Shown here: piece after piece, positions 1 through 64,000 of the stretch | How positions within the stretch are numbered: position 1 is the stretch's first letter | How the letters are laid out: every line of letters starts with the position of its first letter | Assembly: GCA_903872035.1 (NCBI GenBank) | Contig: CAIQIZ010000028.1 | Coordinates: 24,038 to 88,037 of the forward strand | DNA from: an uncultured bacterium | GTDB taxonomy: Bacteria; Patescibacteriota; Minisyncoccia; Phycocordibacterales; PALSA-1337 | Direction of reading: 5' to 3' | DNA: 64,000 nucleotides | The notes under the pieces: model-generated | The model's input: only the letters and a program-made list of their open reading frames with translations | The model's database searches: none | Told to the model about the DNA's origin: nothing | Program-made: the position numbers and the translations under genes

Positions 1-1
1 T

Positions 2-418
2 GAGATATCACGAATTCAGACACAACTCGTAACAGTTAGAGCAAACATCGCCAATACCTCTGATACTTTGACGATAAGATCGCTTCGGGATCAAGAAACA
101 TCCTTAGTTAATCAGGACTCTGCACAAAGACAGAAGTTAACTTCCGAAAACAATAGCTACGCAGCCCAAAAACAGAACCTGGACAATCAGATCTCGAACC
201 TTAATAACAGTTTGACCAACATCAACAAGCAAGACACTCAGTTCACTAATAATGTAGAGACGGTAAATGGTTATGTTATGGTCAATTGGATTAGCTTGTG
301 GGACTTGGCAACGATATTCTCTCCCATATCCCCTGTTATAATCATTATCATTCTAGTAATAATTCTCTTGTTTTATCTCCAACGCTCTAGATTCGTACCT
401 CGTATTGAGTGGCAATAA
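2..418 (+). CDS. 5'-partial hypothetical protein; coiled-coil with Q/N-rich region and a C-terminal transmembrane anchor
   Basis: Frame is open from window position 2 with no upstream stop; the listed ORF begins at a TTG. C-terminal hydrophobic stretch PVIIIIILVIILLFYL is followed by basic residues. Confidence 0.45.
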   Translation, partial: EISRIQTQLVTVRANIANTSDTLTIRSLRDQETSLVNQDSAQRQKLTSENNSYAAQKQNLDNQISNLNNSLTNINKQDTQFTNNVETVNGYVMVNWISLWDLATIFSPISPVIIIIILVIILLFYLQRSRFVPRIEWQ

Positions 419-442
419 AAAAACCGCCAATGAATTTGGCGG
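415..442 (-). terminator. Rho-independent terminator hairpin for holA; possibly bidirectional
   Basis: Stem CCGCCAA / TTGGCGG at 424-430 and 436-442 with loop TGAAT. The adjacent A-run at 415-423 gives a U-tract on the minus strand directly after the hairpin. Confidence 0.5.
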
Positions 443-464
443 CCAGTGGCTTTGATCTTCAGGA

Positions 465-1199
465 TTATCTCCCTATCCTCAGCATCATCCTCTCTGTCGC
501 CAATTCCAAGTCGTTCATTCCCCTATGCCCATTGTGGTACATAGAGATAATATCTCCAGACAATTTCGCTAATTCATTCTCTGAATAATTGGCCGCATAT
601 CTCTTTGATTTACTAAAAACAAATGGACTCAAACCGCATTCGCTAGCAGTTTTTGCTTTGGCAGCTAAAAGCATCGACTTTACCTGCCAAAAAATTGTAC
701 CGAGAATGCTTTCTGATTCCAAGCCATCATCTACAGCCTGACGATAAATAGTCCAAGCTTTGAATGGATCGCGTGAACCGATAGCATCGGCTAGAGCAAA
801 TATGTTGAAATCTTGTTTCTTAAAAGACGTCGAACTGGCTGATTTCTCTTCGGATACGACCACTTTTTCTGCAGACTTCTCAAAAGCCTTCTTTAATTCC
901 ACATTCAACTTGCCCTCTAAAGCAACAAAGATATTCGGCGATTCATTCATGGCTGCCATAAAGCCAGAAATTCCCTCTTTTGCTTCGTCATTTTCCGTCA
1001 CGCGATCCAAAAATATAATGTACTTATTCGAAAATAATCCCTGGCCACCAAGATGGCTTTCAATAGTTGAGGTGTTCCAATTGTCGCCACTCACCTCTTC
1101 GAACGCAGCATCAGGCTTCTTGGCACGCAAAGAATCGATGAGCTTGTGAGCCTTCTCGCGCGATTGTCGTATGTCTAATCCATGAAAAACGTAGAGCAT
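465..1199 (-). CDS. holA: DNA polymerase III delta subunit
   Basis: 244 aa; N-terminus MLYVFHGLD and overall pattern typical of HolA. Confidence 0.75.
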   Translation of the reverse strand: MLYVFHGLDIRQSREKAHKLIDSLRAKKPDAAFEEVSGDNWNTSTIESHLGGQGLFSNKYIIFLDRVTENDEAKEGISGFMAAMNESPNIFVALEGKLNVELKKAFEKSAEKVVVSEEKSASSTSFKKQDFNIFALADAIGSRDPFKAWTIYRQAVDDGLESESILGTIFWQVKSMLLAAKAKTASECGLSPFVFSKSKRYAANYSENELAKLSGDIISMYHNGHRGMNDLELATERMMLRIGR

Positions 1200-1233
1200 T
1201 ATGATAAATTCTTAATGATTAATGCCAAATTAT

Positions 1234-3690
1234 TCACTTAAGTTCCCCCCAATTATTACCAACTGCTGCTGATGACTTCATAACTATACCTTTCGTATCT
1301 TTCGGATCGACGATCGATTCCATTATCTCCTCTATCTTTACCGCTATTTCCTTGGATTTTGATTCTCGAATTTCATATATCAGTTCATCATGGACCTGAA
1401 GCAAAGCATAAACGTCGTCCTCTAATTTATTGGCATGAATATATTCATCGATACGAATCATTGCGAGCTTTATAATATCTGCTTCTGTTCCCTGAATCGG
1501 CGCATTAATGGCCATACGCTCCGCTTGCGCTTTGATATATGGGATCCTGGAATTTATACCTTCGAAGTATCGTCGGCGACCGAAAAATGTTTCTGTGTAG
1601 CCACGCCGCGCAGTTTCCGCTTTTACCTTATTTAGATAATCGGCCAAGGTCGAAAATGTTGTAAAATAATCATTCAAGAAATTCTGCGCCTCCTCGCGGC
1701 TAGTGCCCAAGTTCTGTTTCAAAGCCAGCACTCCCATCCCATAAATGATTCCAAAGTTGATGACTTTGGCTCGTCTACGCATCTCGGGAGTAACCTGTTC
1801 CTTTGGTACCTTGAAAACGAATGAGGCAACCGATGTGTGAACATCCTCCCCTTTCTTGAATATATCTATAAGTTTTTCATCGCCTGAAAGAAAAGCTGCT
1901 ATGCGCAATTCTATTTGAGAATAATCGAAGCTGGCCAACTTGAATCCCTTTTCTGCAATGAAAGCGGTTCGAATAGCCTTTCCAAGATCACTCTTAATAG
2001 GAATGTTCTGTAGATTGGGATTGATTGAAGCCATACGACCAGTCGTCGTGCCAGATGGGACGAAATCTGTATGTAGGCGATCGTCAGCATCTAACTGCGG
2101 AGGAATAGAATCAATGTATGTCGACAACAACTTAGCGAGTTCTCGATATTCGAATAGAAGCGGCACGATCGGATGCAGGTCTCTCAATTTCTCCAATTCC
2201 GATTCTTTTGTAGATCGGGCTCCGCCGCCAGTTTTCTTCATATTCTTACCTTTGAGGCCGAGCTTGTCGAATAAAACATCACCTAACTGCTTCGGTGAAT
2301 TCACATTGAATTCCATTCCAGCCAATTTCCATATCTCTTTTTCCAACCGGGACAATTCCTTGTGATAAGTTTTGCCCAATTCAGCCAAAAGGGCTCGATC
2401 TATTTTAATCCCGCGCTTCTCCATGGCATGAGTAATGGGAATAAGCGGTAATTCAATAGTATCGTAAATTTTAATTAAATCTTTTTTCTTTAACTCGCCG
2501 AGAATTATCTCCTTGGCTTTCTCAAAATCATCCGTTCCAGCGAATTGTAAAATGTCTTCGATCTTTGGATTGGTTGTATCTGAATGGATGAGCCAGAGAG
2601 CAAGGCCAACTTTTTCGACTTCTTCAGGATTTACGTTCGAAGGAAACGATAGAGTCCCGTTGTTGATATTTTTTTCGCTAGTTTTGGTCTTTTCTGGTCT
2701 TTTTGTTTGTGATCTCTCTCCTTCCTCCTTCCTCCCTGCTCCTTGCTCTTTTCCGTCCCATCTACCCATAAGTTGTGCTAATCTCTGCGGCAAAGTCCGA
2801 AACTCTAGATCCCGCCACAGCGCTTCGACTTTCTTCACATCCAAACCTTCTTTGAAGTTCTTCTCTGGAAGTTTGAAATCAATGGGTGAATCGCGACGGA
2901 TCGTGGCTAGCATCTTACTGAATTCGGCTTCTTCCTTGTTATCTTTGAGCAATTGAATGATCCGTGGTTTTATTCCAGCTTTGAGAAATGCCTGGTCATT
3001 GCCAGCATCTAATTCTTTGAATAAGTTTTCAATAGTCCCAAATGATTTGATTAAAGTTGTTGCTGTGACATCACCTATTCCTTTTACGCCAATAATATTA
3101 TCCGATGGATCGCCTCGCAATCCTTTGTAGTCGGGAATAAGTTTTGGCCCAAAACCAAAACGATCATTCACAGCCTTTTCGTCGTACATGATGGTATCGT
3201 TTATTCCCTTCTTCAATGTGTAAACCTGAACTCTTTTGTCATCCACGAGTTGCAGAGTGTCCATGTCGCCAGAAGCTATGATGATATCTGTTCCAATTTC
3301 TCTCCGCTTTACTTGTTCCACAATAGTACCTAGCATGTCATCTGCCTCAAATCCTTCTTTTTGGTAAATGGGAATGTCAAAAGCCGCAAAAATGTTGCGT
3401 GAACTAATCATTTGCGCCACCAATGCATCATCAGCTTTCTTGCGGCCAGCTTTGTAGTCCTTGTAGGCCTCATGACGATAAGTCGGCCCTTTAACGTCGT
3501 AACAAGCGATAACATAATCCGGCTTCAAATCCTCGATTATCTTTAATAACATCGCTGATAGACCATAAAGGGCTCCAGTCGGCTCGCCTTTGGCCGTAGC
3601 AAAGTCCGGCAAAGCGTGATAAGCCCGATGCAGGATGGCGTGAGAATCAAGAAGCACTAGTTTCTTGTTATTTTTGGTGGAATCGCTCAT
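1234..3690 (-). CDS. polA: DNA polymerase I, 5'-3' exonuclease plus polymerase domains
   Basis: 818 aa; N-terminal FEN/5'-exo motifs (LLDSHAILHRAYHAL) and a C-terminal PolA palm/fingers region (DYSQIELR, QVHDE). Confidence 0.9.
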   Translation of the reverse strand: MSDSTKNNKKLVLLDSHAILHRAYHALPDFATAKGEPTGALYGLSAMLLKIIEDLKPDYVIACYDVKGPTYRHEAYKDYKAGRKKADDALVAQMISSRNIFAAFDIPIYQKEGFEADDMLGTIVEQVKRREIGTDIIIASGDMDTLQLVDDKRVQVYTLKKGINDTIMYDEKAVNDRFGFGPKLIPDYKGLRGDPSDNIIGVKGIGDVTATTLIKSFGTIENLFKELDAGNDQAFLKAGIKPRIIQLLKDNKEEAEFSKMLATIRRDSPIDFKLPEKNFKEGLDVKKVEALWRDLEFRTLPQRLAQLMGRWDGKEQGAGRKEEGERSQTKRPEKTKTSEKNINNGTLSFPSNVNPEEVEKVGLALWLIHSDTTNPKIEDILQFAGTDDFEKAKEIILGELKKKDLIKIYDTIELPLIPITHAMEKRGIKIDRALLAELGKTYHKELSRLEKEIWKLAGMEFNVNSPKQLGDVLFDKLGLKGKNMKKTGGGARSTKESELEKLRDLHPIVPLLFEYRELAKLLSTYIDSIPPQLDADDRLHTDFVPSGTTTGRMASINPNLQNIPIKSDLGKAIRTAFIAEKGFKLASFDYSQIELRIAAFLSGDEKLIDIFKKGEDVHTSVASFVFKVPKEQVTPEMRRRAKVINFGIIYGMGVLALKQNLGTSREEAQNFLNDYFTTFSTLADYLNKVKAETARRGYTETFFGRRRYFEGINSRIPYIKAQAERMAINAPIQGTEADIIKLAMIRIDEYIHANKLEDDVYALLQVHDELIYEIRESKSKEIAVKIEEIMESIVDPKDTKGIVMKSSAAVGNNWGELK

Positions 3691-3705
3691 AAATGCATTG
3701 TATCA

Positions 3706-4167
3706 CTAACTAATAGAAATATGATGGTTACCGTCGATGATTTCAAAATTTAGACTTGCTCCTTCTACAAATTCCTTCAATCCAACATTTTCCGGCCACT
3801 CGATCATAATCAGGTTGTTCGCATCGCTCACCAGCTGCTCGAAATTCAATGCCTCTAATTCCTGGCGTTTTTCCAGACGATAGGCATCGATGTGAATCAG
3901 ACGCATAGGTCTGACCTTGGAGGCATCATTTAGGTCTGACCTATCATATATTTTCATCAGTACGAACGTTGGGCTGGTCACAGTCTCAAGAACACCTAGT
4001 TCCTTGGCAATTGCCTTAACAAATGCCGTCTTCCCTGCCCCCAAGTGACCGGAAAGGCCGACCACCAAAGCTTCGTCTGATCCAGCGTGCGATTTGGCGA
4101 CTTCTGCCAGCCAATGGCTAGCAATTTTCTCCGTTTCTTCCATTGAATGGGAAATGAGGGTATTCAT
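3706..4167 (-). CDS. tsaE: tRNA t6A biosynthesis ATPase TsaE (YjeE)
   Basis: 153 aa; Walker A GHLGAGKT and a HIDAYRL motif. Confidence 0.75.
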   Translation of the reverse strand: MNTLISHSMEETEKIASHWLAEVAKSHAGSDEALVVGLSGHLGAGKTAFVKAIAKELGVLETVTSPTFVLMKIYDRSDLNDASKVRPMRLIHIDAYRLEKRQELEALNFEQLVSDANNLIMIEWPENVGLKEFVEGASLNFEIIDGNHHISIS

Positions 4168-4216
4168 GTTGATAATATAGCATTTTCATCAGCACATTTC
4201 TGGTATACTTAAACCA

Positions 4217-5890
4217 ATGACATTAGTCTTTGATGAAGATAAGCAAAAACGCCGATTAGACGACCTCTTACACAAAGAGGAGGAGGATCTGGTGCAGCTC
4301 TTATCCGGTAAATACGGCGTCGAGTATGTGAACCTCCAAACCATCAACACTAATGCTGATGCTCTGCGATTGATTGAAGAGGCGACTGCTCGAGCTGCCC
4401 AAGTCGCTGCCTACGCCCTCATAGACAAGAAAGTCAAAGTGGCGGCACGAAATCCGCAGGACGAAAAAGTAAAAGCTGTTCTAGAGACCCTCAAAACAAA
4501 GGGTTACACAACAGAACTACATATCACCTCTACACAGAGCTTGGAAAAAGCCTGGAAGACGTACAAGGACCTGTCATTCGCTTATGAAAGCAAAGCTGGT
4601 TCCTTGGAGATATCCAGTGAAGATATCGCTTCGATCATAGATAAGGCCAAAAACATGCCGGCGGTCATCGATATTCTGAAAGGGACCATGGCAGCAAAAA
4701 AAAGCTACCGTGTCTCGCGTATCCTGGAAACTATGGTGGCCGGTGCCTTAGCGGTAGACGCCTCCGACATACACTTGGAACCAGAGGAAACATTCATCCG
4801 TTTGCGTTATCGGTTGGATGGTGTACTCCAGGAACTCATTACCTTTGACGCCGAAACTTATGGCTTGCTTTTGTCGCGCATCAAACTGATCTCTGGCATG
4901 AAGCTCAATATCAAGAAGGATTCCCAGGACGGACGCTTCAGCATCAAACTAGCGATCGGCGAGATAGAGGTGCGCGTCTCCATCCTTCCCGGTGCTTATA
5001 ACGAATCAGTGGTCATGCGTATCTTGAACCCAAAGACCATAAGCGTTCCTTTGGAAGAGCTCGGTATCAATCCGAAATTGCTGACTCTTCTTCTCAAAGA
5101 AATGGACAGGCCTGATGGAATGATCCTTACGACCGGACCGACTGGTTCTGGAAAGACCACTACACTTTACGCATTCCTTAAGAAGATCCACACACCCCAG
5201 GTGAAGATCATCACCATCGAAGACCCGATCGAATACCATTTGCCCGGCATCGTTCAAACCCAAGTCAATGATAAGGGTTATACCTTCTTGGAAGGTTTGC
5301 GAGCCGCTGTCAGACAAGACCCGGATATCATCATGGTAGGTGAAATCCGCGACAACGAAACAGCCGATATTGCGATCAATTCCGCTCTGACCGGTCACAT
5401 GGTCTTTTCGACTCTACACACCAATGACGCCGCTGGCACCTTCCCCCGTCTCATCGACTTGGGTGTGAATTCAAAGGTCATAACCTCGGCCTTGCGCGTG
5501 GCCATGGCCCAACGCTTGGCACGCCGACTCTGTCAGTTCTGTAAAAAAGAAATCGTCCTAGCAGGCGACGCTCAACAAGCCATAGAGACTGTCGTAAATG
5601 ACATCGAGGACAAGGATCTCGTTCCGGCCGATCGTTCGAAGGTTTGGGAACCTGCAGGCTGTGATAAGTGCAACATGACTGGTTACAAAGGCCGTATCGG
5701 CATATATGAAGCTATTTCTACAGACGAGAAAATCGAAGACGCCATAGAACGGAATCCTAGCGAAAGAGAGATCTGGGCTGCAGCAAAAGGCCAAGGGTTA
5801 TTGACCATGAGACAAGATGGTGTCTTAAAGATATTGAAAGGTGTAACTTCCCTCTCAGAACTGGAGAGAGTGATTGCATTGACTGACTAG
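4217..5890 (+). CDS. pilB: Type IV pilus / type II secretion assembly ATPase (PilB/GspE family)
   Basis: 557 aa; Walker A GPTGSGKTT plus Asp and His boxes, and a C-terminal CxxC tetracysteine motif. TATACT lies 6 nt before the ATG. Confidence 0.85.
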   Translation: MTLVFDEDKQKRRLDDLLHKEEEDLVQLLSGKYGVEYVNLQTINTNADALRLIEEATARAAQVAAYALIDKKVKVAARNPQDEKVKAVLETLKTKGYTTELHITSTQSLEKAWKTYKDLSFAYESKAGSLEISSEDIASIIDKAKNMPAVIDILKGTMAAKKSYRVSRILETMVAGALAVDASDIHLEPEETFIRLRYRLDGVLQELITFDAETYGLLLSRIKLISGMKLNIKKDSQDGRFSIKLAIGEIEVRVSILPGAYNESVVMRILNPKTISVPLEELGINPKLLTLLLKEMDRPDGMILTTGPTGSGKTTTLYAFLKKIHTPQVKIITIEDPIEYHLPGIVQTQVNDKGYTFLEGLRAAVRQDPDIIMVGEIRDNETADIAINSALTGHMVFSTLHTNDAAGTFPRLIDLGVNSKVITSALRVAMAQRLARRLCQFCKKEIVLAGDAQQAIETVVNDIEDKDLVPADRSKVWEPAGCDKCNMTGYKGRIGIYEAISTDEKIEDAIERNPSEREIWAAAKGQGLLTMRQDGVLKILKGVTSLSELERVIALTD

Positions 5891-5906
5891 TCTAAAATAC
5901 CTACCT

Positions 5907-6716
5907 ATGAATAAAGCATCTCTGTATATCATCACATTAGTTGCAATCTACAGTATCTATTCAACCGCACATTCGTCAACTGGCACGTCACCGGATTATT
6001 ATTCTGGGCCAGATACTAATTGCACCTTTACGGCGAAGTACGACGCGACTTCATCCGCGATAGCTGGACCGGGTTATTTGATACTCGCGATCAATTCCGT
6101 GAGCAAACCCCCATCAGCTAGATGTCCGGTCATCGCAGGTAAATATTTTGGCGTCAGAAAAGACTACTTCAAAGATATAACATTTAATTCAACAGACGTA
6201 CTGGGATTTTCAGTCAGCCTGTCCTGCGGGGGCGCATGCTTTGTAGACATGCATTTGGCGTTAGTGAACGGAATAGCAACTACATCAATAATACGCGGAG
6301 GGATTAGCGGGTACAGCAAATACGAGCCCGAGATTACTCTCCAGAATGACATTATTCAAGGGCGCAATGATAACTGGTTCAAGTGGAACGGAACTCCTGT
6401 AGTCGCAAAGACAGAACCGCAAGTAACTACAACCTGTTCTTATAATTTAATGGCTGATGCAAAGTCACACATTGACCTATATGTCGGATCGAACAATGCC
6501 GTTGTACGAACACTCCAGCAGATATTGAACAGTGACCAAGACACAATGATTGCTACAAGCGGCCCAGGATCAAAAGGTCTGGAGACAACGTACTTCGGTT
6601 ATCTAACCAAACAAGCCGTAATCAAATTCCAGAAAAAATATTCCATAACTCCGGCTGCCGGCTTTGTTGGACCGAAGACACGGGCACAACTAAATATGGT
6701 CTGCACTTCTGTATAA
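5907..6716 (+). CDS. Secreted protein with C-terminal peptidoglycan-binding (PG_binding_1-like) domain
   Basis: Signal-peptide-like N-terminus; C-terminal YFGYLTKQAVIKFQKKY...GFVGPKTRAQL matches the PG-binding repeat pattern. Confidence 0.55.
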   Translation: MNKASLYIITLVAIYSIYSTAHSSTGTSPDYYSGPDTNCTFTAKYDATSSAIAGPGYLILAINSVSKPPSARCPVIAGKYFGVRKDYFKDITFNSTDVLGFSVSLSCGGACFVDMHLALVNGIATTSIIRGGISGYSKYEPEITLQNDIIQGRNDNWFKWNGTPVVAKTEPQVTTTCSYNLMADAKSHIDLYVGSNNAVVRTLQQILNSDQDTMIATSGPGSKGLETTYFGYLTKQAVIKFQKKYSITPAAGFVGPKTRAQLNMVCTSV

Positions 6717-6762
6717 TTCGGGATATAAAGATATCTCTAACCTTTAGTGAAAAACTCCTGAT

Positions 6763-8649
6763 TTACATCTGCACTATCGGGAATAATATCTCATTAATTC
6801 TCGGGAAGAATCCCGTCGTTTCGCTAGCGTTGCTGTGATAATATTTTCGATTATCGAACACCAACCCATTGTCGAGCACCTCCGCTCCGTTCGCGTATCC
6901 CCATCCATCTGGATGAATAAACGGGTATGCTTTACACTTTTCATAGAAACTTCCAAAGGCCATCAAACCTAACCCGCCACTAGCAGCTGGATATTGCTCT
7001 GCTAATGCAACCATCTCGGCCGCCGTAGCGGCACGATAACCGGCAGGAATTAAACCCGCCACTTCAGTTTGTGAAGTTCTACCACTCATTCCCGCACTCC
7101 TCACTCCAGTCTGAACAATCCTCAACAATTTCATTACTTGCTGTTGAGTTCCCGCACCTTGATAAGTATTCGTATACCCGTCCGTGTATGTGCTGTAATC
7201 AACTTGAACTGTATATTTTAGACTCGGAACAGCACTCAAAGCACCGTAGGTTAGGGCTGGAGCATTGGTGGCTGGAAGAGAATCCCGGGAGATCGGAACC
7301 CATATACTGTCCTCCACCACAATGACCGGCGCATTAGCATAGATATTCCCAAGCTTTGAAGTTGCAAAGATGAAATTTGTTGAAATATCCGTATTCCCAA
7401 TCGTTCTAATGCTTTTACCATTCGCGGTTGTTGTACGTTCGCTGACAAATGGGACAGAGAATCCGGTTTTATTGCCAGAATATGGACCATCAGCTGTATT
7501 GCTGAAGGTAGTAACAGAATTTACTTTTATCGTTGAACCGAATGCTGAACCGTAAATCTGTGGGTAGCGAGTGACGAGAACAACAAGTTCCTGAAGAGTA
7601 ATTGGCCTATACCCCTTTGCTTTTATTGCAGCGGCAAATTGATCATAAGTAACGTTGGTTAAAATATTCTGTTTGCATCCACATTTCGATATAGCCCCGC
7701 TATCTATAGTGCTAGTAACATTTGGAAACAACTCAGCCAGAGTTAATACTCTTGCGACGATATTTTTCTGACCGCTACCGGTATTTGAAAACATTCCCAG
7801 CGAAACATAGTCAGAAACACTTGTCGGTGCGAGCGCGGCAACTACAGAATCCAATGTTTGACCATAATTCACGGTTAGCGGATATGTACCGGGAGCTGCC
7901 ACGGCTGCTGGTACTGTCGGTGCCGCAACAGTATTCAAGTCAGCAGAGGCAGGAGCGACACTAACAGTTTCAGAAGATGTAACTGGTGGTATAGTAGCGG
8001 CTTGTTGTGAAGGATCGCTGGCAGTATTTGCATTGCCATTATAGACCGCCGGATCTAGGTAGGCTGAACTACCACCTGCGTTTAGTTGACCTATTAGTTG
8101 ACCGAGAAGTGCTGAACCATTTTGAGTATTGGCGGCACCAGTAGCTGAAGAAGTCAAGGTACAGGTATATCCTGCCGGACAGACCGGCGCAGTTGTTTGA
8201 GCAATAGGTGTACACGTGAATCCAGCCGGACACTGAACTACGCCCGTGCTCGCCCTAGGCACTGGTCCGCTTCTGACATTTGAAGCTGTTGTGGCACATC
8301 CATAAAGATTGTTCATCTTGTTTCTCGTATAATCTCCAAAATATCCGTTACCTGATGTCATGCCGTTGGGGACCAAAATAGTTGATGAGTATTTTTCCTG
8401 AAAAGCCTTTACCGCATCGGAAACAACAGTAGTATAGGAAGTAATGTTCACTCCCGAACTCCAAAGGCCTTCACTGACTAGATCTGCTTTCAGAGCAGCT
8501 GCTTCGGCGGAAGTCAACACTGCATTAAGTCCGAAATTTTTGGTAAAGGTGTAACAGGAGGTGGAGGCTTGAGTTCTTGATATTCCTGAGCTGCTAGCAA
8601 AAGAGGCGATCAGAAGTGTAAAAGTTAGATAAGTAATAGTCTTTTTCAT
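6763..8649 (-). CDS. Large secreted protein, N-terminal PG_binding_1-like domain followed by a Thr/Ser/Ala-rich region
   Basis: Signal peptide MKKTITYLTFTLLIASFA; motif AVKAFQEKYS...GNGYFGDYTRNKM. Confidence 0.55.
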   Translation of the reverse strand: MKKTITYLTFTLLIASFASSSGISRTQASTSCYTFTKNFGLNAVLTSAEAAALKADLVSEGLWSSGVNITSYTTVVSDAVKAFQEKYSSTILVPNGMTSGNGYFGDYTRNKMNNLYGCATTASNVRSGPVPRASTGVVQCPAGFTCTPIAQTTAPVCPAGYTCTLTSSATGAANTQNGSALLGQLIGQLNAGGSSAYLDPAVYNGNANTASDPSQQAATIPPVTSSETVSVAPASADLNTVAAPTVPAAVAAPGTYPLTVNYGQTLDSVVAALAPTSVSDYVSLGMFSNTGSGQKNIVARVLTLAELFPNVTSTIDSGAISKCGCKQNILTNVTYDQFAAAIKAKGYRPITLQELVVLVTRYPQIYGSAFGSTIKVNSVTTFSNTADGPYSGNKTGFSVPFVSERTTTANGKSIRTIGNTDISTNFIFATSKLGNIYANAPVIVVEDSIWVPISRDSLPATNAPALTYGALSAVPSLKYTVQVDYSTYTDGYTNTYQGAGTQQQVMKLLRIVQTGVRSAGMSGRTSQTEVAGLIPAGYRAATAAEMVALAEQYPAASGGLGLMAFGSFYEKCKAYPFIHPDGWGYANGAEVLDNGLVFDNRKYYHSNASETTGFFPRINEILFPIVQM

Positions 8650-8810
8650 GTTTATTATTGAAACAAAAATTAAGTAATAAGCCGCATCCCAGTAGTTTAC
8701 CTCACCCTATCACAAATTACCAAAGACATGATGGGGATATGAATAGGGTTCACCCCATAATTTAAGCAAGCGACAAATCAGAGACTGTTTCAAAGTGAAA
8801 AAATGGGGTG

Positions 8811-8905
8811 TAATCCGCTATCCCGACAAGCGAGGAGCGTATAAATGCTCACATTTATAACGTCCGAGCGAAGTCGGGAAAGGAGCGAAGCGACTATCCA
8901 CAGTT
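8811..8905 (-). repeat. Degenerate copy of the family-2 gene-upstream module
   Basis: Shares CAAGCGAGGA, a central hairpin, CCGAGCGAAG and GAGCGAAGCGA boxes with the copies at 26392, 32028 and 52251. Confidence 0.35.
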
Positions 8906-8956
8906 TTTGTGTTGCTTTTATATTTATGATGAGGGAGTATGCGAGAAGTGCTTCAA

Positions 8957-9111
8957 GCGCGTGAATCTCTAAGCAACATCTCCTCGCATGATGCGGAGAG
9001 CGAGGTAAAGTCCCGAGGATAATTTCAGTAGGTAACGACAAGCGTTACAACCAAAATGTCCTTAGAACTATACCCAAACCTGGGAAGGCCGTTGCTTAGA
9101 GATTCATGAGC
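8957..9111 (+). ncRNA. Candidate structured RNA or regulatory element upstream of ruvB
   Basis: An 18-bp closing stem, CGTGAATCTCTAAGCAAC at 8960-8977 pairing with GTTGCTTAGAGATTCATG at 9091-9108, has one G-U pair on the plus strand only and encloses at least two inner hairpins. Confidence 0.3.
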
Positions 9112-9147
9112 TTGACTAGGATTCAATGCTAGCATGATTCATCTAAA

Positions 9148-10158
9148 ATGTCAAGAACATCATCAAAACCCCAAACGGATGAGAAAGAGAGCGGTTTTCT
9201 CGACCAAACCCTACGCCCTTCACGTTGGGATGAATATATCGGTCAAAAAAACATCAAAGACAATCTGCATATCCTTCTAACAGCTGCCAAAGAGCGTAAA
9301 CACCCACCAGAACACATCTTATTCTATGGTCCTCCAGGTCTTGGAAAGACGACTTTGGCTTATTTGATAGCTAAGGAGACGGGGGCGCAGATGAAAGTTA
9401 CTTCGGGACCGGCAATCTTGAAAGTTGGCGACCTAGCGTCGGTCTTGACCAATCTATCATCTGGCGACATTTTGTTTATAGATGAAATTCATCGCCTTAA
9501 CAAAGCTATCGAGGAAGTCCTCTACCCTGCTATGGAAACTGGCAAACTCGATATCATCATCGGAAAAGGACCTTCCGCTAGAACAATACAGCTCGACCTG
9601 CCGCCGTTCACTTTGATAGCCGCCACAACCAGAATCGCTATGATTTCAGCACCTCTTCGGTCACGATTCTCCGGTGGCGTTTTCAAGCTCGAATTCTATT
9701 CTGATAATGAGATTGCTGAGATCGTCAAAAGATCAGCCAAGATTCTCGACATAGAAATCCATCCGGACGCAGTCAGAGAAATAGCTGTTCGTTCAAGATT
9801 TACACCCAGAACCGCCAATTATCATCTAAAAAGATGCCGTGATTATGCACAAATAAACAAAAGCCAGCTTTCACAGGAAATAGTCGAGAAAGCTTTGCTT
9901 ATGCTGGGTGTCGATATTATCGGCCTGACCGGTGCCGATCGTGACATATTAAAAGCCATCGTCACTAAATTTGGTGGCGGCCCCGTGGGGTTGAATACGA
10001 TAGCCGCTGCGCTTTCAGAGGAACAGGCAACGATCGAGGAAGTTTATGAACCTTATCTTATCCAGCTTGGCTTGCTTGAGCGCACGCCACGAGGTAGGGT
10101 CGCCACTGATAAAGCTTACGCGCACCTAGGTGAGAAAGGTGCGGCAAAGTTATTATAA
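9148..10158 (+). CDS. ruvB: Holliday junction branch migration helicase RuvB
   Basis: 336 aa; AAA+ Walker A GPPGLGKTTLA, classic RuvB N-terminus and a winged-helix C-terminus. Confidence 0.9.
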   Translation: MSRTSSKPQTDEKESGFLDQTLRPSRWDEYIGQKNIKDNLHILLTAAKERKHPPEHILFYGPPGLGKTTLAYLIAKETGAQMKVTSGPAILKVGDLASVLTNLSSGDILFIDEIHRLNKAIEEVLYPAMETGKLDIIIGKGPSARTIQLDLPPFTLIAATTRIAMISAPLRSRFSGGVFKLEFYSDNEIAEIVKRSAKILDIEIHPDAVREIAVRSRFTPRTANYHLKRCRDYAQINKSQLSQEIVEKALLMLGVDIIGLTGADRDILKAIVTKFGGGPVGLNTIAAALSEEQATIEEVYEPYLIQLGLLERTPRGRVATDKAYAHLGEKGAAKLL

Positions 10159-10363
10159 TTTTTTCTGGCTAAGTCAGCCGCTTAATGGTTCCCATTGAAA
10201 ATGGTCACCTGAACTAGTATTTGGTTCGATCGCGCAAAAATTGGCCACGTAATGGCGGTGGGGGTAAATAATGTTTTTAGCTTCTATTGGAAAGTGACCG
10301 TTTTTCAGACACTTTTTCAAAGTGACCAAAATGAGTGTGGCGACCCCACTCGTCATTCATGGC

Positions 10364-10660
10364 TTAACTGACCGTGCCAGCTTTAATTAACTGCCGACTA
10401 AACTTTGATTCCAGAAATTCTAAACCTTTCCTGTATTTCCAGTGAAACCTCTTGCCAGACAAGATCTTCTCAACCAGCCCCCTTCCCTCGAACCTCTTTA
10501 AAATCGCGAAGGTTGTGATTCTTGGCACACCGACGTCTACAGCAATCCTCGCCACAGTCCTTCCGATAGGATACTTAACGAGCATGTCAAAAACTTTCTT
10601 CTCATTTTCAGAGAATCCCAATGAATCAACGATCTTTGGATGTATGTCCACTTTTTGCAT
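10364..10660 (-). CDS. Small winged-helix / HTH transcriptional regulator
   Basis: 98 aa; HTH-like segment GRTVARIAVDVGVPRITTFAILKRFEGRGLV. Confidence 0.5.
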   Translation of the reverse strand: MQKVDIHPKIVDSLGFSENEKKVFDMLVKYPIGRTVARIAVDVGVPRITTFAILKRFEGRGLVEKILSGKRFHWKYRKGLEFLESKFSRQLIKAGTVS

Positions 10661-10720
10661 TTGCTTTTTTCTTTAACTGCGATACATTCATAGTATACTC
10701 ACACTAATAACCACATCAAC

Positions 10721-11251
10721 ATGTCAGGCCACAATAAATTCTCGAAGATCAAACACTTGAAAGCAAAGAATGACGCCCAGAAGAGCGCTCACTTCGGCAA
10801 GCTTGTACGTCTCATAACCGTAGAAGCCAAGAAAGCTGGCGGTAATCTCAAGTCACCAGGATTATCGGCCGCCATAGACAAGGCCCGCAAAGAGAACATG
10901 CCGAACGATACCATCGACCGTGCAGTCAAAAAGGCCATGACAGACAATTCAGCTTCGATGGAAACGATAGTCTATGAATCATATGGGCCAGGAGGCGTCG
11001 CCATCCTAGTTGAAGCTTTGACTGACAACCGCAACAAAGCTGCGCAGGAGATCAAGCATATACTTTCATTGAGCGGTTACGAACTCGCCTCCCCAGGCAG
11101 CGCTTCCTGGGCTTTCAAAAAGACTCATGAGGGTTGGGATGCGACCAGTACAACACCCTTAGAAGACGCTGACATCGAATTGCTTACCAAACTTGTAGAG
11201 GAACTCGAAGCCAACGAGGAAGTTCAGAACGTGTACACGAATGCCGAGTAA
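10721..11251 (+). CDS. yebC: YebC/PmpR family regulator, short form
   Basis: N-terminus MSGHNKFSKIKHLKAKND is characteristic of YebC/TACO1; it sits directly upstream of ruvC, the conserved yebC-ruvC arrangement. Confidence 0.75.
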   Translation: MSGHNKFSKIKHLKAKNDAQKSAHFGKLVRLITVEAKKAGGNLKSPGLSAAIDKARKENMPNDTIDRAVKKAMTDNSASMETIVYESYGPGGVAILVEALTDNRNKAAQEIKHILSLSGYELASPGSASWAFKKTHEGWDATSTTPLEDADIELLTKLVEELEANEEVQNVYTNAE

Positions 11252-11753
11252 TAGCTCAGTACGAATCCTGGGCATCGACCCTGGCTATGATCGCCTAGGC
11301 ATAGCGGTCATTGAAAAAAGCACCTCAACCAAAGAGGTTGTGCTTTATTCAAGTTGCCTACAGACTTCCGCTAAAGAAGACATCTATTCTCGCTTTAAGA
11401 AAGTTGGCGAGACAGTCGCTAAAGTATTCGATGAATACTCGCCTGATGTACTGGCGATCGAGAATCTATTCATAACAAAGAATCAAAAAACGGGTATGCG
11501 TGTTTCTGAGGTACGAGGCATCATCATATATGAAGCCGTCAAACGAAATATTCAAGTTCAAGAATATAGTCCCGTACAGATAAAGTCTTCCGTGACTGGA
11601 GACGGCACTAGCGACAAAGGACGTATGATCAAGATGGTTGGCCTGCTCGTCAAATTGCCAAAAAAGAAAATGATTGATGACGAATATGACGCTATAGCTG
11701 TAGCCCTCACCTGCTCAGCACGACTATCCACAGTTTTGAGTATTTGCAAATAA
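11241..11753 (+). CDS. ruvC: Holliday junction resolvase RuvC
   Basis: 170 aa; ILGIDPGYDRLGIAV catalytic Asp motif and RNase H fold pattern. Overlaps yebC by 11 nt. Confidence 0.85.
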   Translation: MPSNSSVRILGIDPGYDRLGIAVIEKSTSTKEVVLYSSCLQTSAKEDIYSRFKKVGETVAKVFDEYSPDVLAIENLFITKNQKTGMRVSEVRGIIIYEAVKRNIQVQEYSPVQIKSSVTGDGTSDKGRMIKMVGLLVKLPKKKMIDDEYDAIAVALTCSARLSTVLSICK

Positions 11754-11834
11754 TATAAAGTTTGTTACAAATGAGCTGTTACAAATCGTTCAGTGTATTT
11801 TAAATACACTTTATTAGCGTAATACTCAAGGAAT

Positions 11835-12116
11835 ATGCCCGTAAAAAGTCTTCAATCAAAAAAAGCTAAAGCTAAGCACGCCGTAGCTCGTTCAACGAAT
11901 ACACCAGAACAAATCGATCCCGAGGAAACCTTGGTCGCCATACCACTGAAATCAAAGATTCCGTTAGAGATAGAGGAAACCGATGTAGTAGTAGGCTTAG
12001 ACGAAAAACCGGAAGAAGAGGCTCCCGTCGTAGAAGAAGAGAGCGAAGAGCTCGGCCTCGATGATGCCGGAATGGAAGAGGAGATCGATCCGTTTAACGA
12101 CAAGTGGGAGGCGTAG
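11835..12116 (+). CDS. Small hypothetical protein with highly acidic C-terminus
   Basis: 93 aa; Lys-rich N-terminus and Glu/Asp-rich tail. The overlapping antisense ORF is Ser-rich low complexity. Confidence 0.35.
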   Translation: MPVKSLQSKKAKAKHAVARSTNTPEQIDPEETLVAIPLKSKIPLEIEETDVVVGLDEKPEEEAPVVEEESEELGLDDAGMEEEIDPFNDKWEA

Positions 12117-12139
12117 AACCTTGGTGCTATACTGTTCCT

Positions 12140-14704
12140 ATGCCGCATCCCCGCAAATCCAAGCTCCGTCACGTCAAAGCCATAATTTTACTCACCTTGT
12201 CCGCGGTGTTGGTCGCCGTAGGATTGACTTCCCTATGGGTCGCTACCCTACAAATGCCCGACCTGAATTCTTTTCAGAATAGGAAAATAGTAGAGTCTAC
12301 AAAGATCTATGACCGAACCGGTACGATATTGCTCTACGATACTGGTGCAAATGCTAAACTGACTGTCGTACCACTTTCCGAGATATCGCCGTACATTCAG
12401 AAAGCGACAGTGACCATCGAAGACTCAAACTTCTATTCCAACATCGGAATAGAGCCAATCTCCATAATGCGAGCCGTCCTAGCCGACCTGACAGCCGGTG
12501 GTTATAGCCAAGGAGCATCGACCATTACTCAACAAGTGGTAAAAAACTCATTACTGACGACTGATAAAACTGTGACCAGAAAGATCAAGGAGTGGGTTTT
12601 GGCCATCAAGTTGGCTCGCTTCATGAGCAAAGACCAGATCTTGGATACTTACTTAAACGAAACGCCCTATGGCGGCACCCTTTACGGTGTTGAGGAGGCT
12701 AGCCAGCAATTCTTTGGGAAATCGGCTAGTGATATCGACTTAGCCCAATCCGCCTATCTGGCCGCCATTCCACAAGCCCCGACATATTACTCTCCATACG
12801 GGACACACAAAGATGCGCTGACTGGTCGCCAACGCCTAGTCCTTTCCCGAATGAAGACGTTAGGGCTCATATCTGCTGATGAATACAAGGCCGCCTTGGC
12901 GGAAAAAGTCGACTTTCTTTCAAAGAACGCTGATGGGATTCGTGCGCCTCATTTCGTCATGTACGTCAGAGACTACCTCTTACAGAAGTATGGTGAAGAT
13001 GCGGTTGATAATGGCGGCCTCAAAGTCTTAACTACCCTTGATTATGGAATGCAACAAAAGGCTGAGGCGGTTATACAAAAATTCAGTCCAAGTTTGTCAG
13101 AGAATTTCAACGCCAGCAATACAGCAATGGTAGCTATAGACCCGAAAACCGGAGACATCCTGACCATGGTCGGTTCCAAGGATTATTTCGACAAGAAGAT
13201 AGATGGTAACTTCAACGTGGCTCTGGCAAGACGCCAACCTGGCTCAACTTTCAAACCATTCGTCTACTCAACTCTATTCAAAAAAGGATACACCCCAGAG
13301 ACCATCCTCTTCGACACCCAAACAGAATTCTCACAGTACTGCACACCTGATGGAAAGCCAAAGGACCCGAACATAACAAACACCAATTCTCTTGATCTGA
13401 GCCGATCCTGTTATATGCCGCAGGAATACGACAATGTCTTCGAGGGTCCGCTCACTGTTCGCCAAGCCCTAGCACAATCACGCAACGTTCCGGCGGTAAA
13501 AGCTCTGTACCTGGCCGGTGTCCCCGCTTCCATCCAAACAGCTGAAAGTCTAGGTGTGACCACGCTAACCGATCCGAACAGGTACGGTCTTACATTAGTC
13601 TTGGGCGGTGGCGAAGTCACATTACTGGACATGACCAGCGCTTATGGAGTGTTCGCTAATGACGGACTGCGCAATCCTTATCGTTCAATCTTGGAAGTCG
13701 ACGACAACAAAGGAAACGTCCTAGAGAAGGCGCTAGCATCGACAACCCCAACACAAGCTTTGCAACCGGAGATCGCCAGACAAATTTCGAGCATCCTTTC
13801 AGACACGTCCGTAAGAATGGAAAGTTTAAAACCGATCGGCGAGTCAGTCGGACGTCCGGTCGCCATCAAGACTGGTACCACCAACGACTACCGCGATGTC
13901 TGGACCATTGGTTACACACCAGACCTCGTGGTCGGAGCCTGGGCAGGCAACAATGACAATGTGCCCATGAAACACAATGTGGCTGGACTCATCATCACAC
14001 CGCTTTGGGGAGCTTTCATGTCGCAGGTGGCCAAGAACTATCCTACAGAAAACTTCAACCCTCCCCCACCACCCCTTACGAATGATAAACCGGTCTTGCG
14101 AGGAATCTGGCAGGGTGGCCAATCATATTTCGTAGATAGCGTATCGGGAAAAATAGCTACCGGTGACACTCCTGAACAAACAAAAAAGGAGGTGATCTTC
14201 AACAGTGTGCACACGATTTTGCAGTGGGTCAGCAAGGATGATCCGCGCGGACCGATTCCAACAAATCCTGCAGCCGATTCTCAATATCAATATTGGGAAT
14301 ACGGTGTACGCAAATGGTTCCAAACGTACGAGACTAGTCATCCCGACTTCAGAGAAACTTCTACGAGCAGTGCACCGACTACCACTGCTACCGATGATGT
14401 TCACACTGTAGACAAGGCGCCAAAGATAATCATAGTTTCACCAGTCGCGGGTACAACCGTTGATCCACAGCAACTTCTAAACGTCCAATTAGCTATCCAA
14501 AGTAGTTATCCGGCACAAAAAACCGAAGTTTATCTCAATGGTAAATACGTGCTGACGGCTACAGTTAACCCCCTAACCTTCTCCTTTACCCCCGCCGACG
14601 TAGGCGCTCTCTCCCCATCCGGAACAAACACCTTATCGGTGACTGTTTACGATCAGGTGTACAATCAAGGAAAGGCATCCGTTGATTTCAATGCTGCGCC
14701 ATAA
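12140..14704 (+). CDS. Class A penicillin-binding protein (transglycosylase plus transpeptidase)
   Basis: GT51 motifs (EDSNFYSN, GASTITQQ), transpeptidase STFK, SRN and KTGT motifs. Likely start is the ATG at 12140 (MPHPRKSK, TATACT 6 nt upstream) rather than the GTG at 12104. Confidence 0.85.
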   Translation: MPHPRKSKLRHVKAIILLTLSAVLVAVGLTSLWVATLQMPDLNSFQNRKIVESTKIYDRTGTILLYDTGANAKLTVVPLSEISPYIQKATVTIEDSNFYSNIGIEPISIMRAVLADLTAGGYSQGASTITQQVVKNSLLTTDKTVTRKIKEWVLAIKLARFMSKDQILDTYLNETPYGGTLYGVEEASQQFFGKSASDIDLAQSAYLAAIPQAPTYYSPYGTHKDALTGRQRLVLSRMKTLGLISADEYKAALAEKVDFLSKNADGIRAPHFVMYVRDYLLQKYGEDAVDNGGLKVLTTLDYGMQQKAEAVIQKFSPSLSENFNASNTAMVAIDPKTGDILTMVGSKDYFDKKIDGNFNVALARRQPGSTFKPFVYSTLFKKGYTPETILFDTQTEFSQYCTPDGKPKDPNITNTNSLDLSRSCYMPQEYDNVFEGPLTVRQALAQSRNVPAVKALYLAGVPASIQTAESLGVTTLTDPNRYGLTLVLGGGEVTLLDMTSAYGVFANDGLRNPYRSILEVDDNKGNVLEKALASTTPTQALQPEIARQISSILSDTSVRMESLKPIGESVGRPVAIKTGTTNDYRDVWTIGYTPDLVVGAWAGNNDNVPMKHNVAGLIITPLWGAFMSQVAKNYPTENFNPPPPPLTNDKPVLRGIWQGGQSYFVDSVSGKIATGDTPEQTKKEVIFNSVHTILQWVSKDDPRGPIPTNPAADSQYQYWEYGVRKWFQTYETSHPDFRETSTSSAPTTTATDDVHTVDKAPKIIIVSPVAGTTVDPQQLLNVQLAIQSSYPAQKTEVYLNGKYVLTATVNPLTFSFTPADVGALSPSGTNTLSVTVYDQVYNQGKASVDFNAAP

Positions 14705-14720
14705 ACGTTGGCCCGTAGCT

Positions 14721-14981
14721 CTACCTTATATCATTAAGAACTTTGATGTTCTGCTTCTCAGCGATCTCTTTGAGGATTGATCGCTTTTTTATATAAACGA
14801 CTGATTTCAAAGACTGGCTAACATTACTTAGAATAATTGCGTCTGATTTGAATGAAATAGAGTGGATAGGAACATCCCCCCCCGTTTGGTGCAGAACTGC
14901 TTGTCTTATAGCGTCACGAAGAAGGACCTCCTTGGCAAAAGTGCCCTGTATTTTCTTGAAGAACTCTCCTATTCCAAACAT
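14721..14981 (-). CDS. Small hypothetical protein downstream of dnaN, possibly DUF721/DciA-like
   Basis: 86 aa; position after dnaN and size fit, but similarity is judged by eye only. Confidence 0.3.
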   Translation of the reverse strand: MFGIGEFFKKIQGTFAKEVLLRDAIRQAVLHQTGGDVPIHSISFKSDAIILSNVSQSLKSVVYIKKRSILKEIAEKQNIKVLNDIR

Positions 14982-15010
14982 ATTGTCGATTTATAGCTAT
15001 TGATTTATCA

Positions 15011-16117
15011 CTATCGATTCATCGGCATGGCCAAGTACATGAAGGTTTGATCACCAGAAACCGGACGGACCACCATGGGACGATTCATACCGCTCAACTG
15101 AAGAGAGACGCTATCAGCGTCGATTGATTGAAAACAGTCAGAAATATATTTGTAATTGAAATTAATCTCTACCTTATCGCCAGTCAAAGCTGCGTCCACA
15201 TTTGTGACGTTCTCACCAACATCACTATTCTTTGTTTGTATCTGAAAGAGCTTTCCTTTTGGATCAACTGTCAGATGTACCTGATTGAATTTATCAGAGA
15301 AAATGTTAGAAATTTTGAGCGCGTTCATCAAATCTTGTTTCAAAACTACCACCTCTGTCGCATATCCTTTGGGAATGATCTGTCTATAGTCTGGGAAAAC
15401 ACCGTCGATAACCCTTGAGACTAGGTAAATGTCATCAGCTTTAAAAGAAATCAGGTTCTTGTTCATAGAGACCACAACCGTCTCCCCCATCGTCTCTAGG
15501 ACCCTGATTATATCGGGAATGTTTTTAAATGGGATAAGTAGATCGCCAATCTTCGCCGTTGTGGGGATCTTAATTTTTTTCTCGGCCAAACGGAAAGAGT
15601 CTGTAGCAGCAAAGACCATATAATCGCCGTCACGATAGATATACACGCTGGACAGCTCCGGCTTAACACTTGATACGGAAGAGCTGTACCAGACCGATTT
15701 TAAGCCTTTAATGAATAGGTTTGTTGGAAAGGAGACTTCTTCTCCATCGATAATTTTGGGTATGGTCGGAAAATCATCTGCGGATGTTGTTTTTATGACT
15801 CCTTGAGACTTACCAGCTGATATTGTGAGATTTCCAGAAGTGGTCTCTATTTTTACGACCTGGTTCTGGTCATATACTTGAGAAACGAAGGAAGAGATGA
15901 TGTTTCCCGGCACAGCCACGACGCCATCACCAGAAGATTTGACTGGCACCGAAACTTCTATTCCAACATCTAGATTTGTAGATTTGAAAACAGCCATATT
16001 CTTTTTGACTTCTATCAAGACACAAGAAAGTACTGGAAGTGTCATGTGTTTATTTGCGACACGTTCCACCATTAGGATAATATCTTTAATTTTTTGGAAA
16101 CTGATCTCAAACTTCAT
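15011..16117 (-). CDS. dnaN: DNA polymerase III beta sliding clamp
   Basis: 368 aa; typical DnaN N-terminus MKFEISFQKIKDII, three-domain length, and location downstream of dnaA. Confidence 0.9.
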   Translation of the reverse strand: MKFEISFQKIKDIILMVERVANKHMTLPVLSCVLIEVKKNMAVFKSTNLDVGIEVSVPVKSSGDGVVAVPGNIISSFVSQVYDQNQVVKIETTSGNLTISAGKSQGVIKTTSADDFPTIPKIIDGEEVSFPTNLFIKGLKSVWYSSSVSSVKPELSSVYIYRDGDYMVFAATDSFRLAEKKIKIPTTAKIGDLLIPFKNIPDIIRVLETMGETVVVSMNKNLISFKADDIYLVSRVIDGVFPDYRQIIPKGYATEVVVLKQDLMNALKISNIFSDKFNQVHLTVDPKGKLFQIQTKNSDVGENVTNVDAALTGDKVEINFNYKYISDCFQSIDADSVSLQLSGMNRPMVVRPVSGDQTFMYLAMPMNR

Positions 16118-16339
16118 GGTAGTAAGTATTTAGTATCTTATTAGATAAGTTTATTATTACTATTAGGACAGTGGATATGTGAATAACTTTTTTAATGGCT
16201 CTCAGGTTTAGTATTTTGTTTGGTCATTTCTTTTTGGTTGTTAATAAGTTTCACTATAACTTACCTTAGTTTTCTATCTCATCATTTCAACCTCAAGATA
16301 TCCACAACCTCTCAACAGCTTTCTCACATGGGGGGGTGT
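16118..16339. promoter_or_regulatory. AT-rich dnaA-dnaN intergenic region with DnaA-box-like sites; candidate oriC/DUE
   Basis: ATATCCACA (8 of 9 match to TTATCCACA) near 16297 and AGTGGATAT near 16172, with long A/T tracts between. Confidence 0.4.
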
Positions 16340-17689
16340 TTATAACATGGAACGTAATTGATTTATCTCCTGAGACAACAGGATATTTGTCTTAACTTCC
16401 TCCTTCATCTTTTCATATGAGTGAATAACTGTGGTGTGGTCGCGTCCGCCTAGCTTCTCACCGATCGAGGGGAAAGATATGCTGAAATCTTCACGAAGTA
16501 TATACATAACGACTTGGCGCGGGCGGACAACTTCTTTGCGACGCGTCTTGTTATAGATACTTTCCTCGTCAATGTTATAGAAGTCAGATACAACCTTGAC
16601 GATATCCTTGATAGATATGGTTTTCTTGGGCTTAGCGCTGTTCTTTAGGACATTTTTGATCTCATTCAAGTTCAGTTCCCTGTTACGGAGTTGGGTCTGG
16701 CAGGCGATTACATTTACAATACCTTCTATTTCTCGAATATTGTCTTCGATCGCTGAAGCAACACATTCCACTATTTCATTTGAGAGAGTGATGTTGTGTA
16801 CGGCACATTTGGTGCGCACAATAGCCATTCTCGATTCATTATCCGGTTCTGGAATATCGACGATCATTCCCACACTGAAACGTCCTCGGAGACGATCTTC
16901 AATTCCTGGAATGACGTTAGGATGTCGGTCTGATGAGAAAACAAGCTGTCTTCCTGTGTCATGGAAAGTATTGAAGAAATGGAACAATTCCTCCTGGAAC
17001 TTCTCTTTGTTTGAGAAGAACTGCACATCATCCATGATCATCACATCGTATTTGCGATAACGATCTTTGAATTGTTGAACCTTACCTTCATTGATAGCGA
17101 CGAAAAATTCTGATCCGAATCGCTCAGAAGTCAGGTAATAGACCTTTTTTTCTGGATGCAGGATCTTTATTTGGTTTCCAACTGCTTGGATCAGGTGAGT
17201 TTTGCCTCGGCCAGTGCTCCCATAGACGAAGAGGGGGTTATAGATGTGCCCGGGGTTCTTTATAACTGTTTGTGAAGCTGCATGAGCGACCTCATTGAAG
17301 GGTCCAATGACGAAATTCTCGAATGTGTAGCGTGGATTGAGGTTATCTTCCTTGTTTATGTAGAAATCTTGTAGCGGTATCGACATGGTTGGCGCCATGA
17401 TACCCCCCTTTCTCTTCGCATCTTTGTTTTTATTGTCGTTTTCCTTGGTAATGACATATTCCAAGGCTCGAACCTGGTCGTTCATCTGCCTCAAGATACG
17501 CAAAATAGTATTATGGAACTTCTTATAGAGCCATTCTTGGGTAAATGAGTTCGGGACACCGAGATATACAACCCCTTCTTCCTCTCGGATGATCCCAGTC
17601 TCCTTGAACCAAGTCGAAAAATTGGCTTGCGATACAGTCGACTCGATCTCGATCAGTGCCGTCTGCCACATTTTTGAAAAGTCTTGCAT
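16340..17689 (-). CDS. dnaA: Chromosomal replication initiator DnaA
   Basis: AAA+ Walker A GSTGRGKTHL and a C-terminal DnaA-box-binding HTH. The true start is probably MQDFSKMWQTAL at 17689, because the alignable DnaA domain I begins there; the listed ORF start at 17806 looks over-extended. Confidence 0.9.
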   Translation of the reverse strand: MQDFSKMWQTALIEIESTVSQANFSTWFKETGIIREEEGVVYLGVPNSFTQEWLYKKFHNTILRILRQMNDQVRALEYVITKENDNKNKDAKRKGGIMAPTMSIPLQDFYINKEDNLNPRYTFENFVIGPFNEVAHAASQTVIKNPGHIYNPLFVYGSTGRGKTHLIQAVGNQIKILHPEKKVYYLTSERFGSEFFVAINEGKVQQFKDRYRKYDVMIMDDVQFFSNKEKFQEELFHFFNTFHDTGRQLVFSSDRHPNVIPGIEDRLRGRFSVGMIVDIPEPDNESRMAIVRTKCAVHNITLSNEIVECVASAIEDNIREIEGIVNVIACQTQLRNRELNLNEIKNVLKNSAKPKKTISIKDIVKVVSDFYNIDEESIYNKTRRKEVVRPRQVVMYILREDFSISFPSIGEKLGGRDHTTVIHSYEKMKEEVKTNILLSQEINQLRSML

Positions 17690-17861
17690 AGGTGGTTTGG
17701 TTGAACGTAGTATATACCTGTTTATAGAATTGCAAACTTGTGGATGAACAAAAAATATGTTGATAAGGTGGGGACAATTGAAAGTTGACAGATTTTGACC
17801 GTTCACAAAGAAAAACTTTTTAACTTTTGACTTTATTGAGTTTATAAACTATAGTGTCCGC
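17690..17861. promoter_or_regulatory. Divergent dnaA/rpmH promoter region with a DnaA-box-like site
   Basis: TGTGGATGA at 17739-17747 (8 of 9), AT-rich. Confidence 0.35.
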
Positions 17862-17996
17862 ATGTCATTCACATACAATCCCAAGAAGCGGAAGCGTGCC
17901 AAGTCCCATGGCTATAGAGTACGCATGAAGACGACGTCTGGGCGCAAGGTTTTGGCCCGTCGTCGTGCCAAAGGACGCCACCGTGTGGCCGTTTAG
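17862..17996 (+). CDS. rpmH: 50S ribosomal protein L34
   Basis: 44 aa [44 protein letters not shown]; below the ORF-track length cutoff, found by manual translation. Confidence 0.85.
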
Positions 17997-18008
17997 AGAT
18001 CAATTTGC

Positions 18009-18350
18009 ATGCTCCCTCGTTCACAGAGGCTCTCTGTCGCAGACTTCAATCAGGTGATGGAAAAAGGGAGGGTTACTCACTCCCCTCTTTTCTTGTTACG
18101 CTCCCTAAAGATCGATTCGCTTGGCCAAACCAGGATCGCTGCCGTCGCTCCGCAAAAGATCTTCAAGAAAGCTGTACAGCGTAATAAGTTGCGTAGGCAG
18201 ATGTATGAAGCGGCTCGGCCCCTGTATGCAGATGTGAAACCGCAATTGCGTGTAGTCATCTTTGCCAAAGCGGTAGCTATGACCACAGATCACGTAACTC
18301 TCAAAAAAGAAATCAAGGAAATCTTTGTCAAAGCCGGTCTTTTGAAGTAG
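18009..18350 (+). CDS. rnpA: RNase P protein component
   Basis: 113 aa, basic; follows rpmH as in the conserved rpmH-rnpA-yidC cluster. Confidence 0.8.
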   Translation: MLPRSQRLSVADFNQVMEKGRVTHSPLFLLRSLKIDSLGQTRIAAVAPQKIFKKAVQRNKLRRQMYEAARPLYADVKPQLRVVIFAKAVAMTTDHVTLKKEIKEIFVKAGLLK

Positions 18351-18363
18351 TATGTATAAGCTC

Positions 18364-18419
18364 GTAACACTTTGCCAGTTTGAAACTGGCCCACAGTTAT
18401 CAAACTAGCAAAGTGTTAC
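18364..18419 (-). repeat. Family-1 palindromic extragenic element, copy A (subfamily with AACTGTGGGCCAGTTT apex)
   Basis: 12-bp perfect arms GTAACACTTTGC / GCAAAGTGTTAC around a loop containing CTGGCCCACAG. Confidence 0.6.
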
Positions 18420-18434
18420 TCGCTAAACTCATTC

Positions 18435-19199
18435 ATGTACAGCCAGTTCATCTTTCAACCTCTTTATAACGGCCTAGTCGGGATCATGGTTTTGATCCCA
18501 GGCATAGACGTAGGCATCGCAGTCATCATATTTACGATCATCATCCGGCTGATACTCTTTCCCCTGTCCAAGAGCGCCTTACTGACGCAGGTGCGAATGA
18601 AAGAGGTCGAACCAGATGCGGCTAAGATTCGCACACAGTATGCAGCTGACAAGCAGACGCAAGCTTTGAAAATAATGGAGCTTTACAAGGCCAGAAAAGT
18701 AAAACCTTTCTCGGGGATCCTATTGCTCATCATCCAACTGCCAATACTTCTAGCTCTTATCTCGGTCTTTTATAAAATCATCCCGACCATAGATACGCAC
18801 CTGCTTTACTCGTCGATCCTGAACGCATTCACGCATATGTCTGCGCCACGACCAACTCTCTTGGGCCTGGATCTGACGAGCAAGAATCTTGTCCTGGCTT
18901 TGATCACTGGTGCTGCACAGTTTTTCCAGCTCCATTTCTCGGTAGCAGCCAGACAGCAGAAAGAAATGGCTGCGAGCACTATTAAAAGCGGTGGTTCTTT
19001 GGACAAAGCGTCGCAACTATCGAACTCCATGAATTCGCAGATGAAGTTTCTTCTGCCGTTATTAGCCTTCGCCTCGATTTATTGGATTATTCCAGCCAGA
19101 TTCCCCCAGGCATCATCGATCATCGCAATATATTGGTCAGTTAGCGCCTTATTTACTCTAGGTCAGGAACTATATATCAAGAAGCGGCACCTGAAGTAG
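18435..19199 (+). CDS. yidC: Membrane protein insertase YidC (short form)
   Basis: 254 aa, multi-TM, KPFSGILLLIIQLPIL motif. Confidence 0.8.
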   Translation: MYSQFIFQPLYNGLVGIMVLIPGIDVGIAVIIFTIIIRLILFPLSKSALLTQVRMKEVEPDAAKIRTQYAADKQTQALKIMELYKARKVKPFSGILLLIIQLPILLALISVFYKIIPTIDTHLLYSSILNAFTHMSAPRPTLLGLDLTSKNLVLALITGAAQFFQLHFSVAARQQKEMAASTIKSGGSLDKASQLSNSMNSQMKFLLPLLAFASIYWIIPARFPQASSIIAIYWSVSALFTLGQELYIKKRHLK

Positions 19200-19219
19200 C
19201 ATATCAACCAGAAGACTCC

Positions 19220-19271
19220 GAAAATACTCCCGTTTGCCGCTGGCCCACAGCGCTCAAACAGGAGTATTTTC
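19220..19271 (-). repeat. Family-1 palindromic element, copy B
   Basis: 17-bp arms; the core, read on the minus strand, is GTTTGAGCGCTGTGGGCCAGCGGCAAAC, identical to copy F. Followed on the plus strand by TTTTCTTTG, so it may also terminate yidC. Confidence 0.7.
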
Positions 19272-19297
19272 TTTGTCTTCCAATCTTCGCTCAACTA

Positions 19298-20629
19298 TTA
19301 GTGTGAAGCGGAGAGATCATACGACCAGAAGCTTAGGTCGTTTTTGTTCATGAAGAATAGATAACCATCTTGGGGATCGAGTTTCAGGTTGAAAGCGTCG
19401 ATGACACGGTCGCTCTTGTCGACGATGGTAGAGACAAGGTTGATCTCACCGGTGCCTGCGTTCAACTTCCAGATCTTGTCGATCGTTGAAAGTGTTCCAG
19501 TATACCAATCGTCAGGATAGGTTCCGGAAACGGGTTGTGACGGCACGGCGCAGTAAACGCTATTCATATTGAGATTACCCCAAGCGCATTTGTCGGCCAA
19601 AGTACGGAATACGGCGCTGGAGAAGCTACCGGAAGAGACGGTATATATAGCGGTGTCGACGTTCTGATCATTGTTAGCCGAGGAGGCGAGCACGTAATGT
19701 GCGTCATGACTGGTTCTGGTGCTGAGGCCAGCGATCGGACCAAGGATCTTCTTCCAGATACCAGTCTTGGTGTTCACGAAGTACAAGTATCCCGGCTGAC
19801 CAGCAGAACCTTTGGTAGTAATGGCGATGGTATTGGTTTCCGTCCACTCGACGTTAACTTGAATAAGCGGGGTACTGAACAGTCTAGCCATGCTTGATCC
19901 ATCGAAATTCGAGATATATCCGACACCAGCACCGTTTTCATTGACGAGAGTGAACAACTTGTCTCCTTTTGGTGAGGCGGCGAAGGCTACGATATTATCT
20001 TGCAGGTTGTTGCCTTTCAATTGGAATGGAGTCGTTCCCACCGAGTTCTTGTTTGAGGCAGCTGCAGATGGGTCCTGGGCTTTAAGTTGGGCGTAAAGCG
20101 TGGTAGGTGTGTCGATCTTGCTGGAGAATATTGACCCGACGAAGGCGGTCAAATTCTTGTTCCAAACACTCTCATACATACGCGGAAGGATGGTATTGGA
20201 AAGAGTCGCGACTGTTTCCGAAGCGAGCGATAATTCGTAGACGTTTCCTCTTCCTCGGTCTATCCAACGGACTATCGTTGTTGAGGCGCTGGTGCTAGCC
20301 GAATATCCGCCTACTGGGGTTCCGCTTATCATGCGCAAAGTCGCGATCCTGACGGTTGATGGTTGAATAGAAACCGGAGTGTTGCTCAAGCTTGAAGGAG
20401 TCGAGCTTCCAGTTCGATTCGTTGAATTCGAATTGAGTGGAGCGAAACCGCTAACTGATTGTTGGCCCGGAGAGGTCAGAGCCACGGTCGGTTTCCCTGC
20501 CCCGTAGAAAAAGAAGTACCAATAGGCCAAGCCGGCGAGGACAAGGCAAGTGATGATCGCGATTGGAATTACAAGGGATTTGTTCATGGAAGGTTTACTT
20601 CTTGCAAGCTGGGTCATTGGGCGCGCCAA
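19298..20629 (-). CDS. Membrane-anchored hypothetical protein with a beta-rich (propeller-like) extracytoplasmic domain
   Basis: N-terminal TM helix; start may be the internal MNKSLV. Last gene of the minus-strand T4SS-like block. Confidence 0.45.
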   Translation of the reverse strand: MARPMTQLARSKPSMNKSLVIPIAIITCLVLAGLAYWYFFFYGAGKPTVALTSPGQQSVSGFAPLNSNSTNRTGSSTPSSLSNTPVSIQPSTVRIATLRMISGTPVGGYSASTSASTTIVRWIDRGRGNVYELSLASETVATLSNTILPRMYESVWNKNLTAFVGSIFSSKIDTPTTLYAQLKAQDPSAAASNKNSVGTTPFQLKGNNLQDNIVAFAASPKGDKLFTLVNENGAGVGYISNFDGSSMARLFSTPLIQVNVEWTETNTIAITTKGSAGQPGYLYFVNTKTGIWKKILGPIAGLSTRTSHDAHYVLASSANNDQNVDTAIYTVSSGSFSSAVFRTLADKCAWGNLNMNSVYCAVPSQPVSGTYPDDWYTGTLSTIDKIWKLNAGTGEINLVSTIVDKSDRVIDAFNLKLDPQDGYLFFMNKNDLSFWSYDLSASH

Positions 20630-21788
20630 AGTTTGGGTTGCACAGCTTGGCCATTGTAGTGGTAATACTGGCTTGCAGCTTAGCCTTATTTGGATCGTCA
20701 GCTGACATATTATTCAATATACCATTAATAACTTGTGAATTTACTTGTTTGATTCCATCGACAGGCGCATTTTGGAGTATGCTGTCTTGCAGCAGTAATT
20801 GACCATAATTATAATAGTAGGTGCTGTCTAGTTTCTTGATGTTATCTGGGGTATCGGCTCCAAGCAATTGAAGATTTTGGAGCCCTTCGTTATAGGCTTT
20901 ATTAACATTATCCTCATTGTTTCTTACGTCCTGCAATGTTTTTGTTTGAGTAACTGAGTCCCCCGATGAGTTAAAGTTGTTTGAGTTTCCCCCATTCATT
21001 TGAGCGCTTATTTCAGTTTGCGCAGTCAAGATAGTAGCTGCCGCCTGCGCATCTGCTATCTGGTTGGTGGTGTCTTGAATTTTGGCATTTACAGAAGCCA
21101 GACGTGGATCAGTGTCGCTAACGCCCTCAGAGTATAGTAATTCGTTTTGTTGGGCTTTTAAGCTCGTCAAATTTTGTTGAAGCGATGTTACTGTTGCCTT
21201 TTCTTGCGTCATTTGTTGTCCGTACTCGGAAGTTTGTGCATTATAGGCCTTTGCATCTTGAGTGAGTTGATCAAAAAAGTCTATTGTAACAGGTTGGGTT
21301 AGGTTAGGTTTCAATTGTGTTGACAATTGTGGTACCAATGTTGAAGGTATATTCACGAACGCTGGATTGATGGCGCCCAAGATTAGATATGAGCATAGTA
21401 CCAGAAGGAGGCCGATCAAGGCGTTCTGGACCTTTTTTATCCCGTCGCCCTTGCCTTGGAATGAGCCAGTGGTCATGTATTCAAGCCCGCCGTAAACGAT
21501 CATGAAGACCGCTGCCACAGCCGCTAAAGCGATGAGAAGATTCATGGCGTATAGAACGTACTGCTGAAACGATACGGTAGTTACGGTTGAACCTTGGGCA
21601 CAACCACCAGAAACCGATACTACACAAGGAAAAGGAGCAAGCAACTCATAATCTTTTGGCGCCATGGTGGCCGAATCGGCTGCCATCGTTTGGGGAGTCG
21701 CTGGAATTATCAGAATGCAGGTGGATAATATACAGCTGCACGCGGCGATGGCGATTACCTTTTTCAGTGATGAATATGAAAATCTCAT
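20595..21788 (-). CDS. VirB2/TrbC-like pilin domain fused to a long Q/N/T-rich coiled-coil tail
   Basis: Long signal peptide, then two hydrophobic helices separated by a short loop (LIALAAVAAVFMIVYGG...ALIGLLLVLCSYLILGA), typical of T4SS pilins. About 250 extra C-terminal residues. Confidence 0.4.
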   Translation of the reverse strand: MRFSYSSLKKVIAIAACSCILSTCILIIPATPQTMAADSATMAPKDYELLAPFPCVVSVSGGCAQGSTVTTVSFQQYVLYAMNLLIALAAVAAVFMIVYGGLEYMTTGSFQGKGDGIKKVQNALIGLLLVLCSYLILGAINPAFVNIPSTLVPQLSTQLKPNLTQPVTIDFFDQLTQDAKAYNAQTSEYGQQMTQEKATVTSLQQNLTSLKAQQNELLYSEGVSDTDPRLASVNAKIQDTTNQIADAQAAATILTAQTEISAQMNGGNSNNFNSSGDSVTQTKTLQDVRNNEDNVNKAYNEGLQNLQLLGADTPDNIKKLDSTYYYNYGQLLLQDSILQNAPVDGIKQVNSQVINGILNNMSADDPNKAKLQASITTTMAKLCNPNFGAPNDPACKK

Positions 21789-21792
21789 GGTA

Positions 21793-22836
21793 TTAATTGG
21801 TTATTGATGGCGCAGCATTTGAAGACGCTGCAGTGAACATGGCTGTAAAACCGGAATTGGCGCTCTGGAGGATCTGCTTATTGTTGGCGATACTCAAGGT
21901 GATATTAGAAGCTCCCGCTGTTCCTACGGGCGCACGCAAGATAACGGAATCATTTGTAGTCAATTCTGGATGCGCGACGTTGTTGATAAGCCAAGAAAAA
22001 GAAAGATCTCCAGATTTATTGGCCGGTTTATTGAAACCGTAAGGAATGGCTAGAATGTTGGCTTCCCTTTGCGAACCGATGCGATACGAAGAGTTGATAG
22101 CCAAGTTGAAGAGCGGACCATAGAGAGGATCGTTTATGTAAAAAGTGATCGAAGGCGATTGGGGGGTTATTGTGATCATGCTTTCAGCTTGGCCGGAGCC
22201 TGTGCGCGGTGTCACGTTCACGGACAGGTCATATGCTCGAGGGACTATATCCCCCACTAACATGATCGACTGTTTTCCATAACCAGACTGGTCTCCGAGG
22301 ATTTGGTTATTCTTGCTCCATTGGTAGATGAGAGTTTTTGGGTCGTATTCAACACCATCTGAATTGGCGATATGAGGAACAGCGACCACAGTAACGGAAT
22401 TTTGATAAACAACGGGCGCTTTTCCTCGGAAGGAAGGTGGCACGTAACCATCTGTTTCAGTTACTAGGTCGACCGAACCTGAACCGATCACGGTGCTTCC
22501 GGTGGTTGTTTGGCCATTATTCGTGACCATTGTGACTTTTATATTCAGTTTTTTACCGAGAGCTGGGGCGGTCACTGTGAGAGTCGTAAGACCGTTGCCG
22601 CTTTGAGCCACTTTACCATTGACCGACCAAGTAATCTTCGATGAATCGATACTGGCACTATAGCTCGCTGCTGTGATCGTTATTTGTTGTCCAGGTGCTG
22701 GATTTTCCGATGAAACCGAGAGGGTGACACCGCCGGATGAGGGAACACTTTGGGCGTGCGAGCAAGGAGCAAGAAGGAAGGAGCAAGAAGCGAGGAGGAC
22801 GCCGGCGGATACGATTGATAGAAAATGACGATTCAT
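21793..22836 (-). CDS. Secreted beta-rich hypothetical protein
   Basis: Signal peptide MNRHFLSIVSAGVLLASCSFLLAPCSHAQ, Thr/Ser-rich. Confidence 0.5.
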   Translation of the reverse strand: MNRHFLSIVSAGVLLASCSFLLAPCSHAQSVPSSGGVTLSVSSENPAPGQQITITAASYSASIDSSKITWSVNGKVAQSGNGLTTLTVTAPALGKKLNIKVTMVTNNGQTTTGSTVIGSGSVDLVTETDGYVPPSFRGKAPVVYQNSVTVVAVPHIANSDGVEYDPKTLIYQWSKNNQILGDQSGYGKQSIMLVGDIVPRAYDLSVNVTPRTGSGQAESMITITPQSPSITFYINDPLYGPLFNLAINSSYRIGSQREANILAIPYGFNKPANKSGDLSFSWLINNVAHPELTTNDSVILRAPVGTAGASNITLSIANNKQILQSANSGFTAMFTAASSNAAPSITN

Positions 22837-22897
22837 CAGTGTCTATTTTAACATGAATTAGTCGGATGGAATGAAGAGTTATCACCATTTGGAAACT

Positions 22898-23443
22898 TTA
22901 TGCAGAGAATGATGACTCGGCATTTTTTACCGATTTTCCAATCGTAGGTCCTGTTGCTTGTATATGGCCTCTAGGTCTTCCGACACCATCTACGTAGAAT
23001 CTAGAGGATTCGCTTGGTTGAAGCTGTTCGGTCCTAGCTCTACCCACACCATCCTCGACATATTTACGAGCCATTCCGGCCTGCAAAAATTCCTCCTGCT
23101 CCCGCTCAGCGTTCATTTGAGCCTCCTCTTTTTTTACATCGCTATGAATGTACCAGACATCCAAAATCCACAGCTGCGCTATTCCGCCGGTAACTGCGGA
23201 CAGCGCCTCCATACCAACTAAAGATGCTAATCGACTCGGGTGTTGGACGAGAGAGACCTTTTTTCCGAACTGGATCCACAGAGCAATGATGACACCGACG
23301 ATGGGATCCAAAATTTCATTTATTGCCACTCCAATACCAAAGACCCAGACGAGGATGCATTCGATGATGACGAACTGTATGAAGTCCATTCCGCCAGCAA
23401 AGAGATACAATAAAAACCAGCCTTTTGATTTGGGTTTTGCCAT
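22898..23443 (-). CDS. Small membrane protein with an internal YV(E/D)GVGR repeat
   Basis: Two TM helices followed by a charged tail. Confidence 0.45.
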   Translation of the reverse strand: MAKPKSKGWFLLYLFAGGMDFIQFVIIECILVWVFGIGVAINEILDPIVGVIIALWIQFGKKVSLVQHPSRLASLVGMEALSAVTGGIAQLWILDVWYIHSDVKKEEAQMNAEREQEEFLQAGMARKYVEDGVGRARTEQLQPSESSRFYVDGVGRPRGHIQATGPTIGKSVKNAESSFSA

Positions 23444-23473
23444 TGCGTTTCAATTATAACAGAAAGCATCCCC

Positions 23474-25288
23474 TTACTGCCCTGCTGCCTCGAGATCCTT
23501 CTTGGCTTTCTCGATCTGCATGACTTGAGCTGGATTTGTGGTGATGATCTGATCCTCTGTATAGGAGGCGACGATCTTGATGGCTACGTGTTTCAAGCCG
23601 ACGAAGAACATGCCTTCCCCGACATCTGATTCGAGCAACAAGTATTTCTCTTCGTCTGTTAAGTTGAATGTTTGCTGGATGTGATCGATTACGGTTGGCG
23701 ATTGTTTGAGCAGGATCTGAATTGAAGAGTTGGTAAGAATCGGCAAACCATAGGGAGATTTCAAGAAGTCATCCACGTCTTGGGTTATTGTCGCCAAGCC
23801 AAGGTAATATTTACGGCCACGTTTTGCCAATCCGAATAGGAATGAGGCCGTATCTTCGGATTTCATCATCCACCAAGCCTCATCGATGACTAGGAGCCTC
23901 TTCTTCCTGATCTTGCGCACGGCATTCCATATGAAGTGGGTGACTATATACATGGCTACCGGCTTGAGCTCGTCTTCCATGTCGCGGAGAGAGAAGACAA
24001 CGAACTTCTTGTTGATGTCCACGTTTGAAGGTCTGTTGATGAAGCCGGACCAGGTTCCTTTGGTGTACTTGGTCAATCTTTGTACTAATGATTCACCACC
24101 TTCCATTCCAGCTAGGACGAGCTCGAAGTCAGACAAAAGAGGCGGTTCGACTGTGCGAAAGTCGGATTCTGGAGATATATCCTTGAGCGCATATGTTTCG
24201 GTGATGGCACGATCGATGATAGCGTCCTCTTCTTGGGACAGGCCGCCCAACATGATACGGAAGAGGCCGACCAAGTTGATGATGTTAGATCGTAATACGT
24301 CCGCTGCCGATTCATCTTCGGCTGGTATAGGTAGATCGAATGGGTTGATATGGTGCTCAGAATTCAGAGAGATGTTGAAATACTTCCCTCCTGTAGCTTC
24401 CGACATGTATTCATATTCTTTTTCCGGATCGATGACGATCACATCGGTATCGAACATCAAAGTCCGAAGAATCTCCAGCTTTGTGCAGTATGATTTACCG
24501 GCACCAGCCACGGCGAACGTCACAGAATTGTAGTTTTCAAGAAGGTATCGGTCGAAAAGGACCAGCGATGAATTGTGGCGATTTATTCCATAAAGTATTC
24601 CTTTATCTGAAGTGAGGTCGAAAGAGACGAACGGGAATAGCGACGAGAGTGGCGAGGAGTTCAGCTTGGAATGTACCGCCAATTGGTCGTCGGCTATAGG
24701 AATGACTGATTTGAAGCCTTGTTCTTGTTGGAAAAGGGCTGGTTTGACGTAAACAAGTTTCGATTCAAGAATGGACTTGATCTCTGATTCCAACTTGTCG
24801 AGATCGCCATCAGAATCGGCAAAGATCGTAATATATACGCCAACGTCGAAGAGATGTTCTTGCGCTTGCATCAATTGGTCACGGAGCGCTTCCAGGTCCT
24901 GATATGCAGTGTCTAGGCCAGGATCGCGGACCAAACCCTTCTCTTCTCTCCTGGATATCTGGCTTTGCACCTCGGCCACTTTCTTTTGGAAGTGTCGGAG
25001 AATCTTGGCTGTTTCGACTGGGTGGATGAAAATAGAGACATTGAAGACTTTATCTAGGTTGATGATAGGTGCGAACCAGCTTTCATCGAGGAAACGCGGG
25101 TAAGAAATGACAAATAGAGTGCGGCCGACCTTCTCGCCAAGATTCAATTCCTTCGGGCTAACTTTCAAGGCTGATGGTGCGATGACGTCCTTCAGCTCCA
25201 ATACGCCCGCTTGGTAGATCTCATTAGGAAGCACCGAAACGATGGGGGCTTCTGTTTTTTTGCCGAAGAGTTTGTTAAATATAGACAT
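23474..25288 (-). CDS. VirB4/TrbE/CagE-family type IV secretion ATPase
   Basis: 604 aa; Walker A VAGAGKS, Walker B VIDEAWWMM, overall VirB4 architecture. Confidence 0.8.
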   Translation of the reverse strand: MSIFNKLFGKKTEAPIVSVLPNEIYQAGVLELKDVIAPSALKVSPKELNLGEKVGRTLFVISYPRFLDESWFAPIINLDKVFNVSIFIHPVETAKILRHFQKKVAEVQSQISRREEKGLVRDPGLDTAYQDLEALRDQLMQAQEHLFDVGVYITIFADSDGDLDKLESEIKSILESKLVYVKPALFQQEQGFKSVIPIADDQLAVHSKLNSSPLSSLFPFVSFDLTSDKGILYGINRHNSSLVLFDRYLLENYNSVTFAVAGAGKSYCTKLEILRTLMFDTDVIVIDPEKEYEYMSEATGGKYFNISLNSEHHINPFDLPIPAEDESAADVLRSNIINLVGLFRIMLGGLSQEEDAIIDRAITETYALKDISPESDFRTVEPPLLSDFELVLAGMEGGESLVQRLTKYTKGTWSGFINRPSNVDINKKFVVFSLRDMEDELKPVAMYIVTHFIWNAVRKIRKKRLLVIDEAWWMMKSEDTASFLFGLAKRGRKYYLGLATITQDVDDFLKSPYGLPILTNSSIQILLKQSPTVIDHIQQTFNLTDEEKYLLLESDVGEGMFFVGLKHVAIKIVASYTEDQIITTNPAQVMQIEKAKKDLEAAGQ

Positions 25289-25292
25289 ATGT

Positions 25293-25985
25293 TTATGTGA
25301 TCTGGATAGGCTTCTCTGTTTCTCCCGGATTGAATAGCTTGTAATACAATTCGACCACTTCTTCTGTTCCCAATTCTGCAGCCCTGATGCCGCAGCGGAC
25401 CAAGCCTTGTTCGACTACCGATACCCTCTGCTCGAGTTGGCTACGGTATTCTTGGAATTGAGCATCGGCTGTTTCAGTTTGATTCTTTCCTTGATTTTTT
25501 CCTGGTAAGAATTTTGTCAGAGGATTGTTGCTGGCACTTATCATCGCCGGATCGTACGGAATGACCACAAAGAAGCTCTTGGACATGATATTGGTGCTTT
25601 CCACGAATGTCTTGATGAATTCGATATATTCGCGCACCTGGATCTTCATAAGCTCGGTTAACTGTTCCTTGTAGCGATCTTCCAGAAGAGCAATATACGG
25701 CCGTATGTCTAGCTTTTTTGACTGGATGAATATTTGGATGGAAAAATCTAGAGAGTTCACGAAATTCTGGAATTGCATGAGAATGGAACTCTGCTCATCC
25801 TGCGATTTCAAGGCAAAGTTGAGCGATGAAGCCAGGATGATGGAGCGCATGCCCCCATTTCTCAAGATGACCACGCCGTCGCGGATCTCCTGGATAGGCA
25901 CGAAGTTTTGGGTGGTTTGTGATTTGACGTTTTTTGCCATAGGAATTATCGCTGATTTACCGCTGATTCTTATTCGAATAGACAC
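25293..25985 (-). CDS. VirB4 N-terminal-domain-like protein, translationally coupled to VirB4
   Basis: Stop TAA, then ACAT, then the VirB4 ATG (4-nt gap). Core pattern PIQEIRDGVVILRNGG...FQNFVNSLDFSIQIFIQSKKLD resembles the non-ATPase N-domain of VirB4-family proteins. Confidence 0.4.
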   Translation of the reverse strand: MSIRIRISGKSAIIPMAKNVKSQTTQNFVPIQEIRDGVVILRNGGMRSIILASSLNFALKSQDEQSSILMQFQNFVNSLDFSIQIFIQSKKLDIRPYIALLEDRYKEQLTELMKIQVREYIEFIKTFVESTNIMSKSFFVVIPYDPAMISASNNPLTKFLPGKNQGKNQTETADAQFQEYRSQLEQRVSVVEQGLVRCGIRAAELGTEEVVELYYKLFNPGETEKPIQIT

Positions 25986-26391
25986 TCTCTTTGATATCCA
26001 AGCTCCAGGTCAGGTCTTTGAGCTTGCTGTCAGAGATCTTTGGAACCATGATAGAAGCGTAGCTCTTGACCTCATCGCCGGTCACTTCGGCTGATTTTTC
26101 TGGTATCTTCTCCTCTTTCTTCCATATATATAGCTTGTTCCCCCACCAATATTTGAATGCTGCCTCCATGACATTGACAAAGGGTTTGTTGTTGATTTTG
26201 TAGAAGGCTAAAGCAGCCGATAGCGCCATGATGGCGACGATGGGAATGAACGATAAGATGATGCTTTTCAAGAATACGTAGACTACGAAAGACAATCCTC
26301 CCCCGCCGACCAAGTATATGAATTGCTTCAAAGTGAGCGGTCCGAAGATCTTGTCTTCTACTTCGATGAATTGAGGTACTTGAAAACGCAT
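25957..26391 (-). CDS. PrgI/VirB3-like small T4SS membrane protein
   Basis: N-terminus MRFQVPQFIEVEDKIFGPLTLKQFIYL followed by two TM helices, matching the PrgI family pattern. Confidence 0.5.
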   Translation of the reverse strand: MRFQVPQFIEVEDKIFGPLTLKQFIYLVGGGGLSFVVYVFLKSIILSFIPIVAIMALSAALAFYKINNKPFVNVMEAAFKYWWGNKLYIWKKEEKIPEKSAEVTGDEVKSYASIMVPKISDSKLKDLTWSLDIKESVYSNKNQR

Positions 26392-26483
26392 TATGGCCTA
26401 ATTATAGCGTCAAGCGAGGATTTGTGGAAGCGAGCCTCCACAAAATACGAGCGGAGACGATATATGAGTGGAGCGAATATAGC
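26392..26483 (-). promoter_or_regulatory. Family-2 gene-upstream module: tandem-repeat box, hairpin, -10 TATAAT; promoter of the prgI-virB4 operon
   Basis: On the minus strand TATAAT lies 9 nt before the ATG at 26391. The conserved distal box is GCTATATTCGCTCCACTCATATATCGTCTCCGCTCG. The element fills the entire 92-nt intergenic gap. Confidence 0.5.
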
Positions 26484-27302
26484 TTAGCTGATCGATTCTT
26501 TGTATGGATCACCTGGTTTTGGATTGCTGACATCGATTTTCTTCGGAGTTTGTGGTGTTGGTGGTGGGACTGGCTTCGGTACGACAGGTTGTGGAGCGGC
26601 TGGAACTGGTGTGGTCGCATTTGGTATCGCTGCTATTGAAGGTTGGGAATCTTTTGGTACGGTAAGCGGAAGAGTGCCTTTTTGGTTAATCGGCGTTTGT
26701 GATTCTTCAATTTTCGGTGGATTTTCCAGGATGGACGGGCACGTTGTCGGGTCCTCTACGCCAGCCAATATCTTTGCTCTGTCTGCGACAGTAATCCCGC
26801 TACTGCTTTCCAATATGCTGCTCGGCCTATCGATGCTGAAATCGCCAGCTGTTTCTACAGATGACATGGTCGATTCAGCATGATCGTTTTCCAAAGGTTG
26901 CTCTAGAGCAGCGATGTCTTGCTGTCCAGTGTCGTTCGTTTGTTCGTCGATCGCTCGTGCAGCATCTTCAGATTTTTTAGATTTCTCCTCTATCTCTCGC
27001 ATCTGGGTCTTTATTGTCGAAAACACCTGACTATTTATATCAGTTGCGATCATTTGAGAAAGTTTTGCGTCGATGGATAGCCGATCAGAAAGGTCACTTA
27101 CAAATGTGGATGCTTTGGCGAAACCCAGTATCACTAGAACGACTTGATCGACAAGATCACCAACCTGATCGATCATCAGTTCATATTTTTTTCCAATGGC
27201 CTGGATCGTGTTCAGAACTTCTTGCGATGAAATTGCTTTCTGCAGTTCCTTCGGCAGTTTCTCGAATTGGGCCTGGATTTGTTCGGTGGTGTAGTCTTTC
27301 AT
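26484..27302 (-). CDS. Hypothetical protein with Pro-rich C-terminus
   Basis: 272 aa, within the T4SS-like block. Confidence 0.45.
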   Translation of the reverse strand: MKDYTTEQIQAQFEKLPKELQKAISSQEVLNTIQAIGKKYELMIDQVGDLVDQVVLVILGFAKASTFVSDLSDRLSIDAKLSQMIATDINSQVFSTIKTQMREIEEKSKKSEDAARAIDEQTNDTGQQDIAALEQPLENDHAESTMSSVETAGDFSIDRPSSILESSSGITVADRAKILAGVEDPTTCPSILENPPKIEESQTPINQKGTLPLTVPKDSQPSIAAIPNATTPVPAAPQPVVPKPVPPPTPQTPKKIDVSNPKPGDPYKESIS

Positions 27303-27313
27303 GTCATTGATTG

Positions 27314-29305
27314 TTATTTCTTTGGCGCATCTTTCGGTGTATCCTTGGGTGCTGCTGACGCTTCAGACTTCGTCTCTCTTGCAACAGCCTTCGCCATTCC
27401 GTCAATTCGTTCCTTCTCGGCCTCTTCTTCCCCAGCATCGATATCTTTTTGTAGTCGTACTTGTTCTTTCTCAAGACGCTCAACATCTGCTAATTCCTCA
27501 GGGCTAGCCGGAATTCCCGGTTTAAAACCAATAGGTTTCCCCTTTGCCACAATCTTAGCTTTGAGTTCTTTAAGTTCATCATCCACTCTCGTTTTCTCAC
27601 GTTTGTTAGCTGCCAGGTCTGACTTCGCTTTTTTATCTCGAACTACCTTGTCCAATTTTGCTGCTGTTTGCCGATTTGCTCTGTTATCGATAGCGAAACC
27701 TATTGCACCACCAAGGTATAGATTACCCGGGCTAGCCTTCCAAGGAAGACTTTCACGATATTTCGCCTGATATGCTTTGGCTTTATCCTTAGCTACTCCA
27801 AAGGCCTTATCTCCTTCGGGGCCTTGGGCGAAATCACCACGGTCGACTTTATCCAACCTATCATGCATTCCTTCCTCGGCTTTTTTCTTTGCTGCTAAGC
27901 GAGCTTCGTATCCACCCGCTTTACCCCCACCGAAGCCGCCTGTGCTGACCTTAGACAGACCAGAAGAAGCTAAACCGCCGATGCCGGGCAAACGGCTTGC
28001 CAGGAATTTCATCGGAGCGCTTTCGTTCGCTCTGTAAGCCGCACGTCCGAGAGTTCGAGCACCAGCCTGGCTTCCGACACCCTTCCAAATATTTGCCGCG
28101 CTGAACTTCTTCATGGTTTTATCCATCCATCCAGTCGCAGATCCGCCCATCTTGAGGCCGACGATGAGAGGAAGGTTGAGCATGACTATGACCATGGCAA
28201 AATTGATGGCTAACACCATATAACTGAAAGTCCAATTGGTACCGGCTGGCAAGCTTGAAATATTGGAACTAGCCGCGCCCATGATGTTGCTTTCGTTGAG
28301 GACTTTCAAGGCTGCATACATAAGCAAAAGATACACGGGCATAAAGACTAATTGGGCCTCTAGTTGTGTCTTGAATTCTTTCATTTTGTCTGCTATTTGC
28401 GGGATGATCATACCGGCAAACCATATAGGTGAGAAGGCCAACAGAAATAGCAGGATAACCAATCTTGCGATGAATGCCGCCGCAGCCAAGAGAAAGCTGA
28501 AAGCGGCTGTTATCATTATGACAATGCCGACTATACCGACGACGATGATTGTGAAGGAATCTCCAAGTTTAGTTCCGATCCCGTTAGTCTTGGTATTAAA
28601 ATTGGTTTGGATCTTCAGGCTGTTCATGAAGATTTGAGAGATGCCATTTCCCGCGCTGACATTTGAGGTGCTTTGGGTCATTCCGGTTGCTGTCGCCAAA
28701 TCGGCTACGGTCGTCTTATCAGTCATGGTGATAGATGTTGGTACCATGGAGTTGAAAATAGCCAAAGAGACGACATTTGAAGCATCGATGAGGACGCTGA
28801 CTATGAAGAAACTGAAGTTGATCAGTATACCAGCGGTGACGATGGAGACTATCACTTTGCCATAATTGTTTCCAAGACCAAGGATGATTTGGAAGGCCGC
28901 GTATAGAAGGAAAAATATGAAGAATATGCCGGTCACGTCGCGGATAGTCTGCCAAATGGCGTAAATGGCGGGTGTGGCACTGACGAAGTCTTTGATGTGC
29001 ATGGTTATAACTATGGAAACGTTCAATATACCTCCGGCGAATGTGAGCATTATGCCCATAGCGTCTAAAGCAGTATTAACAATGTTTGATAGTACAGTAT
29101 TTATGCATTTCGTCGGATGAAGGACGTCACTCACGCTACATCCAGTTTGGCCACCGCCCGAACCTGGGTCAGGAGTGCTTGTTGGTGATGGAGACGCAGT
29201 TACAGACGGCGTTGGAGTCTGTGCGTTTACAGGAACTGCAAACAAAGAAAACACCGTAAGGACGAGGAAGAGTATCGGGATGATTTGTTTGAAATGCGAT
29301 TTCAT
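27314..29305 (-). CDS. Polytopic membrane protein, possibly VirB6/TrbL-like, with a charged C-terminal tail
   Basis: Signal peptide, six or more TM helices, then a Lys/Glu-rich hydrophilic C-terminus. Confidence 0.4.
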   Translation of the reverse strand: MKSHFKQIIPILFLVLTVFSLFAVPVNAQTPTPSVTASPSPTSTPDPGSGGGQTGCSVSDVLHPTKCINTVLSNIVNTALDAMGIMLTFAGGILNVSIVITMHIKDFVSATPAIYAIWQTIRDVTGIFFIFFLLYAAFQIILGLGNNYGKVIVSIVTAGILINFSFFIVSVLIDASNVVSLAIFNSMVPTSITMTDKTTVADLATATGMTQSTSNVSAGNGISQIFMNSLKIQTNFNTKTNGIGTKLGDSFTIIVVGIVGIVIMITAAFSFLLAAAAFIARLVILLFLLAFSPIWFAGMIIPQIADKMKEFKTQLEAQLVFMPVYLLLMYAALKVLNESNIMGAASSNISSLPAGTNWTFSYMVLAINFAMVIVMLNLPLIVGLKMGGSATGWMDKTMKKFSAANIWKGVGSQAGARTLGRAAYRANESAPMKFLASRLPGIGGLASSGLSKVSTGGFGGGKAGGYEARLAAKKKAEEGMHDRLDKVDRGDFAQGPEGDKAFGVAKDKAKAYQAKYRESLPWKASPGNLYLGGAIGFAIDNRANRQTAAKLDKVVRDKKAKSDLAANKREKTRVDDELKELKAKIVAKGKPIGFKPGIPASPEELADVERLEKEQVRLQKDIDAGEEEAEKERIDGMAKAVARETKSEASAAPKDTPKDAPKK

Positions 29306-29311
29306 AGAATA

Positions 29312-31072
29312 TTATGGGGCGGCTGTCGGCGTGGCCGTTCCACTGGTGCAAAGGGCTTGGTATGGCGCCAGAGTCGTCTGAAGCGTGGTGGCTGTTTGGG
29401 TGGCGGTAGTGAGATATGTTTGGGCAACTTGCGGATCTAGAACAGCCGTAGTTGACTGGGCTATGAGGTTGTTCAAACTATTTTGTTGGTCGGTCAACTG
29501 TTGGGCTGTTGTGGCGCTTTGCATCTGTGACACAGCGCTTTGGATGGCTAGCAAGACAGATTGCGTGCTGTTATAAGCGCTTTGATATTGGTTGACTGCT
29601 GGAGTCACAGTGATGGAGATGACGTTATTCAAAGCAGTGAGGCTCGTTTGCAGACTTGCCGCTGCTCCGGAAGCGCTGGCTCGCGTCTGTAGACAGGCTG
29701 AAGCCGCTGCATAAGCAGTTTGTTGTTGTTTTATGAGTGTGAGTGCCGAATTCAAAGTCGTCACTGATTGTTGGACTGATGCGACCGCAGTATTGATCGG
29801 AGCAACGGTCTGCTGTTTGAGATTGGTGAAGTTTGTTTGAAGTGCTGGGTCGCTGTTTGCGTATTGGTTGATGAATGATTGGGATGCTGCGTTGCTTCCA
29901 GAGCTTGAATTGCTAGAAGTTGTTTTCGTCAAAGACAACAATCCACCACCATTAGAGAGGACCTGATTGAAGAGCTGATTTGTCAAAGCGGTGGCTATCT
30001 CGTTTATATCGTGGGTCATGTTCAAAGTATCGGTTTGGGCACCGAGCTGTTTGTTGAGTGCGGCGGAAATGACTGAACCTGGCGTCTCGACGTGGCAGAC
30101 TTTGGTGGTTGCGGTGCTTCCAGAAGATGTTTGAACGTTGTCGCATTTTTGCCATGACAAGAATCCATTTCCCCTGTTCAGGTCATTATTGATCGCGTTC
30201 TGTTTTTTCTGTATCTGCACATCCAGGTCGCTCTTTGCTTGTAGGGCAGCCCCGAAAGCATTGTTTTGTGGCTCGGACACTAGAGCCATGAAAGCTGGCC
30301 AGCCACCTTGACGGAAATCGCCTCCCATGAAGCCGTCGACGCTGGCACCATTAATGCTTATATCGTTAGGGTTGTTCAGGACATTTCCTGACATTATATC
30401 TCCTAGATTTGTGCCATTCGAACTTCCCTTAACTGAGACGGAAACATTGCCGCTTTGTTTGGCTGTCTGTATCACCTTGCTCAAGGTACATGTATATCGT
30501 TGATTTAAGGTCGATGTTTGTCCCAATGCTAGCGAGAGACGAAGGTCGATATTGAATGGAGAACAGAGTGATTTACCTAACGGACCGAGGTCGCTGATGA
30601 ATGCCCCGGTAACTTGGTCGGCGGCATCCATGAAGAAACCTTCAGGATTCTTTAAGAACGCCGGTTCTCCTTTGAAGCCGGTATTGATCCAAGTTACTAC
30701 GCTATTCGTAAGTTGGTGCAGTATCACCTGGGCAGCTTGCCAGGCCAGGCCTTTCCATGTGCAGACGTCATCCTTCACGGCCGTAGTATTTGATCTAACC
30801 GTTGCGTCGGAAACAGGCACCGCATTCCCACCAATGATGCTCCCTACGCTACCGCTTCCACCACTGCCGCCACCGATACCTACTGCGCTTCCTATGCCAC
30901 TTAAAATCGATCCCATGTTACAAGCGATCAGTCCCGCCCCCACTCCCCCGACCGCTCCTGCTATTTGTGCCTGTGCTGTTGCGGGAAGATATACTGCCGA
31001 GGTCATGAATAGAATCGAAGTAACGAATGCTAGGCAGATCCCATTTTTGATTATGTTGTTCTTGATTGTCAT
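29312..31072 (-). CDS. Secreted Gly-rich then Q/T/S-rich protein
   Basis: Signal peptide; low-complexity repeats. Confidence 0.45.
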   Translation of the reverse strand: MTIKNNIIKNGICLAFVTSILFMTSAVYLPATAQAQIAGAVGGVGAGLIACNMGSILSGIGSAVGIGGGSGGSGSVGSIIGGNAVPVSDATVRSNTTAVKDDVCTWKGLAWQAAQVILHQLTNSVVTWINTGFKGEPAFLKNPEGFFMDAADQVTGAFISDLGPLGKSLCSPFNIDLRLSLALGQTSTLNQRYTCTLSKVIQTAKQSGNVSVSVKGSSNGTNLGDIMSGNVLNNPNDISINGASVDGFMGGDFRQGGWPAFMALVSEPQNNAFGAALQAKSDLDVQIQKKQNAINNDLNRGNGFLSWQKCDNVQTSSGSTATTKVCHVETPGSVISAALNKQLGAQTDTLNMTHDINEIATALTNQLFNQVLSNGGGLLSLTKTTSSNSSSGSNAASQSFINQYANSDPALQTNFTNLKQQTVAPINTAVASVQQSVTTLNSALTLIKQQQTAYAAASACLQTRASASGAAASLQTSLTALNNVISITVTPAVNQYQSAYNSTQSVLLAIQSAVSQMQSATTAQQLTDQQNSLNNLIAQSTTAVLDPQVAQTYLTTATQTATTLQTTLAPYQALCTSGTATPTAAP

Positions 31073-31078
31073 AGTGAT

Positions 31079-31945
31079 TTATCGGACTAGCGCATTCAAA
31101 GCGTTCTGATTGATCATGAATGGAACCCCCTCGCCCTCCAGTACAGCGTTCATATCTTGTAGGCCGGTGATGATCTGTTGGGCCCCGGTCACGTGCATAG
31201 ACATACCGGATAGGCCGCTTACGGAGTCAGTGTCAAAGCCGCGAAAATCTACAGCTGCGGATTTCATCGTGCTCAGGGCGTTCACAAGTTCTAGATATTG
31301 GGATGAAATGATCTCGGGTGTAGGGATAGCAAGAAGTGAAGAGATCATCCTCTTGTATGCAGCGATGATCGGGTCGATATTTTTGAGTACGGATGGATCA
31401 TTCTTGGAAATATATGATTGGACGATTGAAGATTGGCTAGTTCTTATATTATATGAATCGAGGACCGTGGTGACTGCCTGGCTGAAGGTTAGTAGCGTAT
31501 TTTTATCGTTTGCGGCGATCGTATGCAAATCACCGACAACATATAATTTTGTTGGATTTGTATTGATATGCTCAGCCGCAATATTTGCTGTCGTTTGGTC
31601 TATAGCGTCCTGATCATTCACCAAATCTGCTTGTTTCAGTCCGATATAGCTGGTAAAGAAATCTCTCGCTAAGTTATCAGTTGCTGTAAGCTTCTCTTTT
31701 GTGATGGCGGAATCGCTGTTCGGAGGTGTCTTAACTGTCCCCTCGAACTGTTTCTTCCAGTCACCATTGTCGGTGCTAGTATTTGGTTGCAAATCTGTCA
31801 CCACAGCAGCCGAGTTGTTGTTGCCAGCGCCATTTATTTGGCCAGCGTTTGCGTTTAACGAGGCGTAATGGGTTGTTCCCCAGACGGCCAAAACGCAAAC
31901 CACGAATATTATTACCGTCTGCTTACGCGGGTAGAAAATCGCCAT
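31079..31945 (-). CDS. N-terminally membrane-anchored hypothetical protein; first gene of the minus-strand block
   Basis: Single N-terminal TM helix. Tandem TATACT TATACT directly before the ATG. Confidence 0.45.
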   Translation of the reverse strand: MAIFYPRKQTVIIFVVCVLAVWGTTHYASLNANAGQINGAGNNNSAAVVTDLQPNTSTDNGDWKKQFEGTVKTPPNSDSAITKEKLTATDNLARDFFTSYIGLKQADLVNDQDAIDQTTANIAAEHINTNPTKLYVVGDLHTIAANDKNTLLTFSQAVTTVLDSYNIRTSQSSIVQSYISKNDPSVLKNIDPIIAAYKRMISSLLAIPTPEIISSQYLELVNALSTMKSAAVDFRGFDTDSVSGLSGMSMHVTGAQQIITGLQDMNAVLEGEGVPFMINQNALNALVR

Positions 31946-32027
31946 AGTATAAGTATACCAGCGTGAGGCTTTAAAATCTTATAAATTTGGGGATAATGAT
32001 ATTAGATCAGGAGTAATCCGAATGCGT

Positions 32028-32113
32028 GATATATTCGCTTCGCTCATATATCGTCTTCGCTCGAATCTCAAAAATGCGAGCATTTACGAGATTCTCGCTA
32101 GCCGCTATAATTA
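32028..32113 (+). promoter_or_regulatory. Family-2 gene-upstream module in plus orientation; promoter of the 32120 gene
   Basis: GATATATTCGCTTCGCTCATATATCGTCTTCGCTCG box, a hairpin of different sequence, -35 TTTACG at 32083-32088, 17-nt spacer, -10 TATAAT at 32106-32111, and the ATG 8 nt later. Confidence 0.5.
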
Positions 32114-32119
32114 CTTCAC

Positions 32120-33226
32120 ATGACTAAGTCGATCTTATTGTCTATTGTTGCAGTCTCTTGTCTCTTGGTTGGCATAGCGAGCGTTTCTGCGAGTACGACC
32201 TTCCGTCGGAATCTCTCCATCGGTGCTCAGGGTCCAGATGTCAGAGAATTACAAGTTATTCTCAATAAAGACCCACTGACAGCGGTTTCCTCAACCGGTT
32301 CTGGGTCGCCAGGCTTGGAAACTGCATATTTTGGGGTCAAAACTGCCAAAGCCGTGGCTAGATTTCAAGAGAAATATGCCAAGGACATTCTCACACCGAA
32401 CAATTTGACGTCGGGAACCGGATTTGTTGGCTTAAAAACAAGGGAAAAGCTGGAAAGTTTGATAAATTTGAGTATTTCTTCTTCGAATACTCCTCAGGTG
32501 AGTGTTGTCCCCGCCGTTTCGCCAGCAAGCACAGCGGTGAGTCCTGTGGTAATTCCTTCTGTGCCCATTCCAGGCATAAATACGGCCGGTTCTTTGAGTA
32601 GTGCAGATATTCAGAAATATCTGTCCCGTGGCGTTATTCCCCAAAGTCTTGCATTTGACCGAGTTTTTCCGAATGACCTTATGATTTTTGGGCTTTCTCA
32701 TAATAAGGCCAAACCCGGCGATCAATTGCAGGTCACTGGCGGCGGTTTTGCGAATACCATGATATTTCACCTTGGTCCGGCGAATAGTGTCAATGTTCAG
32801 GCAACTACTGCCGATCAATTCTCGATTACGGTGCCGAATATTTCATTCGGACAATACAAGGTTTGGCTTACGGATGCGACCAGAACTACCGAAAACGCGA
32901 CCCCACTCTTTCTCACTATCGGAAATATTACTGACGATCGCCCCCTCATCGCTTCCGTGTCACCTATACAAGCCGATAGAAATAGCCAGATTGTCGTAAC
33001 TGCCGACTCGCTCGACACCACTGGCAATACGGTTTACTCGAATATTGGTATAATCAGATCAGTCAGCTCGCCTGATGGCCATAGTCTGACATTCAAAGTA
33101 AGTGATTTGCCCAATGCTGCAGTATTCTTCAGTGATACGAATATAAATCAGTTCACAGTTACGTTCAGCATCGGAACATCCAAAGGAAAGAGCTTAAATT
33201 ACGGATATTTTCATTTAACGAAATAA
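32120..33226 (+). CDS. Secreted protein with N-terminal PG_binding_1-like domain and Ig-like repeats
   Basis: Signal peptide; motif AVARFQEKYAKDILTPNNLTSGTGFVGLKTREKL. Confidence 0.55.
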   Translation: MTKSILLSIVAVSCLLVGIASVSASTTFRRNLSIGAQGPDVRELQVILNKDPLTAVSSTGSGSPGLETAYFGVKTAKAVARFQEKYAKDILTPNNLTSGTGFVGLKTREKLESLINLSISSSNTPQVSVVPAVSPASTAVSPVVIPSVPIPGINTAGSLSSADIQKYLSRGVIPQSLAFDRVFPNDLMIFGLSHNKAKPGDQLQVTGGGFANTMIFHLGPANSVNVQATTADQFSITVPNISFGQYKVWLTDATRTTENATPLFLTIGNITDDRPLIASVSPIQADRNSQIVVTADSLDTTGNTVYSNIGIIRSVSSPDGHSLTFKVSDLPNAAVFFSDTNINQFTVTFSIGTSKGKSLNYGYFHLTK

Positions 33227-33232
33227 CTCATC

Positions 33233-33739
33233 ATGGGATTTTCTGCAAATACAATAAATAGTCGCTCGCAAGGTTGTGTCAAAGCACTTATTTCTATAAT
33301 AGCCATTGTTTCCTTGGTTTTACCGCTTACTGCGAAGGCTTACGGTAGGATGTTCGATGGAGGCATGTTGTTAGGAATAGAAGAAAAGTGTACGTGTAGT
33401 GGAGGCACTAATATAAATACCATGAGCTATGTTGATAATAGTTATCATGTTTATCTATATCAGCCAGGAGTGACTCAGTTATATCCCAATTACAATATTA
33501 TGAGCTCCGATGCGTATTTTTTGACAACTCTGACACCGGTTGCAATTTGTCTGGTGTATCAAGGAGAAGATTGTGGTGATAGCGCCCAAAATCCGGAAGG
33601 AGTATTTCGTTTGATCGGGACTTCTTTCAATAATGGAAAGAATAGTTTTGCAACTCTTTTCGATTCGTTGCCCGGATCGTCGCTTATTTCTAACACCGCG
33701 TCTAGACTTACCCCGACTTTTTCTTGGAAAGGCCCATAG
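33233..33739 (+). CDS. Small secreted Cys-containing hypothetical protein
   Basis: 168 aa with signal peptide. Confidence 0.4.
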   Translation: MGFSANTINSRSQGCVKALISIIAIVSLVLPLTAKAYGRMFDGGMLLGIEEKCTCSGGTNINTMSYVDNSYHVYLYQPGVTQLYPNYNIMSSDAYFLTTLTPVAICLVYQGEDCGDSAQNPEGVFRLIGTSFNNGKNSFATLFDSLPGSSLISNTASRLTPTFSWKGP

Positions 33740-34535
33740 TGGCTATTTGTAGCCATTGCTCGACAGTCAAATCCTCTGCGCGGATTTTTTCATTTAAGTT
33801 CAATCCTCCCCAGAGCGACTTTAATGCATCTTTGTCCATGAGAATTTCGAGATTTCTTATCAAGAATTTTCTCTTGTGAGCAAAACCGGCTTTGACGATA
33901 CTGAAGAAGAATCTGATCGCAACATCCGATGACTCTTCGCTAGAAAATGTATCGGCCGAGATATTTTCAATCGAAAGAATAGCCGAATCTACTGTTGGTG
34001 GAGGTGTGAATGCCCCCGGTGGAACGGTAGCGATGATCTTCGGCGTGCCGAAAGATTTTACCGAGATTGAAAGAACGCTCTCCTTCCCCTCACCGCCAGG
34101 AAGCGAGCCCAAGATCCGTTTGGCGACTTCCTTCTGAACCAATAGGACCATTCGACTTGGTCGCGGTTCGTGTTCGAGGAACTTTTCAAGGATTGCTCCG
34201 GTTATGTAGTAAGGAATGTTGGCGATGATTGAAAAGGAAGGAGGAAGGAGGAAGGAGGAAGGAGCAAGGATATCACCGCGAATCAATTGTAATTGGCTGG
34301 CGGAAATCTCCTTTGAGAATTTTTCTTTAAGCATGTCGACAGAGCGTTCATCCATTTCAACGGCGACAACCTTTGCGCCGGAGGTAATCAAGGCTTCAGT
34401 AAGGACTCCTGTACCTGGCCCTATTTCCAAGATATTTTCATCAGCTTTGATGTCGGCAGCCGAAATGATCTGATCCAGAACATGTTTTGAATTCAAGAAG
34501 TGTTGACCGAGCGATTTTTTTGGTCTAAGAGTCAT
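33708..34535 (-). CDS. rsmA: 16S rRNA (adenine1518/1519-N6)-dimethyltransferase
   Basis: SLGQHFL N-terminus, SAM motif LEIGPGTG and NIPYYIT. Contains an in-frame PSSFLLPPSF insertion encoded by a GGAAGGA tandem repeat. Confidence 0.85.
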   Translation of the reverse strand: MTLRPKKSLGQHFLNSKHVLDQIISAADIKADENILEIGPGTGVLTEALITSGAKVVAVEMDERSVDMLKEKFSKEISASQLQLIRGDILAPSSFLLPPSFSIIANIPYYITGAILEKFLEHEPRPSRMVLLVQKEVAKRILGSLPGGEGKESVLSISVKSFGTPKIIATVPPGAFTPPPTVDSAILSIENISADTFSSEESSDVAIRFFFSIVKAGFAHKRKFLIRNLEILMDKDALKSLWGGLNLNEKIRAEDLTVEQWLQIATMGLSKKKSG

Positions 34536-34599
34536 GCAGAAGATACTAATTCATGGGCGGGCATTAAGCAATCGAGAGCGATAAATCGAGAGCGAAAAA

Positions 34600-36594
34600 T
34601 TAAAAATCAATGAATATCGCCTTGGCGCCGGTAGGCTTTGCTGGTGGCCGATCATCGAGCAGATCCTTTTCAATATCTTCGATGAATTCTGATGGCAAGT
34701 TGACTCTTTGGGCTCCATAGACAGTTCGGAGCACGGTGTAGCTCAGGTAAACCTTCTTCTTGGCTCGTGTCAGAGCCACGTAAAAGAGGCGACGCTCCTC
34801 CTCCTCTTCTGATTTACTGATCTCGCCTTCATCCATATGTTTTAAAGGAAACAGATCTTGTTCAAGGCCGGAAATGAAGACATGATCGAACTCGAGCCCT
34901 TTGGAGGCATGCACAGTCATCAGTTTGACAGCATCCTTATCTTTTTGTAGCTCATCCTGGTCAGTAGCTAGGGCGGCGTTTTCTAGGAGTGCTTCAATGC
35001 CGGCGAATCCTTTGGGCTCCGCGGTTCCGACGTACGTCGGGACGCTTTGTCCAGCGGGCTCGATTGTATCCGTACCAAAATTGTCATATTGCGCCGCCAC
35101 AGAAACCAATTCTTGGACGTTCAGCAACCTTTCTTCATCTTCAGTATCGCCGCTGCGGAGCTGATTCTCAATGCCGGTTTCTTGGATGATGAACTTTATT
35201 ACTTCTGATGGCTTCTTCTCCTCAATCTCGTGACGGATATCGTCGAGTAATTTCCAGAATTGAGATATTTTCGCCTGCATTCCCAGCGGTAAGAGATCTT
35301 CCCTCTTGGACATTATCTTGGCAACTGTAGCTTTGCCTATACCTCGGATTGGAACGTTTATGACGCGACCTATGTCAGCCCAACTCTCTCTATTTAAAGC
35401 CGCTTTTACGTACGAGAGAACGTCTTTTACCTCCTTTCTTTCGAAGAATCTGACTCCGATCAATTGGTACGGCACATTTTTCTTGATGAAAGACTCCTCG
35501 AGCACTCGCGACTGGAAGTTTGTGCGGTAAAGGACAGCCATGCTTCGCGGCGATGTACCGGAGTCGATGAGAGCTCGAGAGATTTCGGCAATGTTTCGCG
35601 CTTCTTCGATTTCTGTATAGGCAACAATCAGCGAAATCTTCTCGCCATGCTCGTTGTCTGTATAGAGCGTCTTCTTTTTGCGTATGAGGTTCTTTTCAAT
35701 GATGTTATTGGCGGCTTTCAGAATAGTCTTGGTAGAACGATAGTTCTTTTCCAAGGTGATGACGATCGCCTCAGGATAGTCTTTCTCGAAGTTGAGGATG
35801 TTCTCTATGGTGGCGCCGCGCCAACTGTAGATATTTTGGTCGGCGTCGCCGACTACACAGATATTGTGATGCGATTCGGCCAAGTACTTGGCGATCTGAT
35901 ACTGAACGTGGTTAGTGTCCTGGTATTCATCGATGTGGATGTATTTCCAGATCGAACCGTATCGTTTTCGGAGATCCAAATGGTCTCGTAGCAGCGTCAT
36001 TGTTTTCAAAAGGAGATCGTCGAAGTCGAGGGCTTTTTCTTTGGCTAGAATGGAGTCGTATTTTTCCCAAACCTGGGCCACCAGCTCTTCCATGTTATCT
36101 CTAGCACGGTCGGTGTATTCCAGATAGCTGATCCCGTCGCCTTTGGCTCTGGATATCATGTTTAAGACGGTGCCGGGGTCGAATTTCTTTGGGTCGATAG
36201 AAGATTGGACCATCGATTCTTTGATGGCTCGGCGAGAATCAGCGCGGTCGTAGATCGTAAAATGTCTGGTAAGTCCCAATAGTTGAGCGTTTTCTTTGAT
36301 GATATGTACTCCGAGAGCGTGGAATGTGCTCATGAAAGGTCTTTCGTTGAAAGAAATGGGAATATTGAGATCCTTATCTTCTTTGAGAAGCGTGCCGACG
36401 CGCTCCCGCATCTCCTTGGCGGACTTATTAGTAAAGGTGATGGCCAATATTGAATGCGGTGCCACCCCTTTTTTAATGAGATTGAGTATTCTGTGAGTTA
36501 TCACCCTGGTTTTCCCGGCTCCGGCGCCAGCCACGATCAAAACCGGTCCTTCTGTGGTCTCTACCGCCCTCTGCTGCGCATCATTCAATGACAT
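34600..36594 (-). CDS. pcrA: ATP-dependent DNA helicase PcrA/UvrD (SF1)
   Basis: LNDAQQRAV, Walker A AGAGAGKT, SF1 helicase motifs. Confidence 0.85.
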   Translation of the reverse strand: MSLNDAQQRAVETTEGPVLIVAGAGAGKTRVITHRILNLIKKGVAPHSILAITFTNKSAKEMRERVGTLLKEDKDLNIPISFNERPFMSTFHALGVHIIKENAQLLGLTRHFTIYDRADSRRAIKESMVQSSIDPKKFDPGTVLNMISRAKGDGISYLEYTDRARDNMEELVAQVWEKYDSILAKEKALDFDDLLLKTMTLLRDHLDLRKRYGSIWKYIHIDEYQDTNHVQYQIAKYLAESHHNICVVGDADQNIYSWRGATIENILNFEKDYPEAIVITLEKNYRSTKTILKAANNIIEKNLIRKKKTLYTDNEHGEKISLIVAYTEIEEARNIAEISRALIDSGTSPRSMAVLYRTNFQSRVLEESFIKKNVPYQLIGVRFFERKEVKDVLSYVKAALNRESWADIGRVINVPIRGIGKATVAKIMSKREDLLPLGMQAKISQFWKLLDDIRHEIEEKKPSEVIKFIIQETGIENQLRSGDTEDEERLLNVQELVSVAAQYDNFGTDTIEPAGQSVPTYVGTAEPKGFAGIEALLENAALATDQDELQKDKDAVKLMTVHASKGLEFDHVFISGLEQDLFPLKHMDEGEISKSEEEEERRLFYVALTRAKKKVYLSYTVLRTVYGAQRVNLPSEFIEDIEKDLLDDRPPAKPTGAKAIFIDF

Positions 36595-36698
36595 GGAGGT
36601 ATCTTACAGGAAGAATGATGAATGAGGAATGATCGGCGGTGCAGTAAAAGTTCCTACTACGTCGTTTGGCTCTAGGAGATTATGTTTTAGAAGGCGAA

Positions 36699-36750
36699 GG
36701 AAATCTTTTTGTTTGAGCGCTGGGGGCCAGCGGCAAACAGAAAGATTTCC
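36699..36750 (+). repeat. Family-1 palindromic element, copy C
   Basis: GGAAATCTTTTTGTTTGAGCGCTGGGGGCCAGCGGCAAACAGAAAGATTTCC. Flanks (GAAGGCGAAGG on the 5' side, CGGAGTCTTC on the 3' side) are shared with copies F and B. Confidence 0.7.
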
Positions 36751-36975
36751 GGAGTCTTCGACAATACTTTATTTGACAGTTCGTCAATAAAGGTTATTAA
36801 AAGTAAGGTGTGCATATCTCTCGTTGACAATAAATCCTTGCCTGATAACCTAGAGAGATATCCTACAATAAGTAAGTAAAAAAATGGCCACACAGAGCCA
36901 TTTATTGTATAGGAATAAACACACTGGACGTATGGATGGCAGATCTGGCTGACTTGCGGAAAGAAAAAATTTATT

Positions 36976-38112
36976 ATGCAATTATACAACCGTTCTACAA
37001 AGAAATACGTCTCCCCTTTGAAGCGTCTCATGACTTGGACAGCCGTCTATTTGTTCCCGGTTATTATTGTCGTCATCCTATTCTCGAAGACCGCCCACGC
37101 CGGTCTTCTTTCGTTCGTTAATTCTATTATGGGAGGAGAACAAGCATCGGCTAGCGTCACTGTTCCTCGATCAGCTTTGAACTCGCAGACTATACCCCTA
37201 TTAAAAGGAAACGTCGCTTTCAATCCTACGTCAGTGCTGGCCGATGAGACGATTCCTGTAGGTGATGATGGTCAGACTCTTATGCCAGATATGGCTGCCA
37301 ATAATACGGATAGCACCGATGCTGGCAATTTGCAGAAAAGCACATATATTGTCCAACAAGGTGATAATATTTCGAGCATCGCCGATATGTTCGATGTAAC
37401 TGTTGATACTGTAAAGCAAGCGAACGATTTGACGGGAAATACTGTAAGAGTTGGTCAGACTCTCACAATCCTTCCGGTCTCTGGTATTTTGTATACAGTC
37501 CAGTCCAAAGATACGCTTCAGTCGATCGCCAACAAAACAAAGGCTAATATTGACGATATTCTTGTATATAATGACCTTTCCTTATCTTCAAAGATCAAAC
37601 AAGGACAACAGTTGATCATTCCGCACGGAAAGCCGTCAGCTTCGGATATCCGGACATACCTTTCCAGTCAGAAGATGAAAGTACCTTCATTTGAACCTAT
37701 TCTCGACGCTGTCTGGAATTGGCCGTCATACCCAGGATTCTTCTCTTGTCCGGTGCCAGGAGGGCGCTTGACCCAAGGATTACATGGTCACAACGCTATC
37801 GACTTGGCTGCTCCACGAGGCACGCCTATACGAGCAGCCGCCGCTGGGACCGTGATCGTGAGCAAATCTAATATTCAAGATGGCCATAACGGCAATGGTG
37901 GTTACGGAAATTTTGTCATGGTCTCACATTCGAATGGTTCGGAAACGTTATATGCCCATATGTCGAAGCCGACGGTTTCTTCTGGTGAGCAGGTTTCCAA
38001 GGGAGAGACCATCGGATACATCGGAATGACAGGGCTCAGTACTGGTCCACATACTCACTTTGAGATCCGTAAGGCCCAGAACCCGTTCGTCAATCCTGTC
38101 CTCTGTCAGTAG
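36976..38112 (+). CDS. LysM-domain M23 family peptidoglycan endopeptidase
   Basis: N-terminal TM helix, two LysM repeats, C-terminal M23 motifs HNAIDLAAPRGTPI and HTHFEI. Confidence 0.8.
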   Translation: MQLYNRSTKKYVSPLKRLMTWTAVYLFPVIIVVILFSKTAHAGLLSFVNSIMGGEQASASVTVPRSALNSQTIPLLKGNVAFNPTSVLADETIPVGDDGQTLMPDMAANNTDSTDAGNLQKSTYIVQQGDNISSIADMFDVTVDTVKQANDLTGNTVRVGQTLTILPVSGILYTVQSKDTLQSIANKTKANIDDILVYNDLSLSSKIKQGQQLIIPHGKPSASDIRTYLSSQKMKVPSFEPILDAVWNWPSYPGFFSCPVPGGRLTQGLHGHNAIDLAAPRGTPIRAAAAGTVIVSKSNIQDGHNGNGGYGNFVMVSHSNGSETLYAHMSKPTVSSGEQVSKGETIGYIGMTGLSTGPHTHFEIRKAQNPFVNPVLCQ

Positions 38113-38121
38113 TTCCATATC

Positions 38122-39663
38122 TCAATTAATCTTTTGTCTATATTGTAGAGTTTCTAGGACATGTTCTTTTTCTATGGACAGGTTTCCTCCAAGATCGGCG
38201 ATCGTTCTGGCGACTTTGATGACTCGGTGGAATCCCCTGCCGGAAAGTCCGAGATTTTTTGCTGAGGCAGTGAGGAGTGATCGGGCATCGTCACTCAGCA
38301 TAATGCATTTCTCTATATCAGAGGCGTCCATTTCACTGTTGTATTGTTTGCGAATTCCGTGTTCAGTAAAACGTTTTTGCTGCGTATCTCTGGCCGCTAT
38401 GACGCGGGCTCTGACGGTTTCCGAATCTTCCGCGTCAGATGTCGGTGCGGCTAGCTTCTCATATTCGATCTTGTGGATATTGAGCCAAATATCCAGCCTG
38501 TCTATGATCGGCCCTGACATCTTGCGTCGATAGTTTTCCAGGGCTTTGGTCGTGCAGGTACATCCTTGGTCCCGACCCTTACCACAAGGGCATGGATTCA
38601 TAGAAGCGATGAGGATGCATTGGGCTGGAAATGTCACGGTGCCGCGGGCGCGGGATATCGTGATATGCCTATCTTCAAGCGGTTGACGCAAGGCTTCGAT
38701 AACCGCCCGATCGAATTCCGGAAATTCATCCATGAAAAGAACGCCGCGATGCGCCAAAGATATCTCGCCGGGCTTGGGTATATTGCCTCCGCCGACTATC
38801 GAAGGATATGAAGCTGTGTGATGAGGCGAACGGAATGGAGGTTCGGTTACCATGAAATCCCCCAGGATGTGAGCAGCGGAATGGACACTGGTAACTTCGA
38901 TCGATTGTTCATAAGAAAGCGGCGGAAGGATCGAGGAAAAGCTTTGGGCTAGCATGGTCTTACCTGTCCCTGGAGGTCCATACATGAGGATGTTGTGGGC
39001 GCCGGCAGCAGCGATCTCTAGCCCACGTTTACTAGATTTGTTACCTCGAATGGCGCGCATGTCCATGATGTAGACCCCCTTTTTCGGCATAGCGGACGGC
39101 AGCCGTGGAGTGAGCGGGATAACTCCTGCCCTGCCCATAAGATGGTCGATCGTCTCCCCAAGTGACGAGACGGGGAATATGGTCAATCCTTGGGCGAGCG
39201 ACGCCTCCTCTTGGTTTTCTTTAGGAATATACACTTGAGTAAATCCTTGCGCAGTCGCCTGACAAAGGATCGGCAATAAGCCGGCGACTCGTCGCACTTT
39301 TCCCTCCAAGGATAGTTCGCCTATAAAGAGCTTATGTTCGGTCTCAAGTTCAATATCTCCGGCTGCAGCTAGATACGCGAGTGCCATAGCTAGATCAAAC
39401 GACGGGCCTTCTTTGCGCAAGTCAGCTGGTGCCAGTGAGATAACCACCTTTTGGTTCTTTTGTTTTGGTGAAACGAATCCCGTGTTTTTGATAGCGGCGG
39501 CGATACGGTCCTTTGATTCTTCAATAGAACGATCCCCCAAACCGACCACGGAAAAGGAGTGAAGTCCATTTGAGATATCTACTTCAACGGTAATGATTTC
39601 CGATGTCAGGCCGATGAGTTCAGCGCAGTATGATTTTGCTAGGCTCATACTCGCATCATACAA
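38122..39663 (-). CDS. YifB/ComM family Mg-chelatase-like AAA+ ATPase
   Basis: 513 aa; Walker A GPPGTGKT, Lon-like N-domain, C4 zinc motif. Confidence 0.85.
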   Translation of the reverse strand: MYDASMSLAKSYCAELIGLTSEIITVEVDISNGLHSFSVVGLGDRSIEESKDRIAAAIKNTGFVSPKQKNQKVVISLAPADLRKEGPSFDLAMALAYLAAAGDIELETEHKLFIGELSLEGKVRRVAGLLPILCQATAQGFTQVYIPKENQEEASLAQGLTIFPVSSLGETIDHLMGRAGVIPLTPRLPSAMPKKGVYIMDMRAIRGNKSSKRGLEIAAAGAHNILMYGPPGTGKTMLAQSFSSILPPLSYEQSIEVTSVHSAAHILGDFMVTEPPFRSPHHTASYPSIVGGGNIPKPGEISLAHRGVLFMDEFPEFDRAVIEALRQPLEDRHITISRARGTVTFPAQCILIASMNPCPCGKGRDQGCTCTTKALENYRRKMSGPIIDRLDIWLNIHKIEYEKLAAPTSDAEDSETVRARVIAARDTQQKRFTEHGIRKQYNSEMDASDIEKCIMLSDDARSLLTASAKNLGLSGRGFHRVIKVARTIADLGGNLSIEKEHVLETLQYRQKIN

Positions 39664-39736
39664 GATGGAGATGAAGAAACTGTGAAGAAACCCTCAAAAA
39701 ATGATAAAAAGAGGTTCAAGAAACAATGAAGATTAT

Positions 39737-39807
39737 GGGGCAACGTAAATATGTACTGTTCCATAACTGTGGGCCAGTTTGAAACAGTACATATTTACGT
39801 TGCCCCA
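39737..39807 (+). repeat. Family-1 element, copy D: 24-bp perfect hairpin with AACTGTGGGCCAGTTTGAA apex
   Basis: GGGGCAACGTAAATATGTACTGTT at 39737-39760 pairs perfectly with AACAGTACATATTTACGTTGCCCC at 39784-39807. Confidence 0.7.
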
Positions 39808-39821
39808 CTCTTAATTATTGA

Positions 39822-40202
39822 TTATTTTGTCACAGAAGAATCGTGTCTGTGTTTGATGGAAATACGAGATGAAGGGTTTGCTTCGAGGCGTTCCCTCTCA
39901 ATCGGTTTACCGCAGGTTTCGCAGATGCCGTAGGTTCCATTTTTGATACGTTCTAGAGCGGCGACGACTTCGGTACGTTGTCCTTCAAGTTGAGTTAATA
40001 TGCCGCTATTACCCTCATATTCTTCGAGTTTGTCGGCTACCTCATTTTCGTCTGCGGGATCCACCTCGATATCGGCGGTAGTGACCTGCCAATCATTGGG
40101 ATTACCAGGGTTTTTTTGGCCAACGCCAGAGAGCTCCTGCTCCAAGCGGACCTTTTCGGCCGAAAGTTTTTGTTCGAAATACTCGATGTCTTTCTTGTTC
40201 AT
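39822..40202 (-). CDS. DksA/TraR-family C4 zinc-finger protein
   Basis: C-terminal CETCGKPI...R motif plus a coiled-coil N-terminus. Confidence 0.6.
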   Translation of the reverse strand: MNKKDIEYFEQKLSAEKVRLEQELSGVGQKNPGNPNDWQVTTADIEVDPADENEVADKLEEYEGNSGILTQLEGQRTEVVAALERIKNGTYGICETCGKPIERERLEANPSSRISIKHRHDSSVTK

Positions 40203-40211
40203 AATCCAATA

Positions 40212-41690
40212 TTAACGCATATATGATTGGTTTTCAAGCCGGGTCAGGATTTCCGAAAGAGATGATTCGTTCCCAGTTATAACGAGCGTGCCGCTATTCA
40301 CGAATGAATAAAGGAATGAGACCTGTCCGTCTGCGTTCTTGTATTCGCGCACATCTTTATTATCGACGATCTTGTTGATGAATTGTCCGCGCAGTGTGAC
40401 AGACGGAACTGGCGTGGCTGTGAATGTTGAAAAAGCGGTAGCTATCGTGGAAGTTGCGATCTTTGCTGAGGTGTGTGCTTTTGAGGATGTCGTGGCTGCT
40501 GTCGGTACGGCTATGGGAGATGGTGTCGGCAAGACTGCCGCGTTTGGACTCGTCGGCAAAACGGGAAGATATGGTTTCAAGTCATCTGGCATGCGATTTT
40601 CCCACTGCAACATGCCAGCAAAGCTGTTTTGGAAGAAGTTGTTTTGAGTTACGACAAAGACATTCCTTTGACCACGGGAATCCATATAGACGCCTAGCAT
40701 CCATGAGTCCTTGAGAGAACGGGACAAGATGTCCGGAGCCGGTATGCCCATGATCGAGAGCATGGTCGAGGCGGAGACGCGTACTTTGATGTTGTTTTGT
40801 GTGACGACCGGGACTATTTCCTTAACCGTATTTGCTGCTTGCGGTTTGGATATTTCATCTTGGACTCTGGATATGATGGTTTTCGCATTGAGGCCATCGA
40901 TTGGCAAGATAGATGAAATATCAGCAGTGACCAAGGCAGAGGTTGTTGGTTGATTGACTGCGAGAGGGGCTGTTTGTTTGACTGGAGCTATAGGGCTCTG
41001 TAGATATAGGTAATATGCTCCAAAGGCTCCGCCGCCCAAGAGTAGCAAAGATACGAGAGTCAGCAGCAAATTCTTGACTGTATGCGACTGGATGTATGGT
41101 TCGCGACGTTCGTGAGTGGCCATTTTTTCTTCACCTGTTTGTTTTTTGGTTTCAGCGATAGCGATAGAGGCGGTCGAAACGTGGGTGTGTGACATAAGGT
41201 CAGCCACGTCGCTTTCATAAGTGCGAATCGGTTTTATTTCAGGACTGTCCAGTGGAGTTGTCGGTTGCTTTGGGGGAGCTACGATCGGATCGCCAGTCAA
41301 TTTCTCGATCTCTGCGGAAAGCTTGCTTGCGGTCGTTTCGGCAGATAGGACGGTTTTTGTTGGTGGGTTCGCTGGACCTGTTCGGGCCGTTGGCGAAGCA
41401 GGATTTTGGTTTGGAGCTGCTGTATATGTTGGTGGAAATTCTTGAGGCGGGATCGGCGAAGGCGTTTCTTGTACGGTTTGTTGATTGACCAGCGAAGATA
41501 CCAAGACATCTCCAGATATTGGAACAGTCGGATCGGTGTCCGGAGATTCGTTTTCGTCCACCGGGGAAATGTTTAGGTCAGCCGTGATGTCAAAAACTTG
41601 TGGAGAGTGCGGACTATCATCCGGATCATCGTTCCCACCGTTTTGGTCAGGCACCGGAGTACTTTGAGGCTTGATTGTGTTCTCTTCCAT
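40212..41690 (-). CDS. Hypothetical bitopic membrane protein with an acidic, Pro-rich N-terminal region
   Basis: Central TM helix LLLTLVSLLLLGGGAFGAYYLYL. Confidence 0.45.
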   Translation of the reverse strand: MEENTIKPQSTPVPDQNGGNDDPDDSPHSPQVFDITADLNISPVDENESPDTDPTVPISGDVLVSSLVNQQTVQETPSPIPPQEFPPTYTAAPNQNPASPTARTGPANPPTKTVLSAETTASKLSAEIEKLTGDPIVAPPKQPTTPLDSPEIKPIRTYESDVADLMSHTHVSTASIAIAETKKQTGEEKMATHERREPYIQSHTVKNLLLTLVSLLLLGGGAFGAYYLYLQSPIAPVKQTAPLAVNQPTTSALVTADISSILPIDGLNAKTIISRVQDEISKPQAANTVKEIVPVVTQNNIKVRVSASTMLSIMGIPAPDILSRSLKDSWMLGVYMDSRGQRNVFVVTQNNFFQNSFAGMLQWENRMPDDLKPYLPVLPTSPNAAVLPTPSPIAVPTAATTSSKAHTSAKIATSTIATAFSTFTATPVPSVTLRGQFINKIVDNKDVREYKNADGQVSFLYSFVNSGTLVITGNESSLSEILTRLENQSYMR

Positions 41691-41839
41691 TTGTTGTAAG
41701 TATAACGTTTTCTGCGCCGCTCTTCAAAGGTTGAAGGAATCATTGGATGGCTATATCTGAACACTGGTTCCAAATAACCCCCTCTGGAAGTGTTTCCGAG
41801 GGGATCATAATGGAATCATGTAACGAATTTTACCTGTTC

Positions 41840-43996
41840 CTAGAACCGACGCTTGAATTCTGGTCGAGGTTTTGGAACCTCTTCTTTTTTGTGGAAGAAA
41901 TCAGGATTTGCTTGTTTTATTGAGAGGTTTATGCGACCTTTGTCATCAACTTCCTTGACTACGACTGGTACCTTATCTCCCTCTTTGACATAAGTCTCAA
42001 CTCTCTCAACTCGGAATGGAGCAATTTCGGATACGTGCACCAATCCTTCAGCATTTGGTCCGATCTTAACGAATGCACCGAAATCCATGAGGCGCGTGAC
42101 TTCTCCGTCGAATTTTTCTCCAGGCATGTATTCACGAGTCATATTGAATATGATCTCTTTGGCTTTTTGAGCCGTCTCATTCTTTCCTGTGATGAAGATC
42201 GATCCATCATCTTCGATCGTTATATCTTCGACATGAGTGACATCACGAATCTCGTTGATAGTTTTTCCGCCAGAACCGATAACCAATCCGATCTGGTCAG
42301 GTTTGATCTTCATGACAATGATCTCTGGAGCGCTCGGAGAAATCTTGGCTCGCGGCACGGCTATCTCTTTTTCGATGACATCTAGGATCTGGAAACGAGC
42401 TTTCTTAGCTTTTTCAAAAGCTTCGCCTAAGATTTTCAATGGAATACCTCCAACCTTCACATCCATTTGGACTGCGGTGATTCCAGTACGAGTACCTGCA
42501 ACTTTAAAGTCCATATCTCCATGATGGTCTTCTGGGCCTTGGATGTCGGTCAGGACTTTGTATTCCAGATCCTTTCCTTGTTTACCACCCTTTCTCATCA
42601 TGAGCCCAGAGGCGATGCCTGCTACAGGTGCTTTTATGGGAACGCCGCCATCCATTAGAGCTAATGTTGAACCGCAGACCGACCCCATGGAAGTTGATCC
42701 GTTCGAAGCCATGGCTTCGGAGACGATACGAATGGTATATGGGAATTTGTCTTTCTCTGGAATCACAGGGTACAAAGCTTTTTCGGCTAAGGCGCCGTGT
42801 CCGATCATTCTCCTGTTGGTCCCGCCCATGCGCCCGGTCTCTCCTGTCGAAAACGGCGGGAAGTTGTAATGGTGCATGAACCTCTTGTTCTCTTCAACTG
42901 TGACACCCTCTATGACTTGGGCGTCGCCAGGTGAGCCAAGGGTAAGGACTGACATTATATGTGTGCCGCCGCGGTAGAATGTTCCGGAACCGTGAAGGAT
43001 TGGAGAAATCCCGCCGGCCTTGGCAAATAATGGGCGGATCTCATCCATTGTTCTACCATCTGGGCGTTTGTCGCTATCTATGGCTTGGTCGTGGATAAGG
43101 TCATTTACAGAACTCTCGAATGTTTCTAGAGCCATGCCAGCATTGCCATCCGGCAGCTTGTCTTTGAAGAGTTTCATCCATTCATCGGAAATTTCTTCCA
43201 GTTTTTTCTTACCAGGACCGCTGAAAACGTATTTAAGTAGCTTCGGTGCGATCTCTTTATCGAACAATTCCTTGGTGCCGGCCGTGGCTTTTGGTAATTC
43301 AACCTCTTTCTTTTCCTGACCGATGTCTTTGATTATCTTCTTTTGCCAGTCTTGGATGGTCTCGATTACTTCTGAGGCCTTAGCTAAGGCAGCGCTGACG
43401 ACATCCTCGCCGAGCTCCTTGCTGCCAACTTCGATCATATTGATCATCCCATCTTTTCCACAGGCGATAAGATCCAAAGTATTGCCAACCAAGTCACGAT
43501 CGGTGAAATTCGGATTGACTAGCCAGTCCGAATTCTTGCCGATGCGAACGGCTGAAACCGGACCATTCCAAGGAATATCTGAAGTTCCAAGCGCTAGAGA
43601 GGCGGCGATAACAGCCGCTATATCAGGATCATCTTGGTCGATTGAAAGAGTTGTTAATACAACTTGAACTTCGTGGCGCATCAATTGGTTAAAAAGAGGG
43701 CGAATCGTACGATCGACGATGCGTCCAGAAAGTATAGCCTCTGTTGAAGGTCTCCCCTCTCTGCGCATGAATCGGGATCCTAGAATTCTTCCTGTTGCAT
43801 AAAAACGCTCTTCGTAGTCGACTGTCAACGGAAAAAAGTCCCCTTCCTTGGGTTCTTTTCCCATCACAGCGGTGGCCATGACGGCGGTGTTTCCATAACG
43901 GACTATGACTGAGCCGTTCGCTTGGTCGGCTAGGTCATTGAATTCAGCGGAGAGAGTTCGTCCACCAACTTCCATGGAATATTGTTTTGTTTTCAT
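41840..43996 (-). CDS. pnp: Polyribonucleotide nucleotidyltransferase (PNPase)
   Basis: 718 aa; two RNase PH domains, KH and S1 domains. Confidence 0.9.
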   Translation of the reverse strand: MKTKQYSMEVGGRTLSAEFNDLADQANGSVIVRYGNTAVMATAVMGKEPKEGDFFPLTVDYEERFYATGRILGSRFMRREGRPSTEAILSGRIVDRTIRPLFNQLMRHEVQVVLTTLSIDQDDPDIAAVIAASLALGTSDIPWNGPVSAVRIGKNSDWLVNPNFTDRDLVGNTLDLIACGKDGMINMIEVGSKELGEDVVSAALAKASEVIETIQDWQKKIIKDIGQEKKEVELPKATAGTKELFDKEIAPKLLKYVFSGPGKKKLEEISDEWMKLFKDKLPDGNAGMALETFESSVNDLIHDQAIDSDKRPDGRTMDEIRPLFAKAGGISPILHGSGTFYRGGTHIMSVLTLGSPGDAQVIEGVTVEENKRFMHHYNFPPFSTGETGRMGGTNRRMIGHGALAEKALYPVIPEKDKFPYTIRIVSEAMASNGSTSMGSVCGSTLALMDGGVPIKAPVAGIASGLMMRKGGKQGKDLEYKVLTDIQGPEDHHGDMDFKVAGTRTGITAVQMDVKVGGIPLKILGEAFEKAKKARFQILDVIEKEIAVPRAKISPSAPEIIVMKIKPDQIGLVIGSGGKTINEIRDVTHVEDITIEDDGSIFITGKNETAQKAKEIIFNMTREYMPGEKFDGEVTRLMDFGAFVKIGPNAEGLVHVSEIAPFRVERVETYVKEGDKVPVVVKEVDDKGRINLSIKQANPDFFHKKEEVPKPRPEFKRRF

Positions 43997-44173
43997 AATG
44001 AGTGCTCGCCTACAGATTTCAGCTTTGAAGTAAAAACTTCAATTCTGTTTATCTACAGGCGAAATTATCTATTAATGTACTTCGAACAAGCCTAATGTAG
44101 CACATCGATTCGTGATTTGACAACAAACAAGGTCACGACTGTGACCTTGAATTTGAAATAATTGAATCTAATC

Positions 44174-44698
44174 TTACCTCTTCCCACCCCCACCGCTCCT
44201 TAAGAGATATTTATGAGAAGCTTCGTCGAGATCCATGAAATTGTCAGCAGCCTCGATAAGTTTAGCTGATGTTGATTTGCCGAATGACACTACTTCGACT
44301 TGGCAACCTTGATTCATCTGCAAGTATTCAACTAGAGGTACGAAATCACCATCACCTGTTATAAGGATGACGGCATCTAGTTTTGGTGACAATTTGACGG
44401 CATCTATAGCTAGTCCGACGTCCCAGTCGGCTTTCTTGGCGCCAGAGCTGAAGATTTGTAAGTCTTTGACCTTTGTTTCTATACCCATCTTCGTTAAGGC
44501 TTCGAAGAAGGCGTTCTCTTCACCTGATTCCGTAGCGATGACATAGGCGACTGCCCTCACGAGCTTGCGACCATCCAGCGAATCCTTGACGATTTGGCCG
44601 AAATTGACCTTGGAATGATATAGATTCTTGCCGCTATGGTAGAGGTTTTGTGCGTCGATATAAACGCCGACGCGTTGTTCTTTGTGTTTTATGATCAT
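44174..44698 (-). CDS. NYN/LabA-like PIN-fold nuclease domain protein
   Basis: RVGVYIDAQNLYHS N-terminus and ILITGDGDF motif. Confidence 0.65.
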   Translation of the reverse strand: MIIKHKEQRVGVYIDAQNLYHSGKNLYHSKVNFGQIVKDSLDGRKLVRAVAYVIATESGEENAFFEALTKMGIETKVKDLQIFSSGAKKADWDVGLAIDAVKLSPKLDAVILITGDGDFVPLVEYLQMNQGCQVEVVSFGKSTSAKLIEAADNFMDLDEASHKYLLRSGGGGKR

Positions 44699-44809
44699 AA
44701 AAAATGATTACGATTAATTTATTAAAAAATTCTGTAAGTATTATAGTCCAAAAATCCAATAAAGTCCTGAAAGTCGGCTTTATGAACTTTCTAACTTGAA
44801 ACTTGATAA

Positions 44810-45076
44810 TTATTTCTTGAGTTCCAACTTCTTAATGATAGCTGAGTAGCGTCGAGGATAATTCTTTTTGAGATAGCCCAAATGTGTCTGGCGATCGGCG
44901 ACCATACCTAGAAGACCACGGCGAGAGTGATTGTCCTTGCGATGTTTGCGTAAATGACCTGTCAATTCATCTATCCTTTTGGTCAAAAGAGCGACCTGGA
45001 CTTCAGGAGATCCGCTGTCCTTCTCGTGTATGCCGGTTTCCTTGATAATCTTGGTCTTTTGTCTGGCTGTTAACAT
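44810..45076 (-). CDS. rpsO: 30S ribosomal protein S15
   Basis: 88 aa; typical S15 sequence; upstream of pnp. Confidence 0.85.
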   Translation of the reverse strand: MLTARQKTKIIKETGIHEKDSGSPEVQVALLTKRIDELTGHLRKHRKDNHSRRGLLGMVADRQTHLGYLKKNYPRRYSAIIKKLELKK

Positions 45077-45126
45077 GATGGCTTATAGTAGCATGAATAG
45101 GTAGTGGGCGCAAGATACCAATATGT

Positions 45127-46074
45127 TTGCCTAGGTCTTACAATACATGTATGTCGCACAATATACACGAGCTCAAACAGCAATTTTTGGAGTATTTGGA
45201 GATTGAAAAGGGTCGGTCGCTGAAGACTGTGATCAATTATGATCATTATTTGACGAGATTCTTGCAGTACGCCAAGCTCAAAAAGACGGAGGACATTACT
45301 GCTGACGTGGTCCGTGAATACCGTCTGTGGCTTAACCGCCAATTGACGGGTCGTAGCAGGACGAATAAGGGCGAAACTCTGAAGAAGAAGACACAGAACT
45401 TCCACTTGATCGCTTTGCGGGCATTTCTGAAGTTTTTGGCTAAAAGAGACATCCCTACTCTTTCACCAGAGCGAATCGAACTGGCGAAAGTTGGTGAAAG
45501 AGGCCTTGATCTAATTACTCCTGAAGAATTACGCCGGTTACTGGATGCGCCTAAGGGTAATGACTTAAAATCGTTGAGAGATAAGGCTATTTTGGAATGT
45601 CTATTCTCCACAGGCCTTCGCGTTTCCGAGCTCTGTTCCCTTCCAAGCGACATTAATTTGAATCGAGATGAGCTGTCAGTCAGAGGAAAGGGAGAGAAGA
45701 TCCGGGTAGTCTTTCTTTCGCCAGATGCCAAAGCTGCAATTAAGAGATATTTGGATAAACGCACTGATATGGACGATGCTCTATTCGTCAGATTAAATCG
45801 TGAGGAGGCCAAGAATGGTGATTTGGCTATGGACAAGCGGTCTGTCGAAAGAACCGTGAAGTATTGGGCTATAAAAACGGGAATATCAAAGAAAGTCACT
45901 CCACACGTTATTCGCCACTGCTTTGCAACGGACTTGCTATCAAATGGTGCCGATTTACGTTCAGTTCAAATGCTTCTTGGTCACGCAAACATCAATACTA
46001 CTCAGATTTACACCCATATTACAGACAGCCAGTTGCAGAAGGTGCATAAACAGTTTCATAATCGAAAAAACTAG
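45127..46074 (+). CDS. Tyrosine site-specific recombinase XerC/XerD family
   Basis: C-terminal R...HxxR...Y motif (VIRHCFATDLL...NTTQIYTH). The start may instead be MSHNIHEL at 45151. Confidence 0.8.
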   Translation: MPRSYNTCMSHNIHELKQQFLEYLEIEKGRSLKTVINYDHYLTRFLQYAKLKKTEDITADVVREYRLWLNRQLTGRSRTNKGETLKKKTQNFHLIALRAFLKFLAKRDIPTLSPERIELAKVGERGLDLITPEELRRLLDAPKGNDLKSLRDKAILECLFSTGLRVSELCSLPSDINLNRDELSVRGKGEKIRVVFLSPDAKAAIKRYLDKRTDMDDALFVRLNREEAKNGDLAMDKRSVERTVKYWAIKTGISKKVTPHVIRHCFATDLLSNGADLRSVQMLLGHANINTTQIYTHITDSQLQKVHKQFHNRKN

Positions 46075-46107
46075 CCATTTGGTTAATTAATATCTTATAC
46101 TAACCAT

Positions 46108-46902
46108 ATGCGAATCATCTCCTGGAATGTGAACGGTATCAGATCTGTAGTAAAAAAAGGCTTATTTACTCCGTTTATTGAAAAATATCAGCCGGATATT
46201 TTGTGCTTGCAGGAAACCAAAGCCGAACAAGGTCAAGCAGTCATCGATCTAAGCGGATACGAGGAATACTGGAATTCGGCCAAGAAGAAGGGTTATTCTG
46301 GAACAGCAATTTTCACGAAATTAAAACCGATCGCTGTTTTTAATGATCTACCGGAGAATATTTGCACAAAATTTGGCTTGAAGGAGGACAAGTTTGGCGA
46401 TTCCAGGACCGAAGGCCGTGTGATCGCCGCCGAATTCGACAGATTCTTCGTTGTTACGGTTTATACGCCAAACGCAAAGGATGATCTTGGCAGGATTTCC
46501 CTACGTCACAAGCAATGGGACCCCGCATTCTTGGCCTATTGTAAAGAACTCGAATCAAAGAAGCCGGTTATTTTTTGTGGTGACTTGAATGTGGCGCACA
46601 CTCCAGATGATCTGGCGCGGCCGAAGGAAAATGAGGGATTGAAAGGCTTCACCAAAGAAGAACGAGAAGGGTTCCAGAATTTCATCGACGCCGGATTCAT
46701 CGATACATTCAGGATGTTCAATAAAGGCAATGGTTTTTACACATGGTGGTCTCATTGGTCCAATGCCCGAGCCCGAAATATTGGTTGGAGGATAGATTAC
46801 ATGATGGTCTCAAATACGTTGAAGAACAAGGTTGAATCAGCGGCTATTCACAGCGAGGTTTTGGGATCCGACCACTGCCCTATTGAAGTTGTTATCAAGT
46901 GA
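46108..46902 (+). CDS. xthA: Exodeoxyribonuclease III
   Basis: MRIISWNVNGIRS N-terminus; EEP-fold catalytic motifs. Confidence 0.85.
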   Translation: MRIISWNVNGIRSVVKKGLFTPFIEKYQPDILCLQETKAEQGQAVIDLSGYEEYWNSAKKKGYSGTAIFTKLKPIAVFNDLPENICTKFGLKEDKFGDSRTEGRVIAAEFDRFFVVTVYTPNAKDDLGRISLRHKQWDPAFLAYCKELESKKPVIFCGDLNVAHTPDDLARPKENEGLKGFTKEEREGFQNFIDAGFIDTFRMFNKGNGFYTWWSHWSNARARNIGWRIDYMMVSNTLKNKVESAAIHSEVLGSDHCPIEVVIK

Positions 46903-46910
46903 ATACGGAT

Positions 46911-46958
46911 CATCTTACTCATTTGGGCGCTGTGGGCCAGCGACAAATGAGTAAGATG
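46911..46958 (+). repeat. Family-1 palindromic element, copy E
   Basis: 15-bp perfect arms CATCTTACTCATTTG / CAAATGAGTAAGATG around GGCGCTGTGGGCCAGCGA; begins 9 nt after the xthA stop. Confidence 0.65.
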
Positions 46959-47467
46959 TGAGTATTCACTGTAGAGTTTCATGTAAAAGTAAAATCGCCA
47001 GAGGCGAGTTCAGATAGAATCCCGCATGGCGATTTTTGAAACACGCGGAATCTAAAGAACTCTTGGGTCTGTTGACCCCTCAGACCCTAAATGTTTGGAT
47101 CTGATTTCATCCACACCATTCCTGATAATTAGACGCACAGACTAATTATTGTAGTAGGTGATAGTGTGCTCTGTCTTTTTTTTTAGGTGCTCTCTCGTTC
47201 GAGGAGCTATAATTTTTTGAGACAAGATGCACTATCATCCTTAGCAACGGAAGGATGATATTTTAAATTGATTCCGCAAGCTTCGTGACACTGAGTAGTG
47301 TGAAGCCTACCTGACCATATATGAATGAACTGTAGTTTATCTTGTCCGACTTTCTGTCGAACACCTCGGTGACAAACTGGTCTGCGACTATTGTATGTCT
47401 TATAAAGGACAATGTAAAGGTCATAACTGTGGATAACTCGAGAATAAGTATGTCCTATATAAATAAT

Positions 47468-48970
47468 CTATGAGACATAGTGTTTTGCCCTTATTTCTCC
47501 TAGCTCTTTTTGCTCTTCTTGTTCTTTCTTCTCCTTCCCTTTCTCTGCTATTTTTCTCAATTCAGCTTCCGGGAGAGCTAAAAATTCCTTAGTTCTTTGC
47601 ACTAAATAATCTTCTGTATTTAATTTCGGATCATCCAAAACTTCCTCCATTAACGCATTCAATATCACGCCTATCTTTGGACCCGGACTCATCTTACCAA
47701 CCTCCATAATTTTCTGTCCATCGATCTTCAGCATTTTTACCGATACTGGATCTCTAAGTGCTTCTTCAATCATAGATTTGTATTTCCTTAGTCGGTAAGG
47801 ATTTTCCTTAGGTCTGCCGGTTCCTATGCGGTCGCAAGCACGGAGGTTCATTAGGTCCCATATATTCTCTTTACCGACGTTTACGATCATTCTTCGGACG
47901 GCAGAAAGGCTAATTGTAGCCGTATCAGCGAAAAACATGTGCCAACGCACCAGTTTCGTCACTTTTTCTATTGTTCCACGTGAAAACTTGAGTTTTTCAA
48001 GGATTTTATGTGTTTCACGTGAACCAACTACTTCGTGGCCGTAGAACGTTGGTTGCTTTGTTTCGTGTGAAAACCCCTTCGTATTTGGCTTACCAACGTC
48101 ATGAAATAGGGCTGCTAGACGCATTTCAAGGCTAAAATCTTTGTCAGCAGCGTGCTGAACGGTTCTGAGGAGGTGTTCCCAGACGTCGAAAGCATGAGCA
48201 GATGGCTGCTTAACTCCCATACCAAGTTCTAATTCAGGGATAATGTATTGAAGTAGACCTGTACCGTGAAGCATTTCCAGGCCAGTTTTGGGGTTTGGCG
48301 ATAAAAGGATCTTTGTAAACTCATCACGAACTCGTTCTGCCGAGACGTCCTTTATGTGAGAATTAAGGCTCTGTATAGCCGTTAGAGTATCCTGATTACA
48401 CGTGAAACGTAGTTCAACAGCCAAACGAACGGCACGCATCATACGAAGTGCGTCCTCGTTAAAGCGGTCAGCTGGGTTCCCTACGGTTCTAATGATTTTG
48501 TCCTTTATATCCTGAAAGCCGCCAAATAGGTCGGTGATGTCCTTGATAGCTCCCTTAGACAAATTGACCGCAATGGCATTTATCGTAAAATCCCGCCTTT
48601 TCAGGTCATCTTCTAGAGATTTGCTGAATTTGACTTGATCTGGATGGCGTCGGTCAGAATAGCCTGATTCCAAGCGATAAGGGGTCACTTCTACGGCTTT
48701 GAGGGTCTCACCTTCAGTTTGCTCGTTTATGACTGCTACAGTGCCAAATTTGTTCTCGTAGACGGTTTTAGGAAAAAGTGACTGTATTTGCTCCGGCGTG
48801 GCATTTGTTGTTATGTCCCAGTCTCGAGGCTCCCTCCCTAGGAAGATGTCACGTACACAGCCACCAACTAGGTACGCTTCAAAACCACCCTTTTCCAGGG
48901 CTTCGACAATGTTGACAATTTCAGCAGGTATTACACTATTTTCGGCTTTTTTCACCTTATAATTGTACAA
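47468..48970 (-). CDS. cca: CCA-adding tRNA nucleotidyltransferase with HD domain
   Basis: N-terminal GGCVRD motif and HD phosphohydrolase domain. Confidence 0.85.
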   Translation of the reverse strand: MYNYKVKKAENSVIPAEIVNIVEALEKGGFEAYLVGGCVRDIFLGREPRDWDITTNATPEQIQSLFPKTVYENKFGTVAVINEQTEGETLKAVEVTPYRLESGYSDRRHPDQVKFSKSLEDDLKRRDFTINAIAVNLSKGAIKDITDLFGGFQDIKDKIIRTVGNPADRFNEDALRMMRAVRLAVELRFTCNQDTLTAIQSLNSHIKDVSAERVRDEFTKILLSPNPKTGLEMLHGTGLLQYIIPELELGMGVKQPSAHAFDVWEHLLRTVQHAADKDFSLEMRLAALFHDVGKPNTKGFSHETKQPTFYGHEVVGSRETHKILEKLKFSRGTIEKVTKLVRWHMFFADTATISLSAVRRMIVNVGKENIWDLMNLRACDRIGTGRPKENPYRLRKYKSMIEEALRDPVSVKMLKIDGQKIMEVGKMSPGPKIGVILNALMEEVLDDPKLNTEDYLVQRTKEFLALPEAELRKIAEKGKEKKEQEEQKELGEIRAKHYVS

Positions 48971-49042
48971 TAATTTGGGATTTTTGCCAGTTTGAGCTAG
49001 TATTACACAGCAGCTTGTTTGATGACGGTAATAGCAAATCAG

Positions 49043-49114
49043 GCGCCCGTAGTGAAATGGATATCACATCAGTCTTCGGAACTGACGTTGCAGGTTCGAG
49101 TCCTGCCGGGCGCA
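49043..49114 (+). tRNA. tRNA-Arg (anticodon TCG); CCA not encoded
   Basis: Manual cloverleaf: 7-bp acceptor stem, D-arm, anticodon loop CTTCGGA, T-loop TTCGAGT. Confidence 0.8.
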
Positions 49115-49231
49115 CAAATTAGTTAGAGATCCGTACGTCATAAGTCCATAGAATTATGCGTTAATTTAGGCAATTTCTAGGTCGTTTTTGTCGCTTGAAA
49201 GTGAACCATTGACGCAGTATAATACAAGTCT

Positions 49232-49918
49232 ATGAAAAAAGATAAGGAACAGGCCACGGTCTTGAGACAGTCCGGAATGAGCTATTCTGACATCAGAGAG
49301 CGAATGGCTGTGCCGCTAAGCACTTTGTCAAAATGGTTTCACGATCAAAAGTGGTCAAACGACATTGCGATGGAGTCTGCCAAGAGGGCAAGAAGCTCGG
49401 CAGCCATACGGTTGACAGTGCTTAATACCGTCAGGGGCAGTCGACTTCGAAAGATATATGATGATGCCAGTCAAGATGCTCTGATTGACTATTCTGAGTT
49501 GAAGTTTCACCCGCTGTTCATGGCCGGGGTCATGATGTATTGGAGTCATGGTGATAAGACATCGAAGCAACGAATCTCTTTATCGAGCACGGATCCGAAA
49601 GTTATATCGATATTCAAGCTATTCCTGGAAAAGGTCTGTTCTGTAACAAATATGCGGGTACAAGTTTTGATTAGTCGTGAATACAATAGGGAAGTCGAAA
49701 TTCGAGGTTATTGGCAGGAAAACTGTCGTTTGCAGCCACAAAATTTCATTAAAACTATACAGAGCAAACAAATTAAGCCAAAAAAGCAAAGTAATAAGCC
49801 ATATTTCGGTGTTTGCAATCTTATAGTGAATAGTGCATACTTGAAAAACAAAATTTTGAAATGGGTTGAATTGATGTCAGAAGAGATAGTTCAAGAAAAA
49901 TACTTGAGTACAGTTTAG
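49232..49918 (+). CDS. Hypothetical protein with N-terminal HTH, located between tRNA genes
   Basis: LRQSGMSYSDIRERMAVPLSTLSKW resembles a resolvase-type HTH. Leaderless: TTGAAA, 17-nt spacer, TATAAT, 8 nt, ATG. Confidence 0.45.
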   Translation: MKKDKEQATVLRQSGMSYSDIRERMAVPLSTLSKWFHDQKWSNDIAMESAKRARSSAAIRLTVLNTVRGSRLRKIYDDASQDALIDYSELKFHPLFMAGVMMYWSHGDKTSKQRISLSSTDPKVISIFKLFLEKVCSVTNMRVQVLISREYNREVEIRGYWQENCRLQPQNFIKTIQSKQIKPKKQSNKPYFGVCNLIVNSAYLKNKILKWVELMSEEIVQEKYLSTV

Positions 49919-49934
49919 GGAAAGGGAGTCTAAT

Positions 49935-50005
49935 GCGGGTATAGTTTAGTGGTAGAACGTATCGTTGCCAACGATAAGATGGGAGTCCGATTCTCCCTAC
50001 CCGCA
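49935..50005 (+). tRNA. tRNA-Gly (anticodon GCC); CCA not encoded; atypical T-loop TCCGATT
   Basis: Manual cloverleaf with perfect 7-bp acceptor stem and anticodon loop TTGCCAA. Confidence 0.75.
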
Positions 50006-50217
50006 CAGGAAGAAGGTGTTGCAGAACAATCATCGAAATTACGCATAGATCCATGTTTCAGGGACGATTTTTTGTTGTCTGTTAACAATGTCTCTGGAAA
50101 ATGGCTTACCACCGTAGATTAAAAGACAAACAGTGGATAAACCTGTGTACAGAGGTGATAAGAGACACGGAATATGGCTAACAATCGTTAATTTCTACTA
50201 ATTAATGACTTATTGAC

Positions 50218-50673
50218 ATGACTTTATCAACAAAAAGTGACCCAGATTATCAAAACGTTCGCGCTAGAAACAGACTAAAGGGAAACTTGGGTGAGAATAT
50301 AGCCTGTAAATACTTGATGGAAAGGGGATTTGATATTTCTGACAGGAATTATAGAAAACCATGGGGAGAATTGGACATTATTGCGGTCAAAGACAGTGTT
50401 ATTCATTTCGTTGAGGTAAAAAGTGTTGCAGTTAGGGGATTACCGTCGCTTAGATTAGAAAAGGGTTCAATTCATGATGGTTTGCCGGCTCATAGTCCCG
50501 AGGAAAATGTTCACGCTTTCAAATTGAAGCAAATCAGGAAGATGATAAGGACCTATTTTAGTGAGAGGGAGGTTGAATGCGAAAGAGAATTCCGGTTCCA
50601 TGTCATTTGCGTGTACCTAAATATGGATACTCGTTTGGCCCGCGTCCGCTGGATCGAAAATATTATTATATAA
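50218..50673 (+). CDS. YraN-family (UPF0102) endonuclease-like protein
   Basis: GENIACKYLMERGF...GELDIIAV pattern. Confidence 0.65.
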   Translation: MTLSTKSDPDYQNVRARNRLKGNLGENIACKYLMERGFDISDRNYRKPWGELDIIAVKDSVIHFVEVKSVAVRGLPSLRLEKGSIHDGLPAHSPEENVHAFKLKQIRKMIRTYFSEREVECEREFRFHVICVYLNMDTRLARVRWIENIII

Positions 50674-50755
50674 TTTTTGCCTTTTATGCTAGGATAGTTT
50701 CCATTGATGCTGGATTGCTGGTTGTTGTTAGCAGTAGGGGTCTGGTCTTTCAAAT

Positions 50756-50828
50756 CGGGGCGTGGTGTAACGGCTAACATGCCTCTTTTGGGAAGAGGTG
50801 ACTCCGGGTTCGAATCCCGGCGCCCCGA
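50756..50828 (+). tRNA. tRNA-Pro (anticodon TGG); CCA not encoded
   Basis: Perfect 7-bp acceptor stem, anticodon loop TTTGGGA, T-loop TTCGAAT. Confidence 0.8.
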
Positions 50829-50860
50829 CAAGCTTAGTGTGCTAAAATTACGAGAACATC

Positions 50861-51376
50861 ATGGTTCAAGATCCTGGAAATCCATATAAGAAAGTGATGA
50901 ATTTCTTTGATAAGTTTGAGGACCATGTTCGTGCTCGATTAAGCAGGTTTCCGATTCTCTATACATTTATTGGCGGCGTAGCCATTGTCTTGTTCTGGCG
51001 CGGTGTCTGGCATACGGCTGATATCTTGGAAGGACAGGGAGGGTGGCTCGGCTGGATATTCTATGAACCGATCAATTTGATCATTGTGGTCCTGATCCTG
51101 TTGGCGACTGGTCTCTTCGTCTCATACTTTATCGGAGACACGATTCTTATGAGTGGAATTAAGCAAGAAAAAAAGACGACTGATCGAACGGAGAAGGAGA
51201 TCAAGGAAGAGGAAGAAGAGATCAAAAAAGAGGATGCGGAAATCGCCAAGTTACGGACGAATATATCGGAAATGAAAACTGAGGTGGACGAAATCCGTGA
51301 TTTTGTCGAGCATGTCAGCAAAGAGCATTTAAAGCACGACAATAAGGCTGGAGAGAAAGGGAAGCTGTCAGAGTAG
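50861..51376 (+). CDS. Hypothetical membrane protein with coiled-coil C-terminus
   Basis: Two TM helices followed by a Glu/Lys-rich helix. Confidence 0.45.
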   Translation: MVQDPGNPYKKVMNFFDKFEDHVRARLSRFPILYTFIGGVAIVLFWRGVWHTADILEGQGGWLGWIFYEPINLIIVVLILLATGLFVSYFIGDTILMSGIKQEKKTTDRTEKEIKEEEEEIKKEDAEIAKLRTNISEMKTEVDEIRDFVEHVSKEHLKHDNKAGEKGKLSE

Positions 51377-51414
51377 TGAAATATCCTAACTTTTGCTAGT
51401 ATATCTCACACAAA

Positions 51415-51485
51415 GCGGGATTAGTTAAATGGTATAATAACAGTTTTCCAAACTGTGGTCGGGAGTTCGATTCTCCCATCCCGCA
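51415..51485 (+). tRNA. tRNA-Gly (anticodon TCC); CCA not encoded
   Basis: Acceptor GCGGGAT / ATCCCGC, anticodon loop TTTCCAA, T-loop TTCGATT. Confidence 0.8.
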
Positions 51486-51496
51486 CAAATTAAAAT

Positions 51497-52207
51497 CTAC
51501 ACATACTTCTCAAGCATCACATTGCCTTTGTCATCGATAGCGGCGAATGTTGAAGGTGTATGCGTCCAACAGCCTACATTCACGTAGTGGATGTGTGAAT
51601 CACCGTCATTGTGGATCTTTTCCATAGGCACGTGCGTATGGCCACAGAAAACGATCTCAGCATCTTGGGTCTTGGCATAAGCGATCGCACCGGTAGAGAC
51701 CTTCTTGGAAAGGCGTCGCAGGAACGCGTTAGATCTGTCCACGTACTTGATGAGATGCTGACCTTTTGGATCTAGACGTTGAAGATAGAGGAAGAATGAA
51801 TGGGCCATAGCATTGGTGCGGCTGTTGCTCTCGATGAAACCGTCGAATTGGTCGCCATGAACGGCTAGAAACTTCTTGTGGTTGTGTTCCCAGGCATAAT
51901 GTTCGTGTACAGGTATGCCGATTAGCTTCTTAACCGATCCTCTCATCTTGCGGTCGTGATTGCCTGAAATCCAGATGACCTCACAGCCGCTCTCGGGAGC
52001 TGCCAGTTTACGGATCATTTCCATAAATGATAGGTGGTCCTTATCAAGATGGTCAAAGGCGGAATTGTCTATGATATCTCCAAGAAGGATCAGCCGCTTG
52101 AATTTGTGCTGTTTGAGCAGGGAAGCGATCTGGCGGGCCTTGCCGACAGGAGATCCGAGGTGTGTATCAGACAGGATAAGTGTGTCGATTTTTGTATGGG
52201 GTGACAT
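51497..52207 (-). CDS. Calcineurin-like metallophosphoesterase
   Basis: LILSDTHLG, GDIID and GNHD motifs. Confidence 0.7.
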   Translation of the reverse strand: MSPHTKIDTLILSDTHLGSPVGKARQIASLLKQHKFKRLILLGDIIDNSAFDHLDKDHLSFMEMIRKLAAPESGCEVIWISGNHDRKMRGSVKKLIGIPVHEHYAWEHNHKKFLAVHGDQFDGFIESNSRTNAMAHSFFLYLQRLDPKGQHLIKYVDRSNAFLRRLSKKVSTGAIAYAKTQDAEIVFCGHTHVPMEKIHNDGDSHIHYVNVGCWTHTPSTFAAIDDKGNVMLEKYV

Positions 52208-52250
52208 AAGGGTTGTTATAGCCTTCGCCTCGGTCTAGTTTGGTATTGGC

Positions 52251-52334
52251 TAGTATAGCGGCAAGCGAGGATTTGTGGAAGCTTGCTTCCACAAGATCCG
52301 AGCGCAGACGACGTATGAGCGAAGCGATTATAGC
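52251..52334 (-). promoter_or_regulatory. Family-2 gene-upstream module upstream of the metallophosphoesterase gene
   Basis: Shares both conserved boxes and the ATTTGTGGAAGC hairpin arm with the copy at 26392. The -10 is TATACT, 44 nt before the ATG. Confidence 0.5.
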
Positions 52335-52346
52335 AAAAATGCCAAC

Positions 52347-52396
52347 AAAAAACCGCCTTTATGTGATTCAGTAGAATCGCTTATGGCGGCCTTTTG
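52347..52396 (-). terminator. Candidate rho-independent terminator of hup
   Basis: GC stem GGCCGCC...GGCGG followed by TTTTTT on the minus strand. Confidence 0.35.
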
Positions 52397-52444
52397 CTCG
52401 ATAGCAACAGCAGGAGTGCTGTTGTGTAAAATACACTAAAACTA

Positions 52445-52717
52445 CTATTTAACTGCGTCCTTGAGGGCCTTTGCGGCGCGGAACTTCGGAACCTTCATAG
52501 CCGGAACCTTGATGGCTTCGCCGGTGCGAGGATTGCGAGCTTCACGGGCAGCACGCTGCTTGACTGAGAAGATACCGAGACCGGCAATTGAGACCTCATC
52601 GCCCTTCTTGAGCGAGTCGATGATGCTGTTAATGGCTGTCTCGACCGCTTGCTCGGCTTGAACCTTGGTTCCTCCGAGAACTGCATGAACTGCGTCTACG
52701 ATTCCTGCTTTGTTCAT
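52445..52717 (-). CDS. hup: HU-family nucleoid protein
   Basis: 90 aa; typical HU sequence with RNPRTGE arm. Confidence 0.85.
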   Translation of the reverse strand: MNKAGIVDAVHAVLGGTKVQAEQAVETAINSIIDSLKKGDEVSIAGLGIFSVKQRAAREARNPRTGEAIKVPAMKVPKFRAAKALKDAVK

Positions 52718-52906
52718 AGTTATATTATTAGTCTATTAAGTGGTCTCGCCCGCCCGCACGCCACTGACGGCGGTCGGATGAGTTACGTACCATGGCTCAT
52801 ATTATACGTTAAGCCGTATTTTAGGCAATGGGGGAGTAAAGGTTGACGATATACAAGAAATAAGGCCGAATTGACGGCCTATTTCTGTGAATTGACTAGA
52901 AGAAGC

Positions 52907-53158
52907 CTACGAAATATGTTTGGAGATGGCTCCTGCCATTTTCATCATGTTTATCGGCTCATTACCGAGGACCTTGGCCAATTTTTCGTCAGGTTTGATC
53001 ATACGCTTGTCCTTGGAGTCCTGAAGATTGTTTGCCTTGATGTATACCCAGATCTTGGAAACGACCTCAGTTCTGGCCATTGGACCAGGACCGACTACCG
53101 CCGCCAGCTCTGGACTGACATTCTTGGGCTTCATGAATGCACTGTTTTCTTTTGCCAT
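52907..53158 (-). CDS. SWIB/MDM2-domain protein
   Basis: 83 aa; pattern SPELAAVVG...MARTEVVSKIWVYIKANNLQD...KPDEKLAKVLG typical of the SWIB domain. Confidence 0.55.
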   Translation of the reverse strand: MAKENSAFMKPKNVSPELAAVVGPGPMARTEVVSKIWVYIKANNLQDSKDKRMIKPDEKLAKVLGNEPINMMKMAGAISKHIS

Positions 53159-53167
53159 GTGATTGTT

Positions 53168-53255
53168 GTTAACTATTAATCGTAGTGGCTAATAGTAGCA
53201 CAGATTATGACGATGAGCTTTGAGCTGTTGTATTAATAGTTAACTTATGTTAACC
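53168..53255. promoter_or_regulatory. Pair of 13-bp inverted-repeat operators upstream of the HTH-Doc operon
   Basis: GTTAACTATTAAT at 53168-53180 and its exact reverse complement ATTAATAGTTAAC at 53232-53244, plus a third GTTAAC at 53250. Confidence 0.4.
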
Positions 53256-53263
53256 TTTAAAGC

Positions 53264-53527
53264 ATGAATAATATAGAAAACAAGCCATATTACTCAACAG
53301 TCGAGGCGGCCAAGATTCTCGGAATGAGCAGGATCGCCGTATTCAAAAAGATCCGATCCGGCCAGCTAAAGAGCGAGCGTTTTGGACGTAATTACCTTAT
53401 CCCTCAAGATTCTTTAGCTTACAGTGCAGGTTTTTTGACTGCACTTAGGCGGAAGGAGTTGGATTCAGATGTTCGACGAATCATCAAGCAATATGGAGAC
53501 GCGCTAAGGAGGCTTTCTAAGGAATAG
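53264..53527 (+). CDS. Excisionase/MerR-type HTH DNA-binding protein; putative antitoxin
   Basis: YSTVEAAKILGMSRIAVFKKIRSGQL HTH; 4 nt upstream of doc. Confidence 0.55.
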   Translation: MNNIENKPYYSTVEAAKILGMSRIAVFKKIRSGQLKSERFGRNYLIPQDSLAYSAGFLTALRRKELDSDVRRIIKQYGDALRRLSKE

Positions 53528-53530
53528 GTC

Positions 53531-53944
53531 ATGAAGATCAAGCGTTTATCGATCGAAGATGTCGAGTTCATTGCGCATACATATGCCCAAACCTATTCTG
53601 ATTGGCATGAACCGATTCCAAGCTTCAAAGCTCGTTACGTGGGCGTGCTTGAACGGTGCTTGGCTGCGCCGCACCAGACATTTGAAGGTCAGCTATATGG
53701 CGGTCTAGTCAAGAAAGCGGCCATCTTGTTCTATCTCATGATAAAGAATCATCCTTTTCATGACGGAAACAAGAGACTGGCCTTGATCGCACTGCTTGTT
53801 TTTCTAGTCCGAAATGGAAAATGGCTAAATGCCAGCAATGATGAGCTCTATTTGCTAGCAATATCTATTGCCGGTAGTGAGGCCAAATCAAAAAGCTCGA
53901 CTGTGAAAGCAATCGAGCGATTTTTGAGGAAACATGTCTCTTGA
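53531..53944 (+). CDS. doc: Doc-family (Fic fold) toxin
   Basis: Motif HPFHDGNKRLA matches the Doc-type HxFx(D/N)GNKR. Confidence 0.8.
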   Translation: MKIKRLSIEDVEFIAHTYAQTYSDWHEPIPSFKARYVGVLERCLAAPHQTFEGQLYGGLVKKAAILFYLMIKNHPFHDGNKRLALIALLVFLVRNGKWLNASNDELYLLAISIAGSEAKSKSSTVKAIERFLRKHVS

Positions 53945-54055
53945 GGATTACCTCTTTATGCTATTAAAACAAAAATCCGCCTCGCGACGAATTTTCGTGC
54001 GAAGCGGAGGGGCAAGGTTCGCCCGGCTTACGTAGTTATCGAGTAGTGGTGCCGG

Positions 54056-54436
54056 TCAGTCTGGTTTTGGCACCATCGCCTTCACGTATCGCTCGCAGGC
54101 ATGGGTATATGTGATGCCCTCGTTTTGGTGAATAACCCTAAAGACAGATTGCGCGAGGTCTTGGATAGTACGGTCCTGGGTCATTACGTCCATTGGCCTT
54201 CTGAACCCGATCCTCTTTGGTGTTGTCACCGTAATGACGCATGTCACGTCGTTCGTTAATACGATGATGTCGCCAGGTTTTGTGCCAGCTAACTCGAGCG
54301 CGTGGTACTCGTCAATCTTTGATTGGGGCAACGGTTTAGAGTTGCAGCCAACGAGGATTAGGGCAACGGTGACGAGTAGAATCTGTAATGCAATTTTCAT
54401 AATTTTTCCTTTCAGTCGTTTCTTTGGGGCTGCCAT
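54056..54436 (-). CDS. Hypothetical lipoprotein
   Basis: Signal peptide with lipobox LVGC. Confidence 0.45.
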   Translation of the reverse strand: MAAPKKRLKGKIMKIALQILLVTVALILVGCNSKPLPQSKIDEYHALELAGTKPGDIIVLTNDVTCVITVTTPKRIGFRRPMDVMTQDRTIQDLAQSVFRVIHQNEGITYTHACERYVKAMVPKPD

Positions 54437-54637
54437 TCATTGGCAGGGCGTATGCTATTTAGCCGAACCCACTTCAAATTACTGCGTATATTATAGCACA
54501 GTCAGTGCTTAATAGTCAAGCAAAATGGCAAAAAAGGCCTCATTACAAGGCCAATTTGCGAATCTTACGAGGTTTAACCTAAAACATTGTTAGTAGGTTA
54601 AACCTAAATCTGCTGTTTTAGGTCTGACCTATGTAGC

Positions 54638-56167
54638 CTACCTCGCAAACTCCATAGTTCTAGTCTCGCGAATGACGATAACCTTTATTTCACCAGGATA
54701 TTTGAGGTCCTTCTCGATTTTTACCGCGATGTTGCGAGCCAATTCTTTGGCTTCAACGTCAGTGATCACGTCAGGTTTGACGAAGACGCGGATCTCGCGG
54801 CCAGCTTGAAGGGCATAAGACTTCTCGATGCCAGGGAAGGAATTGGCGGTAGCTTCAAGGTCGCCGAGGCGCTTCAGGTAATTCTCGATATTGTCGCGGC
54901 GAGCACCAGGACGAGCGCCGGAAATGGCGTCGGCAGTCTGAACGATACGGGATTCGACGGTTTCGTAAGGATACTCCTCATGATGTGATTGCATAGCCTT
55001 CACTATATCTTCGGAAGCACCGAACTTTTGCAGAATACGACGACCGATCTCAACGTGAGTACCGGCAACTTCATGATCTAGAGCTTTGCCGAGATCGTGT
55101 AGAAGGGCACCGGCTTTGGCTACTTGGACGTTGGCTCCCAATTCTTCAGCGATCATTCCAGCGATATGGGCCATTTCAATTGAGTGTTGGAGGACATTCT
55201 GGCCGAAGCTGGTGCGGAAATGTAGGCGACCGAGAATGAGGAGAATACGTGGATCGAGACCGATGATGCCACATTCGTAAGCGGCAGCCTCACCCTTTTC
55301 TTTTATGGTCTTGTTGATATCTTGTTTGGCTTTTTCTACGACCTGCTCGATCTTGGCGGGCTGTATGCGGCCATCTTTGATGAGCTCAAGCAATGCCAGG
55401 CGAGCCACATGACGTCTCACTGGATCAAATGAGGAAATCGTGATTGCGCCAGGTGTATCGTCCACCATGACTTCAACGCCAGTTATGCGTTCGAAGGCTT
55501 TGATATTTCGGCCTTCCTTGCCGATGATTTTTCCTTTAACATCATCACTAGGGATTTCCACGATAGTAGACATGACGTCCTGAGAAACAGACGAAGCTAG
55601 GCGCTGGATAGAGGTGGAAAGGATATCCTGAGCTTTTCTCTGAAGCATCTCCTCGCCGTGAGTTTCCAGCTTATTCATAAGCACCAAGAAGTCTTCCTCA
55701 CTCTGCTTTTCTATGAGTTTGATCAGTTGACCCTTGGCCTCCTCGGCGGAAAGCTTGGATATCTTCTCGAGCTCCTTTTTGCGGTCTTCTTCGAGTTTAT
55801 CGGCCTTTTCTCGGATAGCCTTGATCTCGACGACGCGCATCTTTATGAGCTCGACTTCCTTGTCGAGGTCTGATTGGCGTTTGTCTATGAGATCTTCACG
55901 TTTTACCAAGCGTTCTTCAGCTTGGCGATTTTTCTCCTCTTTTTCCCTTATCTCTTTTCTAGCTTGTTCGGCGATTTGACCTGTTTTGGCCTCGGCATCA
56001 GCGGTGATCTTCTTGGCCTCTTCTTTGGCAGCCAGAAGCATCTCCTTGATCTCGAGCTCCATTGAACCCTTCTTGCCAAGGGAAATGATCAATCTTAGGT
56101 AATAACCAATGGCGACGCCGACGACGCCGGCGATGGCCAGGAATAACGCGACTAATTTTAATGACAT
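54638..56167 (-). CDS. rny: Ribonuclease Y
   Basis: N-terminal TM helix, coiled-coil, KH domain and HD domain (HDLGK). Confidence 0.85.
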   Translation of the reverse strand: MSLKLVALFLAIAGVVGVAIGYYLRLIISLGKKGSMELEIKEMLLAAKEEAKKITADAEAKTGQIAEQARKEIREKEEKNRQAEERLVKREDLIDKRQSDLDKEVELIKMRVVEIKAIREKADKLEEDRKKELEKISKLSAEEAKGQLIKLIEKQSEEDFLVLMNKLETHGEEMLQRKAQDILSTSIQRLASSVSQDVMSTIVEIPSDDVKGKIIGKEGRNIKAFERITGVEVMVDDTPGAITISSFDPVRRHVARLALLELIKDGRIQPAKIEQVVEKAKQDINKTIKEKGEAAAYECGIIGLDPRILLILGRLHFRTSFGQNVLQHSIEMAHIAGMIAEELGANVQVAKAGALLHDLGKALDHEVAGTHVEIGRRILQKFGASEDIVKAMQSHHEEYPYETVESRIVQTADAISGARPGARRDNIENYLKRLGDLEATANSFPGIEKSYALQAGREIRVFVKPDVITDVEAKELARNIAVKIEKDLKYPGEIKVIVIRETRTMEFAR

Positions 56168-56373
56168 ATGCGGATGGACCCGCCTTTCCGACTATGGAGA
56201 TATGAACGTATGAGACGCTCTCTTTAAGATTCGAGGCTCTTTTCGGCCGTGAATGGCAATGGGACTGATTTTATAAAGAAGTTTCATAAGTAGGCTATCG
56301 CGATTGATCAGAAAAACGGAATCGAAATTAAATGGTTAACATTGGTAGCATACAATAGATGTGTGGGGGAGTG

Positions 56374-56503
56374 CAAGTTTCGTGAGAACATGTCACTTCT
56401 CGAGACACGGAGAAATTCTGCAGAATTTCTCCTAGTCCTCGACGATTTCTTGCTAGAAATCATCTGCGGAGTCTCTCGAAATGACATGTTCGCACGAAAC
56501 TTG
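56374..56503. promoter_or_regulatory. Large multi-hairpin structured element upstream of rny
   Basis: An imperfect outer stem of about 33 bp (56374-56406 with 56471-56503) encloses a perfect 24-nt palindrome GGAGAAATTCTGCAGAATTTCTCC at 56409-56432 and the hairpin GATTTCT-TGCT-AGAAATC. Confidence 0.35.
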
Positions 56504-56580
56504 TCGCTTGAATGGACAATAAGGTAATAAAAATGGCGACCCGCGGGGAGGTGCGGTGCGCCTGACGAACAATGTACTGA

Positions 56581-56946
56581 TTACCTGCTATTGGCAGACC
56601 AGAAGCTCTGATGGTCGGCACCTCTTACGACGATCGGTTTGTTGGGCATTGAAAGAAGAATGCCGACCAAAGCATCAGCCTCGTGGCGATTGGCGGAGTG
56701 GACGACTATGTAAGGCGCTTTCGCGTAAGCCATCAACGTGTGTGATATTGTTTGATGATGGCCCACGAGGATCGTGCCGCGTAGGATGCCATCTATCAAG
56801 TCGTCGCGACCAGGTATTTCGTCTAGTCTCTTCCTTAGGAAAGTTCTAACTATATCCTTCTTCTGTTCCGTTTCTTCTCCAAAACCAATAAAATGCAATT
56901 CCAGCATAGGTATCCTCTCATTCGTTTGGTTGACTGACCTTGCCAA
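56581..56946 (-). CDS. Hypothetical protein
   Basis: 121 aa, no recognised motif. Confidence 0.4.
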   Translation of the reverse strand: MARSVNQTNERIPMLELHFIGFGEETEQKKDIVRTFLRKRLDEIPGRDDLIDGILRGTILVGHHQTISHTLMAYAKAPYIVVHSANRHEADALVGILLSMPNKPIVVRGADHQSFWSANSR

Positions 56947-57054
56947 AAACTAACATTTAATGTATATTGTGTCAATAACGAGCGACGAACCGATATGGTA
57001 CAGTAATCGTACAGATATTAGTTTAATTCAGAATAATTAATTCCAATCAATACC

Positions 57055-57639
57055 ATGCTTATACCAACCGTCATTGAGAAGTCTTCATTCGGCGAACGTG
57101 CCTACGATATCTATTCACGCCTCCTTAAAGAGAATCTTATTTTCTTGGGTGGACCGATAGACGATCATGTAGCTAACCTTATCATCGCTCAACTTCTATT
57201 TTTGCAGTCGGAAGATTCAAAGAAGGATATTTCGCTTTACATCAATTCTCCGGGCGGGTCAGTAACAGCGACCATGGCGATCATAGATACTATGCAGCAT
57301 ATCAAGAACGAGATTTCGACAGTCTGTGTCGGTATCGCCGCTTCTGGTGCGGCCTTAGTCCTCTCAGCTGGAACCAAAGGAAAGCGCAGAGCATTGCCGA
57401 ATGCTGAGGTCATGATCCATCAACCACTCGGAGGTGCAGAGGGTCAGGCTTCAGATATCGAGATTAGCGCAAAGCATATCCTGAAGACCCGCGCGATCCT
57501 AAATAAGATGTTGGCCAAGCATACCGGACAGCCGCTCTCACGTATCGAGAAGGACGTCGATCGTGACTTCTTCATGGATGCAGACGAAGCCAAGAAGTAT
57601 GGGATCATTGACGAAGTTGTAATTGGGAAGAAGATCTAG
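57055..57639 (+). CDS. clpP: ATP-dependent Clp protease proteolytic subunit
   Basis: Catalytic Ser/His/Asp context (GAASGAA, HQPLGG). Confidence 0.9.
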
Positions 57640-57704
57640 ATAATGGTCAATGAATAATGCTTAATGACTAATGTGCGGCTATCGAAGACAGTGATACAAC
57701 AAAT

Positions 57705-58457
57705 ATGAGACTTCATCGGTTCTACGTAAATCAGGAAATTGGAAATCAAACCGAACTCACGATCAACTCGGCTGAACTTGTTAATCAGGTTCGCCGGGTT
57801 TTTCGTTTGAAGCCGGGCGACTCGATCATCGTCTTCAATGGAACAGGGATCGACTACGAATGCAAGATTGACAATTACGGAGAGAAGAATACTATAATTA
57901 GCGATAGTGTTATCCGTCTCCTAGTCGCGAGTTCTAGTCCAAGTCGATTTATTCCGAAGAATAAATTGTTTTTATGCACAGCAATCGTTAAGAAAGATAC
58001 ATTCGAATGGATAACGGAGAAGGCGACTGAACTGGGGGTGACTGGCATTATTCCCATAGCTGCAGAGCGGAGCGAAAAGAAATCGCTGAACGAAGAGCGG
58101 CTACGGAAGATCGCCATCGAGGCCAGCGAACAGTCGGGACGCGGCACTACTCCTATGGTCTATTCGATCATGGGACCGGGGGAGGCGGTTGCACTTCTAA
58201 AAAAAGAAAAATCAGAAATTAAAATAGTGGCGTTTCACACGGAAGGGGAACTGTTTCGTAAGTCGGAAATCTTTGGAAAGTCGACTGATGTGGGGACGCT
58301 GGCGGTTTTCATAGGCCCAGAAGGCGGCTGGTCTCCGAGTGAGATAGAGATGTTTCACAAGCTAAACATCCCAGTCCGATGTCTTGGTTCGCAGGTTTTA
58401 CGTACAGAAACAGCCGTTATTGCTGCCCTCTCGCAGGTGGTGTTCGATAGTAAATAG
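57705..58457 (+). CDS. rsmE: 16S rRNA m3U1498 methyltransferase
   Basis: MRLHRFYV N-terminus, SPOUT fold pattern. Confidence 0.75.
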   Translation: MRLHRFYVNQEIGNQTELTINSAELVNQVRRVFRLKPGDSIIVFNGTGIDYECKIDNYGEKNTIISDSVIRLLVASSSPSRFIPKNKLFLCTAIVKKDTFEWITEKATELGVTGIIPIAAERSEKKSLNEERLRKIAIEASEQSGRGTTPMVYSIMGPGEAVALLKKEKSEIKIVAFHTEGELFRKSEIFGKSTDVGTLAVFIGPEGGWSPSEIEMFHKLNIPVRCLGSQVLRTETAVIAALSQVVFDSK

Positions 58458-58481
58458 ATTTCATTCTCAAATTGTTTCACA

Positions 58482-59138
58482 TCAGCCTATCTTGATTCCC
58501 AAGACTTGCAGAACGTAGACGGATTGAGAATAGTCTATAGTTGTCCCCCTCAACTGCTCGATACCTATCCTTGCACCTTCTAGTTTTGAACCGCTCAGGT
58601 CGACGTTCTTGAATTTAGTTTGTGAAAACTCGGCATTGGTCAGGTCACAACTATTGAAAGAAACATTCTCCAATTCTGCGCCAAGGAAATCAGCTTCAGA
58701 CAAAATACAATTGTCAAAAATAACTTTGGTAAGTTTACAGAAACGAAAGTTGGCCAGATTTGCTTTACAGTTACGAAAAGTTACGTCAGTCAATTTTCCA
58801 TTGGAAACTCTCCACCCAGTAAGTCTTGCATCAACGATCTCGACTCTATGAAGTTGGGCGCTATCGAATAGGGCATTGGCGAAACTTGAATGTTTCACGA
58901 TGACGTCGATTAGCGAAGCTCCTTTAGCCTTGGCTGCGTCACATTTGGCATTTTCAATTATCGTTGATTCGATTTTAGCGTCCGTGAAATCAAAATCGCC
59001 CACATTCAAATCTTTGATGTGGAGCGATTCTATATCTGACAGATTTCTAATTTCTCCTCCTACCGCATCCCCGATCTGGTCTCGGTGGATGATCGGCAAT
59101 CTCGGCTTTGAACCTTTCGATTTTTGACTATTCGACAT
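58482..59138 (-). CDS. Pentapeptide-repeat protein
   Basis: Repeated A(D/N)LxxA-type pentapeptides across most of the protein. Confidence 0.75.
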   Translation of the reverse strand: MSNSQKSKGSKPRLPIIHRDQIGDAVGGEIRNLSDIESLHIKDLNVGDFDFTDAKIESTIIENAKCDAAKAKGASLIDVIVKHSSFANALFDSAQLHRVEIVDARLTGWRVSNGKLTDVTFRNCKANLANFRFCKLTKVIFDNCILSEADFLGAELENVSFNSCDLTNAEFSQTKFKNVDLSGSKLEGARIGIEQLRGTTIDYSQSVYVLQVLGIKIG

Positions 59139-59142
59139 TCAA

Positions 59143-60315
59143 TTATTTTCCACTTTCCAAAAACTGGAATACTTTCTCGTTAGTCAAAACAGTTTCAGCA
59201 TACACAGCTGCTCTTTCGCGATCGGCTTCTTTGTAGTGTTCGACGATATGATCTACTTCGGCCTCAATCTCTTTCTGATCAGGCTGGATCTTCTCGGTAA
59301 CAGCTATCGAATTTAAGATCAATTGAAGCTTGGCTTTTTTCTCCGCATGTGGTCTCCATTCTTTGCGGATCTCCTCAAGCGACTTTTTGGCATGTTTCAA
59401 GTAATCTTCCATCTTCACGCCCATACGTTCGATGTCTTGTTCGAATTGCACTTGAGTCCGATTGAGTTCGGTTTCGATCATGATATCGGGTAATTCGATT
59501 TTGGTCGCTTCTGTGATAGCGTCAGCGATACGTAGACGAGATTTTTCCCTGGCTTCATCTTTCTTGTTCTCGCCGATCATGACGCGGACTTTCTTTTTGA
59601 AGTCTTCAATATCCGTAAAGTCGCTGCCCAAACCGCGGACGAATTCGTCATTGAATTCTGGTAACGAATCCATGATAGCCTTCTCATGTTCCTCGGCAGA
59701 CATTTTTGCGTGGTCATGACCTTCATGGGAGGCACGGGATTTGCGCAGTCGAAGTATAGCCTCGTCTACATCCTTGTCAGTCACTTCCAATTCTTTCGGT
59801 GCAGATTTCTTCACGGCCTGTGCAGCCAGCTTCTTGTAATCCGGAAGCTTTACGTCCGGGATTATGGATGTAGTGGCTTTGAATTCTAGAGGATTGCCGC
59901 TGGCTAGCTTGGTGATGGTCACTTGTGGCTTGCCTATAGCATCGATCTTGTTCTCAATGAGAATCTCTACGTATGCTCGCGAAAGCGCCATCTCGGCCAT
60001 TTCTTCATTTACTGCCGCCTCTCCGACTTTGGCAACTAAGACGTTCTCCGGGATCATGCCTTTGCGGAAGCCGTCTATCGTTATAGACTCATTGATATTC
60101 TTTATTGCTTCCTTGCGGTATTTTTCCCAGGTCTCTGAGGGGATGGTCCCAACGATCTCAACTTTGGATCCGTCGAGTTTATTAATAGTTGCCGAGCTGA
60201 AGGACTTGTTAGATGCCGCTTGAGCTGCGGTGGGAGCGGTGGGCGTATTGGCCGGCTCCTGTGGATTTGAGTTGGTCATGAAAAGCAGTCTACAAGAAGA
60301 AGGGGTAAGGAGCAA
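59143..60315 (-). CDS. tig: Trigger factor (N-terminal ribosome-binding and C-terminal chaperone domains; PPIase domain apparently absent)
   Basis: GFRKGMIPENV signature. N-terminal extension; the start may be MTNSNPQE at 60279. Confidence 0.7.
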   Translation of the reverse strand: MLLTPSSCRLLFMTNSNPQEPANTPTAPTAAQAASNKSFSSATINKLDGSKVEIVGTIPSETWEKYRKEAIKNINESITIDGFRKGMIPENVLVAKVGEAAVNEEMAEMALSRAYVEILIENKIDAIGKPQVTITKLASGNPLEFKATTSIIPDVKLPDYKKLAAQAVKKSAPKELEVTDKDVDEAILRLRKSRASHEGHDHAKMSAEEHEKAIMDSLPEFNDEFVRGLGSDFTDIEDFKKKVRVMIGENKKDEAREKSRLRIADAITEATKIELPDIMIETELNRTQVQFEQDIERMGVKMEDYLKHAKKSLEEIRKEWRPHAEKKAKLQLILNSIAVTEKIQPDQKEIEAEVDHIVEHYKEADRERAAVYAETVLTNEKVFQFLESGK

Positions 60316-60422
60316 GCAGGGCGGAGCAAGGAGCGAGGAGGAATAACTACGAAAAAAAGAGAGCCAAATGACCCTCCTTTTAATTTGCGATTCTCCTTGC
60401 TTCTTACTCCTTGTTTCCTGCC

Positions 60423-60767
60423 TTAGAAATTCTGTTGATCCAATCCCTTTGTCGAAGCATTTAGGTCTGATTGCAGGGAAGCTGGGTCATCAGCCTTATT
60501 GGTCACCGGTTGGACCGAGGTAGGTGTTTCAACTGGTGCATTCATGGCGGTAGCGGGAGAGTCGCTTGGAACAGCCTCGGTATTCATCCGTGAAGCAATG
60601 AAATACAGTACGGCGATGATCAGTATAAGAACGATGACCAGGGTCGTGACTATAGGCCCGACTTTCTTTGGAGTCTTAACGGATACAGTTGGATTCATCG
60701 AAGTAATAGGCGCGACGGCTGGTGTCGGTGGTGTGACGATTGTAGGGTTTTGTCTATTTGGTTCCAT
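60423..60767 (-). CDS. Small bitopic membrane protein
   Basis: Single TM helix, Pro/Thr-rich. Confidence 0.4.
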   Translation of the reverse strand: MEPNRQNPTIVTPPTPAVAPITSMNPTVSVKTPKKVGPIVTTLVIVLILIIAVLYFIASRMNTEAVPSDSPATAMNAPVETPTSVQPVTNKADDPASLQSDLNASTKGLDQQNF

Positions 60768-60794
60768 GCTATTTGTTATTAGATTTTAATAATA

Positions 60795-61748
60795 TTAAGG
60801 GGTACTTGTGGCTGTTGTAGTAGATGTTGTTGAATTCGTGCTTGTGGCAGTAATCGTTCCGTCTTGGCCGACTTTGAATCCCATGGAATGAGCAATAGCT
60901 ACTACAACATCATTCAGGGCTTTTTTAGCATCGCCGATGGCCTTTATGGCAGCTGCGCCGACTTGGCGGGGCTTACCCAGATCGATAGAACTGGATGTTG
61001 TGGAAGCTGTGTCTGTCGTCGAGGCGGTGATGGGCTTGAGATTGGTTAGGGTGTCGATGGCGGTTTTAGCAGCGGCTAGCTTGGCATCCGCTGTGATGAG
61101 CAAGGCTTTGGCGTTCGTCATGTCCCTTCCGTTTGTTTCAGCTTTGGTAATACGTTCGGCGATGCGTCCTCGAACTTGGCTCAAGTTGGTCAAGGCTTGA
61201 TTTAATTGGGAGATCAGATGATTCTTCTGCTGGTCGTAAATATCCTTACGGACTTTTGGCAGGTTTTTTGTCGCTTGGTCGCCACGATCGGTTGTAGAAG
61301 CATTAGGCCGTTGTTCGATCGTACCATGACCGTTTCCAAGGACGGGGCCTCTATTCGGCTTGCCTATACCTTCAGTAGGTCCGCGTCTGTCGGTTGTGCT
61401 GGCAGTTGTGCTGGCCAAACCCCTTCTAAGTTTATCGCCATTAATTGGTCCAGGATGATAACCTGTAGTGGTTGAAGATGTTGTTGAAGCCAGTCTCATA
61501 AAGTGCGTTCCCAGGGCATTGTTCCTGATATTTTGGTTGTTCTTGATGTTCTCATCCCTCGCCTTTAGATTATTGACTATACGGTCGCGCATAGTGCCTA
61601 CGCCTGGAGTTCCTGGCCCGTTGTCCAGTGAAGCACCGATGCCAGTAGCAGCGCCGGTGTCCATGAGCGTCTGGGAATGACTCACCGCCGGAATGGCGAG
61701 TATGAGCGCCAAAGCGGTAATTCCGTAGAAATAATGAGATATTTTCAT
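60795..61748 (-). CDS. Secreted protein with ASTT-type repeats
   Basis: Signal peptide; repeated ASTT(S/A)STT motifs. Confidence 0.45.
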   Translation of the reverse strand: MKISHYFYGITALALILAIPAVSHSQTLMDTGAATGIGASLDNGPGTPGVGTMRDRIVNNLKARDENIKNNQNIRNNALGTHFMRLASTTSSTTTGYHPGPINGDKLRRGLASTTASTTDRRGPTEGIGKPNRGPVLGNGHGTIEQRPNASTTDRGDQATKNLPKVRKDIYDQQKNHLISQLNQALTNLSQVRGRIAERITKAETNGRDMTNAKALLITADAKLAAAKTAIDTLTNLKPITASTTDTASTTSSSIDLGKPRQVGAAAIKAIGDAKKALNDVVVAIAHSMGFKVGQDGTITATSTNSTTSTTTATSTP

Positions 61749-61883
61749 AGTTCAGTTAGAAATTATGTAGATTAAGCCACGCTTGGTGGTGGCGTCAATT
61801 ATAGCATAGCGATAGAAAAAGCCTCTGGGAGTTGGCTGACCAGCAACCTGATCATGTAGTTTGTAGAAGTTCCGAGGTTTTTC

Positions 61884-63320
61884 TTATTTATTAAACATTC
61901 CCAAAAGCATTTGCCAGATAGAAGACGGTGAATCCCAGGCCTGTATCACATTAGCGGAATTCGGAGAAGTTGTAGGACTTGGTCTGGAAGTTGTCGTTGG
62001 GGTAGGTTGTGTTGAAGCTGTCGGAGTTGGTGAGACTGGTGCGGAAGCTGTTGGCGTGGTTGCCGGTTTAACTACCGGGGACGTGTTTAGAGTTGGGGTC
62101 GGATTTGGTAACTGGGAAAATGTTGAACCGGACCTATAGTATATTGGTGCTGAGGTTTGCGTTGGAATAGGTGTGTATGAAGGTAGCGGGTTTGAAGATG
62201 TGGTTACGTATGGAGAGTAGGTTGGAGTTGGCGACGAAGTGGACTGAGCTTTGAGATCACTCTTGTAACGAGCCATAGCCGCCACTGTTGATGGTCCGTA
62301 ATATCCAGTGTTATTATCTATTCCCAAATATCCCATTTGAATCAAATAATTCTGCAAAGTGACAATATCAGATCCAGTAGAACCTGGCACGAGAAAGAAT
62401 AGATTCGTTGGAATTTGAGTAAATGTGGTTCTGGCTTGTTGATTCGAAACTGGAGATGCTGTTGGTGTGGGGGATGAAGTTTGGTTCGGAGTCGATGTTG
62501 TTATGGGAATTTGCTGGATAGGAACTATCGGTAAAGGCGTGGAAAAAGCCGGGGTAGTAGTCGTTTCTACTGATATAACATAAGCAGTGTATTGGTAACT
62601 TTGTTTATCTGCACTGGGGGTGATATCTACCGTTGTCCCCCCTTTCATTATTATGTAGAAATTATCAGATAAAGCACTTTTTCCATTAATCAAGAACGAG
62701 ACGTTTGATTGACTTATGTAATTGCCTGAAGCTATGTCCTCTCCTTTTCCGTTGAATGTAAATTTAATCAAGAAATTTTGAGCTGGATCAAGATCGGCGA
62801 ACAGCCTAATCCGAGTATCGGCGTCAGTGGTGTGCTTCTGGATCGTCATATTATCAGGATTTGATATGGGATAATAAATAAGGTGTTCGTGTCGGTAATT
62901 ATCAATACCAAATGGTGGGACCGGATAGGTCCTAGGTGCCGGTGCCTTAGCGCCTGTATATATGGTGCTCGCTTCTCCATTCTGAATCGGAGGCCAAGGT
63001 TCTTTTGGATAGGTTGTGTTCGTAGAAACAGTTGAAATTCCATATCTCTTGATGTAATCATCCCCATACAAAGTATTGCTACTACCAGTCCCGCCGTCTT
63101 GTTCAGTCCATTTTTGTTTTTGCGTGATTGAATTTTGTATGATGACGCAAGGATTGGCGTTTGGTTGACACGTCGTCCAAGTCTTATCGGTACTAGTGAA
63201 GTATGTTGGAATGATCTGGGGTCCGGTATATGTTTGGGCGGAAGAACTATAAGGATGTGATAGCAAAAAAACAATCGTGCTGAGAATCAGTGCGCTAGGG
63301 AGAGAGAAGTGTATTTTCAT
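61884..63320 (-). CDS. Secreted protein with PG_binding_1-like domain and Pro/Thr-rich C-terminal tail
   Basis: Probable start MKIHFSLPSALILSTIVFLLS at 63320, which has a signal peptide, so the listed ORF is likely over-extended. PG-binding motif SDIVTLQNYLIQMGYLG...GPSTVAAMARYK. Confidence 0.5.
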   Translation of the reverse strand: MKIHFSLPSALILSTIVFLLSHPYSSSAQTYTGPQIIPTYFTSTDKTWTTCQPNANPCVIIQNSITQKQKWTEQDGGTGSSNTLYGDDYIKRYGISTVSTNTTYPKEPWPPIQNGEASTIYTGAKAPAPRTYPVPPFGIDNYRHEHLIYYPISNPDNMTIQKHTTDADTRIRLFADLDPAQNFLIKFTFNGKGEDIASGNYISQSNVSFLINGKSALSDNFYIIMKGGTTVDITPSADKQSYQYTAYVISVETTTTPAFSTPLPIVPIQQIPITTSTPNQTSSPTPTASPVSNQQARTTFTQIPTNLFFLVPGSTGSDIVTLQNYLIQMGYLGIDNNTGYYGPSTVAAMARYKSDLKAQSTSSPTPTYSPYVTTSSNPLPSYTPIPTQTSAPIYYRSGSTFSQLPNPTPTLNTSPVVKPATTPTASAPVSPTPTASTQPTPTTTSRPSPTTSPNSANVIQAWDSPSSIWQMLLGMFNK

Positions 63321-63415
63321 TTTTTGAGCATAAGCTAATAATTCTTGAGCATATTTTACCATGTTTCTGGCAAGTGGGTAATTATGAAAGCTTCGTAGGT
63401 TGATTGAAGGCGAAA

Positions 63416-63465
63416 GAAATCCTGCTGTTTGAGCGCTGTGGGCCAGCGGCAAACGGCAGGATTTC
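63416..63465 (+). repeat. Family-1 palindromic element, copy F
   Basis: GAAATCCTGCTGTTTGAGCGCTGTGGGCCAGCGGCAAACGGCAGGATTTC; 5' flank GAAGGCGAAAG as in copy C. Confidence 0.7.
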
Positions 63466-63487
63466 TAGAGCCTTTAGTAAGTTTTGA

Positions 63488-64000
63488 TTATTTGATAAGG
63501 AAAGCGACGATGAGCAACGCCACGATGTTCAATATCTTGATCATCGGATTGATGGCCGGACCGGCAGTGTCCTTGTAAGGATCTCCGACGGTATCGCCAG
63601 TAACAGCAGCTTTGTGAGCGTCTGAACCCTTACCGCCATGAGCACCTCCTTCGATGTGTTTCTTGGCATTGTCCCAAGCTCCGCCACCGGAAGTCATGGA
63701 GATGGCCACGAATAAGCCGGTGACTATGGAACCGACAAGCAAGCCGCCGAGAGCGACAGGACCGAGGATGAAGCCGACTACTATTGGCGCAAGTACTGGA
63801 ATGAGTGCTGGCAGGATCATTTCTTTGATAGCGGCTGAAGTGACGATGTCTACACAGCGAGCGTAATCAGGCTTGGCAGTGCCTTGCATGATGCCTTTGA
63901 TCTCGCGGAATTGGCGGCGAACTTCCTCGACGACTTTACCAGCGGCTTTGCCAACAGCTTCCATGGAAAGGGCGGCGAAGTAATAGGGGAGAAGGCCTCC
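63488..64000 (-). CDS. hppA: Membrane-bound H+-translocating pyrophosphatase, C-terminal part (5'-partial; continues past the window end)
   Basis: [21 protein letters not shown] signature; the frame is open to position 64000. Confidence 0.8.

Follow-up and report, generated by a model that had tools for sequence, protein, structure and literature searches.

Organization of the gene cluster

The DNA stretch that was analysed as a whole (the window) has a length of 64 kb, and its positions 19298-31945 are occupied by exactly 11 back-to-back open reading frames (ORFs) on the minus strand, in agreement with the original prediction of eleven consecutive genes for a type IV secretion system (T4SS) or pilus-like apparatus. 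They are labelled A to K (Table 1). The intergenic gaps in the ORF listing are 4-92 nt long, and the GC content of the block equals that of its flanks. Both the consensus of the orthologs and independent gene calls favour shorter versions of F and K, whose most likely starts are given in Table 1. A 72-aa ORF at 26402-26620, which overlaps D and a promoter-like module, was rejected as spurious; it had no family match in Pfam and no gene call in independent annotations of the same DNA.

Table 1. Genes and other features of the T4SS locus (positions in the window)
Feature	Position	Strand	Remark
Gene A	31079-31945	-	288 aa
Gene B	29312-31072	-	586 aa
Gene C	27314-29305	-	663 aa
Gene D	26484-27302	-	272 aa
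Gene E	25957-26391	-	144 aa
Gene F	ORF 25293-25985, likely start 25940	-	215 aa
Gene G	23474-25288	-	604 aa
Gene H	22898-23443	-	181 aa
Gene I	21793-22836	-	347 aa
Gene J	20595-21788	-	397 aa
Gene K	ORF 19298-20629, likely start 20587 (M15)	-	429 aa
Promoter-like region upstream of A	31946-31975	-	tandem TATACT hexamers, 9/12 consensus
Internal promoter-like module	26403-26483	-	one of four ~80-nt repeat copies
Divergent promoter-like module and secreted PG_binding_1 gene	32031-33226	+	module 32031-32109, CDS 32120-33226
Palindromic hairpin	19211-19283		separates the ends of the convergent genes K and yidC

Profile searches with the ORFs recovered PrgI/VirB3, a split VirB4, a VirB2-like pilin domain and, weakly, VirB6. 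Several large secreted or membrane-anchored proteins had also been expected, and six membrane or secreted proteins beyond the T4SS families were indeed found. Family searches in Pfam and NCBIfam gave no assignment for the six proteins A, B, D, H, I and K, and the roles that we infer for them are based solely on their topology and on weak hints of fold.

The VirB4-centred core

The anticipated PrgI/VirB3-like protein is E, which belongs to the PrgI family well above the cut-off (Pfam PF12666, 4.4e-12, 46.8 bits versus a cut-off of 27). It has two transmembrane segments in a two-helix membrane hairpin of the PrgI/VirB3 type, and its median identity across related loci is 57%. E lies directly upstream of F, which is followed by G.

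The ORF that had been described as similar to the VirB4 N-domain is F. It matches the NCBIfam models VirB4_plasma (2.5e-12, profile positions 97-233), TrsD (1.3e-5) and CD1110 (1.3e-4, covering positions 1-116), it aligns in BLASTP with residues 35-128 of an unsplit clostridial VirB4 of 783 aa (E 8e-8), and a precomputed annotation lists it as TraC-like (PF26593) with a gene call of 215 aa. These matches identify F as a TrsD-like protein and as the detached N-terminal domain of VirB4.

The VirB4 ATPase itself is G, which exceeds the curated cut-off of the conju_CD1110 model (NCBIfam NF045971, 3.8e-109, 366 bits versus 325, profile positions 179-733) and also matches PF19044 (Pfam, 2.3e-26). 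Among proteins of known structure, VirB4 4AG5 was matched at 3.1e-39 and TrwK at 7e-5. G contains a Walker A (AVAGAGKS) and a Walker B motif (LLVIDE) and is 77-95% identical with its counterparts in 80 other species. As judged from the sequences, VirB4 is thus encoded by two genes in this organism, F for the TrsD-like N-domain and G for the ATPase body. Profile iteration placed the H family directly after VirB4 in 66 of 80 loci; with 2-3 transmembrane segments H is a membrane protein, its charged tail is variable, and it had no family match in Pfam or NCBIfam.

Membrane channel, pilin and adaptor candidates

A VirB6-like polytopic protein had been proposed, and C is polytopic, with a signal peptide, several hydrophobic segments in the membrane domain formed by residues 60-430, and a C-terminal tail rich in Lys and Glu; the family relationship was recovered only weakly, as all matches are below threshold. 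TrbL/VirB6 matches in Pfam were found for four of 38 orthologs (best 1.6e-4) and for two further homologs, and they span nearly the whole profile, yet remain under the cut-off. With an AF2 model of C (m25c819c707ec, pLDDT 76), Foldseek gave the R388 TrwI/VirB6 chains the highest probability (0.72-0.90) among the top 10 by E-value, at sub-threshold values (TMt 0.38-0.45, E 0.14-0.4), followed by Legionella DotA (0.51); the Foldseek E-values behind the VirB6 assignment span 0.14-0.7. C, which is present in all 42 full-length loci, is therefore regarded as a weakly supported candidate for a VirB6-like translocon.

The VirB2/TrbC-like pilin of the original prediction was recovered as a domain in J and its orthologs, but the copy in the window scores below the Pfam cut-off (PF18895, 1.4e-4, 22.3 versus 26.6 bits). 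All six orthologs scanned match the T4SS_pilin family, two of them above the cut-off. The three hydrophobic segments of J are a signal peptide and the two helices of a VirB2-like hairpin (residues 83-140); behind it, about 250 aa form a helical C-terminal extension that is rich in Gln and Asn. With 397 aa J is about four times as large as VirB2 proteins usually are, and thus its polymerization is not assured.

D is proposed to be a cytoplasmic or membrane-associated adaptor. It has no signal peptide, and a conserved N-terminal helical domain and a Pro/Ser/Thr-rich linker precede a conserved C-terminal motif, DPY(R/K)E. In 57 of 69 related loci, DPYRE(P)(I/L) is the C-terminus of the ORF that immediately precedes prgI, and the copy in the window ends in GDPYKESIS. 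Neither Pfam nor NCBIfam yielded a significant match for D.

Surface and secreted components

A has an N-terminal membrane anchor (hydrophobic segment at residues 3-28) and an extracytoplasmic domain. It had no Pfam match, and a profile search of the PDB sequences gave none either. PF18884, a calcium-binding TSP3 repeat of bacteria, occurs in most of the 120 homologs listed, two of which bear the name 'thrombospondin type 3 repeat-containing protein' in their source; the copy in the window has only a degenerate TDNGDW in place of this repeat.

B is secreted via a signal peptide. Its N-domain (about residues 95-380) is conserved and contains Cys, and at the C-terminus three long helices form a bundle. 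In the AF2 model (meba2692d8bba) residues 400-580 have pLDDT values of 88-98, and the N-domain is poorly predicted. A Foldseek search with the model returned generic helical bundles and no VirB5. Matches of homologs to DUF4141 are confined to the signal-peptide region. Discoidin (F5/8 type C) domains are present in three larger orthologs and point to a binding of surface glycans. A and B are each present in 41 of the 42 full loci.

I, found in all 42 full loci, has a signal peptide and three Ig-like repeats, each with a W..NG motif as read from the consensus. Weak matches were obtained to BiPBP_C and MG4 in Pfam and, with a profile against the PDB, to Hoc and the polymeric-Ig receptor. The most conserved surface component is K, which is predicted to expose a beta-propeller on an N-terminal membrane anchor. 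Weak beta-propeller matches were found among 42 orthologs (PD40 in four, DPPIV_N in two, DUF5050 in two), and PDB sequences yielded no match. In the ortholog alignment the mean column identity is 33%, and Cys348 and Cys360 near the C-terminus are invariant.

Promoter-like modules and probable terminator

Promoter modules had been claimed at 26392 and 32028, and both turned out to be real copies of a repeat of about 80 nt, which occurs four times in the window; the other two copies lie at 52254-52334 and 8819-8897 on the minus strand. The internal copy ends in GCTATAAT, 9 nt before the ATG of prgI (gene E), with 10 of 12 positions matching the consensus. Many related loci likewise have a TATAAT 7-10 nt ahead of the prgI ATG, and two of them (L006 and L009) contain the complete module at this place; this module would be an active promoter. 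The tandem hexamers upstream of A abut its ATG and constitute a putative promoter of this gene. The operon thus appears to be transcribed from two promoter-like sites, one before A and one before E. It should be noted that the promoter modules look leaderless.

The divergent copy is a putative promoter-like module that would drive the PG_binding_1 gene. About half of the related loci have this gene as a syntenic neighbour, and no hydrolase domain was found in its protein. At the other end, the hairpin has a predicted RNA folding energy of -45.3 kcal/mol (z = -8.3). It is a repeated element with further copies at 36687-36759 and 63406-63474, and it is probably a bidirectional terminator common to the ends of K and yidC.

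Chromosomal setting and conservation

The locus is flanked by ksgA/uvrD on one side and by yidC-rnpA-rpmH and dnaA-dnaN on the other. The synteny uvrD-ksgA-...-A..K-yidC-dnaA-dnaN is fixed among related loci, all 42 full-length loci have the operon at this place of the chromosome, beside dnaA, and the exact gene order is kept in 32 of these 42 species-level genomes, the same 11 gene families occurring in related Parcubacteria. The median identity to the window is 80% for VirB4, a value slightly inflated by the choice of the 80 comparison loci by VirB4 similarity, versus 58% for DnaA, 51% for DnaN and 26-36% for the surface parts. Because gene order is kept in relatives and VirB4 is more conserved than DnaA, comparison of the sequences identifies the region as a vertically inherited core locus and not a mobile element. 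The operon is oriented head-on to replication. The organism is an uncultured member of the Parcubacteria/Paceibacteria (CPR/Patescibacteria) and not of the Saccharibacteria, whose T4SS loci had originally been named for comparison.

No relaxase, VirD4 coupling protein (T4CP) or VirB11 domain was detected in the scanned ORFs of at least 120 aa, so that their lack, originally noted for the block, extends to the whole window. The block yielded neither a VirB8-like protein nor a VirB1-like hydrolase. The gene of a coupling protein may lie beyond the 64-kb window; many VirD4 homologs lie far from virB4 in Patescibacteria (PMC12102498).

Proposed function and alternatives

The missing DNA-transfer genes had led to the view that the system is non-conjugative, and this view gains further support because the operon is fixed next to dnaA in all 42 full loci; it has also been published (PMC12102498, PMC10633639). 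The role in 'secretion or cell contact' that was ascribed to the system along with it is an inference. We consider it quite likely that the locus encodes a chromosomal, vertically inherited, non-conjugative T4SS of Parcubacteria/Paceibacteria, which descends from the conjugation machinery of monoderm bacteria (MPF-FATA, CD1110/pGO1-like) and serves as a core host-contact organelle, because the operon contains no relaxase or coupling protein, has a fixed site by oriC, and encodes a VirB4 that evolves more slowly than DnaA.

In such an apparatus, VirB4, presumably a hexamer as in its solved homologs, would dock on the membrane via E and C, pull J subunits out of the membrane and polymerize them into a surface fibre or conduit, with the C-terminal extension of J on the outside. 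The parts that cross the wall and bind the target would be B, with its helical bundle and, in some lineages, a lectin domain, the Ig-like protein I, and the anchored proteins A and K, the latter with its beta-propeller. The C-terminal DPYRE peptide may allow D to work as an adaptor in the cytoplasm. Probably, the system is an essential, core organelle for host-cell contact and transfer of an epibiotic cell, and we lean towards the acquisition of host material rather than the export of DNA.

The alternative that survives best, though improbable, is a dedicated DNA or nucleotide importer comparable to Helicobacter ComB or the archaeal Ced system, which would bring host or environmental DNA into a cell unable to make nucleotides. 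A VirB2/3/4/6-like set without relaxase, VirD4 and VirB11 resembles ComB-type uptake systems, and G has a partial match to the CedB DNA-import ATPase model; however, this match (1.6e-7) is far below the cut-off of that model and is to be expected of any VirB4/HerA-type ATPase, and Pfam and NCBIfam revealed no DNA-binding or nuclease component in the block. Import of DNA or other macromolecules was explicitly proposed for Patescibacteria (PMC12102498). Nevertheless, in Southlakia comEC is needed for transformation and is dispensable for growth, whereas the T4SS is essential (PMC10633639, PMC12857230), and thus classical DNA uptake does not explain the essentiality.

Somewhat less probable still is an exporter of effectors or toxins that resembles Bordetella Ptl or Brucella VirB in having no need of a coupling protein and would deliver proteins exported by Sec, perhaps B or I, to the surface or the interior of the host cell. 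Several proteins with Sec signals are encoded inside the operon, protein-secreting T4SSs without T4CP exist (PMC12857230), and protein export was suggested as an option (PMC10633639). However, none of the 11 proteins contained a recognizable effector-like enzymatic domain, and B, I and K show the constant presence and order of structural parts, not the variability of effectors.

A chance integration near dnaA of a conjugative element (ICE), intact or as a decayed remnant, is very improbable, although VirB4, PrgI and TrsD come closest to the conjugation proteins that plasmids and ICEs of Gram-positive bacteria encode. The lack of relaxase and T4CP in the scanned ORFs, the distance of about 13 kb to the sole integrase-family gene of the window (45127-46074), the inconspicuous GC content, the identical position and order in 32 of 42 genomes and the stronger constraint on VirB4 than on DnaA form a pattern opposite to that of a decaying mobile element and effectively refute this explanation. 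Finally, an FtsK/HerA-type translocase with unrelated neighbours, the outcome that would have refuted the original prediction, can practically be dismissed: secondary Pfam matches of G to DUF87/HerA (5.5e-6) and AAA_10 exist, DUF87 being the P-loop core common to the VirB4/HerA ATPase group, but G was assigned to VirB4 by both the CD1110 model and the solved structure 4AG5, and PrgI, TrsD and T4SS_pilin are its neighbours.

Comparison with known systems

Helicobacter ComB, which takes up DNA, and the protein exporters Bordetella Ptl and Brucella VirB also work without a coupling protein or relaxase, and thus a VirB4-centred apparatus can do without VirD4 or a relaxase and hence without conjugation. 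These systems belong to diderm bacteria and have VirB7/9/10 outer-membrane cores, Ptl and Brucella VirB also a VirB11 ATPase; their sequence relationship to the present locus is limited to the shared VirB4 and VirB6 families.

The MPF-FATA modules of monoderm bacteria include the CD1110/CTn2 type, for example on the C. perfringens plasmid NZ_CP143494, and the trsC-trsD-trsE type of pGO1/pSK41. The locus has in common with them a VirB4 that passes the CD1110 model, the PrgI-VirB4 neighbourhood with PrgI upstream, and the absence of outer-membrane core proteins. The best plasmid matches of G, from Firmicutes and Actinobacteria, are at most 35.5% identical. On NZ_CP143494, a clostridial plasmid whose VirB4 is of the nearest kind, VirB4 is unsplit (783 aa), and mobC, relaxase, VirD4 and an SLT hydrolase adjoin PrgI-VirB4; in contrast, VirB4 is split in two here and none of these genes is present in the window. 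A TrsD-like gene between PrgI and VirB4 is shared with the pGO1 subclass (PMC12102498). Gram-positive systems lack VirB2-like pilins (PMC12857230), whereas the present locus contains a pilin-domain gene and is not on a mobile element.

The closest known system is the T4SS of Patescibacteria (PMC12102498), exemplified by SEML1_0006-0019 of Southlakia epibionticum (PMC10633639). Quinonero-Coronel et al. 2025 (PMC12102498) described its missing relaxases and, in Paceibacteria, its site near dnaA/dnaN/ksgA; Wang et al. 2023 (PMC10633639) showed by Tn-seq that the T4SS genes of S. epibionticum, the counterpart in Saccharibacteria, are essential for epibiotic growth. Both studies have been reviewed (PMC12857230). 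The evidence for essentiality comes from Saccharimonadia alone, whereas the present locus belongs to Paceibacteria. Shared features are a separate TrsD-like gene and VirB4, PrgI/VirB3, a VirB6-like protein, a VirB2-like pilin gene near virB4, the absence of a relaxase and, with the Paceibacteria systems, the chromosomal position close to dnaA, dnaN, ksgA, rnpA and rpmH (PMC12102498). In contrast to the array of 2-11 short divergent pilins in Saccharimonadia, a single pilin-domain gene with an extension of about 250 aa is found here, and no peptidase or lysozyme gene directly follows virB4. Thus, the finding is correct but not new, since publications of 2023-2025 had reported a system of this kind from Patescibacteria. 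The available part of the text of PMC12102498 makes no assignment for A, B, D, H, I, K and the extended J, and these seven conserved unannotated components, together with the C-terminal DPYRE motif, the leaderless-looking promoter modules and the head-on orientation, are the features left over from this comparison.

Organization of the operon and comparison with related loci

Exactly eleven ORFs follow one another on the minus strand between 19298 and 31945, as had been stated in the original prediction. They code for 144-663 aa each, are spaced by only 4-92 nt, and are designated A to K from the first to the last transcribed. The starts of F and K were placed inside the longest ORFs, because the ortholog consensus begins at an internal methionine and because the genes called independently on identical contigs from metagenomes encode proteins of 215 aa (F) and 429 aa (K). 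An additional 72-aa ORF, which overlaps gene D and the repeat copy upstream of gene E, had no family match and no gene call on the identical contigs and was treated as spurious.

Coordinates of the eleven operon genes and of further features in the window
Feature	Position	Strand	Description
A	31079-31945	-	membrane-anchored
B	29312-31072	-	secreted
C	27314-29305	-	VirB6-like (moderate confidence)
D	26484-27302	-	C-terminal DPY(R/K)E motif
E (prgI)	25957-26391	-	PrgI family, VirB3-like
F	25293-25940	-	VirB4 N-terminal part, TrsD-like
G (virB4)	23474-25288	-	VirB4 ATPase
H	22898-23443	-	small membrane protein
I	21793-22836	-	secreted, Ig-like repeats
J	20595-21788	-	T4SS_pilin domain, extended
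K	19298-20587	-	anchored, suggested beta-propeller
72-aa ORF	26402-26620		treated as spurious
DPY[RK]E site	26484-26510		C-terminus of D
~80-nt repeat	26403-26483	-	directly before prgI
~80-nt repeat	32031-32109	+	faces away from the operon, precedes a PG_binding_1 gene
~80-nt repeat	52254-52334	-	well conserved
~80-nt repeat	8819-8897	-	degenerate at the hexamer end
Palindromic element	19211-19283		between the convergent stops of K and yidC
Palindromic element	36687-36759
Palindromic element	63406-63474
Palindromic element, shorter cores	18378-18405, 39758-39785, 46922-46947
AAGGAGCAAGGAGG-type repeats	22750-22799, 34224-34273, 60293-60363		purine-rich
AAGGAGCAAGGAGG-type repeat	2714-2762		complement
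PilB-type T2SSE protein	4217-5890		MshEN domain, type IV pilus
Secreted PG_binding_1 proteins	5907-6716, 32120-33226, 61884-63452
M23/LysM peptidase	36976-38112		5 kb from the operon
tRNA genes	49043-51486		Arg-TCG, Gly-GCC, Pro-TGG, Gly-TCC
Fic/DOC gene	53531-53944

For the comparison with other genomes, relatives of the G protein were collected in a scan with one genome per species. At least 500 were found, and the best 80, all from CPR genomes and with 77-95% identity to G, were used as related loci (L001-L080, 42 of them full-length).

The conserved core

The protein encoded by E matches the PrgI family (PF12666) with 46.8 bits at a cut-off of 27 and has two transmembrane helices that form a membrane hairpin, and thus the predicted PrgI/VirB3-type small protein in the neighborhood of virB4 is present. 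G was found to be a VirB4: it matches the NCBIfam model NF045971 ('VirB4-like conjugal transfer ATPase, CD1110 family') with 366 bits at a cut-off of 325, it aligns with the solved VirB4 structure of Thermoanaerobacter (PDB 4AG5) at 3.1e-39 and with TrwK, the VirB4 of R388, at 7e-5, and its Walker motifs are both intact (AVAGAGKS for A, LLVIDE for B). The alignment of G to the CD1110 model covers profile positions 179-733 only, and F matches the N-terminal region of VirB4 models (2.5e-12; CD1110 positions 1-116), TrsD (1.3e-5), and residues 35-128 of an unsplit clostridial VirB4 of 783 aa (BLASTP, E 8e-8); its precomputed Pfam label is PF26593 'TraC-like'. Therefore, judging from the alignments, F is the N-terminal VirB4 portion that is absent from G, and VirB4 is split over two genes, in line with the VirB4 N-domain-like ORF and the ATPase of the original prediction. 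An F-type gene was separate in all 78 loci in which it was found.

The assignment of C as a VirB6-like protein is made with moderate confidence. Behind a signal peptide, C contains a polytopic membrane domain, as predicted, and its tail is charged; the family assignment was less clear, as the window copy had no Pfam match, and the TrbL/VirB6 matches in 4 of 38 orthologs and in two database homologs covered nearly the full Pfam profile but remained below the cut-off. Among the top ten Foldseek matches by E-value to the AF2 model of C (pLDDT 76), the highest probabilities (0.72-0.90, TMt 0.38-0.45) belonged to chains of TrwI, the VirB6 of R388, followed by Legionella DotA at 0.51, with E-values of just 0.14-0.7. 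A comparison of the C family by hhalign with a 264-aa protein encoded upstream of PrgI on a clostridial plasmid was negative (probability 0.2%). Some C homologs carry a precomputed PF19590 label, a match that the Pfam scan performed here did not return; PF19590 is, we assume, a TrbL-like family.

In J, a signal peptide is followed by a two-helix hydrophobic hairpin. Residues 83-140 match the T4SS_pilin family (PF18895) with 22.3 bits, below the cut-off of 26.6, and all six orthologs scanned match the same family, two of them above the cut-off, which bears out the VirB2/TrbC-like pilin proposed initially. However, J is not pilin-sized: behind the hairpin, about 250 aa of helical sequence rich in Gln and Asn extend the protein to 397 aa, compared with about 70-130 aa for the small mature VirB2/TrbC subunit. 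Its orthologs have between 106 and 628 aa (median 322).

The six other components

The remaining proteins, A, B, D, H, I and K, had no significant family match in Pfam or NCBIfam, and none of the eleven proteins matched the VirB8, PrgL or TcpC families. Profile searches with A, B, C, I and K against PDB sequences yielded nothing significant, with coiled-coil noise for C and B; this includes A and K, the two bitopic candidates for a VirB8-like role. A is membrane-anchored, and most of its database homologs contain a bacterial TSP3 repeat. I is secreted, with three Ig-like repeats and weak Ig-like PDB sequence matches. K is anchored and has the highest mean column identity among the surface parts in the ortholog alignments (33%); weak matches across orthologs suggest that it may be a beta-propeller. 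The H family is encoded directly after virB4 in 66 of the 80 loci, as found by profile iteration.

B is a secreted protein with a conserved, cysteine-containing N-domain and a C-terminus of three long helices (pLDDT 88-98 in the AF2 model). Its place just before the VirB6-like gene and the three-helix bundle prompted the idea of a VirB5-like stalk or tip, which was not supported: Foldseek returned generic helical bundles only and no VirB5/TrwJ, and the N-domain was poorly modelled. Matches to DUF4141 were uninformative with regard to a relationship, as they span the signal-peptide region alone (positions 2-45 of a 53-position profile). According to the domain scan, which gave counts only, three B orthologs contain F5/8 type C (discoidin) carbohydrate-binding domains, and these would be lineage-specific lectin modules on a secreted component. 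The carriers are likely the three longest B orthologs, of about 780-840 aa, in loci L026, L029 and L039.

D lacks a signal peptide and consists of a conserved N-terminal domain, a low-complexity linker and the C-terminal DPY(R/K)E. In 57 of 69 related loci, the gene that directly precedes prgI ends with DPYRE(P)(I/L) behind a highly variable linker, and DPY[RK]E occurs only once in the window when all frames are considered. This peptide looks like a docking motif. In loci L036, L045, L049, L056, L067 and L079, a gene of about 120-140 aa lies between D and E, directly upstream of prgI; its product may resemble the four-helix-bundle proteins associated with 23S rRNA intervening sequences.

Repeated and putative regulatory elements

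The original prediction had placed promoter modules of one family at 26392 and 32028, and both positions are indeed accompanied by copies of a real repeat of about 80 nt, which is present four times in the window. CGCT-rich boxes and an internal hairpin (TTGTGGA..TCCACAA) are features of this module, and its three well-conserved copies, at 26403, 32031 and 52254, end in GCTATAAT or GCTATACT shortly before a start codon; in the first two of these, the hexamer is located 9 nt from it. The full module is also found upstream of prgI in L006 and L009, and many related loci have a TATAAT that precedes the prgI ATG by 7-10 nt. The module probably serves as a promoter or operator cassette specific to the lineage. 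A search of positions 19000-32200 against Rfam, with E-values up to 1, gave no match, including for the two module copies in this region.

No Shine-Dalgarno-like sequence was found upstream of any of the eleven genes. The start codons of five genes (A, E, F, H and I) are preceded, at a distance of 0-10 nt, by hexamers that resemble a -10 element (TATAAT, TTATAAT, TAAAAT, GATAAT, TATACT): tandem TATACT hexamers abut the ATG of A, and the distance is 4-9 nt for F, H and I. The combination of the lack of Shine-Dalgarno sequences with -10-like hexamers close to the ATGs suggests leaderless, near-leaderless or SD-independent expression, and leaderless or SD-independent translation may be a feature of this genome.

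A strong hairpin (-45.3 kcal/mol, z -8.3) is predicted where the stops of K and yidC converge. The same palindromic element, with the core TTTG.GCGCTGTGGGCCAGCG.CAAA, occurs at two further sites and as shorter cores at three more, and it resembles a REP-like family of bidirectional terminators. It should also be noted that purine-rich AAGGAGCAAGGAGG-type repeats are present in at least four places, some of them inside coding sequences, where they fall in the signal-peptide part of gene I, in ksgA and at the beginning of the trigger factor gene.

Chromosomal site and conservation

The operon is flanked by ksgA/uvrD on one side and by yidC-rnpA-rpmH, followed by dnaA-dnaN, on the other. The arrangement uvrD-ksgA-(PG-binding gene)-A..K-yidC-dnaA-dnaN is found again among the relatives with complete flanks. 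Iterated profiles revealed all eleven families in the relatives, and the exact order ABCDEFGHIJK is present in 32 of the 42 full-length loci, while seven more differ just by an H below the threshold. The relatives with a named lineage are mostly labelled as Paceibacterota, Parcubacteria, Taylorbacteria (a group within the Parcubacteria group of Patescibacteria) and Zambryskibacteria, with the exception of one large TPA reassembly series labelled 'uncultured Candidatus Saccharibacteria'. Thus, the initial reading of a secretion system of the CPR type is supported, but the lineage is Parcubacteria and not Saccharibacteria.

The minimum of the cumulative GC skew lies at about 14-18 kb, and rpmH-rnpA-yidC (+) and dnaA-dnaN (-) diverge around 17.8-18.0 kb, where oriC was therefore placed; the 3' end of the operon would then be about 1.5 kb from the likely replication origin. 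With this origin, the operon is on the lagging strand, head-on to replication, as is, according to a tally of the ORF list, roughly 75% of the coding sequence from 18 to 64 kb; the orientation of the operon relative to oriC is the same in all related loci.

The median identity to the window was 80% for VirB4 (G), 63% for F and 57% for E, compared with 58% for DnaA, 53% for UvrD, 51% for DnaN, 47% for KsgA and 40% for YidC, and it was 26-36% for A, B, C, D, I, J and K. The loci were picked by VirB4 similarity, which slightly inflates the VirB4 figure; even allowing for this selection, VirB4 is clearly the slowest-evolving of the proteins examined in the same genome pairs. The best plasmid-encoded matches to G, from Firmicutes and Actinobacteria, have at most 35.5% identity. 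The hallmarks of a mobile element are lacking, as the operon lies between ksgA/uvrD and yidC/dnaA, has the GC content of its surroundings, and occupies the same site in the same order in related species. Together with the identities and the distance to the plasmid VirB4s, this excludes a mobile element and suggests that the operon has a core function and is inherited vertically, the cytoplasmic motor being constrained and the surface parts evolving fast.

Possible function

The search for further secretion genes covered the operon and the window ORFs of at least 120 aa, which were scanned against Pfam. As predicted, no relaxase (MOB), no coupling protein (VirD4/TcpA) and no VirB11 was found among them, and the only other secretion ATPase in the window is the PilB-type protein. 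Genes A to K encode no VirB1-like hydrolase (SLT, CHAP, NlpC or lysozyme), an accessory component that is not required for T4SS membership. The divergent PG_binding_1 neighbor was considered for this role and rejected, since it contains PG_binding_1 only, with no hydrolase domain and no PDB match. With the PilB-type ATPase, three separate secreted PG_binding_1 proteins and the M23/LysM peptidase, the origin-proximal 64 kb is dense in cell-envelope functions; it also contains a Fic/DOC gene and four tRNA genes that alternate singly with small protein genes (among them one for a UPF0102 protein, one unassigned ORF of 228 aa and one ORF of 171 aa with weak matches only).

Starting from the parts list and its conservation, which are established, we infer a working model in which the split VirB4 would dock on the membrane via E and C and, with ATP, would pull Sec-inserted J subunits out of the membrane to form a surface fibre or conduit. 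Crossing of the wall and binding of the target would be the task of A, B, I and K, and D might serve as a cytoplasmic adaptor. The absence of DNA-processing genes and the housekeeping-like conservation argue for a function in host-cell contact, with transfer to or from the host. The original preference for secretion or cell contact over conjugation is thus upheld by the lack of DNA-processing genes in the window, the fixed site and the conserved order.

Two rival readings of the same gene set are a dedicated DNA import system, similar to ComB or Ced, and a protein export system that operates independently of a coupling protein, like those of Ptl and Brucella. It is rather unlikely, although conceivable, that the operon represents a new envelope-spanning architecture instead of a trimmed Gram-positive conjugation channel, and that it acts as a housekeeping-grade importer of host macromolecules. 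The canonical core may then comprise only the split VirB4, VirB3, the VirB6-like protein and an 'extended' pilin, A, B, D, H, I and K may replace VirB8, VirB1 and adhesins, and the C-terminal peptide of D may stand in for the coupling protein. The presence and order of these six lineage-specific proteins are as conserved as those of the core, and an importer, if real, would explain an ATPase that evolves more slowly than DnaA. A conjugative element is effectively refuted by the fixed chromosomal site and the absence of relaxase and coupling protein genes in the window.

Comparison with known systems

A large part of bacterial diversity belongs to the CPR/Patescibacteria, which live on other cells. 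The T4SS is the leading candidate for the interface through which they obtain what they need from the host; it is essential in the sole genetically tractable Saccharibacterium. In Southlakia epibionticum, Tn-seq in epibiotic co-culture has shown that a T4SS cluster is essential, for which pilins but no coupling or relaxase proteins were noted (Wang et al. 2023, PMC10633639). A survey of Patescibacteria (Quinonero-Coronel et al. 2025, PMC12102498) has described a distinct VirB4 clade that is related to the monoderm MPF-FATA class, with TrsD, PrgI/VirB3, VirB6 and VirB2-like genes in the vicinity and almost never relaxases, and has located the system of Paceibacteria near dnaA, dnaN, ksgA, rnpA and rpmH. 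Both studies are covered in a 2025 review (PMC12857230).

The operon characterized here shares with the Patescibacteria systems the separate TrsD-like gene associated with virB4, and with the Paceibacteria pattern the chromosomal site near the same five genes (PMC12102498). By sequence identity, its VirB4 also falls with the CPR proteins (77-95%) and not with those of plasmids (at most 35.5%). In contrast to the Saccharimonadia exemplar, which has an array of short pilins, it contains one extended pilin-domain gene, and it has no hydrolase gene directly after virB4. The conjugative version is exemplified by a clostridial plasmid with a close plasmid-borne VirB4, on which mobC, relaxase, VirD4, PrgI, VirB4 and SLT hydrolase genes are adjacent.

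Thus, the locus agrees with the Patescibacteria system in all features that could be checked, and this system is already known. Still of interest are the exact eleven-gene architecture with its seven conserved unannotated components (one of them the single extended pilin), the DPYRE peptide at the end of D, the higher conservation of VirB4 compared with DnaA, and the conserved head-on orientation next to oriC. The window does not reveal a new type of system, but it supplies a clean example from the Paceibacteria, with a fixed order of eleven genes and defined promoter-like and terminator elements, the components of which are concrete targets for structural and genetic work.

Follow-up and report, generated by a model that had tools for sequence, protein, structure and literature searches.

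Leaderless promoters of the sigma-70 type, as found in Actinobacteria and Deinococcus and at lambda PRM-cI, carry a TATAAT-type -10 box 6-10 nt before the start codon, a -35-like hexamer at a distance of 16-18 nt and a pyrimidine-purine step at the start, and a Shine-Dalgarno (SD) site is absent. In the E. coli ompA leader and the 5' stabilisers of B. subtilis, a stable hairpin lies within ~5 nt of the RNA 5' end; there the stem is not a promoter, an SD site follows, and the elements are not repeated cassettes. Promoters of 50-100 nt with at least 80% identity, which are reused before unrelated genes both within and between genomes, have been described as putative mobile promoters (Matus-Garcia et al. 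2012, PMC3488235), and the Frpo or ssi promoters of conjugative plasmids form a stem-loop in which the -35 and -10 regions are paired, with mismatches between them (Masai & Arai 1997; PMC11541004). Correia and REP-REPIN repeats (for REPINs, PMC8049555) are short palindromic intergenic repeats that may carry promoter activity and that fold when transcribed. The module described here resembles each of these systems in the traits listed, apart from the differences given for the 5' stabilisers, the position of the hairpin relative to the RNA 5' end being a predicted one.

Four copies of the module, named A to D, are present in the window, i.e. the whole 64,000-nt stretch of DNA that was analysed. 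The first-pass annotation had listed three clear copies and one degenerate copy, and all four lie where it placed them; the distal-box pattern gave 4 matches as compared with 0.00 expected from 100 dinucleotide shuffles of the 64-kb window. A covariance model trained on 24 modules (R1) matched the same four copies with E values from 7e-21 to 8e-17, and as judged by its score of 76.9 bits, the copy at 8811-8905 that had been called degenerate is a true member of the family. When R1 was run over the whole window with filters off, no fifth or extra degenerate copy was found, all remaining matches having E values of at least 3. The mean column identity of the four copies is 69% over an alignment of ~95 nt, and copies A and C are 85% identical across 81 nt. 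Three other contigs of the same population are identical, without strain-level polymorphism. The copies and their elements are as follows.

Copy A, 26392-26483, minus strand: whole module (91.9 bits, E 1.7e-20)
Copy A, 26476-26481, minus strand: distal -10 TATATT, from the family profile
Copy A, A26469, minus strand: predicted distal start, 6 nt downstream of the distal -10
Copy A, 26435-26464, minus strand: 5' arm, consisting of P1-5' TATATCGTC, J1/2 TCCGCTC and P2-5' GTATTTTGTGGAGG
Copy A, 26403-26430, minus strand: 3' arm, which is the promoter body, consisting of P2-3' CTTCCACAAATCC, J2/1 TCGCTT and P1-3' GACGCTATA
Copy A, 26423-26428, minus strand: -35 TCCACA with a 16-nt spacer, 10/12 consensus matches
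Copy A, 26401-26406, minus strand: proximal -10 TATAAT, with the ATG at 26389-26391
Copy B, 32027-32119, plus strand: whole module (88.1 bits)
Copy B, 32030-32035, plus strand: distal -10 TATATT, after TGa, with the predicted start at G32042
Copy B, 32047-32076, plus strand: 5' arm, TATATCGTC, TTCGCTC and GAATCTCAAAAATG
Copy B, 32081-32109, plus strand: 3' arm, CATTTACGAGATTC, TCGCTA and GCCGCTATA
Copy B, 32084-32089, plus strand: -35-like TTACGA, inside the 3' arm
Copy B, 32106-32111, plus strand: proximal -10 TATAAT, with the ATG at 32120
Copy C, 52252-52335, minus strand: whole module (93.5 bits)
Copy C, 52327-52332, minus strand: distal -10 TATAAT, after TGc, with the predicted start at G52320
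Copy C, 52286-52315, minus strand: 5' arm, TACGTCGTC, TGCGCTC and GGATCTTGTGGAAG
Copy C, 52254-52281, minus strand: 3' arm, CTTCCACAAATCC, TCGCTT and GCCGCTATA
Copy C, 52274-52279, minus strand: -35 TCCACA
Copy C, 52252-52257, minus strand: proximal -10 TATACT
Copy D, 8811-8903, minus strand: variant module (76.9 bits)
Copy D, 8893-8898, minus strand: distal -10 GATAGT, with the predicted start at G8886
Copy D, 8852-8879, minus strand: 5' arm, TCCCGAC, TTCGCTC and GGACGTTATAAATG
Copy D, 8821-8847, minus strand: 3' arm, CATTTATACGCTCC, TCGCTT and GTCGGGA

Copy A occupies the whole gap between the stop codon of the ORF at 26484-27302 and the ATG of prgI (25957-26391), copy B lies upstream of the gene for a 368-aa PG_binding_1 protein (32120-33226), copy C upstream of a metallophosphoesterase gene (51497-52207) and copy D upstream of a 628-aa ORF (6763-8649). 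Pfam searches gave PrgI for the gene after copy A, with a TraG/VirB4-type P-loop ATPase two genes further on, Metallophos for the gene after copy C and PG_binding_1 for the gene after copy B, the last being marginal (22.9 bits against a cutoff of 23). The gene labels assigned earlier are therefore retained, except that the 628-aa protein, previously labelled PG-binding, was without a match in the Pfam search.

The module is not confined to the window. Around 50 further loci carry it, and all of them are from Patescibacteria, a phylum-wide conservation on which the first-pass annotation was silent. GTDB was scanned for the exact pattern of the distal box, with one genome per GTDB species. The scan matched 43 stretches, 20 of which are complete modules; the remaining 23 share only the 29-mer. 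All 20 complete modules belong to Patescibacteria MAGs and include five Saccharibacteria assemblies, Taylorbacteria, Minisyncoccia, Parcubacteria and members of the 'Patescibacteria group'. A metagenome scan with the proximal box ATCCTCRCTTGnCGCTATAAT as the query, and hence a sample selected by the proximal box alone, produced 53 loci, comprising ~33 with the full module, ~8 with the core and upper hairpin but without the distal -10 and box, and ~12 with the core alone. Module identity between classes is ~90%, and other non-coding DNA of these classes is unalignable. Rfam searches at the gathering threshold returned only tRNAs for the window, and a search at E ≤ 1 of one module-bearing locus returned nothing relevant. 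No description of the motif was found in the literature searched by topic and by sequence string. A phage origin was considered and rejected, as two viral scans gave one chance match and one lone core.

The proximal ~30 bp have the consensus CTTyCAC-AAATCC-TCRCTTG-nCGC-TATAAT and constitute a near-consensus promoter of the sigma-70 type, TyCACA-16-TATAAT. The -10 reads TATAAT, TATACT or TATAGT in three copies of the window and in all canonical modules, and the -35 variants TTCACA, TTTACA and TTGTCA occur in other copies. An ORF could be called for 57 modules, and in these the ATG lies 6 nt past TATAAT in 30, 7 nt in 8, 8 nt in 6, 9 nt in 5 and 10 nt in 2, giving a total of 51; transcription would be expected to begin ~7 nt past the -10. 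In most cases the ATG is preceded by a pyrimidine. The genes of the window, those internal to operons included, have hardly any SD motifs, and TAnnnT lies 5-9 nt upstream of the start in ~25 of 57 window genes; the anti-SD motif has been reported missing in about half of Parcubacteria (PMC9297842). Because the -10 sits 6-10 nt from the ATG and SD sites are almost lacking, leaderless transcription is well supported, and the proximal promoter very probably drives the predicted leaderless mRNA. This agrees with the earlier proposal, which had been based on two copies in which the ATG follows the -10 by 8-9 nt; the distance is indeed 9 and 8 nt in copies A and B, respectively, and amounts to 44 nt in copy C and ~170 nt in copy D. 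In the ~12 of 53 loci where the core stands alone, it is still found 6-9 nt from an ATG. Thus, the core is self-sufficient and the distal half an add-on, and a dispensable one, given that ~8 of the 53 loci lack the distal -10 and box and ~12 lack the whole distal half.

The 5' end of the module is formed by an extended -10-like sequence, TGnTATAwT, which had not been recognised as a second -10. The extent of the module had been placed correctly, except that its true start is a few bases further 5', at this conserved sequence. Across 52 distinct modules the distal hexamer has the profile T47 A50 T49 A51 [T38/A7/G4/C1] T49, position 5 alone being free, and a G is present at -14 of the distal promoter in 37 of 51. 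The hexamer is followed by six bases, CGCTTC, and then by C/T and G/A, so that the predicted start has the same 6-nt geometry as the proximal TATAAT-N6-ATG, and the TGnTAnnnT form matches the generic promoters of the window. The distance from the predicted distal start to the helix is 5 nt throughout alignment A3, the 54 matches of which amount to 52 distinct rows because of two duplicates. In three loci (L031, L032 and L057) a complete second copy of the 30-nt core lies directly 5' of the module, and the distal -10 belongs to it. The first of the conserved boxes surrounds the predicted start as the unpaired and nearly invariant TCGCTTCGCTCA, the strong conservation of which is left unexplained by a two-promoter model. 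A bidirectional promoter was rejected, the reverse-strand -10 reading TATATG or ATATAT; where a neighbouring gene is divergent, its ATG is preceded at 6-9 nt by a separate -10 box that is not part of the module, and full and core-only forms do not differ in the mix of upstream gene orientations.

The region between the distal start and the proximal -10 is predicted to fold. RNAalifold and reading by eye concur in three helices, namely P1, a 2-bp middle helix and P2. P1 pairs TATA-t-CGnC with GnCG-c-TATA and takes in four bases of the '-10', and P2 pairs GGATT..GTG.AAG with CTT.CAC..AATCC and takes in the -35. The three parts recognised at first, i.e. the distal box, the hairpin and the proximal CTCGCTTGnCGC followed by TATAAT or TATACT, were all confirmed, but the hairpin is not a separate element of ~30 nt; it is the top of a ~65-nt fold whose 3' arm is the promoter. 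The fold has an MFE of -19.7 kcal/mol (z -2.75) in copy A, -16.0 kcal/mol (z -1.94) in copy B, -24.3 kcal/mol (z -3.11) in copy C and -27.6 kcal/mol (z -3.88) in copy D. In 24 aligned sequences 94.5% of the cells are paired, and 11 pairs are changed on both sides; in the 52 distinct sequences the values are 93.4% and 13, respectively. No shuffle of 500 equalled the observed value in either set, and a slid-partner control gave 34-49% pairing for the two sets. The 'N' pair of P1 occurs as U-A (18), A-U (13) and C-G (9), and the junction pair between J1/2 and J2/1 as C-G (27), U-A (13), C.A (8) and U.G (1). An alternative register of the middle helix, G38-C139, was discarded as it shows no covariation, whereas the register 40-139/41-138 covaries.

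Comparisons of individual loci lead in the same direction. The radC orthologues of two Saccharibacteria (L013 and L036) exhibit compensated changes in both P1 and P2, the prgI modules of the window and L049 differ by compensated changes, and within the single genome CAZHHB01 each of the six modules has a P2 stem of its own. Insertions of 20-50 nt are confined to predicted loops and junctions, with an 18-bp stem extension or ~50 nt added in the P2 loop of L048, L089 and L049 and a recurrent 27-nt mini-hairpin in J1/2 or the 5' tail of L071, L075, L095 and L053. In copy D the proximal -10 is gone (GGGATAGCGG), and the hairpin is kept by the compensatory changes TCCCGAC and GTCGGGA. In its relatives L038 and L023 the proximal -10 is likewise lost and P1 is kept by new complementary arms, the arms in variants without the proximal -10 being TCCCGAC/GTCGGGA and TTCCGAC/GTCGGAA. 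A general habit of the genome to place promoters in hairpins was rejected, since 19 other leaderless promoters of the window have no such fold. An intrinsic terminator was also rejected; there are 0 terminator-like sites in 26200-26700 and no U-tract, the stem being followed by AAT-N6-ATG. Conservation of a small reverse-strand ORF (ATGAGCGAAGCGAATATAGC...) ends after 7 codons, and this candidate was dropped. Taken together, the single-strand fold is probably, though by no means certainly, the selected feature.

The pairing bears directly on the original interpretation of the module as a duplex promoter with an upstream operator, in which a regulator binds the tandem TCGCTC-like boxes, and perhaps also the palindrome, and the downstream genes form its regulon. 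The near invariance of the unpaired TCGCTTCGCTCA is in line with this interpretation. So is the spacer AAATCCTCRCTTGnCGC, which is conserved even among core-only promoters and thereby suggests contact with a protein, and the J1/2 segment differs between lineages, reading TTCGCTC in the window and in Taylorbacteria but TGCGCTC in Saccharibacteria, which is compatible with co-evolution with a factor. However, the second of the supposed tandem TCGCTC half-sites (GCGCTCG) includes the 2-bp middle helix, and it pairs and covaries with the proximal CTCGCTTG box. The palindrome is free to vary in sequence as long as pairing is kept, which a dimeric DNA binder would not tolerate. Further, the length of the stem and loop varies by 4 to ~50 nt, and the 27-nt insertions shift the distance between box and promoter, which differs by up to ~50 nt. 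The downstream genes are not functionally related either. In other genomes the modules are followed by genes for SecD, adenylate kinase (Adk), type IV pilin, D-Ala-D-Ala ligase (Ddl) and RNase HII, for transketolase, RadC, G6PD, FtsH and UvrB, and, as identified by eye, for PBP1A, CorA, a P-type ATPase and more pilins. The association with prgI is common to the window and L049. The co-regulated set of surface and secretion genes suggested at first is therefore abandoned, the genes downstream elsewhere (SecD, Adk, Ddl, G6PD, UvrB, RadC and pilins) being unrelated, and an operator of this kind is considered unlikely.

As regards the strand that folds, exceptions to pairing on the sense strand of the alignment are 8 of the G.U type and 25 of the A.C type, so that wobbles are not favoured, and MFE structures have fewer G.U pairs when the sense strand is folded (27) than when the antisense strand is (42). 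With RNA parameters, the fold of the antisense strand is the more stable one in 44 of 52 modules, and with DNA parameters this holds for all 52. The scarcity of G.U on the sense strand is not the usual mark of selection on a sense RNA. The strand bias may arise in part from the constant mismatches, in which pyrimidine faces pyrimidine on the sense strand and purine faces purine on the antisense strand, and probably in part from a promoter arm that is frozen by promoter function; core-only promoters prefer CTCACTTG, giving C.A. That the fold acts as sense RNA is put forward tentatively, as a possibility with somewhat less than an even chance of being correct.

These data could also be accommodated if the arms, in single-stranded DNA, rebuilt a duplex -35 and -10 in the manner of Frpo, so as to permit transcription or priming after uptake or transfer or at replication forks, or, as a related possibility, if a cruciform modulated the promoter. 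Pairing takes in the -35, most of the spacer and four bases of the -10, and whichever strand is folded, the -35 and TATA are predicted to be helical, a layout like that of Frpo. The mismatches are located at the spacer and the downstream end of the -10, as described for Frpo (PMC11541004), the template (antisense) strand is the one that folds better in every module with DNA parameters, and A.C-type exceptions outnumber the G.U type on the sense strand. Natural competence is also a trait of Patescibacteria (PMC10633639). Against this, the pseudo-non-template -10 in the hairpin of the template strand would be TATATG, without the critical last T, and the modules are distributed chromosome-wide before housekeeping genes and not in a leading region adjacent to oriT. 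The window itself spans oriC, with dnaN-dnaA and rpmH-rnpA-yidC and a change in the sign of the GC skew at 16-20 kb. Around oriC two copies of the module are co-directional with replication and two are head-on; the modules therefore follow the genes and not the replication fork, and neither replication-strand dependence nor a replication-linked role in single-stranded DNA is favoured. A cruciform in duplex DNA looks implausible, as judged from nearest-neighbour energetics, since ~10 mismatches per arm should make its extrusion energetically prohibitive. A role of the fold in DNA is thus regarded as quite improbable. Its strongest version, in which the promoter would operate in hairpin form, as a chromosomal and phylum-wide analogue of Frpo or N4-type hairpin promoters, is very improbable. 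RNA polymerase would in that case use the hairpin on single-stranded or strongly unwound DNA, after uptake, type-IV transfer or at forks, and at forks it might make a short primer-like RNA across TCGCTTCGCTCA.

The scarcity of G.U intermediates is also what would be expected if the symmetry of the palindrome were restored by copying. The module might then be a propagating ('mobile') or MITE-like element with a functionless palindrome, kept symmetrical by template-switch correction of quasi-palindromes. Copies A and C, with 85% identity over 81 nt before prgI and the metallophosphoesterase gene, qualify as a putative mobile promoter in the operational sense, which requires 50-100 nt with an identity of 80% or more before non-homologous genes (PMC3488235). 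Orthologous genes bear full, partial or core-only versions, as in secD of L061, L081 and L062 and in corA of L024 as compared with L072, and the extra 30-nt core of L031, L032 and L057 is likewise suggestive of propagation. However, neither a transposase nor terminal repeats around the whole unit nor a clear target duplication was found. Copies within one genome are not near-identical but differ by compensated changes, and their position relative to the ATG is fixed within a few bases, which random insertion would not give. Furthermore, conservation across classes extends to the 5' box and the non-palindromic junctions, both of which are therefore under selection. An element of the MITE or Correia type was rejected on related grounds, as the 5' box lies outside the inverted repeat, the copies diverge within a genome, and they are in gene-sense orientation at a fixed distance. 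Propagation of a functionless palindrome is thus not a likely explanation of the module.

The genes located upstream of the module are relevant to another possibility, in which the fold acts in read-through RNA as an RNase III-type intercistronic processing site or a 3'-end stabiliser that parts the upstream message from the leaderless one. The predicted fold, with two helices around an asymmetric internal loop, would resemble the RNase III sites of phage T7. Of 36 full modules, 23 follow a co-directional gene, often at 0-30 nt from its stop codon, and copy A directly adjoins the stop codon. The remaining 13, however, are in intergenic regions between divergent genes, so that transcription of an upstream gene does not enter the module, and core-only promoters show the same mix of co-directional and divergent upstream genes (18:6, as compared with 23:13 for full modules). 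The signature of a U-tract and terminator is absent. A processing or stabilising role of this type is rather improbable.

The interpretation preferred here is that of a Patescibacteria-wide cassette consisting of two promoters and a hairpin, which would give rise to both leaderless and hairpin-capped mRNA. We assign it a probability of about 0.5. It is built on the observed repeat family, promoter geometry, compensated pairing, signature of the distal -10 and start, and mixed gene content. Firing of both promoters, action of the fold as sense RNA and the role of the hairpin are what we infer from them. At the proximal promoter, RNA polymerase would begin at the A of the ATG or within a few bases upstream of it and produce a leaderless mRNA, which would be the normal mode in this genome with its near lack of SD sites. 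The distal extended -10 would start an RNA at the pyrimidine-purine step exactly 6 nt downstream. From 5 nt past this start, the sequence is imperfectly complementary to the proximal promoter, and RNA that begins at the distal start or reads through from upstream is therefore predicted to fold into a stem-loop of ~65 nt. The 3' arm of the stem-loop would be an RNA copy of the promoter and would end 8-11 nt before the AUG. Each gene could thus be served by two mRNA isoforms, one leaderless and the other with a leader and a hairpin-capped 5' end, and the hairpin may tune the stability and/or translation of the latter, by analogy with 5'-terminal stem-loops elsewhere. The benefit of a leader that is capped by a hairpin but has no SD site is a matter of conjecture.

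CPR/Patescibacteria represent a large share of bacterial diversity, and transcription and translation initiation in them are almost unknown. The module supplies a concrete promoter consensus for leaderless genes, and given its identity of ~90% between classes, it offers a ready-made strong promoter for the new genetic systems of Saccharibacteria. Its design, maintained by compensatory evolution, points to a layer of control without a description in the literature searched, which could be either a choice between leaderless and hairpin-capped isoforms or a promoter that depends on structure. Should the hairpin be the working promoter, structure-dependent initiation of transcription would be built into dozens of housekeeping promoters of Patescibacteria; should the module merely be a propagating promoter, it would still be an apparently undescribed case of regulatory sequences reused across classes in reduced genomes.

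In comparison with the known systems, the leaderless sigma-70 promoters are the closest to the proximal core, but in the module the whole 17-nt spacer is conserved across bacterial classes, and most copies make the promoter one arm of a conserved hairpin. Putative mobile promoters are a purely operational class, whereas the module has a defined anatomy of two promoters and a hairpin together with compensatory evolution, and no mobilisation event was observed for it. Frpo elements are longer and are situated in the leading regions of plasmids on the transferred strand; the module is of ~65 nt, chromosomal, placed before housekeeping genes and oriented independently of replication, and in the strand that would have to act, the -10 is defective (TATATG). 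Correia and REP-REPIN repeats number in the hundreds per genome as nearly identical copies, which face either way and lie at a variable distance from genes, and have a dedicated transposase (RAYT) or a TA target duplication, and none of these traits was seen in the module. A promoter-in-hairpin design was without a description in the literature searched. The promoter class to which the module belongs is ordinary; what is new is its conservation across classes and the compensated design in which the promoter forms part of a hairpin.

Shine-Dalgarno motifs are nearly missing at gene starts in the window, including those of operon-internal genes. In ~25 of 57 genes, a hexamer of the form TAnnnT lies 5-9 nt 5' of the start codon, commonly with G or TG just before it. 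Given the scarcity of the former and the frequency of the latter, genes of the source organism seem as a rule to use leaderless initiation.

Gene order and GC skew, which changes sign at 16-20 kb, place the chromosomal replication origin inside the window, at 15011-19199. It is directly adjoined by a PrgI/TraC-like/VirB4-like cluster oriented head-on to replication.

15011-16117, minus, dnaN
16340-17806, minus, dnaA
rpmH, listed between dnaA and rnpA
18009-18350, plus, rnpA
18435-19199, plus, yidC
19298-31945, minus, PrgI/TraC-like/VirB4-like cluster

A second repeat family in the window consists of palindromes with the core GTTTGAGCGCTGTGGGCCAGCGGCAAAC (18378-18405, 19211-19283, 36687-36759, 39758-39785, 46922-46947 and 63406-63474). 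Copies are 81-84% identical to one another over up to 73 nt, and the majority lie just past gene 3' ends; they look terminator-like. Other short repeats are as follows.

8778-8811 and 10305-10338, 34-nt direct repeat, adjoining the variant module copy D
8953-8977 and 9091-9115, 25-nt inverted-repeat pair, intergenic
56374-56406 and 56471-56503, 33-nt inverted-repeat pair, intergenic

Outside the module, the 29-nt distal-box pattern is matched as well by palindromic repeats that are abundant in unrelated phyla, found in the scanned loci of Salinibacter/Salinivenus (L007, L010, L020, L025, L033, L040), Bacteroidales (L009, L016), Flavobacterium (L041) and Clostridia (L037). These have the form GTCATTYCGAGCGnAGTCGAG ... 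TCGCTTCGCTC-N6-CGACTnCGCTCGAAATGAC and are identical to the CPR box at ~26 of 32 positions, a likeness that may stem either from common ancestry or from coincidence between repeats rich in CGCT.

Within modules from different metagenomes, a 27-nt mini-hairpin, CCCAGTAGGCGATTTTRCTAAATCGTC, is inserted at either of two distinct CG^CTC sites, in the 5' box or in J1/2 (L053:1402-1487, L071:51-174, L075:3695-3813, L095:501-618). It may be a tiny mobile insertion or else an optional extra stem. A long, near-perfect palindrome with GGAACCTTGCAAGGTTCC lies just 5' of modules in a Saccharibacteria MAG (L002:5830-5985, minus) and is also present at L032:1300-1345; the miRNA-precursor matches that it gave in Rfam were rejected as spurious.

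Some genomes carry the 30-nt promoter core twice, with a perfect additional copy abutting the 5' end of the module, so that the elements run core, anti-core (the distal stretch pairing with the core), core (L031:6405-6527, L032:1395-1515, L057:3660-3782). This arrangement, which hints at the origin of the module, resembles a micro tandem-inversion duplication.

Follow-up and report, generated by a model that had tools for sequence, protein, structure and literature searches.

The DNA analysed here, a 64,000-nt stretch referred to below as the window, contains intergenic hairpins whose tips are nearly the same. What kind of element are they, and what could have spread them? A preliminary description had reported six such hairpins with a common 11-nt apex, and these were borne out by a motif scan, an inverted-repeat search and fold energies. 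Scanning with the 11-mer CTGTGGGCCAG and allowing one mismatch, we found CTG[T/G]GGGCCAG six times in the 64-kb window, as compared to 0.48 occurrences expected; none of 100 shuffles reached six. The sites lie at 18386(-), 19240(-), 36720(+), 39767(+), 46930(+) and 63436(+), the one in copy C reading CTGGGGGCCAG rather than CTGTGGGCCAG. At every site the motif caps a hairpin of 55-80 nt whose arms measure 15-31 nt. No other inverted repeat in the window is as strong as these six hairpins, which fold at -42 to -52 kcal/mol. A covariance model built from 20 distinct copies scored them at 63-78 bits, the next best score in the window being 15.9 bits. The copies are listed below, with covariance model scores in bits.

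Copy A, 18352..18433, minus strand: arms 18359-18383 and 18400-18424, apex 18386-18396; 64.6 bits; between rnpA and yidC, both on the plus strand, with the motif antisense to both.
Copy B, 19206..19288, minus strand: apex 19240-19250, mid-stem ACTCCT/GGGAGT, subtype B/C/F/G; 78.1 bits; between the convergent ends of yidC and ORF 19298-20629.
Copy C, 36682..36764, plus strand: apex 36720-36730 with loop GGGGC, mid-stem CTTTTT/AGAAAG, subtype B/C/F/G; 78.2 bits; between a divergent uvrD/pcrA-like gene (minus strand) and a LysM-M23 peptidase gene (plus strand).
Copy D, A-rich 5' module, 39664..39735 (72 nt), plus strand: direct repeats TGAAGAAAC/TCAAGAAAC/TGAAGATT; found by blastn, alignment and nhmmer.
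Copy D, hairpin, 39736..39807, plus strand: 28-bp arms of 96% complementarity, apex 39767-39777; 63.4 bits; between the stop of a dksA-like gene and the start of a yifB-like gene, both on the minus strand, with the motif antisense to both.
Copy E, 46891..46978, plus strand: arms 46911-46925 and 46944-46958, apex 46930-46940, variant inner palindrome; 63.5 bits; begins 9 nt past the xth stop codon, between convergent gene ends.
Copy F, 63398..63480, plus strand: apex 63436-63446, mid-stem CCTGCT/GGCAGG, subtype B/C/F/G; 76.9 bits; between the stop of an H+-PPase gene and the next gene, both on the minus strand, with the motif antisense to both.

All six window copies are intergenic: A, D and F between co-directional genes, B and E between convergent ones and C between divergent ones. 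Copies B, C and F have about 75 nt in common at 79-89% identity, and to that extent the flanks quoted for them in the preliminary description hold, with B (GAAGACAAAG) and F (AGAGCCTTT) deviating from the consensus. The inner palindrome described as common to B, C, E and F is indeed found in B, C and F, whereas E carries a variant (ATTTGGGCG...CGACAAAT). The extent given for copy D was too short, as the conserved 72-nt 5' module at 39664-39735 belongs to it. Copy F is also present in a strain-variant contig (L029); a TTG-started ORF (61884-63452) overlaps it, its start probably being called too far upstream. The sole other covariance match, marginal at 15.9 bits (47233-47260, plus strand), is a small ordinary hairpin followed by TTTTAAATT; it was rejected as a family member and looks like a conventional terminator-type structure.

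As to the genomic setting, the presence of dnaN, dnaA, rpmH, rnpA and yidC at 15-19 kb indicates that the window spans the origin region. By its encoded proteins and nearest relatives, the DNA belongs to the Patescibacteria (Paceibacteria/Parcubacteria, Taylorbacteria-like). Beside it lies a long co-directional block on the minus strand (19298-31945), with copy B at its end, which encodes mostly unannotated proteins as well as TraG-like, TraC-like and PrgI-like components of type IV secretion or conjugation type. Further along (49043-51486), tRNA genes for Arg-TCG, Gly-GCC, Pro-TGG and Gly-TCC alternate singly with small ORFs and form no compact cluster. Two population variants, L005 and L006, differ in the rnpA region beside copy A (positions 9575-9916, window ~18009-18350), where rnpA is called as 113 aa versus 49 aa, and in the ORFs after yidC (439+356+47 aa versus 429+397 aa); these differing gene calls imply strain-level substitutions or frameshifts near copies A and B.

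Hairpins with a conserved tip

The preliminary description had allowed for more than six copies, and the covariance model and pattern scans found them. A seventh, copy G, lies on the same contig, 7 kb past the left end of the window. This 93-kb freshwater metagenome contig is present in many samples; in the 79 kb of it that were examined, there are seven copies, or about one per 11-13 kb. Scanning metagenomes with a degenerate pattern of 26 nt yielded 11 loci on other contigs, and the covariance model added two variant-apex copies elsewhere; in one of these the apex stem is compensated (CCG-TGGGC-CGG). In total, the family comprises 23 distinct loci in related freshwater contigs, seven on the window contig and 16 on others, and the copy loci are not syntenic between contigs. 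Scanning species-representative genomes with a 22-nt core gave only four single matches, in high-GC Planctomycetes MAGs, which we judged to be due to chance; representatives of the lineage either lack the exact 22-nt core or are absent from that collection. Viral contigs returned 0 matches and hence gave no sign of a phage origin.

Across the 23 loci, conservation is limited to the tip, which is made up of a 3-bp CTG/CAG stem, the pentaloop TGGGC and, below two more base pairs, a bulged A on the 5' side (or an AG/G internal loop). Beneath the bulge usually comes GTTTG/CAAAC, followed by a further stem of 15-28 bp whose sequence varies from copy to copy and yet remains paired. In the alignment, 94.1% of the cells assigned to pairs are paired, as compared to 65.8% in shuffles (0 of 500 reached the observed value) and about 40% with the partners slid, and 19 of the 22 pairs show compensatory changes on both sides. 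Copies B, C, F and G illustrate this at close range: they have the outer and inner stems in common and differ in a 6-bp mid-stem (ACTCCT, CTTTTT, CCTGCT and CTCTTC, paired in each case with the complement); most of the differences are transitions, and G.T intermediates remain in B and F. This pattern reads as stepwise compensatory drift in a segment that would have to pair and would not be read for its sequence. Mismatches on the CTGTGGGCCAG strand, in a count that includes partly related copies, are G.T in 19 cases versus A.C in five. Together with the bulged A and the non-palindromic loop, this G.T excess is only suggestive of one particular strand being the folded, selected form.

The view, taken in the preliminary description, that the palindromes form a dispersed family and are not independent terminators is upheld by the lack of a T-tail, the occurrence in several contigs and populations and the very strong covariation. 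A consensus scan for rho-independent terminators called none of the six window copies, and their flanks have no T-runs, which rules out this class. The notion of a copied 70-80 nt element needs qualification: a dispersed REP-like family it is, but conservation of the apex, and not of the arms, means that there is no simple 70-80 nt copy-and-paste consensus behind it. The MITE-like label does not hold, with no terminal inverted repeats matching an IS, no target-site duplication and the whole element consisting of one hairpin.

Several further searches for tags, ends and targets came back empty. Neither a GTAG nor a CGTC tag was found at the hairpin bases of TGGGC-apex copies. As a universal 5' tag equivalent to GTAG, TGAAGATT/GATT was rejected, the TGAAGATT box occurring (with at most one mismatch) in only 5 of the 23 copies; it belongs to the A-rich module and not to every copy. 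Direct repeats flanking B, C, F, G and L018a were not found, a comparison of empty and filled TsaD sites of a sister family (see below) gave no clean duplication, and for the TGGGC-apex family neither a target-site duplication nor a target motif could be defined. The orientation of the copies follows no consistent pattern with respect to transcription or to the origin of replication (clusters of DnaA boxes near 16.2 and 17.7 kb). An integron attC site was rejected from the sequence, in which GTT...AAC runs opposite to the order of the R''/R' boxes, and an integrase is lacking. From the Rickettsia palindromic elements (RPEs), the hairpins are set apart by description, having no CGTC tag, a length of 55-80 nt and a host of another phylum.

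With Rfam 15, only four tRNAs reach the gathering threshold in the window, and what a permissive scan adds, such as mir-5882 with 35 bits versus 95, is generic hairpin noise. A second, unrelated intergenic element of ~84 nt is conserved at 26400-26483 and 52252-52335 of the window, as well as at L011 3947-4030 and L018 5197-5285. Its consensus is TATAGCG.CAAGCGAGGATTTGTGGAAGC...GCTTCCACAA.ATCCGAGCG.AGACGA..TATGAGCG.AGCGA.TATAGC; copies are 78-92% identical across contigs, and an inner hairpin retains pairing through compensatory changes (five pairs, four sequences). It has no Rfam match at gathering score and may represent a small RNA or cis element not yet described.

Copies read in frame within genes

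REP/RAYT systems are regarded as extragenic, and the palindromes of the window had been called extragenic in the preliminary description as well. True for all window copies, this does not extend to the family: 7 of the 16 copies on other contigs, and thus 7 of 23 overall, are in-frame insertions, without stop codons, in long ORFs of conserved genes. The host genes, confirmed by Pfam and by independent database gene calls, encode SMC (twice), TsaD, a VirD4/TraG-like ATPase, dihydroorotate dehydrogenase (DHODH), RsmH and a SAM-dependent methyltransferase; an SMC gene has a further, third copy 43 nt after its stop codon. These intragenic copies fold at -41 to -61 kcal/mol and use three reading frames and both orientations. 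A protein search with concatenated element-encoded peptides for further in-frame insertions scored nothing, the peptide matches being too short to score.

Comparison with solved structures places the inserts of TsaD and RsmH in turns of 1-4 residues. The TsaD insert has 26 residues versus ~4 in characterised TsaD structures, that of RsmH 22 residues versus ~1 in the T. maritima MraW structure, and the C-terminal domains downstream of the inserts remain in frame. The turn that holds the TGGGC element in the TsaD of locus L009 is a hot spot for variable inserts among the TsaD homologues of the clade, with differing inserts in P0005, P0009, P0010, P0016, P0017, P0021, P0062 and P0082. Two TsaD genes, P0003 and P0004 (L020 10001-11332 versus L022 1673-2914), are 97% identical at the DNA level and differ by one 90-nt hairpin of a sister family (-50 kcal/mol), which is in one gene and absent from the other; this presence/absence polymorphism points to a recent gain or loss.

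A RayT-like transposase and the module of copy D

That REP-like repeats of this kind usually accompany a Y1 (RAYT) transposase, and that no such enzyme is encoded in the window, had both been noted beforehand. The latter proved correct, also for the 79 kb of the contig examined. Searching related genomes for a Y1/HUH transposase did uncover a RayT-like Y1 family in the clade, among whose genes none flanked by a TGGGC-apex hairpin was found; the former statement stands for the clade and probably extends to this particular palindrome. The 200-aa ORF P0121 (L017 5155-5757) matches Pfam Y1_Tnp with 31.4 bits (cutoff 23). Its best NCBIfam match is REP_Tyr_transpos at 38.4 bits versus a cutoff of 80, a score that makes it RAYT-like and not an equivalog. 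It has 341 homologues in Paceibacterota, several of them named RayT by JGI, and no database RayT exceeds 63% identity to it. Across the family alignment (28 homologues), the HUH, GT-WQG-YK and Y-x-HLNP motifs are invariant. A single-sequence search of the PDB returned no match, whereas a profile search gave weak matches to ISDra2 TnpA and E. coli TnpA-REP; a confident AF2 model (pLDDT 87.8) has as its best Foldseek match 4ER8 (E = 2.8e-6), the structure of E. coli TnpA-REP bound to a REP hairpin.

In five of five loci, from different genomes, rayT is bracketed on both sides by a genome-specific palindrome and has an A-rich module upstream. The order mraZ, rayT, Lys/Asn-tRNA synthetase recurs in three genomes, which speaks for stable inheritance of rayT there. 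Between mraZ and the palindrome on the rayT side, upstream of mraZ, are repeated AAGTGG(G/A/T) and TTATCCAC-like boxes (L017 4905-5030 and L023 5750-5900), which resemble DnaA boxes and the repeats of the MraZ operator. P0121 is flanked by a palindrome (GGTCAGACCTAT..., loop TGGTC) that differs from the TGGGC-apex hairpin, while the contig that carries P0121 also carries four TGGGC-apex copies. This contig and that of the window have no orthologues in common and do not overlap; their GC content is similar and both derive from the same sampling projects. A single genome may be the source of both; if it is not, the window genome may lack a close RayT orthologue. No rayT or remnant of one was found in the window, in its contig extensions (79 kb) or in apex-bearing loci except L017, and no rayT among the loci examined is flanked by a TGGGC-apex hairpin, so the link of this family to the enzyme is one that we infer, as are the strand used and the reaction chemistry.

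A connection between rayT loci and the window is offered by copy D. By alignment, its module is homologous to the regions upstream of rayT in five related genomes. These rayT-upstream modules end in ...ATGAAGATT with the palindrome directly next, and the hairpin that follows the module in copy D holds the same position as the rayT-flanking palindromes do. The same module occurs in L011, L013, L016, L019 and L017 (coordinates include window 39646-39735, L011 1169-1256, L019 5941-6028 and L017 5067-5157), and in copy D and the first four of these loci it precedes a TGGGC-apex hairpin. Synteny was rejected as the cause of the conservation seen in the 5' region of copy D, since these loci share no neighbouring genes with the window. 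In copy D, the 5' end of the module is 6 nt from the ATG of the yifB-like gene (39646-39648, minus strand), and this distance of exactly 6 nt to the start of the divergent neighbour is seen in three unrelated contexts in all, namely yifB, comEC and an MBL-fold gene; in L017, the module is ~9-20 nt from the rayT start. This placement would suit a role of the A-rich module as a portable promoter or a portable 5' leader. A small ORF within the copy D module was considered and rejected, the reading frames not being conserved between copies.

How rayT-flanking palindromes behave in this clade can be seen in another Paceibacterota genome (L024 1-20588, contig Ga0376277_0002365), where the palindrome next to rayT, GAGGCCTCGCCTCGAGGCGAGGCCTC, forms ~27 clusters in 20 kb. 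About 17 of these clusters fall within called genes, including those for TGT, NiFe hydrogenase, POR, acetyl-CoA synthetase and a NifS-like protein, and all of the intragenic ones are read through in frame as peptides of the RPRGEAS/LEASPRG type. In this clade, then, RayT-flanking palindromes disperse and invade coding regions.

Origin of the family and its place among known systems

Our preferred reading, to which we assign a probability of roughly 60%, is that the hairpins are a non-autonomous REP-like family carried by a lineage of Paceibacteria type (CPR), and that a Y1 transposase of RayT type mobilises them in trans by reading the tip on one strand, with the stems free to covary and insertions surviving in intergenic DNA or, if in frame, in protein turns that tolerate them. 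The strand reading 5'-CTGTGGGCCAG-3' would fold as single-stranded DNA into the long hairpin. Its tip, that is, the 3-bp CTG/CAG stem, the TGGGC pentaloop and the bulged A two bp below, would be recognised by a Y1 HUH transposase of RayT type, the product of a gene located elsewhere; this enzyme would cut and rejoin the strand and thereby copy or move the hairpin into single-stranded DNA at a new site. With fixed sequence needed in the tip alone, the remaining stem would need only to pair and would consequently drift by compensatory transitions. Insertions would persist where they do little harm, be it between genes, as in the window, or in surface turns of proteins, as in related contigs, and intergenic copies may secondarily have been co-opted, for example as mRNA-end structures.

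The palindromes might instead have spread without RayT, as selfish RPE-like elements moved by another transposase, by recombination or by gene conversion after DNA uptake, in which case the resemblance of the copy D module to rayT-upstream regions would be incidental, the module being, for example, a portable promoter or 5'-UTR cassette that tends to adjoin hairpins. The lack of a rayT with a TGGGC-apex hairpin beside it fits such a course, as do the ComEC, DprA and T4SS-like genes that the lineage encodes near copies, the fixed 6-nt spacing of the module from the starts of the unrelated yifB, comEC and MBL-fold genes, which suggests a role in expression, and the example of the RPEs, likewise without a known transposase (PMC3733652). 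We nevertheless regard it as unlikely, given that the hairpin after the module sits exactly where rayT-flanking palindromes sit, that in L024 the palindrome flanking rayT is the very one dispersed into genes, and that no other transposase was seen near any copy. Less likely again are structured elements serving the host, either as RNA hairpins (U-tract-independent terminators, mRNA stabilisers or RNase III sites) or as DNA sites for a host protein that binds the tip. Pairing maintained by compensatory change, a strand-specific G.U-type asymmetry and the location of 7/7 copies on the window contig at gene boundaries would all suit a host function, and known REPs are often co-opted for such roles; however, no copy is followed by a T-tail, the G.U-tolerant strand is antisense to the genes in three co-directional pairs (A, D and F), one copy lies between divergent genes, seven are in frame inside essential genes in both orientations, and there is neither an Rfam family match nor synteny of positions between contigs.

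The intragenic copies raise the further question of whether they are translated at all. Hairpins as stable as -41 to -61 kcal/mol would impede ribosomes in coding regions, and CPR rRNA genes carry insertions, so one might picture intervening sequences that are removed from transcripts before translation. Splicing would, however, make preservation of the frame unnecessary, and all 7/7 intragenic copies as well as the ~17 of the L024 family keep the frame, with no stops in the frame used; moreover, no ribozyme or bulge-helix-bulge motif was detected and most copies are intergenic, which leaves this explanation very improbable.

Mobilisation by RayT also invites comparison with described systems. 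Descriptions of REP/RAYT systems come for the most part from Proteobacteria and a few other phyla (PMC3733652), and the literature that we searched yielded no report of RAYT, REP or REPIN in Patescibacteria. As in the REPtrons of E. coli (TnpA-REP, 4ER8) and the REPINs of Pseudomonas, we find dispersed short palindromes that fold as single strands, a palindrome specific to each genome and a single-copy Y1 HUH gene bracketed by palindromes, the last shown here for sister families; the system probably works as one of the REP/RAYT type. The hairpins are longer, however (55-80 nt versus 20-40 nt for REPs), and it is the apex with its TGGGC loop and bulged A that is conserved and not the stem, the reverse of what is described for REPs. 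A GTAG tag is lacking, the units are single and not REPIN doublets, some copies come with an A-rich module, in-frame intragenic copies are frequent, and the host is a CPR bacterium. The TIRtrons, or TIRYT elements (Di Nocera et al. 2013, PMC3733652), resemble the present case in that the inverted repeats on either side of RAYT-like genes are longer, partly self-complementary and unrelated to GTAG REPs, with moderately abundant dispersed copies in some genomes (PMC3733652). The TIR families described carry either a shared GGGGWSAS motif or other sequences, and neither a conserved apex nor in-frame colonisation of genes is reported for them; they are set apart here by description.

In their choice of sites, the hairpins match the RPEs, which in the accounts given in PMC10969869 and PMC3733652 are likewise palindromic, lie between genes and in frame in conserved, apparently functional genes, add a peptide at a tolerated surface position and inhabit a host-dependent bacterium with a reduced genome. 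According to the same accounts (citing Ogata et al. 2000, 2002), RPEs are ~100-150 bp long, carry a CGTC tag, are restricted to Rickettsia, are conserved over their full length and have no associated transposase, whereas the present family is 55-80 nt long, is conserved at the apex only and has a candidate transposase in its clade. The ends of IS200/IS605 and their ORF-less derivatives (PATEs) likewise involve a Y1 HUH enzyme that acts on imperfect subterminal hairpins with an unpaired base, on a specific strand and with no target-site duplication. Their left end differs from their right end, cleavage falls outside the hairpins, and insertion takes place beside a defined tetra- or pentanucleotide, whereas the elements described here are single hairpin units with no defined target. 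Taken together, the system differs from known REP/RAYT systems in its apex-only conservation, hairpin length, lack of a tag, accompanying module and RPE-like colonisation of genes.

The in-frame palindromes of Rickettsia are without a known transposase (PMC3733652). The lineage studied here, host-dependent CPR bacteria with reduced genomes, combines RayT-like genes bracketed by palindromes with hairpins that are read through as peptides inserted into core proteins, TsaD, SMC and RsmH among them. We know of no mobilising enzyme that has been put forward for the Rickettsia palindromes in 25 years. As a tentative generalisation, which we hold with less confidence than our reading of the family itself and at somewhat under even odds, RayT-type Y1 transposases of Paceibacteria-type CPR might mobilise genome-specific hairpins into intergenic DNA and, on a large scale and always in frame, into the coding regions of essential genes; they would then supply an enzyme for the RPE phenomenon and a major source of lineage-specific peptide inserts in CPR proteins, and the enzyme of the TGGGC family would read only the hairpin tip, a mode of recognition not described for REPs. 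If the link to RayT is true, the mechanism behind protein-coding palindromes would become testable with recombinant RayT and a defined hairpin tip of 28 nt, some of the unusual, insert-rich proteins found in CPR bacteria would be explained, and the hairpins would offer a marker for binning and strain tracking of these uncultured organisms. Apex-only conservation with freely covarying stems, finally, amounts to a natural experiment on what a Y1 transposase needs for recognition.
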